Shown here: piece after piece, positions 1 through 44,097 of the stretch
Position numbering within the stretch: the stretch's first letter is position 1
How the letters are laid out: each line of letters starts with the position of its first letter
NCBI GenBank assembly: GCA_023379725.1
Contig: JAMCPC010000122.1
Location: forward strand, 1 to 44,097
From: Actinomycetota bacterium
Lineage (GTDB): Bacteria > Actinomycetota > Acidimicrobiia > Acidimicrobiales > JAMCPL01
Direction: 5' to 3'
DNA length: 44,097 nucleotides
Made by a program: the position numbers and the translations under genes
Notes under the pieces: generated by a model
Databases searched by the model: none
What the model was told of the DNA's origin: nothing
The model's input: only the letters and a program-made list of their open reading frames with translations

Positions 1-146
1 CCACCTCCTCCGCTCTGTAATGCGGCCATACCTAAAAGCCATTGTGGGACACAGGGACTCCCTGGGCATATATCGCATATCCGAACCGTTGTAATACAAC
101 AATTGGACCGCCTCATCCGTCTCTCCAGATAGATAATCGATTTACA

Positions 147-1004
147 CTAAATATCGGACTTCAATACAGTCATAGCACCGATCCCGGAAAATAGGGCAGT
201 ATAGCCAAGTAGTACGATGCTCCCACCCCACCAGGGAAGCAACGATACCTTTGCCCCTACGCCACTTGCATCGGACGGTACACGCTCCAGCGCCATGAGT
301 GCAGTCTGAGGCATGTACGGGACTATATGAGGGGCAATTATATACAGAAGAGCTATCAGCGCAGTACCGATAGTGAGGAAGCCTACTCCAGAGATGATGG
401 CAAGCACCTGGTTGTGAATCAGGCTTCCGATACCAACTCCTACCAGCACAAACAGCACAAACCCCGCTAAGTCCTCTGGCAGATATATAAGCGCATTTCG
501 CAAAAATGCGCCCAGATCAAGATTCCACACAGCACTGAACAGTACTCCTACTGCCGTTGAGAGTATGCTGACAAGCACTCCATAGAATAAGCCCCAAATG
601 ACCGATGCAACCAGCTTCGCTTCGAGCACCCTCACCCTTTGCGGCTCTACCAGGTAAGTGAAGGAAGCGGTGCTGTACCTGTACTCCCCTGTAACACAGA
701 TTATACCCAAGACTACACCAAATACCTGCGAGTAGTTATACGCCTGATAAAGGATATAAGGGTACCATCCGTAAGCACCGTAGCTGGTAGGCCCGATACC
801 CGATCCTGAACCGACAAAAGCGGGAGCGGAATTGGTAATACTCATATGAGCTATATGAAGAAATAATATGATGACCAGCAATGCAATGACTGCACCACTG
901 GCCATCAATACCCAGTAAGACCTGAGGGTACGATATTTCAACAGCTCGGCACGTACCAGCCGGATCATTAGCTTACTACGCCTATTCCGCACCGTTGGGG
1001 ACAT
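147..1004 (-). CDS. ABC-2 type transporter permease
   Basis: 285-aa ORF with about 6 hydrophobic segments. It lies 12 nt downstream of an ABC ATPase gene on the same strand. Confidence 0.7.
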   Translation of the reverse strand: MSPTVRNRRSKLMIRLVRAELLKYRTLRSYWVLMASGAVIALLVIILFLHIAHMSITNSAPAFVGSGSGIGPTSYGAYGWYPYILYQAYNYSQVFGVVLGIICVTGEYRYSTASFTYLVEPQRVRVLEAKLVASVIWGLFYGVLVSILSTAVGVLFSAVWNLDLGAFLRNALIYLPEDLAGFVLFVLVGVGIGSLIHNQVLAIISGVGFLTIGTALIALLYIIAPHIVPYMPQTALMALERVPSDASGVGAKVSLLPWWGGSIVLLGYTALFSGIGAMTVLKSDI

Positions 1005-1016
1005 GGGCCAGTGTTC

Positions 1017-1907
1017 CTATCTTCCATTCGAATTACCGGTTAAATAAAGAAAAGCCTCTTCTAACCCCCTGGAAGCAGTCATCTCGTACACAATAATCTG
1101 ATTTTGCGCTACCAGCGCACCGACCTGCTCCAGCGGCAAGCCGCTTACATCTACCGTGCCGGAACCATTCAAGTACGCCATTCCTCCGGCTGCCTGCATC
1201 ACCTGGACCATCCTCTCCGGTTCAGGCGTACGGAACCTTATCTCCACACCACCTATGCCCTTAACGATCTGATCCAACGGACCCGAGGCCACCTCATGAC
1301 CGGCAGCAATAATTACAACATCATCAGCCAGCTGGGACATCTCACTGAGCTGATGCGATGACACGAGCACTGTCTTCCCCTGAGATGCCAACCATTTAAG
1401 AAAATTTCTCAACCAGGCGATACCTTGTGGATCAAGTCCATTCCCAGGCTCATCCAGGATAAGGACAGAGGGATCTCCAAGTAGCGCCATAGCAAGAGCC
1501 AGCCGCTGGCGCATACCAAGCGAATATGCACCGGCTTTCCTGCCAGCATGCTCACTTAGGCCAACGAGCTGGAGTAATTCGCTTATACGTTCGTAGGGTA
1601 CTCCGATAGAGGCTGCCCCAATCATCATGTTTGCTGCAGCGGATCTTGCCGGGTGAGCTACCGTAGACTCAAGTACTACGCCTACGTGTTTTGCCGGATC
1701 TATAAGGTTCTTGTAAATGGTGCCATTGACCGTTGCAGTGCCAGAGGTAGGTCGCACCAAGCCGGCAACCATCTTTAAAGTAGTTGTCTTTCCAGCACCA
1801 TTGGAGCCCAGAAACCCGGTAACCCTTCCCGGTATGGCACGAAAGGTAAGGCTATTCACCGCCAGCAACTTCCCGTAGCGCTTGGACAGCCCGCTAACTT
1901 CTATCAC
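1017..1907 (-). CDS. ABC transporter ATP-binding protein
   Basis: Walker A GSNGAGKTT, ABC signature YSLGMRQRL, Walker B VLILDEP and H-loop SSHQL are all present in the translation. Confidence 0.9.
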   Translation of the reverse strand: MIEVSGLSKRYGKLLAVNSLTFRAIPGRVTGFLGSNGAGKTTTLKMVAGLVRPTSGTATVNGTIYKNLIDPAKHVGVVLESTVAHPARSAAANMMIGAASIGVPYERISELLQLVGLSEHAGRKAGAYSLGMRQRLALAMALLGDPSVLILDEPGNGLDPQGIAWLRNFLKWLASQGKTVLVSSHQLSEMSQLADDVVIIAAGHEVASGPLDQIVKGIGGVEIRFRTPEPERMVQVMQAAGGMAYLNGSGTVDVSGLPLEQVGALVAQNQIIVYEMTASRGLEEAFLYLTGNSNGR

Positions 1908-2120
1908 GACATCCTCCTCACGGCTGAAGCCGGGTGCTTGTGCTCGTTGCTTTAGTCATCTCACTTACTCTACCAGAATGCACCAAGCAAGTAGTTGTAT
2001 GGCGGTAGGAATGACTGCTACCTTACACTACTGTATGTTTACCGTACTCTATCATAGCCAGTAAAATAGCTCAAAATAGAATGCAAGTCCCATTCGTAAG
2101 AACAAACCGGGACGCTACAT

Positions 2121-2284
2121 TAGTAGCTTATCCTGTAGATTACCATGGAGTCCCGCTAGCCAGATAATATCCCTGACGGCGTTCTTGCTCTCGACATAGC
2201 TACCGGCTACGCCTTCGTCTGCGGTCTTGCCAGATAACGGCACCTGACTAGCCGGATAACGTCACGCTATTTGCCGGACAGGCT
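2121..2284 (+). repeat. MITE-like intergenic repeat, copy A1 (degenerate ends)
   Basis: Contains ...taccatggagtcccgctagccagataatatccctgacggcgttcttg...gctaccggctacgccttcgtc...ccagataacggcacctgactagccggataacgtcacgctattt. It is collinear with the copies at 23304-23635 and 35958-36125. Confidence 0.75.
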
Positions 2285-2285
2285 A

Positions 2286-3371
2286 TTAATAGGTAATTAC
2301 CTGCCTTATTGCTTCCCCCCTCTTCATCACCTGAAGTGCATCGTTTACCTCAGAGAGATCTATCTTCCTGGTAATCATCCCTTCCAGATCCAAGCGACCA
2401 CTCTTCCACAGATGAAGAAGCATCGGGAAATCCCGGCGTACATCAGCCGAACCATACAACGTCCCTTTTATATATTTATTGGTGAAGAAAAGCTCGAAAG
2501 CGTTGAACTCCAGGGTCTGATCCATTCTCCCGGCTCCTACTATTACAGCTGTACCTCCCCTACGGGCATGGTCATATGCCGCACGCATGGTCTGCGACAA
2601 TCCGATGCATTCAAACACATAGTCAAAACCATCACCATCGGTGACTTCCGACTTCACCGCGTCAAGCTGATCTGGGAGTACCGCATGGGTGGCACCAAAT
2701 CTCTTGGCATCTTCCAATTTGGACGGGACTGTATCCATGGCAACTATCTCTGCCGCACCGGCAATCCTGGCACCCTGTATAGCTGCAATGCCTACCCCAC
2801 CACAGCCTATTACCAGCGCATTGGAGCCAGGCTTCAATTCTGCACAATTAATAGCAGCGCCTACACCCGTAGTTACTCCGCAGCCGAGTAACGCTGCTAT
2901 CTCAAAGGGGATATCACGAGGTATAGCTATAGCTGCCTCTTCGGGCAGGACCACCTCTTCCGAAAAAGTTCCCGTACCAAGAAAACCGTACGCCGGATCC
3001 TGACCATTAAATGTGAAGCGCGGGATAAAGCCAATATTCATAGTAATTTGTACACAAAGATTTGGCTGCCCTCCCAAGCAAAATTTGCAACGTCCACATG
3101 GCGGTATCCAAGCTACTACGATATGATCTCCTACCGATAGGTGTTTTACTCCGCTACCCACCTCTATTACCTCTCCCGAACCTTCATGCCCCAGAACTGC
3201 CGGCGCAGGCTGTGGCAATGTGCCATTCATAGCAGAGAGATCTGAGTGGCAGACACCACTTGCATGAATACGTACCCTGACTTCGCCCGGCTGCAGATCT
3301 TTGGCAGTCTCCACGTCATCGCGTATATCCAGGGTCTCATCGCCAACTTGCTTTAACATCGCTGCACGCAT
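2286..3371 (-). CDS. Zn-dependent alcohol dehydrogenase (class III / mycothiol-dependent formaldehyde dehydrogenase-like)
   Basis: Catalytic Zn ligands GVCHSD...GHEGSGEV, structural Zn motif CGRCKFCLGGQPNLC, and Rossmann motif VIGCGGVG. Confidence 0.85.
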   Translation of the reverse strand: MRAAMLKQVGDETLDIRDDVETAKDLQPGEVRVRIHASGVCHSDLSAMNGTLPQPAPAVLGHEGSGEVIEVGSGVKHLSVGDHIVVAWIPPCGRCKFCLGGQPNLCVQITMNIGFIPRFTFNGQDPAYGFLGTGTFSEEVVLPEEAAIAIPRDIPFEIAALLGCGVTTGVGAAINCAELKPGSNALVIGCGGVGIAAIQGARIAGAAEIVAMDTVPSKLEDAKRFGATHAVLPDQLDAVKSEVTDGDGFDYVFECIGLSQTMRAAYDHARRGGTAVIVGAGRMDQTLEFNAFELFFTNKYIKGTLYGSADVRRDFPMLLHLWKSGRLDLEGMITRKIDLSEVNDALQVMKRGEAIRQVITY

Positions 3372-3470
3372 ACAAAACCTCCTCAGTCATTCGTGCCGTA
3401 CGTGCGTTACACACGTACCATCTCTATATATTAACCATTGGAGCACGAAATGCGCTTAACGTGCAAATCC

Positions 3471-4541
3471 TTATCTGGTACCGGAAACCCTACGGATTGG
3501 TAGCGGTTCGCTGAGAGCAGCATACCTACCATTGAAAACAGGGTCATCTCCATAGATGCTGCTACCCGCTGGCAGCGCGTACCTGTCAGGATCGTGACGT
3601 GCATCATCTCCATCTTCATTGCTAGCAATCAAATGGCGTGCATGTGCCGGTCTTCTAGTGCTCATGCCGGAGATGCGTCCATTGGCCACATGTGCCATGG
3701 TAGAATGATGCATTCTGGTTGTATTCATTCGAGTGGCATGTGCCCTGGTAGCACGCACCCTGGTTGCATTCAACCGAGCAAGCAGTACTATATATGTCAC
3801 TGCCGCTGCAACTCCCAGCACGCTCAGGATCATCATAAATCCCAGCGCCGGAATCAACCCGAATAAAAAGAAAACGACTGCGGAACCGATCAACCCTACC
3901 AATGTCCTGCGCCTACGCAAAGCAGTCGAAGTAGACACATGCTGGTTCCTCGTATGGCTGTGTCCATCATGCATACTATCCTCGTTATACGATTTATTGC
4001 TACCGTACGATCTGTCGCTACGTGGTGGAGGTGCCTCGTATAATGAGTCATCATCCATATGAGGGTCACTACTGTTACGAGATAAACTACTCACACTGCT
4101 TCCTACCTCGACTACAGGAGCTGGGGTAGAATACGTGGAAGCTGGAGAAGAATAAGCATAATCATTATTCTCCGTTTCTCCGTCGTAACCGGTGAATCCA
4201 TTTGAAACAGAGTAATCGGACTCTACCCGCCCCGTTGCTCGTACTGCTTGAGAGCCTACAACCCTTACCAGGGAGACCTTCTCACGACTTGCCCAACTTG
4301 CATCACCGGTAACTACATTGGTCGACTGGAATGCAGAGAAATAGGATGCTTCACTGGCTGGATTATGGCGAAAACCGTCAATGGGGGCCAGCTCAGCATG
4401 CTTTCTTCTCAGGGTCTTTAGCTGCCGTTTGAATGCCCATACAGAGTGCGAAGACATCCGTTCTTTTCGCCGTTTCCAAAGTTGCGAACCTAGAACCACT
4501 ACCCACACAATTGCAAGTAAAATAAGTACAGTCACGCTCAC
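3471..4541 (-). CDS. Hypothetical membrane protein (N-terminal TM anchor followed by an R/K-rich stretch, Ser-rich linker, central TM pair, His/Arg-rich tail)
   Basis: 356-aa ORF. TM segments are VTVLILLAIVWVVVLGS and LVGLIGSAVVFFLFGLIPALGFMMILSVLGVAAAVTYIVLL. I recognise no catalytic motif. Confidence 0.5.
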   Translation of the reverse strand: MSVTVLILLAIVWVVVLGSQLWKRRKERMSSHSVWAFKRQLKTLRRKHAELAPIDGFRHNPASEASYFSAFQSTNVVTGDASWASREKVSLVRVVGSQAVRATGRVESDYSVSNGFTGYDGETENNDYAYSSPASTYSTPAPVVEVGSSVSSLSRNSSDPHMDDDSLYEAPPPRSDRSYGSNKSYNEDSMHDGHSHTRNQHVSTSTALRRRRTLVGLIGSAVVFFLFGLIPALGFMMILSVLGVAAAVTYIVLLARLNATRVRATRAHATRMNTTRMHHSTMAHVANGRISGMSTRRPAHARHLIASNEDGDDARHDPDRYALPAGSSIYGDDPVFNGRYAALSEPLPIRRVSGTR

Positions 4542-4695
4542 AATCTCCTTACCATCTACCCTTTCGGACAGGATATCATTGATCGTTCCACCTGTGGTGG
4601 ATCTTGGAAAAATAATTCGTTGACCTGGATCGTAAAGAGAAAATGAGGAAGGGGCTGTAGCAAAGATTAGCTGCAGATATCTTCACCGCAAGGTG

Positions 4696-5400
4696 TCACG
4701 CGGCGGGAGCACGTTCACCATCGGGACACAGTATCCCTAATCCGAGCTCACGTGCAGCATCGACCGACCCATCGTAGACTCTTAACCCATATACGTAAGC
4801 AAAACAGCGTTCCGCTACTTGTGCATCCGCCAGAAGTCCGTCCAGGTTGGCTGCAAAGTGCCTCACGTCAGCAGGACGAAGCCTGGTCTTTGCTTCAATA
4901 ATTACAGTTGCCCCATTGCCATCAGGATCTTCAACGCGTGCCAGCACATCGATTTCCCCGTTTACTTGGGCAGATGTAGGCTCGGATAGAAACCACCAGC
5001 CCTTTCGCTCCAATACAGTGACAATAACGCTGGAGGCATCATCTTCAACGACACCACCCACAATCTGAGAAAGCCTTCCTACTTCTGTCCGTAGGCTGGC
5101 CTGACCCTCTTCCAGCCTGGCCTGACCCTCTTCCAATCTAGTCAGCCGCCTGTCAGATGCCTTTTCCAGCCTGGCCTGACCCTCTTGTAGGCTGGCCTGA
5201 CCCTCTTCCAATCTAGTCAGCCGCCTGTCAAATGTCGTCTCCATGTCATCTATTTTCTGAGCCAACTGAGCTACGGTTCCCTCTAAGCGAACAGATGCCT
5301 CGGGTAAAGCACGCAGTTCCTCTGTAAGCAATATGGCGCGCATCTCTTCTCGTAATGTCTCGTCACGCTTAAGCTCTCTAATTATTTCCAATATATCCAT
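4696..5400 (-). CDS. Coiled-coil protein with C-terminal PD-(D/E)xK nuclease-like domain (DUF3782-like architecture)
   Basis: The N-terminal half is heptad-like repeats (RLTRLEEGQARLEEGQASL). The C-terminal half has EIDVLA...VIIEAKTRL, which fits a D...ExK restriction-endonuclease-fold motif. Confidence 0.5.
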   Translation of the reverse strand: MDILEIIRELKRDETLREEMRAILLTEELRALPEASVRLEGTVAQLAQKIDDMETTFDRRLTRLEEGQASLQEGQARLEKASDRRLTRLEEGQARLEEGQASLRTEVGRLSQIVGGVVEDDASSVIVTVLERKGWWFLSEPTSAQVNGEIDVLARVEDPDGNGATVIIEAKTRLRPADVRHFAANLDGLLADAQVAERCFAYVYGLRVYDGSVDAARELGLGILCPDGERAPAA

Positions 5401-5648
5401 GATGTATAGTTTACACCTTAGGTGTATTGCCTATAGACAAGCAGCTTAAAATACCAGCTGTGCCAACCAGAGGAATTATCGGCCAATCAATAATGCCTGC
5501 TCCTGTATCTTGTTTGCCACTTACATGTCATTCAGAGTCGCCAGCCGTGAAAATTCCCGGAAAGCCGCGTTTTGGATCTGCTGGTATAGTAGATAAGAAC
5601 AATTTTTCGTTTGCCCTGGTTTCAACGGCATTTACGCCCATAATTTCC

Positions 5649-6347
5649 TTACGGCTTACATTTATCATGACATGTCTTTTCTAGGGTGCAGCAGAGCGAA
5701 CATACAGTGCCCTCATACACCACCGGGCAATAGGCCAAATCGGGGGTCTCGTACTCATTGCCACAGGCCAGACACGTATCGCTACCCAATTCCTCCCCAT
5801 TTGCAATCGCATCTGCATATGGATTTTCGCGAGCTATGTAATACTTGCCCTTAGTAGCAATTGCAATTACAGGTGAGAGCACCATCGCTATGCCGAGCGC
5901 CAGGAATGGCGAGAACGCCTGCAATAGTGTTCCTAACCCTCCGAAGAACGCATAGATGGAGACTGCCGATGCAATAATCATGGAGCCAAATCCTACCGGA
6001 TTGATCTTGTAGAGGTGCGCACGCTTGAACTCCACATAGGATGGGCTGATCTTTAGCAAGGGCTTGTTGATCACGAGATCTGCTACAACGGCACCTATCC
6101 AGGCGACCCCTATATTGGAATAGAACCCAAGAACGCTATTGAGGAAACCAAACACCCCCAACTCCATCAGCGTAAGGGCAATTCCTACGTTAAAGAAAAT
6201 CCACACCACCCTACCCGGATGCGAGTGAAATACCCGGGAAAAGAAGTTTGACCAAGAAAGCGAGCCAGAGTATGCGTTGGTTACGTTAATCTTTACCTGA
6301 GAGAGTACAATAAATCTCGCTAAGCATATAAAGAAGGTGACGATAGA
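5649..6347 (-). pseudogene. 5'-truncated NCS1 (purine-cytosine permease-like) gene with a Cys-rich C-terminal tail
   Basis: The frame is open from 6347, but the first start codon is GTG at 6209. The upstream in-frame peptide INVTNAYSGSLSWSNFFSR..., followed by FLNSVLGFYSNIGVAWIGAVVADLVI, resembles the TM8-TM9 region of NCS1 permeases. Only about 5 TM segments remain. The tail is CLACGNEYETPDLAYCPVVYEGTVCSLCCTLEKTCHDKC. The ureD stop lies 27 nt upstream, so there is no room for the N-terminal half. Confidence 0.45.
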
Positions 6348-6374
6348 TTACGAGTCCCTTGGTCGAATGTACGG

Positions 6375-7169
6375 TCAGGTAATGTAGTGATGCTGTAAAA
6401 GAGCACCCGCAACCTGGCGCAATGTCACCAGATCCCTTGCAACTGCACTCACCATCACGCCAGGACCGTTCAGAGGCATGCAGGTACCGCGACCAACAGA
6501 CTCCACTTCCTCTGGACGTTTCGAATGAACTTCTCTGGTATGTCCACCTGAAGATACTGTATAATCGTCTAAAGATACTGTATTTTGGCAACAGAATGTA
6601 TCTGCACCTGCAATAAAAATTGATCCTATCGCTTCGTTGCTCCCGGCAACTGCCGGACCGTTCCATCCGGGCCGTCGTGTAGAAAACTCGCTGCGTACCA
6701 GAGGCTGGTCGGCAATATCCGCAGAAAGTCGGGAACTCCACTTTCCCGGCTCTTCTCCCTGGCGCCCCAGAACCAACTCGTCTCTCCAGTACAGGTTGGA
6801 ATTCTCGGCCATATCTACCGTGACATCTACATAATGGTCGCATCCAGAACAAGCCACAGCAGGCTCCACCAGCCACCAAAGTGAGGCTTTCTCGGCCAGG
6901 TGCGCACTTATGGACATCATGGAGGAAAACTTATGAAGTCCCCGGCGAGCCAGACTGGCAGCTGTCGATCGCACTACGAGTGATACGCCGCTTTGCAGCT
7001 CAATTTCCAGTCGAAGATCGTCTCCTCCCAGTGGTGAAGCAGCTCCACCTACTATGTAAAGCGCTTCATTGGCCGGCCGTAACAGTATAGGCGCATCCGA
7101 GCGGAGTTCGTCGTAACGAGTGGTTCCACCGGGAGATGCACTTACAGCTACCCGTGCATGTGCCTTCAT
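6375..7169 (-). CDS. ureD: Urease accessory protein UreD
   Basis: 264-aa ORF at the last position of the urease cluster. Its start overlaps the ureG stop (ATGA). Length and position match UreD/UreH. Confidence 0.8.
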
Positions 7170-7819
7170 GCACGCTCAATATCTCGTAGCTTTACCAATG
7201 TCATGCGTATCCAGTCTGCTGCAATACGACCACCTGCCGGGTCACGCAGTGAACACATTACCGTAGGACGGGAACCTCTCTTGGCCTCTGCGTCGGTTTG
7301 CATGACATGCAAATCAGCTCCCACCATCTCTGCAAGATCTACTTTATTGATAACCAGCAAATCCGACATGGTGACTCCCGGTCCACCTTTTCGCGGCACT
7401 TTGTCTCCTCCGGATACATCCAGCACGAAGATCTGCACATCGACCAGCCCGTAACTAAAGGTAGCCGTCAAGTTGTCGCCTCCGCTCTCCACCAGTACAA
7501 GATTGAGATCAGGAAACCTGCTCTCGAGTATCTCAATAGCTCCCAGATTGGCTGCTATATCATCTCTTATAGCAGTGTGGGGACAACCTCCAGTCTCTAC
7601 AGGAATGATCCTATCCTGGTCCAAAACACCTGCCCGCTTAAGGAAATCCGCATCCTCGGTAGTGTAAATATCATTGGTTACCACAGCCATCTCCAGCTCG
7701 CCTGCAAATTCACGACATAATGAAGCTACAAGTGCCGTCTTTCCGCTGCCCACCGGCCCTCCTATGCCAACCCTCAGTGGCCCTTGCCTGGAAGGCCAGA
7801 TTCCCGGTGTTGCGTCCAT
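7166..7819 (-). CDS. ureG: Urease accessory GTPase UreG
   Basis: P-loop GGPVGSGKT plus ESGGDNL and NKVDL motifs. I chose the ATG at 7819 (MDATPG...), 16 nt after the ureF stop. The longer ORF to 7960 would overlap ureF. Confidence 0.9.
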
Positions 7820-7835
7820 ACCATCAGCGGTCAAT

Positions 7836-8690
7836 TCATGATGCAAAGAGACGCACCTCCATCTCTGCGTGAGCCTCCGAATAATAGTCGAGCAACGGAG
7901 ATGCAGGAGCAGGCAACCTCGCCCAGTTGTGGAGAGCGGCCTCAGCGGAGCGGGCTGCATCTACCGCCGTTGATGCCACCTGATCAATCTGCGTGCCAAG
8001 CGCTACAACCGATGCCGTCACTTCTGCCGGATCCAGCGCAAGTAACTTAAGCGAGGCAAATGCCGGCATAACGACCGATCCATATACCCCTATAAGCGCC
8101 GTTTCCTCGACACTCAGACCGGCTACGGCTGCGCATGTCCCTACGGCAACTGGATAGTGAACTCCCTCACCAAAAGTAGCACTCAAACGGCTCAGCAGCG
8201 GTGATGACCATACAGTAGCTGAAGTACGCAAGAGCTGGCGTCCCAATGATCTGGACGTTCTTCGCTGTGCAGGTGACACTACGCGAACATCCATCTCCCT
8301 GTCCAGCCGATGCCAGGAGTCATCTAAATCTTCCACCCCGTTGCCGGACACTGAGATACTGTTTCCTCCTACAACAATCCAGGATGCTGCAGAAAAGCAC
8401 CCACCAGAAAGTCCTGCAGTCCATAACCGGCCTTCGAGAAAAGCACGCAAGGATGCCAAATCCTTCAATGCACCTTCGTCTACAGCTCCCTCTAGCCCAC
8501 CGGAATGAGCATAGCCACCTGCAGGGAACCTCCCATCGGCCATCAGTAGCGCCGCAGAACATACAGAAGTAGGACATGCCTCATCTCTGTCTGCCACCGC
8601 CCCATGCCGACCCTCTCCCGCAAAGATGCCATCGGGCACCTCATCACTCGGCCACGCTATAGCCCTGTCCGCGCACTCAAGCCGATTCAA
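7836..8690 (-). CDS. ureF: Urease accessory protein UreF
   Basis: Contains [17 protein letters not shown], the typical UreF motif. The start overlaps the ureC stop by 4 nt. Confidence 0.85.
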
Positions 8691-10396
8691 AACAGGAAAT
8701 ACCTTTGAGCCATGGGCAGTTCATCCATCGGCTCCACATCCACCAACTCTCCGTCGATCGTCACTGCAAAGCTATCCGGATCCACCTCTATTCTGGGCAA
8801 TGCATCATTGCCCGGCATGCCTAACTTACCGCGCCGCCTGACATCTGCCACAGGAACAATCCTCTTCCCGACTCCCAGCTTATCCCTGATACCATCTTCC
8901 AGAGCAGCTTCGGCTACAAAAACCAGGCTGGATGCACTTGCAACCACTGGAGATGCTCCCCACATCGGGCGTGGCAGCACCGGCTGCGGTGTCGGTATAG
9001 ATGCATTGGCATCGCCCATCTCTGCCCATGCAATCATCCCCCCCTTCAGAACTATATGAGGTCTCACCGCGAAAAATGCCGGCTCCCAAAGGACAAGATC
9101 GGCAAGCTTGCCAATCTCGATAGATCCTATCTCGCTCTCCATTCCATGCGCGATCGCCGGACATATCGTATATTTCGCAATATATCGCTTAACTCTATTG
9201 TTGTCAGCGCTACCGTCTCCCGGTAACGATCCTCTGCGCAGTTTGTTGACATGAGCAGTCTGCCACGTCCTAATGAGCACCTCCCCAATCCTACCCATAG
9301 CCTGAGAATCCGAGCCAATCATCGATATGGCTCCCATATCGTGGAGTACGTCTTCGGCGGCAATTGTGGAAGGCCTGATTCGACTCTCTGCAAAAGCCAG
9401 GTCTTCCGGTACTGCAGGATTAAGATGGTGACATACCATCAACATGTCGAGATGCTCATCTATAGTGTTGACCGTGTAAGGGCGTGTAGGATTTGTAGAG
9501 GAAGGCAATACATTTGGCAACCCCGCAACAACAATGATATCCGGTGCATGGCCGCCACCCGCTCCTTCCGTATGGTAAGCATGTATCGCCCGACCGCCAA
9601 TAGCCGATATTGTACTTTCTACAAAACCCGCTTCATTCAGTGTATCGGAATGGAGTGCAACCTGCACCCCAGAATCATCTGCCACCTGCAGGCAGGTATC
9701 AAGTGCAGCCGGAGTAGCACCCCAATCCTCATGCACCTTGAATCCACCGGCACCAGCTCTCAGCTGCTCCCACAGGGCCTCCTGCGAAACCGTATTACCT
9801 TTCCCAAGCAGAAGCACGTTCACAGGCAACGGATCCATAGCCTCCAACATCCTCGTGATATACCATTCACCAGGAGTCACGGTCGTTGCCTTGGTACCCT
9901 CTGCCGGCCCGGTTCCACCTCCAACAAGTGTGGTTATCCCCGCCCCAAGCGCTTCCTCGACCAGTTGCGGGCAGATAAGATGAACATGACAATCAATAGC
10001 TCCGGGTGTAAGTATTTTGCCATTACCGGCAAGAATCTCGGTAGAAGGCCCGATAACCAGGCCTGGATCTACTCCATCCATAATGTCGGGATTGCCCGCC
10101 TTGCCTATGGCACTAATTCTCCCGTCACGAATCCCCACATCAGCTTTGAAGATGCCATGGTGATCAAGAATCACTGCTCCCGTTATTACAAGATCGGGAG
10201 TTCCATCTGCTCTGGTAGCGGTAGACTGGCCCATGGATTCCCTGATCACCTTGCCTCCACCAAATACAGCCTCGTCTCCACGACTGCATAGATCATCGGT
10301 CAGCTCTATAAATAAATTGGTATCGGCCAATCGTATCCTGTCTCCGGTGGTCGGGCCATAGAGCAAGCGGTACCGTTCTCTGCTAATATCAGCCAC
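8687..10396 (-). CDS. ureC: Urease alpha subunit UreC
   Basis: [31 protein letters not shown], the carbamylated-Lys region GFKVHEDWG, and MVCHHL. I prefer the GTG at 10396, which is preceded by the SD GGAGGAGG at 10403-10410. Confidence 0.95.
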
Positions 10397-10712
10397 GAGC
10401 AACCTCCTCCAATTGCCCACCTGCAGATCTTCGCAACCCGGGAACTACCCGCCTACCGGATAACGGGACGAGCTTCACCTCCCTGGCTATGCCCGGTTCA
10501 AACCTGGCAGACGTGCCGGCAGGAATATCAAGTCGCTTACCCCAGGCTTCGTCTCTATCGAAGTCAAGTGCCGGATTTGCCTCGCTAAAATGATAATGAG
10601 AGCCTACCTGGACAGGCCGATCACCCGTATTGCATACCAGCAGCACGGTTACCGGACTACCCTCGTTGATCGTCACGGGATCGGTACCCACTATCACTTC
10701 GCCGGGTATCAT
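10389..10712 (-). CDS. ureB: Urease beta subunit UreB
   Basis: 107 aa. MIPGEV...[19 protein letters not shown] is the canonical UreB sequence. Confidence 0.95.
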
Positions 10713-10771
10713 GTTCTGCTGTCTCTCGTACTCACTGCCATACTCCTGCCTCTCTAATTACCCAACATGGC

Positions 10772-11030
10772 TAGTGTAGTGTCTCGTAAGAGGCTCAGTG
10801 GACAGGCAGGTTGGATCAGGGAACCGTTCATCCAGACGAGCAGGGCAAGGCGGAGGAGGAGAGGCAGGCTGGAGCGCCTGCCCGACGACGACAACGCAGT
10901 AATGCGAAGTCTGGGGGGCGGTGCGCCCGAGATGCCTATCCACTGAGCCTCTAAATGACCATGGGTTCCCGCCAGCCGGATGATGCCCTTCGTAGTAGGA
11001 TAAAACGCCTGGCCAATTTGCAAAGATCGC
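10772..11030 (+). repeat. Composite MITE-like repeat, copy A2 (outer element with internal deletion plus nested 162-nt insert), located between ureA and ureB
   Basis: tagtgtagtgtctcgtaa, then the insert at 10790-10951, then taaatgaccatgggttcccgccagccggatgatgccc.... It accounts for about 260 nt of the 364-nt ureA-ureB gap. Confidence 0.85.
10790..10951. repeat. Nested 162-nt palindrome-closed element (copy 1)
   Basis: gaggctcagtggacaggc...gcctatccactgagcctc forms an 18-bp terminal stem. It is about 92% identical to the reverse complement of 23455-23616. Confidence 0.85.
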
Positions 11031-11076
11031 CATACAGACTGTAAAGAGACAATCGGTACTACCACATCCTTGACCA

Positions 11077-11379
11077 TCACTGCACCGGGTAGTGAATTGT
11101 CACCAACTTAGTACCGTCAGGAAAAGTAGCCTCTATCTGTACCTCATGTAGCATCTCAGCTACTCCTTCCATCACGTCATTGCGAGTCAATACATGCCTA
11201 CCGCCTTCCATGAGGTCGGCTACCAGCAATCCGTCACGAGCTCCCTCCAGTACAAATGAGGAGAGCAGGGCGACAGCCTCAGGGTAATTCAGCTTGAGAC
11301 CCCGTTCACGACGATCCCGAGCAACCATAGCGGCAAGATATATCATCAGTCTCTCCTGCTCGTGGGGACTAAGCCTCAT
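11077..11379 (-). CDS. ureA: Urease gamma subunit UreA
   Basis: 100 aa. [39 protein letters not shown] is the canonical UreA sequence. Confidence 0.95.
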
Positions 11380-11409
11380 AGTCTATAACCAGCTCTTCGC
11401 TTCATTGCT

Positions 11410-12951
11410 TCATCGTACATCAACATCCATTCCCAGTTTTGCAATCAGGGAGCGTAATGCAGCACGACCTTCAGCGTCAGTAGATGCATGCCTTACGACA
11501 AAGTATACGCTCCCGAGCACGAGGCCGGCCAGGAATATGATCGGACCCCATATAAGAGGCACTACCACAGGGAAAAAGGTGTAAAAAATACCTATGCCTA
11601 TCGTAACAAGCGATAGCATGGGTAATACAATATGCACAACGACCCGCGTCATGTCCCTGCCGTGAGCAAAGAACGGTAGAGCAAGATTGCCCAGAATGTG
11701 CCCGATAAACTCCCCCATAGTCGCAATGAGAATCAACACGGTAAACGCCGTCACCGGCCCCCATATCACACCGGCTACTATTGCACCTGCCGCCCCAGAC
11801 AAAAGGCAGACCAGCACCGCAACCCTTGGCGTACCGCTCCTATCATCTACATCCTGGAAACTCTTTGGAAGCAGGTCGGCCAGGGACATCACATGAGTTA
11901 CCCTGCTTACCACCAGTGATGATGCGATAATCGCACTGGCAATACTGTTTGCCATGAACACCGCAACCAGCAACTCCATACCGCTACCCATATACTTATG
12001 AATCACGAGTAGCCCGGGGATGCTTGAGTTGGCGAATGCAGCCATATGCGTGGGACCCCATCCTATGGTGAGCGCATACGCCACAAACACCATGATTATC
12101 GCCACTGCAGCGGTCGATAGCACCAGCCCTCTACGCACAGCTTTGTGCGGCATCCTGGCCTCGTGGCCAAGGAATATCGTGGCCGTCGAACCGGACATAC
12201 CGAAAGCAGCCAGCAGCAGACCAACACCTATGCCTGATATGCCACTCTTGGCAAGAGACGGCATAAACACGCTGGCAGTATTGTGATGTCCGGCCAGAAT
12301 CACTATCACTATGCTGGCAACAAGCATGAGTAGCAGTTCCACCACCCCGGCAATGATCCCGTACCGTAGTGAAGGTAACACTCCCCTGTATACAAGTATC
12401 CCCGGAGGGATAATGATCGCCAATGTAAGCGGTATCCATGTCCACCCTGGAACCGAGTGTACTCCGAACTGGACCAGCAGCGACTGGACCATGACAGCGA
12501 AATATACTGCGCCGCCAGCCAGAAATGCCGTATAGTAGAGAGCGTAACTTATGCCGGCAAGAAATCCCAGGTAAGTGCCGGTTCCCCTGCTCACGTAATA
12601 GAACATGCCTCCAGAACTGGCCAGTTTCTTCGAATACTGCAAAGGGGTATTGACCCAGAGCCACACAAGGCCGGCGCCAAGCAGGTAAGCCAGCGGTAGT
12701 GCCCCAAGTGCATAGATGGCTGCCGATGTCAACACAGCGCCCATGCACAGTAGAGGTCCGTTGGCAATTATTCCCTGTGCAACTACGTGACCACTGGTAG
12801 CTCTGTTGCGGTGAAGCTTCACATACTCGTCATCCTGGTACCTTGCTGCAACAACATCGGCTTTGGCAACGGTGCCGGCGGTAACGGGCATACCGCTCTC
12901 CGAAGCAGTACCGCTTCTGGGAATCGCACTGCCGTTCGAGTTGTCTTCCAT
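11410..12951 (-). CDS. APC-superfamily amino acid/polyamine-type permease
   Basis: 513 aa with about 12 TM segments. It lies 1 nt after the upstream ureohydrolase stop and 30 nt before ureA. Confidence 0.8.
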   Translation of the reverse strand: MEDNSNGSAIPRSGTASESGMPVTAGTVAKADVVAARYQDDEYVKLHRNRATSGHVVAQGIIANGPLLCMGAVLTSAAIYALGALPLAYLLGAGLVWLWVNTPLQYSKKLASSGGMFYYVSRGTGTYLGFLAGISYALYYTAFLAGGAVYFAVMVQSLLVQFGVHSVPGWTWIPLTLAIIIPPGILVYRGVLPSLRYGIIAGVVELLLMLVASIVIVILAGHHNTASVFMPSLAKSGISGIGVGLLLAAFGMSGSTATIFLGHEARMPHKAVRRGLVLSTAAVAIIMVFVAYALTIGWGPTHMAAFANSSIPGLLVIHKYMGSGMELLVAVFMANSIASAIIASSLVVSRVTHVMSLADLLPKSFQDVDDRSGTPRVAVLVCLLSGAAGAIVAGVIWGPVTAFTVLILIATMGEFIGHILGNLALPFFAHGRDMTRVVVHIVLPMLSLVTIGIGIFYTFFPVVVPLIWGPIIFLAGLVLGSVYFVVRHASTDAEGRAALRSLIAKLGMDVDVR

Positions 12952-12952
12952 G

Positions 12953-14068
12953 TCACTCTCCTCCTCTCGGCAGGTAGCCCGCCTTTACCAGGCATCCAAG
13001 AGTATCGCAAATGACCCTGGTCGCCACTAGAGCGGTAATCTCTGCGTTGTCGTAGGGTGGCGAACATTCCACCACTTCTATTCCTGCCAGAGGCTCCCGG
13101 GCGATCAACTGAATGAGCTTGAGAACCTCCCGGGGAAGGAAGCCTCCCGGTTCAGGCCAGCCGGTTCCTGGAACAAAGGCAGCATCCAGACAGTCAACAT
13201 CAAAGGATAGCCAGACCGCGTCCGCGCCGTCCCAGGCCACTTCGAGAGCACGATCTGCCGCTGCCTCTATGCCCATATCCACACAGTCGTTTACCGTCAT
13301 TATTGTGGTACCACGTTCCCGCCCTACCTTTACCCCGGGACGTGGAGCCTGCCACCCGCCTATACCAAGTTGAACCAGATTCTTTGGTGGCACATTGGGT
13401 AGGTTCGTGGCGTGGAACCAGGGAGTAGTATGCATCCGCTCATCAAGATCTGTGTCCTGAGTATCCACATGCCTGTCAAAGTGAATGATCCCAAGATTGC
13501 CATCCAAATGCTCCGCCACACCTCTGGTGGTAGGAAATCCGATCGAATGATCCCCACCGAGCACCACCGGAAATGCGCCAGAAGAGTAGACATGTGCGAC
13601 CGCCCTAGTGACCTGATCGAAAGTCTTCTCAATGTTCGCCGGAATGGTAAATACATCACCAATGTCACACATGGTGATAGATTCCCGTAGATCGACACCA
13701 AGTTCGAAACTGTAAGGACCATAGAGGGCTGATATCTTGCGTATGCCCTGAGGGCCGAAGCGTGTACCCGGCCTATAAGTAGTTCCACCATCAAACGGTA
13801 CTCCAAGAATGGCTACATCATACTCTCCACACCTCCGAACATCTTCCAGGTACGGGGCTTTGAGAAAGGTGTTGATACCCGCGAAATGGGGAAGTTCGCC
13901 ACGAGAGAAAGTAGGTATGCTACGATCATTGAGGCTATCTGCTCCCGGAAGCCCTAATTCCAACCCTCTTGCAATCTCCAGATCATACCGATCATGAGGA
14001 ATCATTCCTTCGGCTTCAACAGCTCTTGCTGCTTCAGGTCCATACCGACCATGTAATTCTTCTGTCAT
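12953..14068 (-). CDS. Arginase-family ureohydrolase (agmatinase / guanidine hydrolase-like)
   Basis: LGGDHSIG, HFDRHVDTQD and SFDVDCLDAAFVPGTG are the ureohydrolase metal-site motifs. I prefer the ATG at 14068, 6 nt after the SD GGAGG. The ORF track starts at TTG 14074. Confidence 0.85.
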   Translation of the reverse strand: MTEELHGRYGPEAARAVEAEGMIPHDRYDLEIARGLELGLPGADSLNDRSIPTFSRGELPHFAGINTFLKAPYLEDVRRCGEYDVAILGVPFDGGTTYRPGTRFGPQGIRKISALYGPYSFELGVDLRESITMCDIGDVFTIPANIEKTFDQVTRAVAHVYSSGAFPVVLGGDHSIGFPTTRGVAEHLDGNLGIIHFDRHVDTQDTDLDERMHTTPWFHATNLPNVPPKNLVQLGIGGWQAPRPGVKVGRERGTTIMTVNDCVDMGIEAAADRALEVAWDGADAVWLSFDVDCLDAAFVPGTGWPEPGGFLPREVLKLIQLIAREPLAGIEVVECSPPYDNAEITALVATRVICDTLGCLVKAGYLPRGGE

Positions 14069-14126
14069 ATACAACCTCCATCAGTCAGGCCGCTCAGATC
14101 TCACTAAGCGGCAATATCTCTTAGTG

Positions 14127-14240
14127 ATCTCCCGGGCTTTTATCCCGCCGTGGGATGAGGATGGAAGGCCATCATTCACCTGTGCCTCTTGGACCAGACC
14201 AGCAAGCAATTGAGCTTGCAGCGGAACCCTAGGCACGCCT
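14127..14240 (-). promoter_or_regulatory. Guanidine-I riboswitch (ykkC-yxkD class aptamer)
   Basis: The minus strand reads CCUAGGGUUCCG-(hairpin)-CUGGUCCAAGAG-(hairpin)-CCACGGCGGGAUAAAAGCCCGGGAGA. All three conserved ykkC blocks are present in the right order, 58 nt upstream of the ureohydrolase start. Confidence 0.85.
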
Positions 14241-14406
14241 CTACGTTGAGTCAATTACATTAAACCACTCAGGTATTTCAGGCAGGTTACCTGGATATTA
14301 CAATTCTATGAACCAAATGTTTCGCAATTGTTTCGTAATACACTCAGCCGAGAGCATAAATAGCCAGAAGTACCATGTGGCTGGCCAGAAAACGCTACTT
14401 AGAGGA

Positions 14407-15084
14407 TCAGGTGTGTAGACCACACTCTGTTTTATCTGTATCTGCCCAACGACCGGCACGAGGATGCTCTCCTGGAGCTACCGGACGGGTAGTCGGCGCA
14501 CAGCCTATAGATAAGTATCCTTGCGATATAAGTGGATGCTCCGGAAGCCCTGCAGAGTCTATGTAACTACTTATATCGTCATCTGTCCAGTTTGCCAGGG
14601 GATTGACCTTTAGCATTTCACGTGTAGCGTCCCATGATACTATTGGAGTATCGGCACGAACAGAAGAATCAGATCGCTTAAGCGCCGTCAACCATGCTGC
14701 CCTGCCTTTCAGCGCCTTACCAAGCGGCTCTACCTTTCTATACTCACAGCAATGCTCACTACCACATGGCCATCCTATGGCACTCTCACCCGGTGAGGTG
14801 ACGGTCAAATTCAAGTTGTATCGCTCTCTGACCTGCTCAACAAATTTAAGCGTCTCAGGAAAATGGTATCCAGTATCCAGAAAGATTACCTCCAAGCCGG
14901 GATCCACTGACACGGCCAGATCTATGATCACACAATCCTGGAACGAGCAGGCCAATGCCACGTTATGATCGTAATAATCTACTGTCCACCCAATAATTTC
15001 CTGAGCGGTTGAATCCTCGAAACGCCGCGAAACTGCCTCTATCTCTGCTATGTCTATGTCTATGTCTATGTCTATGTCCGTCAT
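14407..15084 (-). CDS. cysH: Adenylyl-sulfate (APS)/PAPS reductase CysH, thioredoxin-dependent type
   Basis: HCCEYRKVEPL, SIGCAPTT and the C-terminal ECGLH motif. I chose the ATG at 15084, preceded by GAAGGAG with a 5-nt spacer. Confidence 0.85.
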   Translation of the reverse strand: MTDIDIDIDIDIAEIEAVSRRFEDSTAQEIIGWTVDYYDHNVALACSFQDCVIIDLAVSVDPGLEVIFLDTGYHFPETLKFVEQVRERYNLNLTVTSPGESAIGWPCGSEHCCEYRKVEPLGKALKGRAAWLTALKRSDSSVRADTPIVSWDATREMLKVNPLANWTDDDISSYIDSAGLPEHPLISQGYLSIGCAPTTRPVAPGEHPRAGRWADTDKTECGLHT

Positions 15085-15398
15085 ATTTGCTCCTTCTCTC
15101 TTCATACCTGTCGTACTTCTCTCTTCATGCCTGTCGTATCCACGTCTCCTGCATCAGTATCTGCTGTATGCACTGTGCTTCTCCCTACCCATTCACGTCA
15201 TATCTACATCTGCTGTATCCATACTCATGTCCATCACGTTCGTTTCTCTTGCGTTCGCATCTATATAGTCTGCCTGTCTCTGTCGGACTATTTGCTATGT
15301 CTTTCTTCATTTCCATATCCTCCACAGAGCCAAATCCCGGACATACGCTCCTGTTTCGACGTTTGGCCACCTCTTGGCAGGGCCATTGGCAAGGCTAC

Positions 15399-15427
15399 TT
15401 GCTTTTCATCTCCTATGCTAGTATAAT
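15399..15427 (+). promoter_or_regulatory. Candidate sigma-A type promoter for cysDN
   Basis: TTGCTT, a 17-nt spacer, then TATAAT, about 30 nt upstream of the first ATG of the cysD ORF. Confidence 0.4.
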
Positions 15428-15456
15428 ATGACTAATTAGATCAACTTTTAAGGATT

Positions 15457-16584
15457 ATGCAGAAAATGATAGCAGAAACATTGACAACAGAGATATCGGC
15501 ATTGGCCGAGACAACCTCTGTACCACCATGTAACACGCCAGCGACCCATTCCATAAATAATGTAACGTTATCCGCGGCTTGGGAGTCCGGTAAGTTACCA
15601 AAGACAGGAGAAGGTATAATACAACCAGATAATATGTCATCTAAGGACATGCCAGGGTATGACGTAACGAGCAACCTCATAAAACATAACGTATATGAAG
15701 ACCTCGGTATCCTTGAATCACATGCCATATATGTAATAAGAGAGGTGGCCGCCGAATGCAGCAATCCCGCCATCCTCTTTAGCGGTGGCAAAGACTCAGC
15801 AGTAATACTTCACTTGGCGGTCAAAGCATTTCACCCGGCCAGGTTGCCGTTTTCTCTCTTGCATGTGGACACAGGTCATAACTTTGATGAAGCACTGGAC
15901 TTCAGAGACAAGAGAGCCTCTCAACTAGGAGTGGATCTGATCGTAGCTTCAGTCCAAGCTGCGATAGATGCAGGAAAGGCAGTAGATCCAGGACCGGGAA
16001 TTTCACGCAATAGGCTCCAAAGTGCAGTGCTACTTGAAGCAATAGCACGTAATGGAATTGATGCCTGCCTAGGCGGTGCAAGAAGAGACGAAGACAAGGC
16101 ACGAGCAAAGGAACGAGTACTGTCATTTAGGGACAGTTTCGGCCAATGGGATCCGCACAACCAGCGACCGGAACTTTGGAACCTCTACAATTTGCGAATA
16201 AACAAGGGAGAGCATTTAAGAGCATTCCCTCTCTCTGACTGGACAGAGATGGATATATGGCATTACATAGAGCGTGAGAGCATAGAACTCCCCTCTCTAT
16301 ACTATGCGGCAGAACGGCCTATAGTCGAACGGGATGGAATGCTGCTTGCGTTGAACAAATGGGTGCAGCCCCGTGACGGAGAATCAATCTCCCTTGAAAT
16401 GGTTCGATTCCGTACCGTAGGAGATGCAACCTGCACCGGTGCAGTCCGCTCGAGAGCAAAGACACCGTCAGAGGTAATCGAGGAGCTGAGCCATGTCCAA
16501 CTCAGCGAACGGGGAGCAACAAGGGCAGATGACAAATTCTCGGAGACGGCAATGGAGGATCGTAAGAAAGAGGGTTACTTCTAA
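15457..16584 (+). CDS. cysD: Sulfate adenylyltransferase subunit 2 CysD (with about 60-70 aa N-terminal extension; start uncertain)
   Basis: ESHAIYVIREVAAECSNPAILFSGGKDSAV is the PP-loop and matches the CysD N-terminus. Alternative starts are at 15466, 15634 and 15649. Confidence 0.88.
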   Translation: MQKMIAETLTTEISALAETTSVPPCNTPATHSINNVTLSAAWESGKLPKTGEGIIQPDNMSSKDMPGYDVTSNLIKHNVYEDLGILESHAIYVIREVAAECSNPAILFSGGKDSAVILHLAVKAFHPARLPFSLLHVDTGHNFDEALDFRDKRASQLGVDLIVASVQAAIDAGKAVDPGPGISRNRLQSAVLLEAIARNGIDACLGGARRDEDKARAKERVLSFRDSFGQWDPHNQRPELWNLYNLRINKGEHLRAFPLSDWTEMDIWHYIERESIELPSLYYAAERPIVERDGMLLALNKWVQPRDGESISLEMVRFRTVGDATCTGAVRSRAKTPSEVIEELSHVQLSERGATRADDKFSETAMEDRKKEGYF

Positions 16585-17816
16585 TGCTCAGGCTGGCTGC
16601 CGTTGGAGCAGTAGATGATGGCAAGTCCACTCTCATAGGAAGGTTGCTGCATGATACAGGGCAGATACCAGATGATCACCTGCAGGCTGCATTGGCAGCA
16701 AGTAAGCGAAGGGGGATGGACCATATAGATCTATCCCTGCTGACCGACGGGCTACAGGCTGAACGAGAGCAGGGAATTACGATAGATGTAGCGCACCGGT
16801 ATCTGACTATTCCCGGTCATAAGCTCGTTATTGCAGATTGTCCCGGGCACCTGCAGTATACGAGGAATATGGCAACCGGATCATCCAATGCTGACATCGC
16901 CCTGGTGGTGATAGACATAACAAGGGGTATTCGCCAACAGACCAAGCGTCATATGGTAATAGCCTCTCTCTTTGGGATACGCCGTTTTATCATTGCAGTG
17001 AACAAAATGGATGCTGTATCATTCAGCGACTCTGATTACAATGCAATAATAGACAGCCTCAGCGAATTGCAGCATAGCCTCAAACGAGTAAATCTGGAGT
17101 TGGGCGAAGTAATAGCAATACCGCTTTCAGCTTTGACCGGCGACAATGTAGTTTTCCGTTCCAACCGCACACCCTGGTATGCAGGGCCTACGTTACTGGC
17201 CGCTCTACAACAGGTACGTCCCCAGGGTGAAGTAAAATTACCTCTAAGGCTCCCAATACAGTCGGTCATGAGGATAGGATCCACCTCAAGACGTTACGTC
17301 GGAATGATCTCTTCCGGTCGACTTGTAGAGGGTCAAGAAATTACCATACTCCCCTCTAATGTAGTTACTCATGTAGAGAATATATGGGATCCAAGCGGTC
17401 ATGTCAGTATGGCAGGTCCTTTGACATCGGTATCGTTGGAGCTTCGTGACGAAGTTGGTATAACACGCGGTGACGTCATAGTTGAATCTTCGATGATACC
17501 CAGGGTCACCAATCACTTTGAGGCCATACTATGCTGGTGGGACACCCGACCGGCTTATCCGGGTAACAGGTACCTGCTTAAATTTGGAACAAACACTACT
17601 CGTGCATCAATCGGCAAAATAAATACAGTGCTGGACGTAGACAACGTTCAAGAGATAACTGCCACTGAGCTGGAGCACAATGCCATTGGAACATCGACAA
17701 TAGACACTGCTGCATCTCTGCCGCTGGACAGCTACACCACCAATCGAGCAACAGGAAGCTTCATCGTCATAGATGAAAAGACCAACGCCACACTTGGTGC
17801 CGGCATGATCAGGTGA
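16584..17816 (+). CDS. cysN: Sulfate adenylyltransferase subunit 1 CysN (GTPase; no fused APS kinase domain)
   Basis: GAVDDGKSTLIGRLL (G1), DCPGH (G3), NKMD (G4). The start overlaps the cysD stop (TAATG). Confidence 0.9.
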   Translation: MLRLAAVGAVDDGKSTLIGRLLHDTGQIPDDHLQAALAASKRRGMDHIDLSLLTDGLQAEREQGITIDVAHRYLTIPGHKLVIADCPGHLQYTRNMATGSSNADIALVVIDITRGIRQQTKRHMVIASLFGIRRFIIAVNKMDAVSFSDSDYNAIIDSLSELQHSLKRVNLELGEVIAIPLSALTGDNVVFRSNRTPWYAGPTLLAALQQVRPQGEVKLPLRLPIQSVMRIGSTSRRYVGMISSGRLVEGQEITILPSNVVTHVENIWDPSGHVSMAGPLTSVSLELRDEVGITRGDVIVESSMIPRVTNHFEAILCWWDTRPAYPGNRYLLKFGTNTTRASIGKINTVLDVDNVQEITATELEHNAIGTSTIDTAASLPLDSYTTNRATGSFIVIDEKTNATLGAGMIR

Positions 17817-18661
17817 GCGACCATCATCTTCCCTGGTTGCCTGTCTCTGTATCACTGGCAGGCTGGAAATGCCTAGTAGTAGGAGCAGGGCCGGTTGCAA
17901 CTCGAAAGGCCGGTTTGCTCTATAATTGCGGAGCCGCCGTAACAGTTGTCGCGCCGGATCTCTGTGAACAGATGGACAGGCTCGTAAGAGGTGAGGCAGC
18001 CTCGATCGGGCAACATCAGGAAAAAAATTCTATGCTTGATCGTACCTTCATACCAATTACCTTCAAACAAAGGGAGTACAGGCAAGGAGAGGCTTCCGGA
18101 TACCGGCTGGTCATAGCAGCAACCGGAGATCATAAAGTAGACTACAGCGTCGCCAACGATGCATCAGCATCAGGAGCTCTGGTAAATGTAGCAGATGATG
18201 CAAGACCGTCCAACATATTGTTCCCAGCCGTGTACAGAGACAGACATGTATCTGTGTCAGTATCCACCGAAGGAGCCAGTCCTGCGCTTGCAAGCTGGCT
18301 CCGCAACTACATACAGCGTAAACTCCCGCCATACCTGGGAGTGCTGGCCGAGCTATTGAGTCAAGCTCGCCGCGATCTGCATGATACTCATCAAAGCACC
18401 GAAGGCATAAAATGGCACGATATGATAGACGAGATATACGGCATCGACAAAGTCAACGACCCCAACGACCAGACTGCCTGGCTAACTGACCAGCTTACCC
18501 GGCCCGATGATAATGTCACCGAGCTGGACGACCAATTTGGTAAATCCACCAACCGGTTTTTCCGACTGGCTGACCAAGCGATCAAGCCAACTAATCAAGT
18601 CGACCAATTCACCAGTAAAGCACAAAAATCTATCAAGGATTGGTTGAATAGCAATCAATAA
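17813..18661 (+). CDS. Precorrin-2 dehydrogenase / sirohydrochlorin ferrochelatase-like (siroheme synthase N-terminal domain type) with an about 80-aa low-complexity tail
   Basis: The NAD-binding motif LVVGAGPVATRKAGLL and its position after cysDN. GTGA overlap with cysN. Confidence 0.65.
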   Translation: MSDHHLPWLPVSVSLAGWKCLVVGAGPVATRKAGLLYNCGAAVTVVAPDLCEQMDRLVRGEAASIGQHQEKNSMLDRTFIPITFKQREYRQGEASGYRLVIAATGDHKVDYSVANDASASGALVNVADDARPSNILFPAVYRDRHVSVSVSTEGASPALASWLRNYIQRKLPPYLGVLAELLSQARRDLHDTHQSTEGIKWHDMIDEIYGIDKVNDPNDQTAWLTDQLTRPDDNVTELDDQFGKSTNRFFRLADQAIKPTNQVDQFTSKAQKSIKDWLNSNQ

Positions 18662-18680
18662 GACTTATATTGCACCTGCT

Positions 18681-18819
18681 GGGTCAATTAGACCAGGTAG
18701 GTAGATCAGGCCAGTGGGTCAATTAGACCAGGTAGGTAGATCAGGCCAGTGGGTCAATTAGACCAGGTAGGTAGATCAGGCCAGTGGGTCAATTAGACCA
18801 GGTAGGTAGATCAGGCCAG
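18681..18819. repeat. Perfect 35-bp tandem repeat, about 4 copies
   Basis: The unit GGGTCAATTAGACCAGGTAGGTAGATCAGGCCAGT starts at 18681, 18716, 18751 and 18786. The last copy contains the serA stop codon. Confidence 0.95.
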
Positions 18820-20409
18820 AGACACTTGGTGTACATCCAATATACCATTAGAGCTACGCAACTCTCCAAGCGTATCTGCATCCAGAGAACTACCTGTAGA
18901 AAGAACCATGAGCGCAGTACCACCCTTCAACGACGGCCCCACAGCCATGGACGAAATCGAGACTCCCGCTTTGCCGATTACAGTGCCGACAATTCCGATC
19001 ATCCCCGGACGATCGTCATTCCTCACTACCAACATGTTCGGTGAAGGCGGAACCTCCACAACGTGATCATCTACCATCACGATACGCGCATCCGACTTAG
19101 GACCGCTAATAGTACCGGCTACAGAATGCTCTGGGGAACGAACAGTAATTGAGCTGACAAAGTCTCTCGTTGCAGTAGTTACAGTTTCCCGTACTTCAAG
19201 TCCCCTATCTTCTGCAAGCTGCGATACATTGACATAGGATACCGGCTCTTCTGTCCCGGCAGCGAAAATCCCCTTCAATGCAGCCAGAGTAAGTACCGAC
19301 GTACCGGCTGCTCCACCAGAGCCGTCTGATGCCTTGGCCAAAGCACCCTGATACTCTATCTCAATGCTCGACGGCAAACCCTCATGCAAGCAGGCCAAAA
19401 ATCTCCCCAGGCTGACTGCAAGTGGCAGGAATGGCTTGGCTGATTCTGGTAATGATCCAGCAGCCAGGTTGACTGCAAAAGGAACCAGCTCTCCGGCGAG
19501 TGCAAGGATGACCTGCTCCGCAATGGTGATTCCTGCTTTATCCTGAGCCTCAGTCGTAGATGCCCCCAAATGTGGAGTGACAACCACACTAGACAGGCTG
19601 AGTAGTGGAGATCCTGTGGCGGGCTCCTCGGCAAATACATCCAGTGCGGCTCCACCGACATGTCCTGACTTGATGCTCTCGTAAAGAGCAGCTTCGTCTA
19701 TAACGCCCCCACGCGCGGCATTGACAATCCTGATGCCCTGCTTCGATTTCGCCAGCAACTCTCCATCTATAAGTCCCATAGTATCCTTGGTCTTTGGCAG
19801 ATGAATCGTGACAAAGTCAGACTCTGCCATAAGATCTTCCAACGAAGTAAGCTGGACATTCATTCTCTTGGCTCGTTCGACAGTGACATAAGGGTCGTAA
19901 GCAATCAGCTTCATGCCCAAGGCCAATGCTCTCTGTGCAACCAGCGCGCCTACATGCCCCAGCCCTACTATGCCAAGAGTCTTACCGTACAGCTCGACAC
20001 CTTCCCACTTTGAACGTTCCCAGGATCCACCGACAAGTGCCATATGCGCTTGGGGGATATTTCTGGCCTGGGCAATTATAAGGCCAATTGTATGCTCGGC
20101 AGCCGATATTATATTTGATTGAGGAGCGTTTACCACCATGACCCCTTTGGATGTGGCATGCTCTACATCCACATTGTCCAGCCCTATACCGGCACGACCT
20201 ACCACCTGTAGATTGCGACCTGCATCTATTACTTCGCTGGTTACCTTGGTCGCCGAACGAATGATGATGGCATTCGCTTCTGATACAGCATCTACCAGGT
20301 CACCGGGGGACAAGTCCAACTTGACATCCACTTCGTGCCCTGCGTCACGTAACAACTGTAGGCCGGCATCAGCAATTTTTTCTGTTACAAGTACTACTCC
20401 CATATTCAT
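18811..20409 (-). CDS. serA: D-3-phosphoglycerate dehydrogenase SerA (long form with ACT domain)
   Basis: [13 protein letters not shown] Rossmann motif, 2-hydroxyacid dehydrogenase core and C-terminal ACT-like region. The start may be the ATG at 20403. Confidence 0.9.
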
Positions 20410-20603
20410 TTCCTTTCCTTATAGCGAATCTTACAGCAAACCTCTCCCGCCTTTACGGACAGAACGTTCTTGTCAAAATCGGGGAAACCTCTCCCGCATG
20501 AATGCGGTGATGCGACCGCGACTTACTCACTTCCTAGAATACATCCTCACGACACCGATATAAAATTCACCACCGGCAATCATATGCTCACCTCGAATAG
20601 CAA

Positions 20604-20745
20604 CATAGTGGTTCGTCCTGTAAATAGCGTAACGTAATCTACAACTTGGTAGTCGGGTGAACTCCCAAGAACAATGGAAGGCATAGCACGACCAGAGAAC
20701 GTGTCATCCATCCGGCAGGAACCTGTAGCCATTCACGGAACAGAG
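20604..20745 (-). repeat. Degenerate MITE-like repeat, copy A8
   Basis: catagtggttcgtcctgtaaatagcgtaacgtaatc resembles the family TIR. ...gaccagagaacgtgtcatccatccggcaggaacctgtagccattc aligns loosely with the other end. Confidence 0.4.
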
Positions 20746-20835
20746 AACTCAATAACACCGACGATAGAGAGTCCCTTGAGCCAAAAGCTTGACTAGCTGC
20801 GCCGCAGTTTAGGACAGAGATGGACACCGGGTATA

Positions 20836-21423
20836 ATGGCAATAGTGGCTCCAAAGGTATTACTAATAGACAATTACGACTCATTCGTATACAATCTCGT
20901 ACAGGAACTGGGGGAACTGGGAAGTGACCCTGTAGTATATCGCAATGATGAAGCAGATACTGCGATCATACGATCGCTCGCCCCTGACGCTATAGTCATA
21001 TCACCAGGACCGGGCAGACCGGAGGAAGCAGGTATAAGCATTGCGGTAATAAGGGAATTCGCCGGTAAAGTACCCATACTGGGGGTATGTCTCGGTCACC
21101 AGGCCATAGGAGTGTCATTTGGCGCAAAAGTCATCCGTGCAACTGAGGTAGTCCACGGCAAGACCTCTTCAATCTCCCATACGGGAACTGGCATACTGAG
21201 TGGACTGCCCAATCCGTTTACGGCTACCAGATATCACTCACTGGCTATTGACCCTGATACAATTCCACCAGCTATATCAGTAGACGCCCGGGCTCCCGAC
21301 GGAACAATTATGGCAATATCTCATAACGATTTTTTAATATGGGGAGTGCAGTTTCATCCAGAGTCTATACTCACCAATGATGGCCCGAAAATACTGGAAA
21401 ATTTTCTGGCCACGACGATATAG
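20836..21423 (+). CDS. trpG: Anthranilate / aminodeoxychorismate synthase component II (class I glutamine amidotransferase)
   Basis: LLIDNYDSFVYNL, the GVCLGHQ catalytic Cys, and QFHPES. Confidence 0.9.
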   Translation: MAIVAPKVLLIDNYDSFVYNLVQELGELGSDPVVYRNDEADTAIIRSLAPDAIVISPGPGRPEEAGISIAVIREFAGKVPILGVCLGHQAIGVSFGAKVIRATEVVHGKTSSISHTGTGILSGLPNPFTATRYHSLAIDPDTIPPAISVDARAPDGTIMAISHNDFLIWGVQFHPESILTNDGPKILENFLATTI

Positions 21424-21465
21424 AGCGATTAGCAATACCGCCGGCTGCCAGGCTAATATATAGAC

Positions 21466-21777
21466 ATGGCATCAAAGACAGGACCTGGAAGCGCTACCAA
21501 AAAAGGACGCTCAGCAGGAAGAGTTACCGGCAGGCATGTGCACATAAGGGAAAATGCACCAGATCCAAACGCCCGCTATACTCCTCCAATTCCAAAGAAG
21601 ATAAGGAAGAGCCCTAGATGGATGGGACCCACAATCATCGGCATACTGATTTTGGGGGTGCTCATGATCATACTGAACTACACCGGCATACTCCCGGCTT
21701 CACCGACCAACTGGTACCTACTTGGAGGCATAGCTCTCTTCTTTATAGGTGCTATAGGCGCTACCCGCTACCACTGA
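21466..21777 (+). CDS. crgA: Cell division protein CrgA
   Basis: Small basic N-terminus followed by two TM helices (PRWMGPTIIGILILGVLMIILNY...WYLLGGIALFFIGAIGATRYH). It sits next to trpG, as in actinobacteria. Confidence 0.7.
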   Translation: MASKTGPGSATKKGRSAGRVTGRHVHIRENAPDPNARYTPPIPKKIRKSPRWMGPTIIGILILGVLMIILNYTGILPASPTNWYLLGGIALFFIGAIGATRYH

Positions 21778-21867
21778 TTAAAGGCGCACGAACTAATCCA
21801 TCGGCCTACCCGAAAACTAGCTAAGAGCACCCTGCAAGCCTCTGACTTTAGCCATGGGGAGGATGTC

Positions 21868-21912
21868 AATAAAACCAATTGGGGCTCAGCCGCAACTGCG
21901 ACCAAGCCCCAA
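21868..21912 (-). terminator. Candidate intrinsic terminator for the thiolase gene
   Basis: On the minus strand, the stem UUGGGGCU...AGCCCCAA (8 bp plus an inner stem) is followed by UUGGUUUUAUU. Confidence 0.45.
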
Positions 21913-21954
21913 TAAGCAATCTTGACTTGAAAATCGTTAACTGATTATAACGTT

Positions 21955-23133
21955 CTAACCCAAGCGCTCAATGATAGTTGCATTAGCCATGCCGCCACCT
22001 TCACACATTGTCTGCAAACCGTAACGACCACCGGTACGCTCCAACTCGTTGAGCAGAGTCGCCATCAACTTGGCACCTGAACACCCTAAGGGGTGACCCA
22101 AGGCAATGGCACCACCATTGACGTTTACCTTGGACATATCAGGATGATGCTCTTTCTCCCATGCAAGAACGACCGATGCAAAGGCTTCATTGATCTCTAC
22201 TGCATCTATGTCATCCATAGTCAGCTTACCTTTCTCAAGAACCATCTTTGTAGCCGGGATAGGCCCTGTGAGCATGGTAACCGGATCTACACCGACCGCA
22301 GCAAAGCTATGAAAACGTGCTCGCGGCCTGAGCCCAAGCGCATTTGCCTTTTCCTCGCTCATAATCAATACAGCAGCTGCACCATCAGTAATCTGCGATG
22401 AGTTGCCTGCAGTTACCTTTCCATCCGGCTTGAATGCCGGCTTGAGCGATCCCAGTACCTCTACAGTGCTACCTGGCCGTATTCCCTCGTCGGTAGAGAA
22501 AACCTCTTCAGTCAAATTGCCTTCATCGTCTCTTACCTTTAATGGAATAATCTCATTCTCAAAACGGCCCTCTTCGGTTGCGGCCGCTGCACGGCGCTGG
22601 CTCTCTGCGCTGAATATATCCAAATCTTCACGCGATAGGTTCCACTGGTCGGCTATCATCTCGGCAGATATGCCCTGAGAGACCAAGCCGCCCTTATCTG
22701 CATAACGTGACATGACGGTGGGACCGAACGGAAATCCTAGATCACGGACGATCGAAGAGCCCATAGGAGTACGAGTCATACCTTCTACTCCCAAGGCAAT
22801 GACTATATCGTATACGCCAGCCATCACTCCCTGGGCAGCAAAGTGTGCGGCCTGCTGTGAAGAGCCACACTGGCGATCTATGGTAGTAGCAGGAACAGAA
22901 TCAGGGAAACCTGCAGCCAGCACAGCACTCCTACCTACGTTCAGTGCCTGCTCACCGACCTGCATGACGCACCCGGTAAGTACATCGTCTACTGTCGCCG
23001 GATCAAGTTTGTTGCGCTCAATCAGCGCCTTGAGCGGCTCTGCGGCCAAATCTACCGCATGCCATCCACGCAGCTTACCGTTGCGCTTTCCTCCTGCAGT
23101 TCTCACTGCATCTACTATTACAGCTGTTGGCAT
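21955..23133 (-). CDS. Acetyl-CoA C-acetyltransferase / thiolase
   Basis: The active-site region TIDRQCGSSQQA, plus NVNGGAIALGHPLGCSG and CEGGGMA. I chose the ATG at 23133, preceded by AAGGAGG with a 5-nt spacer. Confidence 0.9.
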   Translation of the reverse strand: MPTAVIVDAVRTAGGKRNGKLRGWHAVDLAAEPLKALIERNKLDPATVDDVLTGCVMQVGEQALNVGRSAVLAAGFPDSVPATTIDRQCGSSQQAAHFAAQGVMAGVYDIVIALGVEGMTRTPMGSSIVRDLGFPFGPTVMSRYADKGGLVSQGISAEMIADQWNLSREDLDIFSAESQRRAAAATEEGRFENEIIPLKVRDDEGNLTEEVFSTDEGIRPGSTVEVLGSLKPAFKPDGKVTAGNSSQITDGAAAVLIMSEEKANALGLRPRARFHSFAAVGVDPVTMLTGPIPATKMVLEKGKLTMDDIDAVEINEAFASVVLAWEKEHHPDMSKVNVNGGAIALGHPLGCSGAKLMATLLNELERTGGRYGLQTMCEGGGMANATIIERLG

Positions 23134-23303
23134 AAATGCCTCCTTTTTCAATCTCGTACAAACCGACTGAGGTTTCCTCAGCAATTACCTGACGTATCAT
23201 GTCAAAAACTTGACCGTACAGTCAAGATTATATCACCGATACACGAGGCAGTCAAGCCGCCAGTAGAAGACAGCATTTACCATATCCGCGTCACAAAAGT
23301 CCC

Positions 23304-23635
23304 CAGTGTAGTGTCTCGTAAATAGCGTGACGTTATCCGGCAAGTCAGGGGCTCCATCTGGCAAGGCCGAGGACGAAGGCGTAGCCGGAGCTACGTTGAG
23401 GACGAGAACGCCGCCAGGGGCGTCATCTGGCTGGCGGGAACCCATGGTTATTTAGAGGCTCAGCGGATAGACATCTCGGGCGCACCGCCCCCCGGATTTC
23501 GCATGACTGCGTTGTCGTCGTCGGGCAGGCGCTCCAGCCTGCCTCTCCTTCTCCGCCTTGCCCTGCTTGCCCGGATGAACGGCTCCCTGATCCAACCTGC
23601 CTATCCGCTGAGCCTCTTGCGGGACACTACACTAG
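23304..23635 (-). repeat. Full-length composite MITE-like repeat, copy A3 (outer about 170 nt plus nested 162-nt insert)
   Basis: The ends are cagtgtagtgtctcgtaaatagcgtgacg... and ...cttgcgggacactacactag, forming an inverted repeat of about 20 nt. The insert is at 23455-23616. Confidence 0.9.
23455..23616. repeat. Nested 162-nt palindrome-closed element (copy 2)
   Basis: gaggctcagcggatagac...gcctatccgctgagcctc. It sits at the same position within the outer element as copy 1. Confidence 0.85.
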
Positions 23636-23660
23636 CTTTGGCTGTGAGGGGAAATCAGGA

Positions 23661-23945
23661 TCACAACGGCTGCGACTTCTGTTCTTCGCTACGCAATGCG
23701 TTGTAGATACGCTCTTTCAGGTATCCCGGCACGCTGTCCTTGCACCTCGCCGCCAGAACTTTTTTCAATTCAGCCTCAAAGTCGTAGGCCTGTACGCATG
23801 GAGAGCACTCATCCAAGTGGCGCTGAACAGCCTCGCGCCTCTGCTCGGTCAAGTCACCGTCCAAAAAGCTGTACAGCTTCGCCATCGCCTCCCGGCAACC
23901 TACGATCTCAGGACCACGCATATTCTTTGATGTATTATCGGTCAT
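23661..23945 (-). CDS. rsrA: Zinc-associated anti-sigma factor (RsrA/RshA type)
   Basis: The HLDECSPC motif (HxxxCxxC) plus an N-terminal Cys (GCREAM). It lies downstream of an ECF sigma gene. Confidence 0.8.
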   Translation of the reverse strand: MTDNTSKNMRGPEIVGCREAMAKLYSFLDGDLTEQRREAVQRHLDECSPCVQAYDFEAELKKVLAARCKDSVPGYLKERIYNALRSEEQKSQPL

Positions 23946-24015
23946 AGTATCACGCTAACAAACCCCTCTACCATCCATTAAGTAATATTCTACCGCCACC
24001 CTGCCCCCTGGCTGT

Positions 24016-24756
24016 TCACGAGCACTTAACTTTCTTACCCAATGACCCATCCGAAATGTTATCCGATGACCCATCCGGAAGATCCGATACTCCGTCTGAA
24101 ATATTGTCCAACTGCCCATCTCGATAGCTCGATTCCAGCTCATCGGCAGATTGATCCGGTGTATGTACGTCTAAAGTAGGCTTATCTGAACTGGGGCCAT
24201 CTACAAGTCCTCTTTCCAGGGCATAGCTATGGAGCACCTTCTGAATCACTTTCCTACCACGGTATATTCTACTCATCACCGTTCCAATGGGGACTCCGGT
24301 AATTTCGGCTATCTCTGCATACGAGAATCCCTCTACATCCGATAGGAGTACCGCTATTCTGAATGATTCCGGCAACCCTTCAATAGCCTCTTTGATTTCT
24401 ACATCGGTAAACGAGTCAAGAACCTCTTCCTCTGCTGACCTGCCCTGTCCCAACAAGCCTCCTCTTTTGAGTCGTTTGTACAGATAGAGATCTTCTATAT
24501 TATCCATACCAGTAGTTTCCGGGTGCCTCTTGGCCGATCGATAGTTACTGATATATGTGTTTGTAAGAATCCTAAATAACCAAGCCCGTAAGTTGGTATC
24601 CTCTTGGAATGTATGGAACCCCCTGTATGCTCTCAATATGGCTTCTTGCACCAGATCCTCTGCATCGCTGGCATTGCCGGTCATTCTCATGGCCGCAGTA
24701 TAGAGAGCGTCCATATACCCTGTAATCAACTCCATGAAGCGCGCCTTATCGGCCAT
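24016..24756 (-). CDS. sigH: ECF sigma factor SigH/SigR type with about 60-aa acidic C-terminal extension
   Basis: Region 2 is DAEDLVQEAILRAYRGF and region 4 is SYAEIAEITGVPIGTVMSRIYRGR. The tail carries DNISDG-like repeats. Confidence 0.85.
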   Translation of the reverse strand: MADKARFMELITGYMDALYTAAMRMTGNASDAEDLVQEAILRAYRGFHTFQEDTNLRAWLFRILTNTYISNYRSAKRHPETTGMDNIEDLYLYKRLKRGGLLGQGRSAEEEVLDSFTDVEIKEAIEGLPESFRIAVLLSDVEGFSYAEIAEITGVPIGTVMSRIYRGRKVIQKVLHSYALERGLVDGPSSDKPTLDVHTPDQSADELESSYRDGQLDNISDGVSDLPDGSSDNISDGSLGKKVKCS

Positions 24757-24801
24757 ACTCGCATACTAGCGCATAAGCAGGTAACAGGTGACGCAACTAG
24801 G

Positions 24802-26343
24802 CTATCCACAACTAACCAATTGAAAACCTTCTGTACGAGAATCGTCCAACACAGAAGTTGCATCACGGATATTACTTACAGGTATCACTTCAATGCCATC
24901 GACATCTATTTCGCTCGATGCAGGCAGTATAGCCCTCTTAAAGCCAAGTCTTCTAGCTTCAGTGACGCGCTCTTCAAGATACGGAACGCGCCGTATCTCT
25001 CCAGCCAGGCCAACCTCACCTATGGCCACTGCATCAAAGGGAAAGGGCACTAACCGCAACGCAGAAGCCATGGCCAGCAGCATCGCAAGATCACCGGCTG
25101 GCTCATATACTTTAATCCCTCCAACCGCTGATACATACTGGTCAAACCCAGACGATGGTATATTGACATGATTTTCCAGAACCGCCAAAAGTATGGCGAA
25201 CCTACCCGCATCCACCAGCTTGGCTATCCGTCTTGGAGTAGGTTGCGACGATTTGCTTGCAAGCGCCTGGATCTCGACCAGCAGAGGACGTCCACCTCTA
25301 ACCATTGGAAACACCACGCTCCCAGGAGTAGAGGGAGCAGGCCTATCTCCCAACAACATGTCGTAAGGATCATCCACTGCCACCATACCCGTACTTTCCA
25401 TGCAGAAAAGTCCAGTCTCTCCAACCGCTCCAAAGCGGTGTTTGATAGCCGATACAGATCTCAATGCATGATGCCTGTCACCCTCTACAATCAACACCGT
25501 ATCGACCATATGCTCCAATACCTTAGGCCCAGCCAGTGTACCGTCTTTGGTTACATGGCCGACTATGACAAACGGTATCAAGGTGATCTTGGCAATACGA
25601 ATCAGCAAATCTGCACACGCTTTTACCTGGTTTATCGATCCTGCCATACCTGAAAGCGATGGATCAACCATTGCCTGTATGGAATCGACTATCACGATAC
25701 TGGGCTGATACTCGCGAATATAAGCCGCCACTCCGGTAATGTCTCGCGTATCGAGTACAAGGAGAGTCTCAGGCAATTCACCCAAACGAAGTGCCCGCAA
25801 TGTCACCTGCGATGCCGATTCTTCAGCGGAGATCAGCAAGACACTCTGCCCACGTAAGGCTATCGATCGGATAGCCTGCAAAAACAGGGTTGACTTACCT
25901 ATTCCTGGTTCTCCGGCCACAAGAGTAACCGAACCTTCCACAAATCCACCGCCCATCACCCTGTCGAGCTCACCGATACCTGTCTCCAGGTACCTTCCCT
26001 CTGCCACCCTTACGTCAACTATAGAGATAAGCCCTCTATCCGGCTCGCTTCCTGCTGTAATGCCAGCTCTCGAAGCTAAAACCTCACCAGTTAAACCGAG
26101 CCCGGTTTCGCTCAGCCCCGCTACACCCAGTCTCGCTGTGTTCAGTCCCGCTACAGGAAGTCCAGTTGTAGCCAGGGAAAGCGCGTCGCCTGTCCCTGCG
26201 GTACCAATACCTGCACGTGATGAAAGCTCGCCAGAAATCTCACTAACGGTATTCCATTCTCCGCAATGGGGGCAGCATCCCATCCACTTTGGATGCGTTG
26301 CTCCACAACTACTACATTCAAAAAAATGCCTATGTACAACCAT
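24802..26343 (-). CDS. radA: DNA repair protein RadA
   Basis: N-terminal zinc finger CSSCG...CPHCGEWNT, Walker A GEPGIGKST, the KNRFG variant KHRFGAV, and a Lon-like C-terminal domain. I chose the start at 26343. Confidence 0.9.
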   Translation of the reverse strand: MVVHRHFFECSSCGATHPKWMGCCPHCGEWNTVSEISGELSSRAGIGTAGTGDALSLATTGLPVAGLNTARLGVAGLSETGLGLTGEVLASRAGITAGSEPDRGLISIVDVRVAEGRYLETGIGELDRVMGGGFVEGSVTLVAGEPGIGKSTLFLQAIRSIALRGQSVLLISAEESASQVTLRALRLGELPETLLVLDTRDITGVAAYIREYQPSIVIVDSIQAMVDPSLSGMAGSINQVKACADLLIRIAKITLIPFVIVGHVTKDGTLAGPKVLEHMVDTVLIVEGDRHHALRSVSAIKHRFGAVGETGLFCMESTGMVAVDDPYDMLLGDRPAPSTPGSVVFPMVRGGRPLLVEIQALASKSSQPTPRRIAKLVDAGRFAILLAVLENHVNIPSSGFDQYVSAVGGIKVYEPAGDLAMLLAMASALRLVPFPFDAVAIGEVGLAGEIRRVPYLEERVTEARRLGFKRAILPASSEIDVDGIEVIPVSNIRDATSVLDDSRTEGFQLVSCG

Positions 26344-26552
26344 GAGGCAATCATAACGGAGGGGTGCTACACAATTCCGATGCACTAATTGCTGTATGCA
26401 TTATTGCACTGTTATACACTTAGTTTGTATAAGGTGTAGCCAGCTTGGGCACAGCCAAGAGCTTATACCAACCGCTGAACTGACTTCCTCTCTACAACTA
26501 AAAAGCCGCTACAACTAAAGTCGGAAGGTCAGTGGTACGTATATGAGGTGAT

Positions 26553-29042
26553 TCAGGAGGGAAGCTCGGAACCGGCGAGTTCCAATGGAGGCGGTTCTAT
26601 ATCCTCCATAACGTTGAATACTACCTCACCATCCTCAATGTCAACTGTTATGGTCTCACCGACATGAAACTCTTTCCAGAGCAACTTTTCGGATAAGGGA
26701 TCCTCTACATACTGTTGTATTGCACGCCTTAAAGGTCTGGCACCAAGCGTAGGATCGTAACCATTGTCAGCCAGCCAGCTCTTAGCTGCCTCGGTGACCC
26801 TCATAGACAATCCCTGGGCTTCTACCTGCTCTATCACTCTAGCCATCATCAGATCGACGATCTGAACTACCTCATCCTTGGTAAGTTCGTGGAATACTAT
26901 GGTTTCGTCAACTCTATTCAAGAACTCAGGCTTGAAGTATTCCTTCAAAGCGTCATTTACCTTCTGCTTTACTCGTTCATGAGTGACCGCCTCTGATGAC
27001 TTGGAAAAGCCTACAGATGTCTTGCGAAGTTCAGCAGTGCCCAGATTCGACGTCATGATAAGCACCGTATTCTTAAAATCTACACTTCGTCCCTGGGCAT
27101 CGGTCAGTCTTCCCTCTTCCATGATCTGGAGTAAGGTATTGAATACATCCGCATGTGCCTTCTCCACTTCATCAAAGAGGACAACCGAAAATGGCTTTCT
27201 CCTCACTGCTTCGGTAAGTTGCCCTCCTTCATCATATCCGACATACCCTGGAGGCGAACCAACCAGCCGTGACACGGCATGCTTCTCCATGTATTCGCTC
27301 ATGTCAAGCTGTATCAAGGCATCTTCATCATCAAAGAGCAACTCGGCAAGAGCCTTAGCGAGTTCAGTCTTGCCTACTCCCGTCGGTCCCAGAAATATGA
27401 ATGAACCGGTCGGACGTTTTGGATGCTTAAGGCCAGCACGAGTACGCCTGATAGCTCGCGAGAGCGCACTGACAGCTTCCTCCTGGCCAATCACTCTCTT
27501 GTGCAGCTCATCTTCCATGCGCAGCAACTTGGCAGTCTCTTCTTCTGTCAGTCTCTTCACCGGTATGCCTGTCCAGTTGGCAAGTACTTCAGCAACGACC
27601 TCCTCATCAAGCACATCATGGAGTTCGCCACCGGCCGACCGCCACTCCTTCTCCATGGCCTCCTTGACCTCGATCTTCTCCTTCTCTTTCTCTGCCAACT
27701 TCTTGGCCTGCTCGAAATTCTCCTTATCTATTGCGACATCCTTACTGCGCTTTATCTTGGCAATTTCATCGACTAACGATTTATATTCCGGTGGGTGTTT
27801 CATCCTCTTGATCCGTAAATGGCTGCCAGCCTCATCTATAAGATCTATGGCCTTATCCGGCAGGAATCTATCAGCTATATACCTATCTGCAAGATTTGCC
27901 GCTGCAACCAATGCTTGATCCGTAATGGTCACCGTATGATGCTCCTCATAACGATCCCTGAGACCCTTCAATATCTCAATCGTATGAGGAACTGTAGGCT
28001 GCTCTACCTTGATAGGCTGGAATCTCCTCTCCAAAGCAGCATCCTTCTCCAAATGCTTGCGATACTCGTCAAGGGTCGTTGCCCCGATTGTCTGCAATTC
28101 ACCTCGCGCCAGCATGGGTTTTAGAATAGAAGCTGCATCTATCGCTCCTTCTGCAGCTCCTGCTCCTACGAGAGTATGAATCTCGTCGATAAATATAATA
28201 ATATCACCACGCGACTTTATCTCTTTAAGTACTTTCTTCAAACGCTCTTCGAAATCACCACGATAACGGCTTCCAGCGACCAATGCACCAAGATCCAGTG
28301 TATACAACTGCTTCCCCTCTATGGTCTCTGGTACATCATTTGATATAATACGCTGAGCAAGTCCTTCCACAATTGCAGTTTTACCAACTCCCGGTTCACC
28401 TATCAGTACCGGATTATTTTTGGTACGGCGCGAAAGTACCTGCATAACACGCTCAATTTCCTTTTCGCGTCCAACAACAGGATCAAGCTTGCCTTCCTTT
28501 GCCATATTGGTGAGATTCCTACCAAATTGATCCAAAATCGGTGATCCTGAAGATCCAGCATCTTGCGATCCCTGTCCTACGCCCGCACCGACCGACTCCT
28601 TACCCATGCTCTTGGATAAGAGCTGGATAACCTCCTGGCGAACGCTGGCCAAATCTGTTCCCATGCTGACCAATACCTGCGCGGCAACACCCTCACCCTC
28701 TCTCACCAGTCCGAGCAGCATATGCTCTGTACCTATGTAGTTGTGTCCTAATTGCAGGGCTTCACGTAATGAAAGCTCTAACACTTTTTTTGCACGAGGA
28801 GTAAATGGGGGGGACCCTGTCGGCGCACCTCCAGACAGTCCGATCATCTCCTCCACCTTCTCCCTGGCTCCCTCAAGAGTAATACCGAGTTCGTTCAATG
28901 CCTGAGCGGCAACACCCTCACCCTCATGTATCAGTCCCAACAAAATATGTTCAGTCCCTATAAAGCTATGATTGAGCAGGCGTGCTTCTTCCTGCGCAAG
29001 TACCAATACCCTTCTAGCTCTGTCAGTAAAGCGCTCAAACAT
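26553..29042 (-). CDS. clpC: ATP-dependent Clp protease ATP-binding subunit ClpC
   Basis: Two Clp_N repeats, two AAA+ modules (GEPGVGKT and GPTGVGKT), and a UVR-like linker. Confidence 0.95.
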
Positions 29043-29415
29043 CTGTAATACCTGCTACTTCCCTACTCATGATCTGCTCTATTTTAATTTTATGCTGCTT
29101 ACGCCGCACGGTCTCCAATCCAACCTCTCTAACTTCCAATCCAATTACACGATCTCGACAACCTGCATTACAATTACCAGCATACCAGCCTTCCATGACT
29201 GACCGTCTCCATTATCAACTTGTCTTTCACCTATTTTTACCAAGCCACTTAATAGCTTAATTACATTCTACATCTACCTGTATCACTTATAGTTCTCAGG
29301 ATGGCAATTTCCGCAAATAATTTTTGCCCGCACGAGAGAGGGCGTAACCGGTAAGGAGGCAGCAGACGGAGGAAATGGCGACAAGAGCGGTAACAGCATC
29401 GGGATTGGCATTCAT

Positions 29416-29500
29416 TATATTACGTTCTCCCCGGCCTCGCTGACTGGGCTGGCGCTCCCTTTCGGCCAACCCGGAAGAGGGGACGGAACGAAAGTAGAAG
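29416..29500 (-). terminator. Long imperfect hairpin downstream of the ADC-family gene, within the clpC upstream region
   Basis: The minus-strand hairpin is closed by CGUUC...GAACG. It has inner stems UCCCC/GGGGA and GUUGGC/GCCAGC and is followed by AU-rich sequence. Confidence 0.3.
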
Positions 29501-29527
29501 GAATGCCGGGAACTGTATCGCTACCTA

Positions 29528-30220
29528 CTATACTGCACTTGCTTCGATTTCTTGGCCGTAAGGCAGAACTAGATCGCTCAATGACCACAAGATTTGCGCC
29601 GTACCCCCAGAACCGAGCACCAGAGCTACCTCACCACCAGCCTGTAGCGTGCCTGCTCCACCAAGTACGGATTTTATCGATTGCTCCGAACTCACTGTAG
29701 ACAGCACGTCTACATCAGGATTGCCACCACCTACGCTGGGAATGAGCTTGTGGTTGATCACAGTAAGGTTTTCCAGCAGCATTACAGAGGATGCATCGAT
29801 TTCATTGGGTACCGACCCATTGAGTACCAGTAAATCGTCACCTCCCCTCTCCAGACGACAATGCAGACTATTTTCCTCTCCATGCTCTATGTCGATCACA
29901 GCCAGTTTCTTTGGGAAACCCCAGATTTCTCTACCGGCACAGAGCGCTGTATCACTTGTAACGTATATGAGGGGACAGTACAACGCGGGGTTACCATTCC
30001 GCATTACGCCAACCAGGACAACGACTTCCCTGTAGGGACCTATAGTAGAATCTGGGTAGTCGGCAAAGACAGCCACCTGTAAGGGCAGGTATTCTATGCC
30101 TTCCGGCAACAACCCCGGTGGCACTGAGGATAGCGGATTGTCCAAAAACGCAATAGCGACTTTCGCCTCATCGTATGTATACGGAGGTTCAGGATAAAGA
30201 GGAACAGGCAATGACAGCAT
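29528..30220 (-). CDS. Acetoacetate decarboxylase (ADC) family protein
   Basis: The GREIWGFPKK motif and the approximately 230-aa size are typical of the ADC family. Confidence 0.75.
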   Translation of the reverse strand: MLSLPVPLYPEPPYTYDEAKVAIAFLDNPLSSVPPGLLPEGIEYLPLQVAVFADYPDSTIGPYREVVVLVGVMRNGNPALYCPLIYVTSDTALCAGREIWGFPKKLAVIDIEHGEENSLHCRLERGGDDLLVLNGSVPNEIDASSVMLLENLTVINHKLIPSVGGGNPDVDVLSTVSSEQSIKSVLGGAGTLQAGGEVALVLGSGGTAQILWSLSDLVLPYGQEIEASAV

Positions 30221-30340
30221 GGTAAAACCTTTCTATTATATGTAATATACTTCACGTATTATATGTCGTATATTATAATATCATCGGAGCAACCATGCCG
30301 CACGTGCCCGCACTATGAAGGCGCTACCGTCCAAATTGGC

Positions 30341-30410
30341 AAGCCCAGCAAATGACCATGTAGTCCCGCTGGCCAGATTACACTCTCTCTGGTCGCCCTA
30401 CGCCGAATGA
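30341..30410 (+). repeat. Degenerate fragment of the MITE-like repeat (A7)
   Basis: cccagcaaatgaccatgtagtcccgctggccagat matches about 29 of 34 positions of cccgcaaataaccatgggttcccgccagccagat. Confidence 0.35.
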
Positions 30411-30673
30411 AAAGCAGAAGGGGGGATGACTAGATGAGTTGTCCGATGAACTGACCGCTACCACTCACGGCAGGACTCCAAGCAAACCACGACATATTTT
30501 AGTGGACGTGGGAGGTGTGTTGGTCAATTGTCCAAACACCGACTCGCAGTGTCCGGTCCCAGTGGATGGACTGGGGAGACTCAGCGACTGGAGAGCGAAG
30601 GGAAAAGGAGTTCCTAGAGGACGTTACGTTATTTACAAGATAAACCACTAAGAGCTTGCGCTCACTGTATGGA

Positions 30674-31885
30674 TCATTCGTAGCGTTCCAGAATACTCAT
30701 TTCAGCTAAGCGAGCCAATCCGTTGCGTAATGTCGTAGCGCGTCCCGTACCAACTCCCTCTACTTCTTCCAGAGACGACTGGGAGGCACGCATAATGGCT
30801 TGAAGGTTGCCAAAGTGCTCTACTATACGATCGACTATAGGGTCAGGAATATGCGAAAGACGGTGCAACAGCCTGTATCCTCTGGGCTCTACCGAGCTAT
30901 CGAGTTCGCTATTCTCCCCCCTTCCCTTGATAGCTCTGGCAATATTTTCCGTATCTGCAAGCTCTTCTGTAGACATTTGCTGTAGCGACCGAATTGCATG
31001 CTGGGTAGCTATATTTATGATTGATTCTCCAGATTGGCGTGTTGTATTGAGGCTACCGTCTGTTGGTGCTCCATTAGCATGCACATTGTGATTGTTTGCT
31101 GCTATCGAAATAGGTGCCGACGATGGAGACGATGCAATTGCCCTATCGATACTATTTGTAACATTGACGTAGTCCTGCATTATGAAATTGCGTGCCTCGA
31201 CTATTCCTGTGGACAGTTCATCCAGCTGGAGCTTGAGTAGCCTACCGTCATCTCCAAGTTCTACCAGGTAACCGTTTACTTCGTCAGCCAGCCTGCAAAC
31301 CAGTTCCGCCGGCTGCAGGGTTCCGACCACATCGCGTAAGGTTGCTGCACCCTCCAGTTCAAGGGCAGAGAGTGAGGTAATGGCCAGATCGAAGCGTTGG
31401 CGAAAACGGGTAAGGGTCTGGATGACCTGTGTGGTCTGGTTGAACAGGTAACGCCTGTCTTTCAGTACGTGCTTACGATTTCCTTCATACAGGGTAATTA
31501 CTCCCATAGTCGTAGATACCGATACCACGGGTACGCCGGTAGACCTAGCTACCCTTTCTGCCGTCCTGTGCCGGGTACCTGTTTCAGAGGTTGGGATGGA
31601 ATGATTGGGCACCAGATGCACGTTTGCCCTCGATATGTGTGATGTGTCCTCTGACAATACAATTGCCCCGTCCATTTTGGCCAACTCCGCAAGTCTTTGG
31701 GGACTGAATTCCGTGTTCAGCAGGAATCCTCCCGAACATAGCGAAAGGACCTCCTCCCTGTCGCTCATTACCACCAGAGCGCCACGATGAGCCTGTACCA
31801 CACGCTCCAGACCCTCCCTGAGAGGCATACCCACCGCCAGCAAGGGCAATGCATCAAATGCATTTGTGTTGTTTGCACTGTCCAT
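30674..31885 (-). CDS. disA: DNA integrity scanning protein DisA (diadenylate cyclase)
   Basis: DAC-domain motifs GALVV...DGAIVL and RHRTAERV, plus a C-terminal HhH. It carries an insertion of about 45 aa of low-complexity sequence. Confidence 0.9.
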   Translation of the reverse strand: MDSANNTNAFDALPLLAVGMPLREGLERVVQAHRGALVVMSDREEVLSLCSGGFLLNTEFSPQRLAELAKMDGAIVLSEDTSHISRANVHLVPNHSIPTSETGTRHRTAERVARSTGVPVVSVSTTMGVITLYEGNRKHVLKDRRYLFNQTTQVIQTLTRFRQRFDLAITSLSALELEGAATLRDVVGTLQPAELVCRLADEVNGYLVELGDDGRLLKLQLDELSTGIVEARNFIMQDYVNVTNSIDRAIASSPSSAPISIAANNHNVHANGAPTDGSLNTTRQSGESIINIATQHAIRSLQQMSTEELADTENIARAIKGRGENSELDSSVEPRGYRLLHRLSHIPDPIVDRIVEHFGNLQAIMRASQSSLEEVEGVGTGRATTLRNGLARLAEMSILERYE

Positions 31886-32035
31886 CTATGCCATAATACA
31901 TGATTTTTACGCATCCGGCTGGCGCAGGACAATCTCTTGTGACATCTTCCCCATGGCCAAAGCCAGGAGCTTGCGAGATGAGTTGGCCAGGAATGGATTA
32001 TCACACAGATACTTTTATGGCGTATTATTACAGAT

Positions 32036-33034
32036 GTGAATATATCTACACTCCTATCTGTAACTCCGGTGAAGCAGGGCCTCCAATCCATGGAGGAACT
32101 GCTGAAAGGCTCTGTTGTCAATTCAGATCCTATATTGAACCAGGTGGCAACATACCTTATTGATGCTGGCGGAAAGCGGTTGCGCCCCACCCTGGCTATC
32201 ACTGTAGCTACTGGCGGAACTGATGAATCCACTCGTGATGACCAGCTGGGTGCAGTAGCGGTAGAGTTGGTACACCTTGGGTCACTGTATCATGATGATG
32301 TCATGGATGAAGCATCCATGAGAAGGAATGTCAAAAGCGTGAACTCTCGATGGGGGAATCTGGTGGCTATTGTTGCTGGAGATTACCTTTTGGCAAAATC
32401 AGCCGAGATAGCTGCCGATCTTGGGCAGCATATAGCATCGCTTTTGGCGAGGACTCTCGGAGAGCTATGCGCGGGGCAAATAAGTGAAGTGCAGACAGCG
32501 TATATGGTCAATAGAACCCAAGAACAGTATTTTAATGCAATTGCCGGCAAAACCGCTGCCCTTATGGAGGCGTCATGTCGCGTTGGAGCACTCACCAGCA
32601 GGATGCCCGAATCGGAGGCAGACGCTATAACCGAATACGGTAAGTACTTTGGGATGGCCTTTCAGCTACGTGACGATATATTGGATATTATTGGCACCAA
32701 GGAAGAACTTGGTAAGGAGCCCGGCCAGGATCTGGTAGAAGGAATATACACGCTGCCAGTATTGCTTGCACTCAATGACATTGAGGTGGGTCATGATCTG
32801 GCAGCGCTCCTGGGTAAGCCACTATCTGATAGTGAAAGGCAAGAGGCACGCTCGCTGATTATGTCATCAAATGCACTCACCAAGAGTACAGATGTAATGA
32901 GACAATGGATAGATGCTTCAGTGCAAGCTCTGGATGGAGCCTCTTCGCCCGTTCTCTGTGACCTCCTGGAGAGGTTCAGTAGGTCAATTGAGGATGACGT
33001 TACTGTGTCGGTGGAGTCGCTGTGTGCTACATGA
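32036..33034 (+). CDS. trans-Polyprenyl diphosphate synthase
   Basis: GGKRLRP, first DDxxD in LYHDDVMDE, second in LRDDILD. The start may be the ATG at 32090. Confidence 0.85.
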   Translation: MNISTLLSVTPVKQGLQSMEELLKGSVVNSDPILNQVATYLIDAGGKRLRPTLAITVATGGTDESTRDDQLGAVAVELVHLGSLYHDDVMDEASMRRNVKSVNSRWGNLVAIVAGDYLLAKSAEIAADLGQHIASLLARTLGELCAGQISEVQTAYMVNRTQEQYFNAIAGKTAALMEASCRVGALTSRMPESEADAITEYGKYFGMAFQLRDDILDIIGTKEELGKEPGQDLVEGIYTLPVLLALNDIEVGHDLAALLGKPLSDSERQEARSLIMSSNALTKSTDVMRQWIDASVQALDGASSPVLCDLLERFSRSIEDDVTVSVESLCAT

Positions 33035-33050
33035 GTAGATGGCTTGACCC

Positions 33051-35930
33051 ATGAGAAGTATGTCGAGGCAAGCTGGTCTCCGTGAGGAGTTGCGTCGTGG
33101 GTGGTACTTGGGGGTTGCGGCTGTTCGCTCTGTATTGGATCTCGGTCCCGGTACAACCAGGCTCGCCATAACTAATACCTTTTCTCAGGGCATCAATAGT
33201 GCAATCAGACAACTAGCTGATAAGCAGCAGGGGATACCTGGAGGGGTTGGAGAGTTGCTGGGATATGAGGAGATATCAAACGGAGCCCTATTCCGATTCA
33301 GGGATGCCATACTTGAAGTACGGGTGATGACTGACCATGTAGTCAGGATCACCTGGGAGCCCGGTATTTTGCCAGTGCCCTATAGCCTCAGAGATGGATG
33401 GCCTCCTCCAGCAGCGGAAGATCCGCAGGTATCGTTTGAGTATAGCATTGATGGTTGCTACATATTACGATATAATAATTATGCTATAAGAGTGCATCCG
33501 ACAGGTGAAGTGCAGTTTTCTGCCTGCCGTTCTACGTCCTCTGACCAATCACATGGTGGTTTTGGCGTGTCCAATAGCTCCGGTGCTGGCAAGTCTGGCA
33601 TGTTTGATGGTCCTAGCGAGTCCGGTGAATCTAGTGGTTTTGACTCATCCAGTGGGTCTCATTCATCCAGGGAAGAAATCGGCCGGCATAAAAAGGCTGA
33701 GGTGTTGTTGTGTCGCGATCTTTCTCCTGCACGGGCAGGGGAACGGTGGACTATAGACAGGCAACATCGTGCTGGGAGTCTTGTATGTGGGCTGGGCGAA
33801 AAGGCTGCTCATGTGGATTTGAGTGGTCAAGTCGCTCGTTCGAATACGGTATCAGGAAAAGCACGGTCGTACAGGCTATGGAACAGGGATCCTGGTGGTC
33901 TATGGGGTCCGGGAGTGGATCCTCTTTATATGAGTATACCTTTTACTGTTTCCATAGACCCCAAGCATCCAGATATCGTAATGGGATGTTTCTACGAGAA
34001 CTCATGGCAAAGCACCTTCTCTTTTCCTGCTGACAGCGACAGCTTGATGAAATCAACTTTCGCGGGAGGAGCACTGCGCTATTACCTGATGGCCGGTACC
34101 CTTGGTGAAGTGCTTAGCCACTATACAGGCATTACTGGTCGGCCTCCCCTTCCACCCAGATGGGCATTGGGCTACCATCAGAGTAGGTGGGGATACAAAA
34201 CCGAAAGGGACATACATGATGTAGTGGACAATTTCAAGTCTATGGATATACCTCTATCTGCGATACATCTTGATATAGACTATATGGATGGATACAAAGT
34301 GTTCACGATAGACCATTTGCGTTTTCCTGATATGAAAACTCTTGCCGATCAACTCGCCGAGCAGGGTATCAGAATAGTGACGATACTGGATCCAGCGGTG
34401 AAAGCGGACTCAAGCTCTCAATACGGTCTATATGAGGAAGGCGTTGAAGGGGAACATTTTTGCAAGAACCCTCAAGGAGAAGTGCAACTGGGGGTAGTAT
34501 GGCCGGGCAGGGCGGCATTCCCAGATTTCACAAACCCCTCAACCAGAGAATGGTGGGCGGACAAGTACGATTTTTTCAGCTCTCATGGCATAGCCGGTGT
34601 CTGGCATGACATGAACGAGCCCACTAATATAGCGTTGCTTGGTGATAAGACTTTACCGCTTGGCACCCTCCATAATATGGATGGTAGAGGTGGAGAACAT
34701 GCAGAGGCACATAATCTCTATGCCCTGGAGATGAACAGGTCAGGCTATGCTGGTCTCCGTAAAGTATACCCAGATAAACGTCCATTTATTCTTTCAAGAT
34801 CAGGATGGGCAGGATCACAGAGATACGCTTGGGGGTGGACAGGGGACACCGAGTCTACCTGGGAAGCCCTACGCCAACAGATTCCTACAATGATTGGGCT
34901 GGGTATGTCGGGTTTTCCGTTTTCGGGTCCAGACATCGGTGGATTCAATGGTGCGCCAAGCGCAGAATTGTATCTTAGATGGCTGCAACTCAGTACTTTC
35001 CTGCCCTTTTGCAGGACCCACTCTGTAGCGGGAGCGCCTCTGCGTGAACCATGGCGACTACCGGAGTACATTCGTCCATATGTAGCGAACTATATTAGAT
35101 TACGATATAGACTGTTACCTTATCTGTATACGCTTGCGTATGAAGCCAGTACTTCAGGTACACCTTTGATCAGGCCACTGGGCTGGGTCGAGAACAGTGA
35201 CAGTAGCGATTCGCTTATTTGGGAGATAGACGATGCTTTTATGTTGGGTGGGTCTGTATTGGTTGCCCCCGTGACGGCTCCTGGTAAGGCCTCCAGATTG
35301 GTTCGCCTACCGAAAGGCACTTGGTCGCCCTGGTTGGATGGTAGTTATTCGGGTAGCTTGGAAAATTCTGAGGGTAACTTGAAAGATCCTGGCGAGAGCA
35401 TCCAGCGCGAGAATGTCCAATTAAGGAAGTACCATTCAGGCCAATCTGATCAAATCAATAGATTAAGAGGTGGAAGAGTTGTCAGATTGCCTGCGCCATT
35501 GGAGAATATACCTGTCTTGGTGCGTCATGGCTCTATACTGCCGTTGGATGATGGATGGCTGAACACGTCAGGATGTGTACCGGATCTTGAGCATAGACCG
35601 AAGATGCTATCATTCCATATCTGGCCAGACGAGAGAGGGCTTGCAAGAGGGACATGCTACGATGACTGTGGCGACGGTTATGGAGAGATGAGGATGGATG
35701 ATATAGCGTTTACTCATGAAGGAGATACCGCTACTATCTCTTGGAGTAGGGAAGGTTCTTATGCCGCTCCTGATAAGGTGGGTATAGTGCTGCATGGCAT
35801 GGCTGCTACCAGATGCTATGCAGATGGTAAGCGGATCAATATGGATGAGCCAGATATATTACATCAGCTCTTTACGGTTACCTGTCCACCGTTTGCTACG
35901 CTGCGCATGGAGGGGGTCGCTTTACTGTAA
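33051..35930 (+). CDS. Glycoside hydrolase family 31 alpha-glucosidase (long N-terminal region with a Ser/Gly-rich insertion)
   Basis: The GVWHDMNEP nucleophile motif and the RSGWAGSQRYAWGWTGD region. Confidence 0.85.
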   Translation: MRSMSRQAGLREELRRGWYLGVAAVRSVLDLGPGTTRLAITNTFSQGINSAIRQLADKQQGIPGGVGELLGYEEISNGALFRFRDAILEVRVMTDHVVRITWEPGILPVPYSLRDGWPPPAAEDPQVSFEYSIDGCYILRYNNYAIRVHPTGEVQFSACRSTSSDQSHGGFGVSNSSGAGKSGMFDGPSESGESSGFDSSSGSHSSREEIGRHKKAEVLLCRDLSPARAGERWTIDRQHRAGSLVCGLGEKAAHVDLSGQVARSNTVSGKARSYRLWNRDPGGLWGPGVDPLYMSIPFTVSIDPKHPDIVMGCFYENSWQSTFSFPADSDSLMKSTFAGGALRYYLMAGTLGEVLSHYTGITGRPPLPPRWALGYHQSRWGYKTERDIHDVVDNFKSMDIPLSAIHLDIDYMDGYKVFTIDHLRFPDMKTLADQLAEQGIRIVTILDPAVKADSSSQYGLYEEGVEGEHFCKNPQGEVQLGVVWPGRAAFPDFTNPSTREWWADKYDFFSSHGIAGVWHDMNEPTNIALLGDKTLPLGTLHNMDGRGGEHAEAHNLYALEMNRSGYAGLRKVYPDKRPFILSRSGWAGSQRYAWGWTGDTESTWEALRQQIPTMIGLGMSGFPFSGPDIGGFNGAPSAELYLRWLQLSTFLPFCRTHSVAGAPLREPWRLPEYIRPYVANYIRLRYRLLPYLYTLAYEASTSGTPLIRPLGWVENSDSSDSLIWEIDDAFMLGGSVLVAPVTAPGKASRLVRLPKGTWSPWLDGSYSGSLENSEGNLKDPGESIQRENVQLRKYHSGQSDQINRLRGGRVVRLPAPLENIPVLVRHGSILPLDDGWLNTSGCVPDLEHRPKMLSFHIWPDERGLARGTCYDDCGDGYGEMRMDDIAFTHEGDTATISWSREGSYAAPDKVGIVLHGMAATRCYADGKRINMDEPDILHQLFTVTCPPFATLRMEGVALL

Positions 35931-35936
35931 AGCTAT

Positions 35937-35964
35937 GCTTAGTGCTTAGTGCTTAGTGCTTAGT
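35937..35964. repeat. Heptanucleotide tandem repeat (GCTTAGT)x4 abutting the repeat terminus
   Basis: Four perfect units. The last runs directly into the terminus of copy A4. Confidence 0.9.
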
Positions 35965-36125
35965 GTCCCGCAAATATAAATAACCATGGGTTCCCGCCAG
36001 CCAGATGATGCCCCTGACGGCGTTCTTGTCCCAGACGTAGCTCCAGCTACGCATTCGTCCTCGGCCTTGAGATGATGCCCCTGACTGGCCGAATGACGTC
36101 ACACTATTTACGAGGCGCTGCACTG
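35958..36125 (+). repeat. MITE-like repeat, copy A4 (no nested insert)
   Basis: cttagtgtcccgcaaatataaataaccatgggttcccgccagccagatgatgcccctgacggcg...gagatgatgcccctgactggccgaatgacgtcacactatttacgaggcgctgcactg. Confidence 0.85.
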
Positions 36126-37150
36126 GTGGCATAGTACCATTTGTATGTATTTGCCCAAGCATCTGAGCAGCTGTCCAGCGGCGAATAATCTAAGATACGA
36201 CGGGCTTTTTCGATGGAGAATGCTCCGCCGGTGCCAATGAATGAAATAAGCTCTGCAGGAGTGCCAAACAGCCTTGCACCCGGTTTCTTGGCCTTTTTGC
36301 GAGCGAACCCCTCTATAGCTTTGGTCGTCCAAGCTGGTATGGCAAATGGTTTTGAGCGTGAGCCGACCTTTATTGCAACTTGCCACATGTGTTCCATCAT
36401 GGTCGGTATGTCAGGAGCGGCGACATTGAACGATTCTCCATCGGCTTCTACGCTCAAAGAAGCCAGTTCGAATGCCTGTGCGGCATCTCGTGCTGATACG
36501 AATGAAACAGGGGCATCCGCAGCTGGTAGGGGTATTGGAAGGCCATGCTGCAACAGTTTGAAGGTGGTAAGGATGGAGCGTTCATGATAAAAACCCGGCC
36601 CAAAGATCATGGGCATCCTCAGCATCACTACGCTAAGCCCTTTTTCAAGTCGGATCTTTCTGAGAAGTTCCTCACACTCCCATTTATTACGGCTGTATGC
36701 ACCCGTAAAGTGTAGTTCTGCATCTTCGTCAAGAGGTATGTGCATTGGCTGTGCACCATATATCTCGATTGATGATGCATAGACAAAGCGCTGGATTCCC
36801 GCGTCCGCAGAGGCTAATGCCAACTTGCGGGTTGGCTCGACGTTTGCCGCTAAAAAACCGGCTTCATCAAGTCCAGCTTGAGGTAATCGAGCTGCGAGAT
36901 GGAATACGTGGGTAAACCCACTTACCAACTCAGCTACTCGTTCTATGCTGGTGAAGTCCTTTTCTATGTCGACCTGTACGAATTCAGCCTGGAGGCACTC
37001 TGCAGGAGGGCGGGCAATATCCAGTATGCGTACCTGCCACCCGTTATCCAGCAACCTGGATGCTATGGCTCTCCCGAGTACGCCGCTTCCACCCGTTACA
37101 ACCGCCTTCAGACTTCCATGGCGAGGAAGCTTATTGTGACCAATGCTCAT
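36104..37150 (-). CDS. NAD-dependent epimerase/dehydratase family (extended SDR) protein
   Basis: VVTGGSGVLGRAI Rossmann motif and YSRNK catalytic motif. The last 7 codons and the stop lie inside repeat A4. Confidence 0.8.
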   Translation of the reverse strand: MSIGHNKLPRHGSLKAVVTGGSGVLGRAIASRLLDNGWQVRILDIARPPAECLQAEFVQVDIEKDFTSIERVAELVSGFTHVFHLAARLPQAGLDEAGFLAANVEPTRKLALASADAGIQRFVYASSIEIYGAQPMHIPLDEDAELHFTGAYSRNKWECEELLRKIRLEKGLSVVMLRMPMIFGPGFYHERSILTTFKLLQHGLPIPLPAADAPVSFVSARDAAQAFELASLSVEADGESFNVAAPDIPTMMEHMWQVAIKVGSRSKPFAIPAWTTKAIEGFARKKAKKPGARLFGTPAELISFIGTGGAFSIEKARRILDYSPLDSCSDAWANTYKWYYATSAAPRK

Positions 37151-37183
37151 TTCTAGATCATAGCATGGGACTGTTTGTCCTCT

Positions 37184-37213
37184 TTAGCCTACATCTCTGT
37201 TTTGAGCTATAAT
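37184..37213 (+). promoter_or_regulatory. Candidate promoter for carD
   Basis: TTAGCC, an 18-nt spacer, then TATAAT. It lies about 60 nt upstream of the GTG start, which has the SD AAGGAGG. Confidence 0.3.
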
Positions 37214-37273
37214 AGGGTAAGGTAATGACCACGCTGACAGAAGCAATGCGAAATATAATTCAAGGAGGCCTGA

Positions 37274-37750
37274 GTGTTTGAAAAAGGTGACAGGGTTGTC
37301 TACCCTCATCATGGTGCCGCTGTAGTTGAGCGCAGGGAGATAAAAAAAGCTTTTGGCGAGGAGAAGGAGTACCTGGTACTCAAATTGGCATACGGCGACC
37401 TCACCCTGATGGTACCCACAGACAACACAGAAAGCGTTGGCTTGCGCGAAGTAATAAATGACGAAGAAGTAGAGGAGGTATTCGCTGTACTCAGTAAAAA
37501 GGGTGCCAGGATGCCTACCAATTGGTCACGACGCTACAAGAACCACTCCGAGAAATTACGGTCAGGTGATATCTACCAGGTTGCCGAGGTAGTAAGAAAC
37601 CTGTCAATAAGAGATAAGGATAAGGGCCTATCCACTGGTGAAAAGAGAATGCTGGCACGTGCGCGTCAGATACTCATTTCAGAGTTGACCTTTGCACTAA
37701 ACGCCAGTGAGGACGAGGCAACCAGGCGGTTGGACGAGCTACTGGCCTAG
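37274..37750 (+). CDS. carD: CarD-family RNA polymerase-binding transcription regulator
   Basis: FEKGDRVVYPHHGAAVV, RVLKLAYGDLTLMVP-like sequence, and PTNWSRRYK. Confidence 0.9.
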   Translation: MFEKGDRVVYPHHGAAVVERREIKKAFGEEKEYLVLKLAYGDLTLMVPTDNTESVGLREVINDEEVEEVFAVLSKKGARMPTNWSRRYKNHSEKLRSGDIYQVAEVVRNLSIRDKDKGLSTGEKRMLARARQILISELTFALNASEDEATRRLDELLA

Positions 37751-37760
37751 GCACTGTATT

Positions 37761-37868
37761 CAGCGTAGTGTCCCGCAAATAACCATGAGCTCGCGCCAGT
37801 CAGATGATGCCTCTGGCTTGTCAGATAACGTCACGCTATTTAGGAGATACTCGAGATACTGCGCTAAT
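37761..37868 (+). repeat. Short MITE-like repeat, copy A5 (internal deletion between the element's two direct repeats)
   Basis: cagcgtagtgtcccgcaaataaccatgagctcgcgccagtcagatgatgcctctggcttgtcagataacgtcacgctatttaggagatact. Confidence 0.7.
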
Positions 37869-37907
37869 GGCTACCTGGCTGATTGTCGCAGCCGGCAACA
37901 AGACGGC

Positions 37908-37943
37908 ACCTATGCAACCTATGCAGCCTATGCAACCTATGCA
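37908..37943. repeat. 9-bp tandem repeat (RCCTATGCA)x4
   Basis: acctatgca acctatgca gcctatgca acctatgca, located 63 nt upstream of the ispDF start. Confidence 0.85.
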
Positions 37944-38005
37944 GTGGGCGTAGAATTACATCCCGTAATGAGGTCTGGAGTAGGTAGCAGGCTGGACATA
38001 GCGAG

Positions 38006-39187
38006 ATGAACACTTGGGCAATCATCGTTGCCGCCGGGAAAGGGGAGCGCTTTGGCTCTATGAAGCAACTGGAGTTGCTCAGCGGTAAGGCGCTGACTGA
38101 ATGGTCACTGGAACTATTCAGCAGGCTGGTCGAAGACGGGCTGGTCGAGGGTATTGTGCTGGTGGTACCTCCTGATGGGCTTGGCACTTACCTACCACAG
38201 GAAAAAGTTACCAATACTCCGGGCGGGACTTCAAGTACACCAAGTGTACATATAGTTGCGGGAGGTGATAGCCGATCAGCCTCGGTACGCTCCGGACTGG
38301 CAGCTGTACCCGAAAGAGCTGAAGCAGTGGTAGTGCATGATGCCGCAAGACCGCTGGCAAGTCCTGAGCTGGCAAAGTCCGTAATAAATGCCGTACGTAA
38401 TGGTGCCTCTGCTGCAATACCAGCCTTAGAGATAGTGGATACCATGAAAGAGGTAGAGGGCAGCAAGGTACTGCGAACCCTTGATCGGACGCATTACGTT
38501 ACTGTACAGACCCCGCAAGCGTTCAGAGCGAATGTACTCAGGCGAGCACATGAGTCAGGACACGACACTACAGATGATGCTACCCTTGTAGAGATGATCG
38601 GAGAAGACGTAGTGACAGTTCCCGGAGAAAGGAACAATATTAAGGTAACTACCACTGACGACCTTGTACGCCTGAATCGCTTGATGGGACCAGAAAAGAC
38701 TGGACCGATGTCTAAGCTGCGAATAGGCAATGGGTTCGACATGCACCGCTTCGGTCACAGAGACAGCCATCTGGTGCTTGGAGGAATCAATATCCCTCAC
38801 AATAAGAGCCTTATGGGGCATTCGGATGCCGATGTCCTTACACACGCCGTGATTGATGCCCTACTGGGTGCTGCCGGACTGGGAGACATAGGACACCATT
38901 TTCCCGATACGGATCCGCTCTGGTCGGGAGCGGACTCTATAGAGATGCTCAGGCAGGTAGTAGAAATGCTACACAACCAGTCGTACCATATAGTGAACAT
39001 AGACGTCACCGCAATTGCAGAGAGTCCAATACTGTCACCATATATCGTATCTATTCAGTCTCGACTCAGTGAAGTAACGGGTGGAGGCATCAATGTCAAG
39101 GCTACATCGCCCGAGGGTATGGGAGCGCTGGGCAATGAGGAGGGAATAGCCTGTCTCGCTAGTGCACTTATAGTGATGGTGGCATGA
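38006..39187 (+). CDS. ispDF: Bifunctional IspD/IspF (MEP cytidylyltransferase / MEcPP synthase)
   Basis: The N-terminal half has AIIVAAGKGERFG (IspD). The C-terminal half has RIGNGFDMHRF...GHSDADVLTHA (IspF). Confidence 0.9.
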   Translation: MNTWAIIVAAGKGERFGSMKQLELLSGKALTEWSLELFSRLVEDGLVEGIVLVVPPDGLGTYLPQEKVTNTPGGTSSTPSVHIVAGGDSRSASVRSGLAAVPERAEAVVVHDAARPLASPELAKSVINAVRNGASAAIPALEIVDTMKEVEGSKVLRTLDRTHYVTVQTPQAFRANVLRRAHESGHDTTDDATLVEMIGEDVVTVPGERNNIKVTTTDDLVRLNRLMGPEKTGPMSKLRIGNGFDMHRFGHRDSHLVLGGINIPHNKSLMGHSDADVLTHAVIDALLGAAGLGDIGHHFPDTDPLWSGADSIEMLRQVVEMLHNQSYHIVNIDVTAIAESPILSPYIVSIQSRLSEVTGGGINVKATSPEGMGALGNEEGIACLASALIVMVA

Positions 39188-39332
39188 TATGTTACTATGG
39201 CGTTCCGAAACTCGTTGCCGATATAGTATCTCAGTACGATATCTGAGCACAGTATGGCAACATGATATACCTGCACAGGTACGACATATCAGCACGACGA
39301 GCCAGTACGTCAATACAGAATCGAGGTGATAT

Positions 39333-40208
39333 ATGAGACGTTCCGATCGCACATCAGCTCGGACACTACGCCGAGCACCTGCACAGGCAGTCTCGGGACG
39401 CCGACCTGTCAGCCGTGACCCACGAACTACTCAATCATGGAATGATAACGAGATAGGGGGGGAACAGGTAGAGGGTCGTAGGTCGGTATTGGAACTATTG
39501 TCTGCCGGAAAGCGCAAAGTGTACGAGGTACTCCTGGAAGAAGGAATGGAAGCCTCCCCAATACTTGATGCGATAGAAAAAATGGCTGCAAAGCGGCATG
39601 TGCGAGTAATAAACATGCCTCCAGCTAAATTGGACAGGGAGGCCAGATCACACTCTCACCAAGGGGTAATAGCCAAAGCAACTCCACTGGATACATACAC
39701 GATAGACGACCTGGTCATGAAGGCAGGGTCTGCTCCATTCATTGTAGTTCTTGACAGCATCACGGATCCGCACAACCTGGGTTCCATATTGAGAAGCGCC
39801 GAATGTGCCGGAGCAACCGGGGTTGTCATACCGCGCCATCGCAGTGCGCATGTCTCGGCTACGGCAACCAAGGTAGCATCTGGAGCCATAGAGCATCTTG
39901 ACTTTGCAGTCGTGGGGGGCATCCCTACGGCTATTCTTGAACTGGACAAGTTGGGGGTAACTGTTATAGGGCTGGACCCATCTGCACCACGTTCATTGTA
40001 CGATATACCTATTCATGCGCCTGAACCGGTAGCGCTGGTACTGGGATCCGAAGAAAAAGGCATGAGTGCGCTCAGTAAAAAAAGATGCTCCATGATGGCA
40101 TCTCTCCCTCAGGTCGGTCGGATAGCCTCCCTGAACGTATCAGCAGCTGCTGCAATAGCACTATATCGTGTAGCACACTTACGCTATCCTGGGGGGCATC
40201 TCAATTAA
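39333..40208 (+). CDS. rlmB: TrmH/SpoU-family 23S rRNA 2'-O-methyltransferase (RlmB-like)
   Basis: VLDSITDPHNLGSILRSAECAGA, LVLGSEEKGMS, and a C-terminal SLNVSAAAAIALY knot region. Confidence 0.85.
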   Translation: MRRSDRTSARTLRRAPAQAVSGRRPVSRDPRTTQSWNDNEIGGEQVEGRRSVLELLSAGKRKVYEVLLEEGMEASPILDAIEKMAAKRHVRVINMPPAKLDREARSHSHQGVIAKATPLDTYTIDDLVMKAGSAPFIVVLDSITDPHNLGSILRSAECAGATGVVIPRHRSAHVSATATKVASGAIEHLDFAVVGGIPTAILELDKLGVTVIGLDPSAPRSLYDIPIHAPEPVALVLGSEEKGMSALSKKRCSMMASLPQVGRIASLNVSAAAAIALYRVAHLRYPGGHLN

Positions 40209-40245
40209 TACGCCCCGCTTCAGCCCCGCTTCAGCCCCGCCTCAA

Positions 40246-41868
40246 TTAGTACGCCCCGCTTCCCTGGTAGTAATCCTTATATTCCTTGCGCAACAGATGC
40301 TTCTGTACCTTACCTGTAGCGGTACGAGGCATCTGGTCGACGAAAATTATGGCCTTTGGAGCCTTGAATGAAGCAATTCTCTCCTTGGTCTTGGCTATCA
40401 CCTGCTCCGGATCAAGAGTGACTCCTTCACGACATATAGCTACGGCAGTGATAGCCTCACCCCACCTATCATGAGGAAGCCCTATCACGACTACCTCCAT
40501 GATGCCTTCTTCGGCGGCATATATAGCTTTTTCTACCTCTATGGAAGCCACATTCTCGCCACCGGTCTTTATGACGTCTTTGGTGCGATCGTCAAACCAT
40601 AAAATACCGTTCTCGTCAAAGTGGCCGGTATCACCCGAATGAAACCAACCATACTGAAATGCCTTTGAGGTAGCATTCTGATCGTCTAGGTATCCCTCCA
40701 TTGCATGAGGGCCTCTATACACTATCTCGCCCACCTCGTCCGGAGACAGTATATTGCCATTCTCGTCCATAATGGCAGTCTGGATGTTGATTATCTGGCT
40801 ACCCACCGAACCGGGGTACAGTAGCTGGTCATCGGGCTTAAATACCGTAGTCAGAGGTGCCATTTCAGTCTGACCGAAACCCAATGCAAATTCGCACTTA
40901 AACTCCTCAATTGCCCGCCTCAAATCCTTATCTGGCATAGGAGCCATCGCATAGAGTGCACGTCTCAAACTCGACAGATCACGCTTATGGAGATCCGGAT
41001 GGTCAAGCATAATGCGATACATCATCGGCAATCCGAAAATAAAGGATATCTTCTCTCTCTCTATTGTTTCCAATAAAGCCGTAGGGTCGAATGTTCGAGC
41101 TACAAAAATAGTCCCGCCTACCATGATCGTTGGCGTGATCACTCCATTCAACTGTGCAGTATGGAAAAAGGGCATCATAGCTACCGTTCGTTCCGATTCG
41201 CTGAATCCTGACTCTACGACACACGTTAACGATTCAATGTATATAGAGAGATGGCTGCCGACCACCCCCTTGGGAGCAGAGGTAGTACCACTTGTATACA
41301 GATATGTCAGAGGATCCCTGTCTTCCACGTAGACCAGAGGCTCGCTGCTATCTCCCTCATCAAGGAGATTCCAAAAGCGCTGGACGCCTGAGTTGGCTCT
41401 CTCTGATAGTTGATTAGCAGATAGTTCTTCGTCTCCTACCCCGGGTGCCAAGACTACCTCTTTTAAGGTCTCAACGCTATCAAGCGACGAAAGCAGCTTT
41501 TCAGCGAGTTGACTCTCTACGATTACAGCCTGCGCCTTACTGTGACCGAGCACGTATCGAATCTCATCTGCTCCCCACCCCGTATTGATCGGAACGCATA
41601 CCACGCCCAGTTTCGCGCAAGCATAGTAAGTGAGTAGGAACTCCAGACTGTTCCCTGCCAGAAGAGATATTCTGTTACCCCTCTTGTAACCATGGACAGC
41701 AAGCGAGTTTGCCAACTTATTTACCTGCTGATTCAACTCTTCATAGGTAAGTCTCTTCTCGCCGTCGACTACTGCCAGCTTCTGCGGCATCCTCCACGCT
41801 GTCCTGGTAAGAGTATCACCGACGTTCAGTCTATTTATTATGTTGCGATTTTCTGTAACCAAGTCCAT
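40246..41868 (-). CDS. AMP-dependent acyl-CoA synthetase/ligase
   Basis: The AMP-binding motif LYTSGTTSAPKGV, plus GWFHSGDTG and TATGKVQK. The start is uncertain (41868 or 41913). Confidence 0.85.
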   Translation of the reverse strand: MDLVTENRNIINRLNVGDTLTRTAWRMPQKLAVVDGEKRLTYEELNQQVNKLANSLAVHGYKRGNRISLLAGNSLEFLLTYYACAKLGVVCVPINTGWGADEIRYVLGHSKAQAVIVESQLAEKLLSSLDSVETLKEVVLAPGVGDEELSANQLSERANSGVQRFWNLLDEGDSSEPLVYVEDRDPLTYLYTSGTTSAPKGVVGSHLSIYIESLTCVVESGFSESERTVAMMPFFHTAQLNGVITPTIMVGGTIFVARTFDPTALLETIEREKISFIFGLPMMYRIMLDHPDLHKRDLSSLRRALYAMAPMPDKDLRRAIEEFKCEFALGFGQTEMAPLTTVFKPDDQLLYPGSVGSQIINIQTAIMDENGNILSPDEVGEIVYRGPHAMEGYLDDQNATSKAFQYGWFHSGDTGHFDENGILWFDDRTKDVIKTGGENVASIEVEKAIYAAEEGIMEVVVIGLPHDRWGEAITAVAICREGVTLDPEQVIAKTKERIASFKAPKAIIFVDQMPRTATGKVQKHLLRKEYKDYYQGSGAY

Positions 41869-42007
41869 AGCACAAGTGTAGACATATTTACTACGCTTTG
41901 CAGGACAATACATCTCTAAATTGTCTGCAAACGCGATGAATGGGCACTACCTGCATAGCCACAGTGTAGTACCCATCCATATGGTCTATAGGGGAGAGTT
42001 CGTAATT

Positions 42008-43501
42008 TTAATTCGAAAAGCCGGAAACAGCCTGCGGATGAGTCCCCATGGCACCCGATTCGATGCTCTCTCCTGAGGCATCCTCCAGGTTGCGACCCAT
42101 AGGTTCGGGCAGGGCAACTATGGTGAGCAAAAGCCCTATCGCTGACACGCCAGCCATGACGCCCATCACGCCCGACAGGTGAATGGTCTTGAGCAGCGTA
42201 GGAACCAAAAGGGCTCCGAGGAAAGCTCCTGTCTTGCCACCAGCGGCGGAGATCCCGTCCCCGGCACCTCGAATAGATGTCGGGAATATCTCTGACGGAT
42301 AGACAAACGTGGTCTCGTTGGGACCGAACTCAATGAAGAAGTAGCTGATCCCGAACACCACCAGAAATGCCCATGGGTTCTTGGCCATTCCAGGTATGAC
42401 CGCAATTGCCCCGAATGCGAGCGCCATGACAAGAAAGCCCTGCCATTGGATTCGCTTCCGTCCCATCTTGTCCATCAGGAATACCGCCGCCCAATACCCC
42501 GGTACGGCAAATACGGCAAAGATAGCTCCTGCGATCAATACATTGTCCAGCAGAGTGGCTTTCGGCTGGAGAGCCTTCAGAATCAAGGGACTCGATACCG
42601 AGTTGCCATAGAAGGCAATATCCATGAGGAACCAGGTTCCCGCTGTACCAAAGAGCCGGAGCAGGAACGGCGAGTCAGTCAGCCTGTAGTGAAGCTTCCG
42701 GATGGTGGCACCCGTTGATCCACCAGTGCTCAAATCTCCATTGCTCCTGCCCTCTGCTGCAAGGCTGCCTGAGATGGACCCGTTGGCCTGCACCGCTGGA
42801 GTGGACCCGGTCACCCAGGCCGCCGTCTCAATGGTAGCTGCCACGTCTCCCTTCACCGCCAAGGTGTAGCGCGGAGTCTCCTTGATCTTGCGGCGCAGGT
42901 AGATTACTGAAGCAGCCGGGATGGCTCCAAGACCGAGCATAAGTCGCCAGGCCAGTGCGTGAGACATGCCTGCGCCAAGGAGTATCGCGGCAACTGCCGG
43001 ACCGGCAAGTAACCCGAAGCCCTGCATGGCGAATACGGTACCGACGAGCCGCCCGCGGTTCTTGCGGTTGGCATACTCGGAGGTGATCACCGCAGAAGTG
43101 GCATAGTCGCCTCCGACCCCAATCCCGACAAGGATACGGAAAGCGAACAGCACTGCGAAGTTCGGTGAGAATGCCGAAGCAACAGCACCCAGCACCAACA
43201 GCATGACTTCTATCCCGTAGACGGCCTTGCGCCCGAACATGTCCATGAGCTTGCCAAAGGTCAGAGCCCCGACTACTGCTGCGATCAGCGAAATCGAGTT
43301 CAGCAGAGACAGCTGGGCTGTATTCAGATGCCAGATGGGAGTCAGGATTGCAGTGACCGTTCCTATAATGAACAGATCATAGGCATCGGTGAAAAAGCCC
43401 ATCCCGGCAGTAATCACCGTCAGCCAGTGCTTGCTGTTCAGAGATGCATCATCGAGAGTCTTGTAAGCTGAATGAGAACTGCCTCTCTGGCCGGTAGTCA
43501 T
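42008..43501 (-). CDS. MFS transporter, Pho84-like inorganic phosphate/H+ symporter (PHS) family
   Basis: GFFTDAYDLFIIG, FGRKAVYG and VGGDYATSAVITSEYANRKNRG are typical of the family. Confidence 0.8.
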   Translation of the reverse strand: MTTGQRGSSHSAYKTLDDASLNSKHWLTVITAGMGFFTDAYDLFIIGTVTAILTPIWHLNTAQLSLLNSISLIAAVVGALTFGKLMDMFGRKAVYGIEVMLLVLGAVASAFSPNFAVLFAFRILVGIGVGGDYATSAVITSEYANRKNRGRLVGTVFAMQGFGLLAGPAVAAILLGAGMSHALAWRLMLGLGAIPAASVIYLRRKIKETPRYTLAVKGDVAATIETAAWVTGSTPAVQANGSISGSLAAEGRSNGDLSTGGSTGATIRKLHYRLTDSPFLLRLFGTAGTWFLMDIAFYGNSVSSPLILKALQPKATLLDNVLIAGAIFAVFAVPGYWAAVFLMDKMGRKRIQWQGFLVMALAFGAIAVIPGMAKNPWAFLVVFGISYFFIEFGPNETTFVYPSEIFPTSIRGAGDGISAAGGKTGAFLGALLVPTLLKTIHLSGVMGVMAGVSAIGLLLTIVALPEPMGRNLEDASGESIESGAMGTHPQAVSGFSN

Positions 43502-43629
43502 CGGACACCCCTAACGGTAAGGCTTACGCTCTGGACTGAGCTGGAAATGTAAAATAAAGATACGCCAGCATCAATGGCTGACTGACATCTTATACACTCC
43601 CATAATTTGGTTTTCATACTGTTTGTCAC
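43498..43629 (-). CDS. Candidate small upstream ORF (43 aa from GTG) translationally coupled to the MFS gene
   Basis: AAGGAGG, a 9-nt spacer, then GTG at 43629. Its stop overlaps the MFS start as ATGA. The peptide contains a single CxxC (ECIRC). I recognise no homology. Confidence 0.25.
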   Translation of the reverse strand: MTNSMKTKLWECIRCQSAIDAGVSLFYISSSVQSVSLTVRGVR

Positions 43630-43794
43630 TCTCGACATCCTCCTTGTGTTGTATGCCTTAATCGTTACCATTCTTACTAACCGCTTCAATGCGGTTACGA
43701 TGTCATTATCTACACCCTGATTGAACGATAGGGTAAATTAAGGTGAACTTAGGGTTAACTCTTGGTGAATAATTACTCATTTCTCATCCGATTG

Positions 43795-43838
43795 ACTTGA
43801 GCAGATGCAGCGGGAACCCATGATTATTTACTAGACAC
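43795..43838 (-). repeat. Terminal fragment of the MITE-like repeat (A6)
   Basis: gcagcgggaacccatgattatttactagacacaca matches the reverse complement of the family's left end. Confidence 0.5.
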
Positions 43839-43871
43839 ACACTAACTTCATATTGAGCTAATATATGAAAC

Positions 43872-43963
43872 GGAGAGGTGCGAGAGCGGCCGAATCGGAC
43901 TCACTGCTAATGAGTTGACTTGGGAAACCGGGTCCGAGGGTTCAAATCCCTCCCTCTCCGCCA
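43872..43963 (+). tRNA. tRNA-Ser (anticodon GCU), CCA encoded
   Basis: Acceptor GGAGAGG/CCUCUCC, D stem CGA/UCG, anticodon stem ACUCA/UGAGU with loop CUGCUAA, long variable arm GACUUGG-GAAA-CCGGGUC, and T arm GAGGG-UUCAAAU-CCCUC. Confidence 0.9.
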
Positions 43964-44048
43964 ATTGGCGGCTCTTCAGCTCTTCGCTAACGGGACAATC
44001 ATGTCATTGGATGTCACGATAGCTTGGATGGTGCGCTAGATTATCCAC

Positions 44049-44097
44049 ATGGCCAAAAGCTACTGGATAGAGTCGTTGGGATGCCCAAAGAATAAAG
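44049..44097 (+). CDS. 5' end of a radical-SAM methylthiotransferase (RimO/MiaB-like); partial at the window edge
   Basis: MAKSYWIESLGCPKNK matches the characteristic N-terminal SLGCPKN motif. Only 16 codons are visible. Confidence 0.45.
   Translation, partial: MAKSYWIESLGCPKNK

Follow-up and report, generated by a model that had tools for sequence, protein, structure and literature searches.

The question raised by this locus is whether a guanidine-sensing RNA stands at the head of a single operon leading from guanidine to ammonia, and how far along that operon its control extends. The window (the whole stretch of DNA analyzed, 44,097 nucleotides) comes from an uncultured actinobacterium that probably belongs to the class Acidimicrobiia, and contains a Guanidine-I aptamer followed by eight co-directional genes, gdmH, an APC permease gene and ureABCFGD, all on the minus strand and every one confirmed by Pfam and NCBIfam. 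The gdmH gene (12953-14068) encodes an arginase-family protein of 371 aa, and the permease gene (11410-12951) encodes an APC-superfamily protein of 513 aa that matches Pfam AA_permease_2 and AA_permease. The urease set is complete and intact, UreA, UreB, UreC and UreG being identified by equivalog-level NCBIfam models and UreF and UreD by Pfam. The urease gamma gene ureA (11077-11379, 100 aa) matches Urease_gamma over 1-99 of 99 and PRK13241 with 162.7 bits (cutoff 123), and the urease beta gene ureB (10389-10712, 107 aa) matches Urease_beta and PRK13203 with 149 bits (cutoff 129). The urease alpha gene ureC (8687-10420; PRK13206, 1092 bits, cutoff 907) shows the catalytic motifs in its translation, among them SDSQAMGR, and its start is likely at 10396 rather than 10420, which gives 569 aa. 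These genes are followed by ureF (7836-8690; Pfam UreF, E 7e-19), by the G3E GTPase gene ureG (7166-7846; TIGR00101, 271.8 bits, cutoff 204), whose start codon is ambiguous (7846, 7819 or 7753, with gene calls of 195 or 226 aa in sister MAGs), and finally by ureD (6375-7169; Pfam UreD, E 1.3e-18), whose product differs in C-terminal length among sister MAGs (264 to 299 aa).

The genes are tightly packed, with 1 nt between gdmH and the permease gene, 30 nt between the permease gene and ureA, 364 nt between ureA and ureB, and overlaps thereafter. No match to UreE_N or UreE_C was found anywhere in the 44-kb window, in which ureC and ureF overlap. Since the absence of ureE is usual in actinobacterial urease operons, it is no argument against assigning this cluster to the actinobacterial ureABCFGD type. 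HypA/HypB-like (GhaA/GhaB) genes are likewise missing from the 44-kb window. The original prediction counted nine same-strand units downstream of the riboswitch, a number that is reached only when the riboswitch itself is included. Its other statements on the layout, namely the identities of the permease and of ureABCFGD, the distances of 1, 30 and 364 nt between the first four genes and the overlaps after them, the largely repetitive nature of the longest gap, and the lack of ureE and of GhaAB/HypAB genes, agree with what we found. Beyond ureD, the minus strand carries at 5649-6290 the 5'-truncated remnant of a gene for a permease-like membrane protein of 591 aa (99% identity to residues 406-591 of L004:17876-19651). 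Codons upstream of the remnant are still readable, and sister strains have the intact gene immediately behind ureD.

The ureA-ureB spacer (10713-11076) is occupied largely by a dispersed intergenic repeat of 219 nt (10770-10988, minus strand), a MITE/REP-like element with a long hairpin that is predicted to form a 20-bp stem. An inverted copy at 23418-23636 shares 92% identity with it, and partial copies are located in four other intergenic regions (2136-2280, 30349-30385, 35977-36069 and 37776-37851). The repeat is present in all sister MAGs and absent from the related loci L011, L091 and L092, whose gaps measure about 47-83 nt. The hairpin inserted there might lead to attenuation or processing of the transcript between ureA and ureB.

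The assignment of the first gene product is supported by several lines of comparison. The protein is 79.7% identical to the crystallized Nitrospira inopinata enzyme (PDB 9FEK, E 9e-209) and 67.8% identical to PDB 7ESR/7OI1 (E 2e-172), after which the next structure match falls to E 4.5e-52. The binuclear-metal ligands D173, H174, D198, H200, D202, D290 and D292 are present, and so are the signature residues T97, H213, W304 and E334; in the N. inopinata guanidinase, the residues linked to guanidine catalysis are T105, H222, W313 and E344 (PMC11410670). The NCBIfam models for agmatinase, arginase and HutG were also considered, and the product scores below all three cutoffs. These similarities support placing the enzyme in the GdmH/guanidinase clade of Ni-dependent guanidine hydrolases and not among the agmatinases or guanidinobutyrases.

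The aptamer (14127-14243, minus strand) matches RF00442 in Rfam cmscan with 73.7 bits (gathering score 63, E 2.3e-11) over model positions 1-107 of 107, and a permissive rescan of 13950-14450 gave no other riboswitch family at E<=10. In subtype 1, the ligand pocket consists of the G37/A38 bulge, the G67 floor, the G68 phosphate, G84 and G85, whereas in subtype 2 the places of A38 and G67 are taken by pyrimidines (PMC5340920). Read directly in the sequence from CCAAG-A-G, ACGG and CCCGGGAGA and mapped to the D. dadantii numbering (PMC5340920), the nucleotides G37, A38, G67, G68, G84 and G85 are all present. Among 72 relatives, 97.5% of the cells in P1/P1b/P2/P3 are paired and nine pairs show double-sided changes, values reached by 0/500 shuffles and compared with 28-53% pairing in slid controls, although this support leans towards the model because the alignment was fitted to RF00442. 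The sole deviation is a G35->A change in GGUCC[A]AGAG, where the other 27 of the 28 sequences of alignment A1 are invariant; the same change occurs in the aptamer of L092. Position 35 forms a structural A-G sheared pair that makes no contact with the ligand (PMC5340920). The RNA is thus supported as a ykkC subtype 1 element, which would be expected to bind guanidine. The three ykkC blocks quoted in the original prediction are present as written on the minus strand, and both its subtype assignment and its reading of the ureohydrolase as a guanidinase are supported by these comparisons.

Between the aptamer and gdmH lies the expression platform (14069-14126, minus strand). Two mutually exclusive helices can be drawn, X (14126-14120 with 14108-14102) and Y (14112-14104 with 14097-14089), and in L011 and L092 compensatory changes preserve the pairing of both. 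The platform contains neither a U-tract nor a terminator-like site, and helix Y has no trailing U-tract in the window, L011 or L092. The gdmH Shine-Dalgarno sequence GGAGG is located at 14079-14075, and the only T-rich stretch of the leader is the spacer between it and the ATG. The leader is generally short (median 84 nt between the end of the aptamer and the conserved YGPE codons), and a T-run of four or more between aptamer and start codon was found in 5/73 scanned sequences. In the minimum-free-energy fold, the Shine-Dalgarno flank GAUGGAGG pairs with the P2 3' strand CUUCCAUC, and enforcing the aptamer leaves the Shine-Dalgarno sequence unpaired; the z-scores of the leader folds (-0.8 and -1.2) are not significant, and for L092 the constrained fold did not show this release. 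From these models, the platform looks like a translational switch that sequesters the Shine-Dalgarno sequence. Direct control by guanidine can be expected with some security for gdmH only and would probably extend to the permease gene, whose ATG lies 1 nt past the gdmH stop codon and which has its own Shine-Dalgarno sequence, GAGGAGG, within the gdmH 3' end. The original description of a riboswitch heading the string is physically accurate, but because the platform lacks a terminator and appears translational, any guanidine control of the urease genes would need effects on polarity or mRNA stability.

Directly upstream of the aptamer, at 14286-14334 on the minus strand, five in-phase sites form an array resembling GlnR boxes, GAAAC-n6-GAAAC-n6-TTCAT-n6-GTAAT-n6-GTAAC, with an 11-nt phase. 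A GlnR box consists of a 5-nt a-site and a 5-nt b-site separated by six nucleotides, e.g. gTnAc-n6-GaAAc (PMC10704036). GAAACN6GAAAC occurs once in the window (0.01 expected), and two of the three loose GlnR-box matches in the whole window fall within the array. The array is conserved across three species-level relatives, and in L011 and L092 it persists between diverged flanks. The same motif was found at -45 to -90 in 42/74 related loci, about 50-fold enriched upstream of the riboswitch over a background of 0.011 per 200 nt. No GlnR-box-like site precedes ureA in the window, whereas loci of the Dactylosporangium type, which have a separate urease operon, carry a box of their own ahead of ureA. 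On the basis of its phase and conservation, we presume that the array consists of putative GlnR sites and marks the nitrogen-limitation promoter region of the string.

Taken together, the locus is best explained as the whole guanidinase route in a single nitrogen-scavenging operon, an account which we would give an even chance of being right. Transcription would most likely start from a GlnR-type nitrogen-limitation promoter at 14286-14334 and proceed through the riboswitch and the eight genes. The riboswitch would most likely be an ON switch of translation: as long as guanidine is absent, the Shine-Dalgarno region would pair with the P2 3' strand, and upon guanidine binding P2 and P3 would be locked, the Shine-Dalgarno sequence freed and gdmH opened directly. 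The permease would probably follow by translational coupling, despite its own Shine-Dalgarno sequence, and the urease level would be set mainly by the promoter, with guanidine acting only indirectly, by way of Rho polarity or of mRNA stability whenever gdmH is left untranslated. Guanidine would be taken up by the APC permease and, as judged from the characterized orthologues, split by GdmH into urea and NH4+, and UreABC, matured by UreDFG, would convert the urea to CO2 and 2 NH3; to this extent the guanidine to urea to NH3/CO2 module originally proposed is supported. In this account the identities of the parts, their spacing and conservation and the comparative layout are observed, and co-transcription, GlnR control, the translational mechanism and the permease substrate are inferred. 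The permease is a candidate guanidinium importer: its family is narrow (46 matches, none named Nitrospira), and its homologues adjoin gdmH, urease or guanidine carboxylase genes.

It is possible, although we consider it doubtful, that guanidine gates the whole string by letting transcription proceed, either past helix Y as a non-canonical terminator or by suppressing strong Rho-dependent polarity, so that urease would be made essentially only with guanidine. If so, this would be a truly riboswitch-controlled urease. Published accounts do treat Guanidine-I as a switch acting on transcription (PMC11410670, PMC12186494), and comammox metatranscriptomes show that it induces the two genes downstream of it (PMC11410670). 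The mutually exclusive, covarying helices resemble terminator/antiterminator platforms, ureA is preceded by no GlnR box or promoter-like site of its own, and the 2.6-kb gdmH-permease stretch, if untranslated, would be a good Rho substrate. However, in all three sequences compared helix Y is followed by no U-tract, the accessibility change in the folds falls on the Shine-Dalgarno sequence, and tying the use of urea to guanidine would seem a severe physiological constraint, unless a second urease is encoded in the genome.

A promoter-set urease within the same operon also has to be weighed against a urease that is a separate transcription unit, merely abutting the riboswitch-gdmH-permease unit for reasons of metabolic linkage and served by an unrecognized promoter located either in the spacer or at the 3' end of the permease gene. 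In 19/80 related genomes, a urease is located no more than 10 kb from gdmH. In 12 of these 19 loci it is upstream of the riboswitch, outside its control, and such loci have a separate GlnR box for the riboswitch-gdmH unit. Moreover, L091 and L078 carry gdmH and then urease without any riboswitch, and the 364-nt spacer is big enough for a promoter. We nevertheless regard such a separation as improbable, since a promoter in the spacer would leave the upstream ureA unexpressed with ureBC, the permease-ureA distance is only 30 nt, no GlnR-box-like or sigma-70-like minus-strand site is found near either junction, and most of the spacer consists of a mobile repeat, which the closest relatives sharing this gene order lack. 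No terminator-like site was found in any intergenic gap of the string and promoter-like sites were not above chance, but the sigma-70 scan captures actinobacterial promoters poorly, so that an internal promoter at either place may have escaped detection.

That the string is not a guanidine module at all, the aptamer sensing another ligand through G35A or the enzyme being an agmatinase or guanidino-acid hydrolase, is very improbable: the change does fall at a site where the other 27 sequences of alignment A1 do not vary, characterized guanidinases have millimolar Km values, and Palatinszky et al. raised the possibility of a side reaction (PMC11410670), but the altered base belongs to a sheared pair not touching the ligand, every pocket base is of the subtype-1 type, L092 has the identical variant in an identical gene context, and the enzyme keeps four of four specificity-linked residues and closely resembles a demonstrated guanidine-specific enzyme, far ahead of its next-best solved relatives.

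Across 80 genomes, no UreG/HypB-like match outside urease clusters was found within 10 kb of gdmH, and the comammox guanidinase modules likewise lack GhaA/GhaB (PMC11410670), so dedicated GhaA/GhaB proteins define the cyanobacterial subtype and not the enzyme family. UreG is itself a GTPase of the HypB/GhaB family. A speculative reading, which we think will probably prove wrong as a whole, is that where GhaA/GhaB are absent UreD, UreF and UreG also load nickel into GdmH, and that this is the first urease to be synthesized in dependence on the ligand of a riboswitch, nitrogen limitation and guanidine being combined in an AND gate. Loading by UreDFG would explain the frequent gdmH-ureDFG linkage in Actinomycetota, would give a reason why this lineage has a single promoter and riboswitch for the two nickel enzymes and their one set of maturases, and would account for the metal of the comammox guanidinase, whose nickel loading is explicitly unexplained. 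The lack of GhaAB together with the recurrent ureDFG linkage provides a testable idea for the nickel source of this guanidinase.

We found no published description of a riboswitch-first gdmH-urease arrangement, and ureases have been stated not to be riboswitch-controlled in the organisms examined (PMC11410670, PMC12186494). One of the closest known systems is that of comammox Nitrospira (riboswitch, APC permease, guanidinase; Palatinszky et al. 2024, PMC11410670), which is likewise headed by Guanidine-I, has an orthologous guanidinase, uses an APC and not an ABC transporter, lacks GhaA/GhaB and completes the pathway with urease. Here, however, the order is reversed (enzyme, then permease), no close relationship between the two permeases is detectable, and the unit belongs to an actinobacterium and has GlnR-type boxes ahead of it; ureABCFGD lies 30 nt downstream on the same strand, whereas the ureases of the model organisms there are at loci outside guanidine-riboswitch regulation (PMC11410670). 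In Synechocystis sp. PCC 6803 (gdmH-ghaA-ghaB and gimABC; Funck et al. 2022; PMC12704784), the orthologous enzyme (7ESR/7OI1) also has Guanidine-I in its leader, and the dual control, by the global nitrogen regulator NtcA at the promoter and by the riboswitch, corresponds to GlnR-like boxes and riboswitch here. Its HypA/HypB-like maturases and ABC importer have no counterpart in this locus, and its urease is elsewhere, whereas here an APC permease and a urease operon with UreDFG are found. Guanidine carboxylase operons under guanidine-I/-II riboswitches (Nelson et al. 2017; S. acidophilus L094) are also riboswitch-headed and also take guanidine all the way to ammonia, but through an ATP-dependent carboxylase, CgdAB and allophanate hydrolase instead of two nickel hydrolases; in Sulfobacillus, a homologue of the permease lies within about 1.6 kb of the carboxylase cluster. 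With the GlnR-controlled actinobacterial ureABCFGD operons (S. coelicolor ureA, Saccharopolyspora; PMC10704036), the locus shares the gene order, the lack of ureE and the GlnR-box-like sites at the promoter, but here the riboswitch, gdmH and the permease gene are promoter-proximal, ureA has no recognizable box, and a mobile repeat splits ureA from ureB.

Finally, a commoner actinomycete layout is ureABCFGD, riboswitch, gdmH and an NMT1-type ABC transporter or APC permease, as in Dactylosporangium L013/L014/L045, Pseudonocardiaceae L034-L056 and L097/L098. It has the same gene set and riboswitch, the same position of the GlnR box before the riboswitch and no GhaAB, but its urease lies upstream of the riboswitch and so beyond its reach. 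The riboswitch-first order, although less common than this reverse one, was found in at least three other lineages of related Actinomycetota, as riboswitch, gdmH, APC and ureABC in L011 and L092 and as riboswitch, gdmH and ureABCFGD in L026. The locus is a new layout of a known pathway, with the urease placed inside a gene string headed by a riboswitch, whereas ureases were formerly thought to lie outside riboswitch-headed operons.

The whole window was searched with Rfam cmscan, and a complete Guanidine-I aptamer (RF00442) was identified at 14243-14127 on the minus strand, with a score of 73.7 bits against a gathering score of 63 (E = 2.3e-11). The three conserved ykkC blocks quoted in the original prediction are present in the sequence as written there. 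A permissive Rfam rescan of 13950-14450 returned no competing riboswitch family, and the guanidine-I model therefore stands without a competitor. The subtype-discriminating positions, whose inspection had been proposed, were analyzed by placing the window aptamer bases on the Dickeya dadantii structure (PMC5340920). All the guanidinium-pocket bases (the G37/A38 bulge, G67, G68, G84 and G85) were found in the window RNA. In subtype 2 RNAs, A38 and G67 are replaced by pyrimidines (PMC5340920); since these pyrimidines are absent and the pocket bases are present, the RNA belongs to subtype 1.

A single base departs from an otherwise invariant CUGGUCC-G-AGAG element: position 14189 (minus strand) is an A, giving GGUCC-A-AGAG, which is seen in 1 of 28 alignment sequences. 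The changed base corresponds to D. dadantii G35, which takes part in the structural A8-G35 sheared pair and has no ligand contact. The change is common to the window lineage and to L092, and is not found in L011, both of these being relatives with riboswitch-first order. As the same A recurs in the related L092, it can be regarded as a tolerated variant. A covariance model trained on 28 gdmH-associated aptamers detected the aptamer in 72 of 80 related genome loci, and the aptamer helices show double-sided changes, with 97.5% of cells paired versus 28-53% in slid controls.

Eight genes follow on the same strand 3' of the aptamer, as annotated with Pfam and NCBIfam: the arginase-family gene gdmH (12953-14068), an APC permease gene (11410-12951), and ureA, ureB, ureC, ureF, ureG and ureD, the last reaching down to 6375. 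The best PDB match of the gdmH product is the N. inopinata guanidinase (9FEK; E = 9e-209, 79.7% identity in the aligned region), followed by Synechocystis GdmH (7ESR/7OI1; E = 2e-172, 67.8% identity to 7ESR), and the next match, proclavaminate amidinohydrolase, is far weaker (E = 4.5e-52). Guanidine catalysis has been tied to four residues, T105, H222, W313 and E344 (Palatinszky et al., PMC11410670). Their equivalents are kept in the window enzyme as T97, H213, W304 and E334, and the metal ligands are also present. Moreover, its score lies under the NCBIfam cutoffs for agmatinase, arginase and HutG. Together, these observations uphold the earlier reading of the arginase-family gene as a guanidinase gene, and the product is, judged by its sequence, a GdmH orthologue with predicted guanidinase activity. 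The identical protein is encoded on at least 23 contigs. Ten sister contigs (nine NCBI MAG assemblies and one ENA metagenome contig) have the same string, including the repeat-bearing spacer, and the window also encodes CrgA, CarD, DisA and SepX/GlpR, consistent with Actinomycetota. A second arginase-family paralogue, 37-38% identical to GdmH, was observed near gdmH in the comparison loci L044 (1543-2463), L018 (15200-16138) and L029 (10021-10959); in L044 it immediately follows the riboswitch, and gdmH comes after it.

The spacing described previously, with gaps of 1, 30 and 364 nt and overlaps thereafter, was confirmed, as was the repeat in the 364-nt ureA-ureB spacer. This repeat occupies 10770-10988 (219 nt) and has a 92% identical inverted copy at 23418-23636. 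Partial copies lie in four further intergenic regions (2136-2280, 30349-30385, 35977-36069 and 37776-37851), and the family, whose listed extents include 23310-23636, is dispersed, modular, intergenic and MITE/REP-like. The spacer copy has a long predicted hairpin and is shared, as a fixed element, by all ten sister contigs; it is absent from the nearest other species of the same gene order. Two ORFs of 108 and 91 aa in the spacer were rejected as genes, being located in the dispersed repeat and having no Pfam match. An Rfam match to 5_ureB_sRNA at 9952-10246 (plus strand; 48.1 bits against a cutoff of 40), antisense within ureC, was likewise not accepted as an sRNA: the family was built from the strand antisense to the large-subunit gene of Helicobacter, and the match has many non-canonical pairs, so it most likely reflects urease coding conservation. 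No terminators were found in the intergenic gaps of the string, and the scan of 5400-14600 gave 8 terminator-like sites versus 6.4 expected. No sigma-70 promoter-like sites were found in these gaps either (4 versus 8.9 expected over 5400-14600), a scan that is uninformative for actinobacterial promoters.

The junction 3' of ureD varies between strains and holds a 186-aa remnant, a 240-aa protein or a 591-aa permease. In the window, the 186-aa ORF at 5649-6209 (minus strand; remnant 5649 to about 6290) is the C-terminal piece of a 5'-truncated 591-aa multi-pass membrane protein, whose gene is intact 3' of ureD in sister MAGs (e.g. L004:17876-19651) and which has a Cys-rich C-terminal tail (CLACG...CSLCC...CHDKC). 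The 591-aa protein had no match in sequence searches of Pfam, NCBIfam and PDB. Its family, for which neither Pfam nor NCBIfam has a model, comprises more than 6000 proteins at E<=1e-10 (64-87% identical among the matches listed), is sometimes annotated as purine-cytosine permease-like, and has members adjoining urease or amidase genes in other loci (L095-L098). The protein probably transports urea or amides and would have been lost from the window strain. The UreD C-terminus itself ranges from 264 to 299 aa across the near-identical sister MAGs L001-L010 (window 6375-6450). Further along, ORF 4696-5400 (minus strand) contains 21-nt and 75-nt tandem repeats (5096-5234) that encode RLTRLEEGQA-type repeats of a coiled-coil-like protein of unknown function.

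Upstream of the aptamer, at a distance of about 40-90 nt, five sites in 11-nt phase were found at 14334-14286 (minus strand): GAAAC-n6-GAAAC-n6-TTCAT-n6-GTAAT-n6-GTAAC. The array matches the published GlnR boxes gTnAc-n6-GaAAc, t/gTAAC-n6-Gc/aAAC and GAAAC-n6-GTATC (PMC10704036), and its sites are kept in L011 and L092 despite diverged flanks. The strict motif occurs once in the window versus 0.01 expected, and two of the three loose-motif matches in the 44 kb lie within the array. In addition, 42 of 74 actinomycete gdmH loci, L011 and L092 among them, have a GlnR-box-like site between -45 and -90 relative to the aptamer, compared with a background of 0.011 per 200 nt. With the loose motif, no match was found in the 44-kb window before ureA or in the ureA-ureB spacer, and the urease of the window lineage appears to have no GlnR-type promoter of its own; Dactylosporangium-type loci have a separate urease operon with its own box before ureA. 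The array would thus represent a GlnR-type nitrogen-limitation promoter 5' of the riboswitch, and its fixed offset suggests a general dual control of actinomycete loci by nitrogen status and guanidine. No account of GlnR-box-like sites at a fixed offset upstream of a guanidine-I aptamer was found in the literature.

The inferred promoter lies in a 163-nt gap after a cysH-like gene (minus strand), which belongs to a sulfate-assimilation cluster (14407-18661) flanking the leader together with divergent cysD/cysN-like and sirohaem synthase genes. A 35-nt unit (TGGGTCAATTAGACCAGGTAGGTAGATCAGGCCAG) is repeated perfectly in four tandem copies at 18680-18819, just downstream of the sirohaem-synthase-like gene (17813-18661) and adjoining the 3' end of a serA-like gene (18811-20409, minus strand). 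The only tRNA of the window is a tRNA-Ser (GCU) with a long variable arm at 43872-43963 (plus strand).

The aptamer ends just 58 nt before the gdmH ATG, and neither a terminator-like site nor a hairpin trailed by a U-tract was found in this leader. The leaders of relatives are also short, with a run of at least four T in only 5 of 73 scanned sequences. Two mutually exclusive helices, X (CACUAAG:CUUAGUG) and Y (GCCGCUUAG:CUGAGCGGC), can be formed, and compensatory changes for both are seen in L011 and L092. The minimum-free-energy fold has GAUGGAGG, which flanks the Shine-Dalgarno, paired with CUUCCAUC from the loop and 3' strand of P2. When P2 and P3 were enforced, the unpaired probability of GGAGG rose from 0.05-0.19 to 0.22-0.86 in the window; the rise was similar in L011, and L092 showed none. 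The fold z-scores of the leader are weak. Because no terminator or U-tract is present, helices X and Y are kept and the Shine-Dalgarno becomes more accessible in the enforced folds of the window and L011, we favour a translational ON switch, in which guanidine would gate gdmH directly. The permease, whose ATG lies 1 nt past the gdmH stop and whose Shine-Dalgarno is within gdmH, would probably follow gdmH, and the level of urease would be set by the promoter, with guanidine acting only through polarity.

Among named organisms, the permease has its nearest relatives in Acidimicrobiales, Aciditerrimonas and Sulfobacillus. Kinship with the comammox APC permease is unsupported, as tblastn against the Nitrospiraceae loci L088 and L090 was empty and the list of homologues contains no Nitrospira. 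In Sulfobacillus acidophilus (L094, CP003179), a 48% identical homologue lies between ureABCEFGD and a riboswitch-headed guanidine carboxylase/CgdAB operon, a position by which this narrow family of permeases is tied, across phyla, to the metabolism of guanidine or urea.

For the analysis of gene order, 80 genome loci with GdmH 82-89% identical were sorted by tblastn and the covariance model. The riboswitch is directly 5' of gdmH in 67 loci, 2.8-6.5 kb upstream in 5 and absent in 8. The usual downstream partner of gdmH is an NMT1-type ABC transporter, as in Synechocystis, and sometimes an SSF symporter. In 19/80 loci, gdmH has a urease cluster no more than 10 kb away, which is far above chance for a cluster of about 5 kb; in 12 of these 19 the order is ureABCFGD, riboswitch, gdmH, with urease outside the riboswitch. 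Riboswitch-first order was found in L011, where the same permease occurs and ureA and ureB are just 47 nt apart, and in L026, a chromosome from Acidimicrobiaceae in which a permease is missing; L078 has gdmH-ureABC without a riboswitch. Additional layouts were drawn from look-ups of permease homologues. L092 has the order riboswitch, gdmH, APC, ureABCFG, with ureD divergent; L091 has gdmH-APC-ureABCFGD with no riboswitch in the 165 nt available 5' of gdmH, maybe a contig-end effect; L097/L098 have ureCFGD, riboswitch, gdmH, APC and permease; and L093 is divergent. Given these recurring layouts across relatives, the gdmH-urease gene set is a recurrent actinobacterial supercluster, and the window shows its rarer permutation, with urease behind the riboswitch.

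The earlier claim that the locus lacks GhaAB/HypAB-like genes and ureE holds across the 44-kb window, in which no ureE, HypA/B or recognisable nickel transporter was found. A tblastn search for HypB/GhaB-like genes within 10 kb of gdmH in the 80 genomes (UreG as query, E<=1e-3, without a positive control) returned only bona fide UreG, and the G3E GTPases in these regions are UreG of urease clusters only. The gdmH-urease linkage could be explained by metabolic coupling alone. UreDFG are nevertheless the obvious candidate maturase for GdmH, since they are the only nickel-handling genes near gdmH in the window and the 80 genomes. The linkage also occurs in several relatives that are named cultured strains (Dactylosporangium, Phytohabitans), which makes the proposed nickel loading by UreDFG directly testable.

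Guanidine has been recognised as a natural nitrogen source only recently, and as one inferred transcription unit the locus would release all three of its nitrogen atoms. The original prediction describes a real finding and its reading is sound; the locus presents a known pathway in a new operon architecture, which does not make it a system of a new kind, and this architecture recurs in several lineages. No description of a riboswitch-first urease fusion was found in the literature, with Funck et al. 2022, which may mention gdmH-urease neighbourhoods, outside the scope. The value of the locus lies in the pattern of dual control by GlnR and riboswitch and in the testable hypothesis of GdmH maturation by UreDFG. 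The putative GlnR-plus-riboswitch control in actinomycetes parallels that of cyanobacteria, where gdmH-ghaAB of Synechocystis was placed under NtcA and a riboswitch in a 2025 PNAS paper. The window also matches the puzzle of comammox Nitrospira, for whose guanidinase no nickel chaperone was found and nickel loading was called unclear (PMC11410670). In comammox the order is riboswitch, APC permease, guanidinase, and the ureases of the four genomes in Fig. 1c of that work are at loci not under guanidine riboswitches (PMC11410670). With a putative reach of its riboswitch over urease, the present locus stands as an exception to the view that ureases are free of riboswitch control: whereas the two characterised guanidinase systems have urease at a separate, riboswitch-independent locus, the window and at least three relatives have a complete urease operon behind a guanidine-I leader.

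Follow-up and report, generated by a model that had tools for sequence, protein, structure and literature searches.

What are the short repeats that lie at the gene boundaries of this actinobacterial contig, and what kind of enzyme could have moved them? The DNA analysed here is a stretch of 44,097 nt (hereafter the window). An earlier note on it had listed eight related intergenic repeats and proposed either a non-autonomous mobile element or a REP-like family, without naming a partner transposase. Based on the evidence below, the repeats very probably represent two nested MITEs. One of them, element A, would be an IS630/Tc1-mariner MITE that is moved in trans. The other, element B, would be a separate IS5-type MITE nested in A.

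Copies of element A in the window

A profile of element A was built from five full copies and scanned over the whole window with nhmmer. All eight reported sites are real: each is hit by this profile, with E-values between 7e-52 and 3e-3. A mechanical repeat search connects 2136–2201, 10770–10988, 23303–23636, 30349–30385, 35958–36126, 37761–37851, and 43810–43830. The end motif given in the earlier note has 3 matches versus 0.00 expected, and the internal repeat motif of A has 6 matches versus 0.05 expected. At all eight sites, the copies lie between genes, and both strands are used, as had been claimed. The copies, together with one array derived from them, are as follows.

2120–2288 (+): decayed copy of A that retains its full length, with about 84% identity to young copies (nhmmer, E 5e-50); between an ABC ATPase gene (1017–1907, −) and the stop codon of a Zn-alcohol dehydrogenase gene (2286–3371, −), both from Pfam
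10772–10990 (+): truncated composite of A and B in the ureA–ureB spacer (nhmmer, E 4e-7 at 10950–10990)
20606–20748 (−): degenerate old copy of A (nhmmer, E 7e-5, profile positions 6–170), with serA (−) on one side and a class-I glutamine amidotransferase gene (+) on the other
23305–23633 (−): composite A::B, 329 nt (nhmmer, E 7e-52 at 23303–23455), between an anti-sigma zf-HC2 gene (23661–23945, −) and a thiolase gene (−)
30343–30385 (+): subterminal fragment of A, 43 nt (nhmmer, E 2e-4; repeat search), with an acetoacetate decarboxylase-family gene and disA on either side
35940–35960 (+): array of three TAGTGCT heptamers, grown from the outermost TAGTG of the terminal repeat of the next copy
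35958–36126 (+): element A, full length, without B (nhmmer, E 1e-49; alignment), between the convergent genes for GH31 (33051–35930, +) and NAD-epimerase (36104–37150, −)
37761–37868 (+): short form of A between carD and ispDF (nhmmer, 37761–37817 with E 2e-10 and 37801–37852 with E 6e-8)
43809–43846 (−): remnant of A adjoining tRNA-Ser (nhmmer, E 3e-3)

Element A is about 165 nt long, and its short form is about 100 nt. The ends are AGTGTAGTGTCYCGYAAATA, and the family-wide end can be written as (C)TA-GTGTAGTGTCYCGYAAATA. The terminal inverted repeat of about 20 nt described earlier is present, but the leading CA that was assigned to it belongs to the duplicated target, as a variant of TA. 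The junction dinucleotides of A in the window are TA in five of eight cases and CA in the other three; versions of the target duplication with 2 bp and with 4 bp look alike in sequence alone. The composite at 23305 has both types, CA on the left (C-CA-G, at 23303–23304) and TA on the right (C-TA-G). A second subfamily of A has the end CTAGTGGTCTGTCCCGC. It is seen among the relatives of the 23305 copy in runs X1, X13, and X14, and at positions 14117–14153 of L120.

The interior of A contains two 18-nt direct repeats around a hairpin, in agreement with the earlier description. The hairpin has a 5-bp stem (GTAGC-loop-GCTAC) and a variable loop. The short form at 37761 matches profile positions 4–60 and 114–165. 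Positions 61–113 are missing, and this corresponds to the deletion between the internal direct repeats that had been suspected.

The ends of neighbouring genes adjoin or overlap some copies. The stop codon of the alcohol dehydrogenase gene adjoins the copy at 2120. The last six codons of the NAD-epimerase gene (SAAPRK) and its TAG stop come from the terminal repeat of the copy at 35958, based on the translation. The TAGTGCT array beside this copy differs in copy number among strains, and is 14 nt shorter in runs X1, X4, and X13. The same copy has an extra AAATAT exactly where B is inserted in other copies (alignment), and this could be slippage or a footprint.

The repeat beside tRNA-Ser had been reported as a fragment at 43795–43838. 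It is a family member, but not a simple fragment. In strain GCA_027388135.1 this locus carries two tandem partial copies of A, and the allele of the window is a deletion derivative of them, shorter by about 150 nt.

Several other features of the window vary in length among strains. Beside the fragment at 30343, the segment 30434–30491 is a strain-variable duplication or insert; L120 repeats 30434–30469 with 29 extra nt, and contigs of runs X4 and X6 do likewise. A perfect 35-nt tandem repeat (TGGGTCAATTAGACCAGGTAGGTAGATCAGGCCAG) at 18645–18819 is shorter by 105 nt (three units) in the X13 strain. The 9-nt tandem array CCTATGCAR at 37909–37944 is 9 nt shorter in X4, X6, and X13. This array and the array of a 21-nt repeat (AGSCTGGCCTGACCCTCTTCC) at 5093–5263, a short variable repeat, are unrelated to the MITEs.

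Relationship of element A to the IS630 family

The 19-nt end of A, CTAGTGTAGTGTCYCGYAA, was scanned over one genome per species. It is found in at least 114 MAG stretches belonging to at least about 11 phyla, versus about 17 matches expected by chance. Among the matches listed are Actinomycetota, Acidobacteriota, Verrucomicrobiota, Elusimicrobiota, Chloroflexota, Planctomycetota, Saccharimonadales, several proteobacterial classes, and others. Pairing of inverted ends among these listed matches gives 44 elements: 11 of 994–1253 nt and 33 MITEs of 106–430 nt. The interiors of the 33 MITEs are unrelated. The junction C-TA-G is seen in 36 of the 44 elements, on the side left free by the search pattern.

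The element at 3091–4336 of L027 matches A at both ends in 19 of 19 nt. It encodes a 377-aa protein that scores 251 bits on NF033545, "IS630 family transposase" (cut-off 100), and that contains DDE_3 and HTH domains. The end of the Acidimicrobiaceae element L080 matches A in 24 of 24 nt, and its transposase is 72% identical to that of the annotated ISRjo2 of Rhodococcus jostii. The end of ISRjo2, CTAGTGGTGTGTCTCGCAAATAA, is flanked by CTAG and matches A at 20 of 23 positions. The search for an insertion sequence with matching terminal repeats, which the earlier note had recommended, has thus been successful with L027, L080, and ISRjo2. Transposases of the elements sharing the end of A are 70–87% identical within a phylum and 52–60% identical between phyla.

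ISRjo2, an IS630-family element on plasmid pRHL2 of R. jostii RHA1, is the nearest named relative; it has CTAG junctions at both ends, and its host belongs to Actinomycetota like the host of A. It is 1149 nt long with a 360-aa DDE transposase, whereas A is 165 nt long and non-coding. The interior of A, with its two 18-nt direct repeats and 5-bp hairpin, has no match in ISRjo2 or in its uncultured relatives L080, L026, and L114. The subfamily end CTAGTGGTCTGTCCCGC is nearer to the corresponding end of ISRjo2, CTAGTGGTGTGTCTCGC. This suggests either two related transposases or two waves.

The partner of A can now be assigned, from the likeness of the ends, to a putative IS630 transposase of the ISRjo2-like type. 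The window itself has no transposase gene of the IS630 or IS5 type, in line with the earlier statement: when transposases of both families are used as tblastn queries, neither the window nor about 60 kb of sister-strain DNA gives a homologue at E ≤ 1. Runs X4 and X6 contain an exact copy of the insertion sequence of L080, which cannot be tied to the organism studied here. The contigs that match the L080 transposase are 1.2–1.7 kb long.

The bacterial elements of the Tc1/mariner type that have been studied are IS630 of Shigella and ISY100 of Synechocystis. Both are moved in a cut-and-paste manner by one HTH-plus-DDE transposase that binds the terminal repeats, and both duplicate TA, with CTAG preferred (PMC2170065). 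The TA insertion junction is the same in the family of A. The differences are that the sequences are unrelated beyond the family level, that several junctions in the window are CA, not TA, and that the mechanism of A is deduced from its sequence.

The origin and movement of A could be considered as follows. A would keep only the 20–26-nt terminal inverted repeats of an ISRjo2-like IS630-family element, around an unrelated interior. An ISRjo2-like transposase would act on A in trans, and its N-terminal helix-turn-helix domains would bind the terminal repeats. Its DDE domain would then excise A and paste it into the TA of a site, preferably CTAG, with duplication of TA. Repair of the donor sites would amplify A. 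An intact ISRjo2-like partner element would be expected to have the ends (C)TAGTGTAGTGTC or TAGTGGTCTGTC. The mobilisation in trans, the acting transposase gene, and the amplification by donor-site repair are the parts of this scheme that we infer.

Very-short-patch repair was considered as the source of the CA junctions. The Vsr/Dcm-linked correction of T:G mismatches might have changed CTAG into CCAG. Excision footprints were also considered, both for the AAATAT of the copy at 35958 and for the empty site of L115 described below. A footprint of IS630 is expected to consist of TA, 2 nt from each end, and TA, but these two sites show otherwise.

CTAG is the most under-represented palindromic tetranucleotide in the whole window, with 42 observed versus 113 expected (ratio 0.37). 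The preferred targets of IS630 are therefore scarce. Since each insertion makes two new ones, this may favour tandem or nested copies.

TA-duplicating MITEs of bacteria include the Correia elements of Neisseria, the pneumococcal RUP, which is linked to IS630-Spn1, and the cyanobacterial Nezha. These elements are 100–300 nt long with terminal inverted repeats, and are present in tens to hundreds of intergenic copies, in long and short forms. Their copies sometimes supply stop codons or transcript ends. A is unrelated to them in sequence and resides in an uncultured mine-drainage actinobacterium, and it carries a second MITE nested in it here.

Element B and the composites

Element B is 162 nt long. 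Its ends are GAGGCTCAGYGGAYAGRCA, and they form a 16-bp terminal stem. There are two copies in the window.

10790–10951 (+): B copy with the ends GAGGCTCAGTGGAYAGGCA, flanked by TAA (10787–10789) and TAA (10952–10954)
23455–23616 (+): B nested in A, flanked by TTA (23452–23454) and TTG (23617–23619)

The repeats at 23304–23635 and 10772–11030 had been regarded as single elements. Both are indeed copies of the family, but they are composites with B inside A. The composite in the urease operon starts with the terminal repeat of A (10772–10788), continues with B (10790–10951), and ends at 10990 after 37 nt of subterminal A; the remainder of A is absent. Its 219 nt are 92% complementary to 23418–23636. 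It is flanked by the genes for the urease gamma and beta subunits (Pfam), and constitutes most of the 364-nt ureA–ureB spacer.

The surroundings of this composite are strain-variable. The 8.66-kb guanidine-riboswitch/urease block at 5547–14208 is absent in the dominant X13 strain and in the X20 relative, which have 16 nt (AGAAATGCCGTATAGT) instead. Where it is absent, the depth over 5547–14208 falls from about 36 to 1–4, and the block is a strain-variable island. Within it, 9952–10246 (+) matches the Rfam family "5_ureB_sRNA" in antisense to ureC, with 48 bits (gathering score 40). This match is probably homology to the conserved urease coding sequence, not a real sRNA.

The 19-nt end of B was scanned over JGI metagenome contigs. 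Of the 51 loci found, about 18 are TTA/TAA-flanked ends of one type of insertion sequence of about 1.0 kb. The end of B, GAGGCTCAGCGGATAGGCA, is identical over 19–20 nt to the ends of this IS5-family element. Its representative at 4318–5326 of L141 is about 1.0 kb long with a TTA duplication. The transposase of L141 scores 147 bits on NF033580, "IS5 family" (cut-off 110), and contains DUF4096 and DDE_Tnp_1 domains. B resembles this type in that its ends start with GAG and that it has a 3-bp TAA/TTA duplication. It differs in being 162 nt long and non-coding, with an unrelated interior. The JGI contigs searched contain no B-like MITE. A functional parallel to B is provided by Tourist/mPing, MITEs of the PIF/Harbinger superfamily.

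Most copies of A in the runs are without B. In two contigs of run X1, the copies of A are shorter than the composite by exactly 165 nt, which corresponds to B (162 nt) plus 3 nt. In each run, 6–9 contigs show an end of B followed by TAA/TTA and then by unrelated sequence. The B-less copies with this difference in length and the B ends with unrelated flanks indicate that B is an independent IS5-type MITE. It would have landed, with duplication of TAA/TTA, in the A/T-rich stretch just inside one end of A.

Four composites can be compared, the two of the window and those of L048 and L116. All four have YAA...TAA as the flanks of B, and B is at the same position and in the same orientation in all of them. 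The shared position and orientation favour the spreading of the composite as a unit. At least the full A::B composite was probably spread later as one unit by the transposase of A. In run X20, a relative with about 9% divergence has the A fragment of the urease operon without B, as ...GTGTCTCG-C-AAATGACC..., implying that the urease composite of the window was not simply inserted as a unit. B was either gained or cleanly lost in place.

At 5118–5604 of L116 (GCA_027387655.1, DAHYEL010000026.1), the contig runs, past the A::B copy, into sequence that is unrelated to the window, and the distal half of this copy differs. Either this is a chimeric assembly across the repeat, or it is a real rearrangement between two copies.

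Strain differences and alternative explanations

The locus of the window is found, with no less than 99% identity, in contigs from public mine-tailings and mine-drainage metagenomes. In run X13 a 15-kb contig skips exactly 23305–23633 (329 nt), as does one contig of run X6. The copy at 23304 is also absent from the MAG GCA_027387625.1 (L115), which is 99.4–99.8% identical. The site there is AAAGCTAGTGAC, with a single CTAG. The alleles of this site are as follows.

L115, empty: CCAAAG-CTAG-TGACTTTTG (CTAG-TG)
X13, empty (X6 likewise CTGG-GG): CCAAAG-CTGG-GGACTTTTG
Filled: CCAAAGC-TA-[GTGTAG...CTACAC]-TG-GGGACTTTTG

The filled allele resembles a hybrid between the two empty ones. The allele of L115, as far as its letters tell, looks like a canonical CTAG target before insertion. 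The allele of X13 matches the other junction of the filled allele, so it may represent a loss of the copy, not the ancestral state. The flanking SNPs are those of a recombining population, and leave the order of events unsettled. Because the copy at 23304 is missing in strains more than 99% identical, with a single CTAG at the empty site, the A family gains or loses copies on the time-scale of strains. The search for target duplications and empty sites in relatives, which had also been recommended, has therefore revealed TA/CTAG junctions and the empty 23304 site of X13, X6, and L115. In the strain of run X13, 37761–38003 is replaced by 9 nt (joint 37760>38004).

A copy in another MAG (L007) is 98% identical to the 23304 copy of A, and run X1 has many contigs that match this 23304 copy with 99% identity or more. 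Exactly at 23305, at least 10 different flanks begin, preceded by ...CT. The summed contig depth over A relative to the flanks is 300–900x in run X1 and 50–240x in X13; this depth shows abundance and is no copy number. Together with the eight sites in 44 kb, it suggests that the number of copies is on the order of hundreds. The copies in other MAGs and the 50–900x depth relative to the flanks indicate that the similarity is not a local duplication. The earlier note had treated confinement to this locus as the outcome that would speak against a mobile family; copies are instead found in other MAGs and beside many flanks.

The exact agreement of the ends with those of coding insertion sequences, the TA/CTAG signatures of the flanks, the many contexts, and the gain or loss of copies between near-identical strains point to A as an IS630 MITE with shared ends. 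Together with the spread to other MAGs, they bear out the proposal of a non-autonomous mobile element located at gene boundaries.

The family might alternatively be an extinct relic, consisting of dead IS630-type MITEs. Strain differences would then come from deletion and recombination only, with no ongoing transposition. Most copies in the window are decayed (80–88% identity) or truncated, three of the eight junction dinucleotides are no longer TA, and no transposase is nearby. The alleles at 43809 and 37761 are deletions, and of the two empty alleles at 23304, one is consistent with loss of the element. However, the copy in L007 and the many contigs of run X1 are nearly identical to the copy at 23304, and the empty site of L115 is a clean single CTAG, as before insertion. 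Besides, two of the same communities contain the exact sequence of L080, a full-length relative. With these observations, an extinct family is unlikely.

Another explanation is that the repeats are functional host elements under selection, as reported for some bacterial MITEs. They could be bidirectional terminators or insulators, mRNA-stabilising hairpins, small-RNA genes, or protein-binding sites. Every copy is at a gene boundary, and several are just past stop codons, but intergenic placement is expected anyway from purifying selection against insertions in genes. The B stem, which is located in the urease operon, has a folding energy of −76 kcal/mol (z −5.4), and this z simply reflects the terminal stem. 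The fold of A is no better than that of shuffled sequence (z −1.1 and −1.8). Rfam gives nothing over any copy at gathering thresholds, and nothing even at E ≤ 1 over 23280–23660. The scan for terminators and promoters finds no such site inside the copies of A scanned. The sparse metatranscriptomes X23–X25 contain a few low-depth RNA-derived contigs with A sequence. Copies are present in both orientations, and they are dispensable in sister strains. A selected host function is thus quite improbable, and the effects of the copies on genes look incidental.

One 97-nt RNA-derived contig of X24, aligned at 23305, has a tRNA gene's 3' end (...GGTTCGATTCCCGCCACCTCCA) joined directly to CT-AGTGTAG of A. 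It is read as a copy of A that immediately follows a tRNA gene at another place in the community, and DNA carry-over is possible.

The copies are short, intergenic, and dense, as would be REP/BIME palindromes spread by a RAYT (Y1, IS200/IS605-like) transposase or the products of a local duplication, but both are hardly credible and were rejected: the unit is 165 nt with only its 20-nt ends inverted, not a palindrome of 20–40 nt, its ends equal those of DDE-type IS630 elements, a dinucleotide is duplicated on insertion, the fold of A is at the level of shuffled sequence with no Rfam family, and other MAGs contain copies, whose depth in metagenomes is very high. The REP-like half of the original proposal is accordingly abandoned.

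The reading of A as an IS630-type MITE with a nested IS5-type MITE makes the repeats a new family of a well-known kind of element. The family is dense and recently dynamic, and gives no sign of a new mechanism; current knowledge of how such elements work is unchanged. It can be tentatively speculated that the ISRjo2-like IS630 lineage has kept its outer 19 nt near-invariant in at least 11 phyla, with transposases at 52–60% identity, and that unrelated MITEs were born from it independently in most of these phyla. Here, the MITE would have reached roughly hundreds of copies and would carry an IS5-type MITE as a passenger.

For the genomes that carry them, the copies of A and B matter in several ways. 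Contigs are broken by them, and gene callers are misled into placing ORFs within them; one sister-MAG contig changes locus at a copy. Copies of A change the ends of genes, as in the last six codons and the stop of the NAD-epimerase gene, and the ureA–ureB composite puts the −76 kcal/mol stem into a strain-variable guanidine/urease operon. The filled or empty state of each site is a ready strain marker for mine-drainage communities, and a widespread IS630 subgroup, together with its MITEs, can be probed for in a simple way with the conserved 19-nt end.
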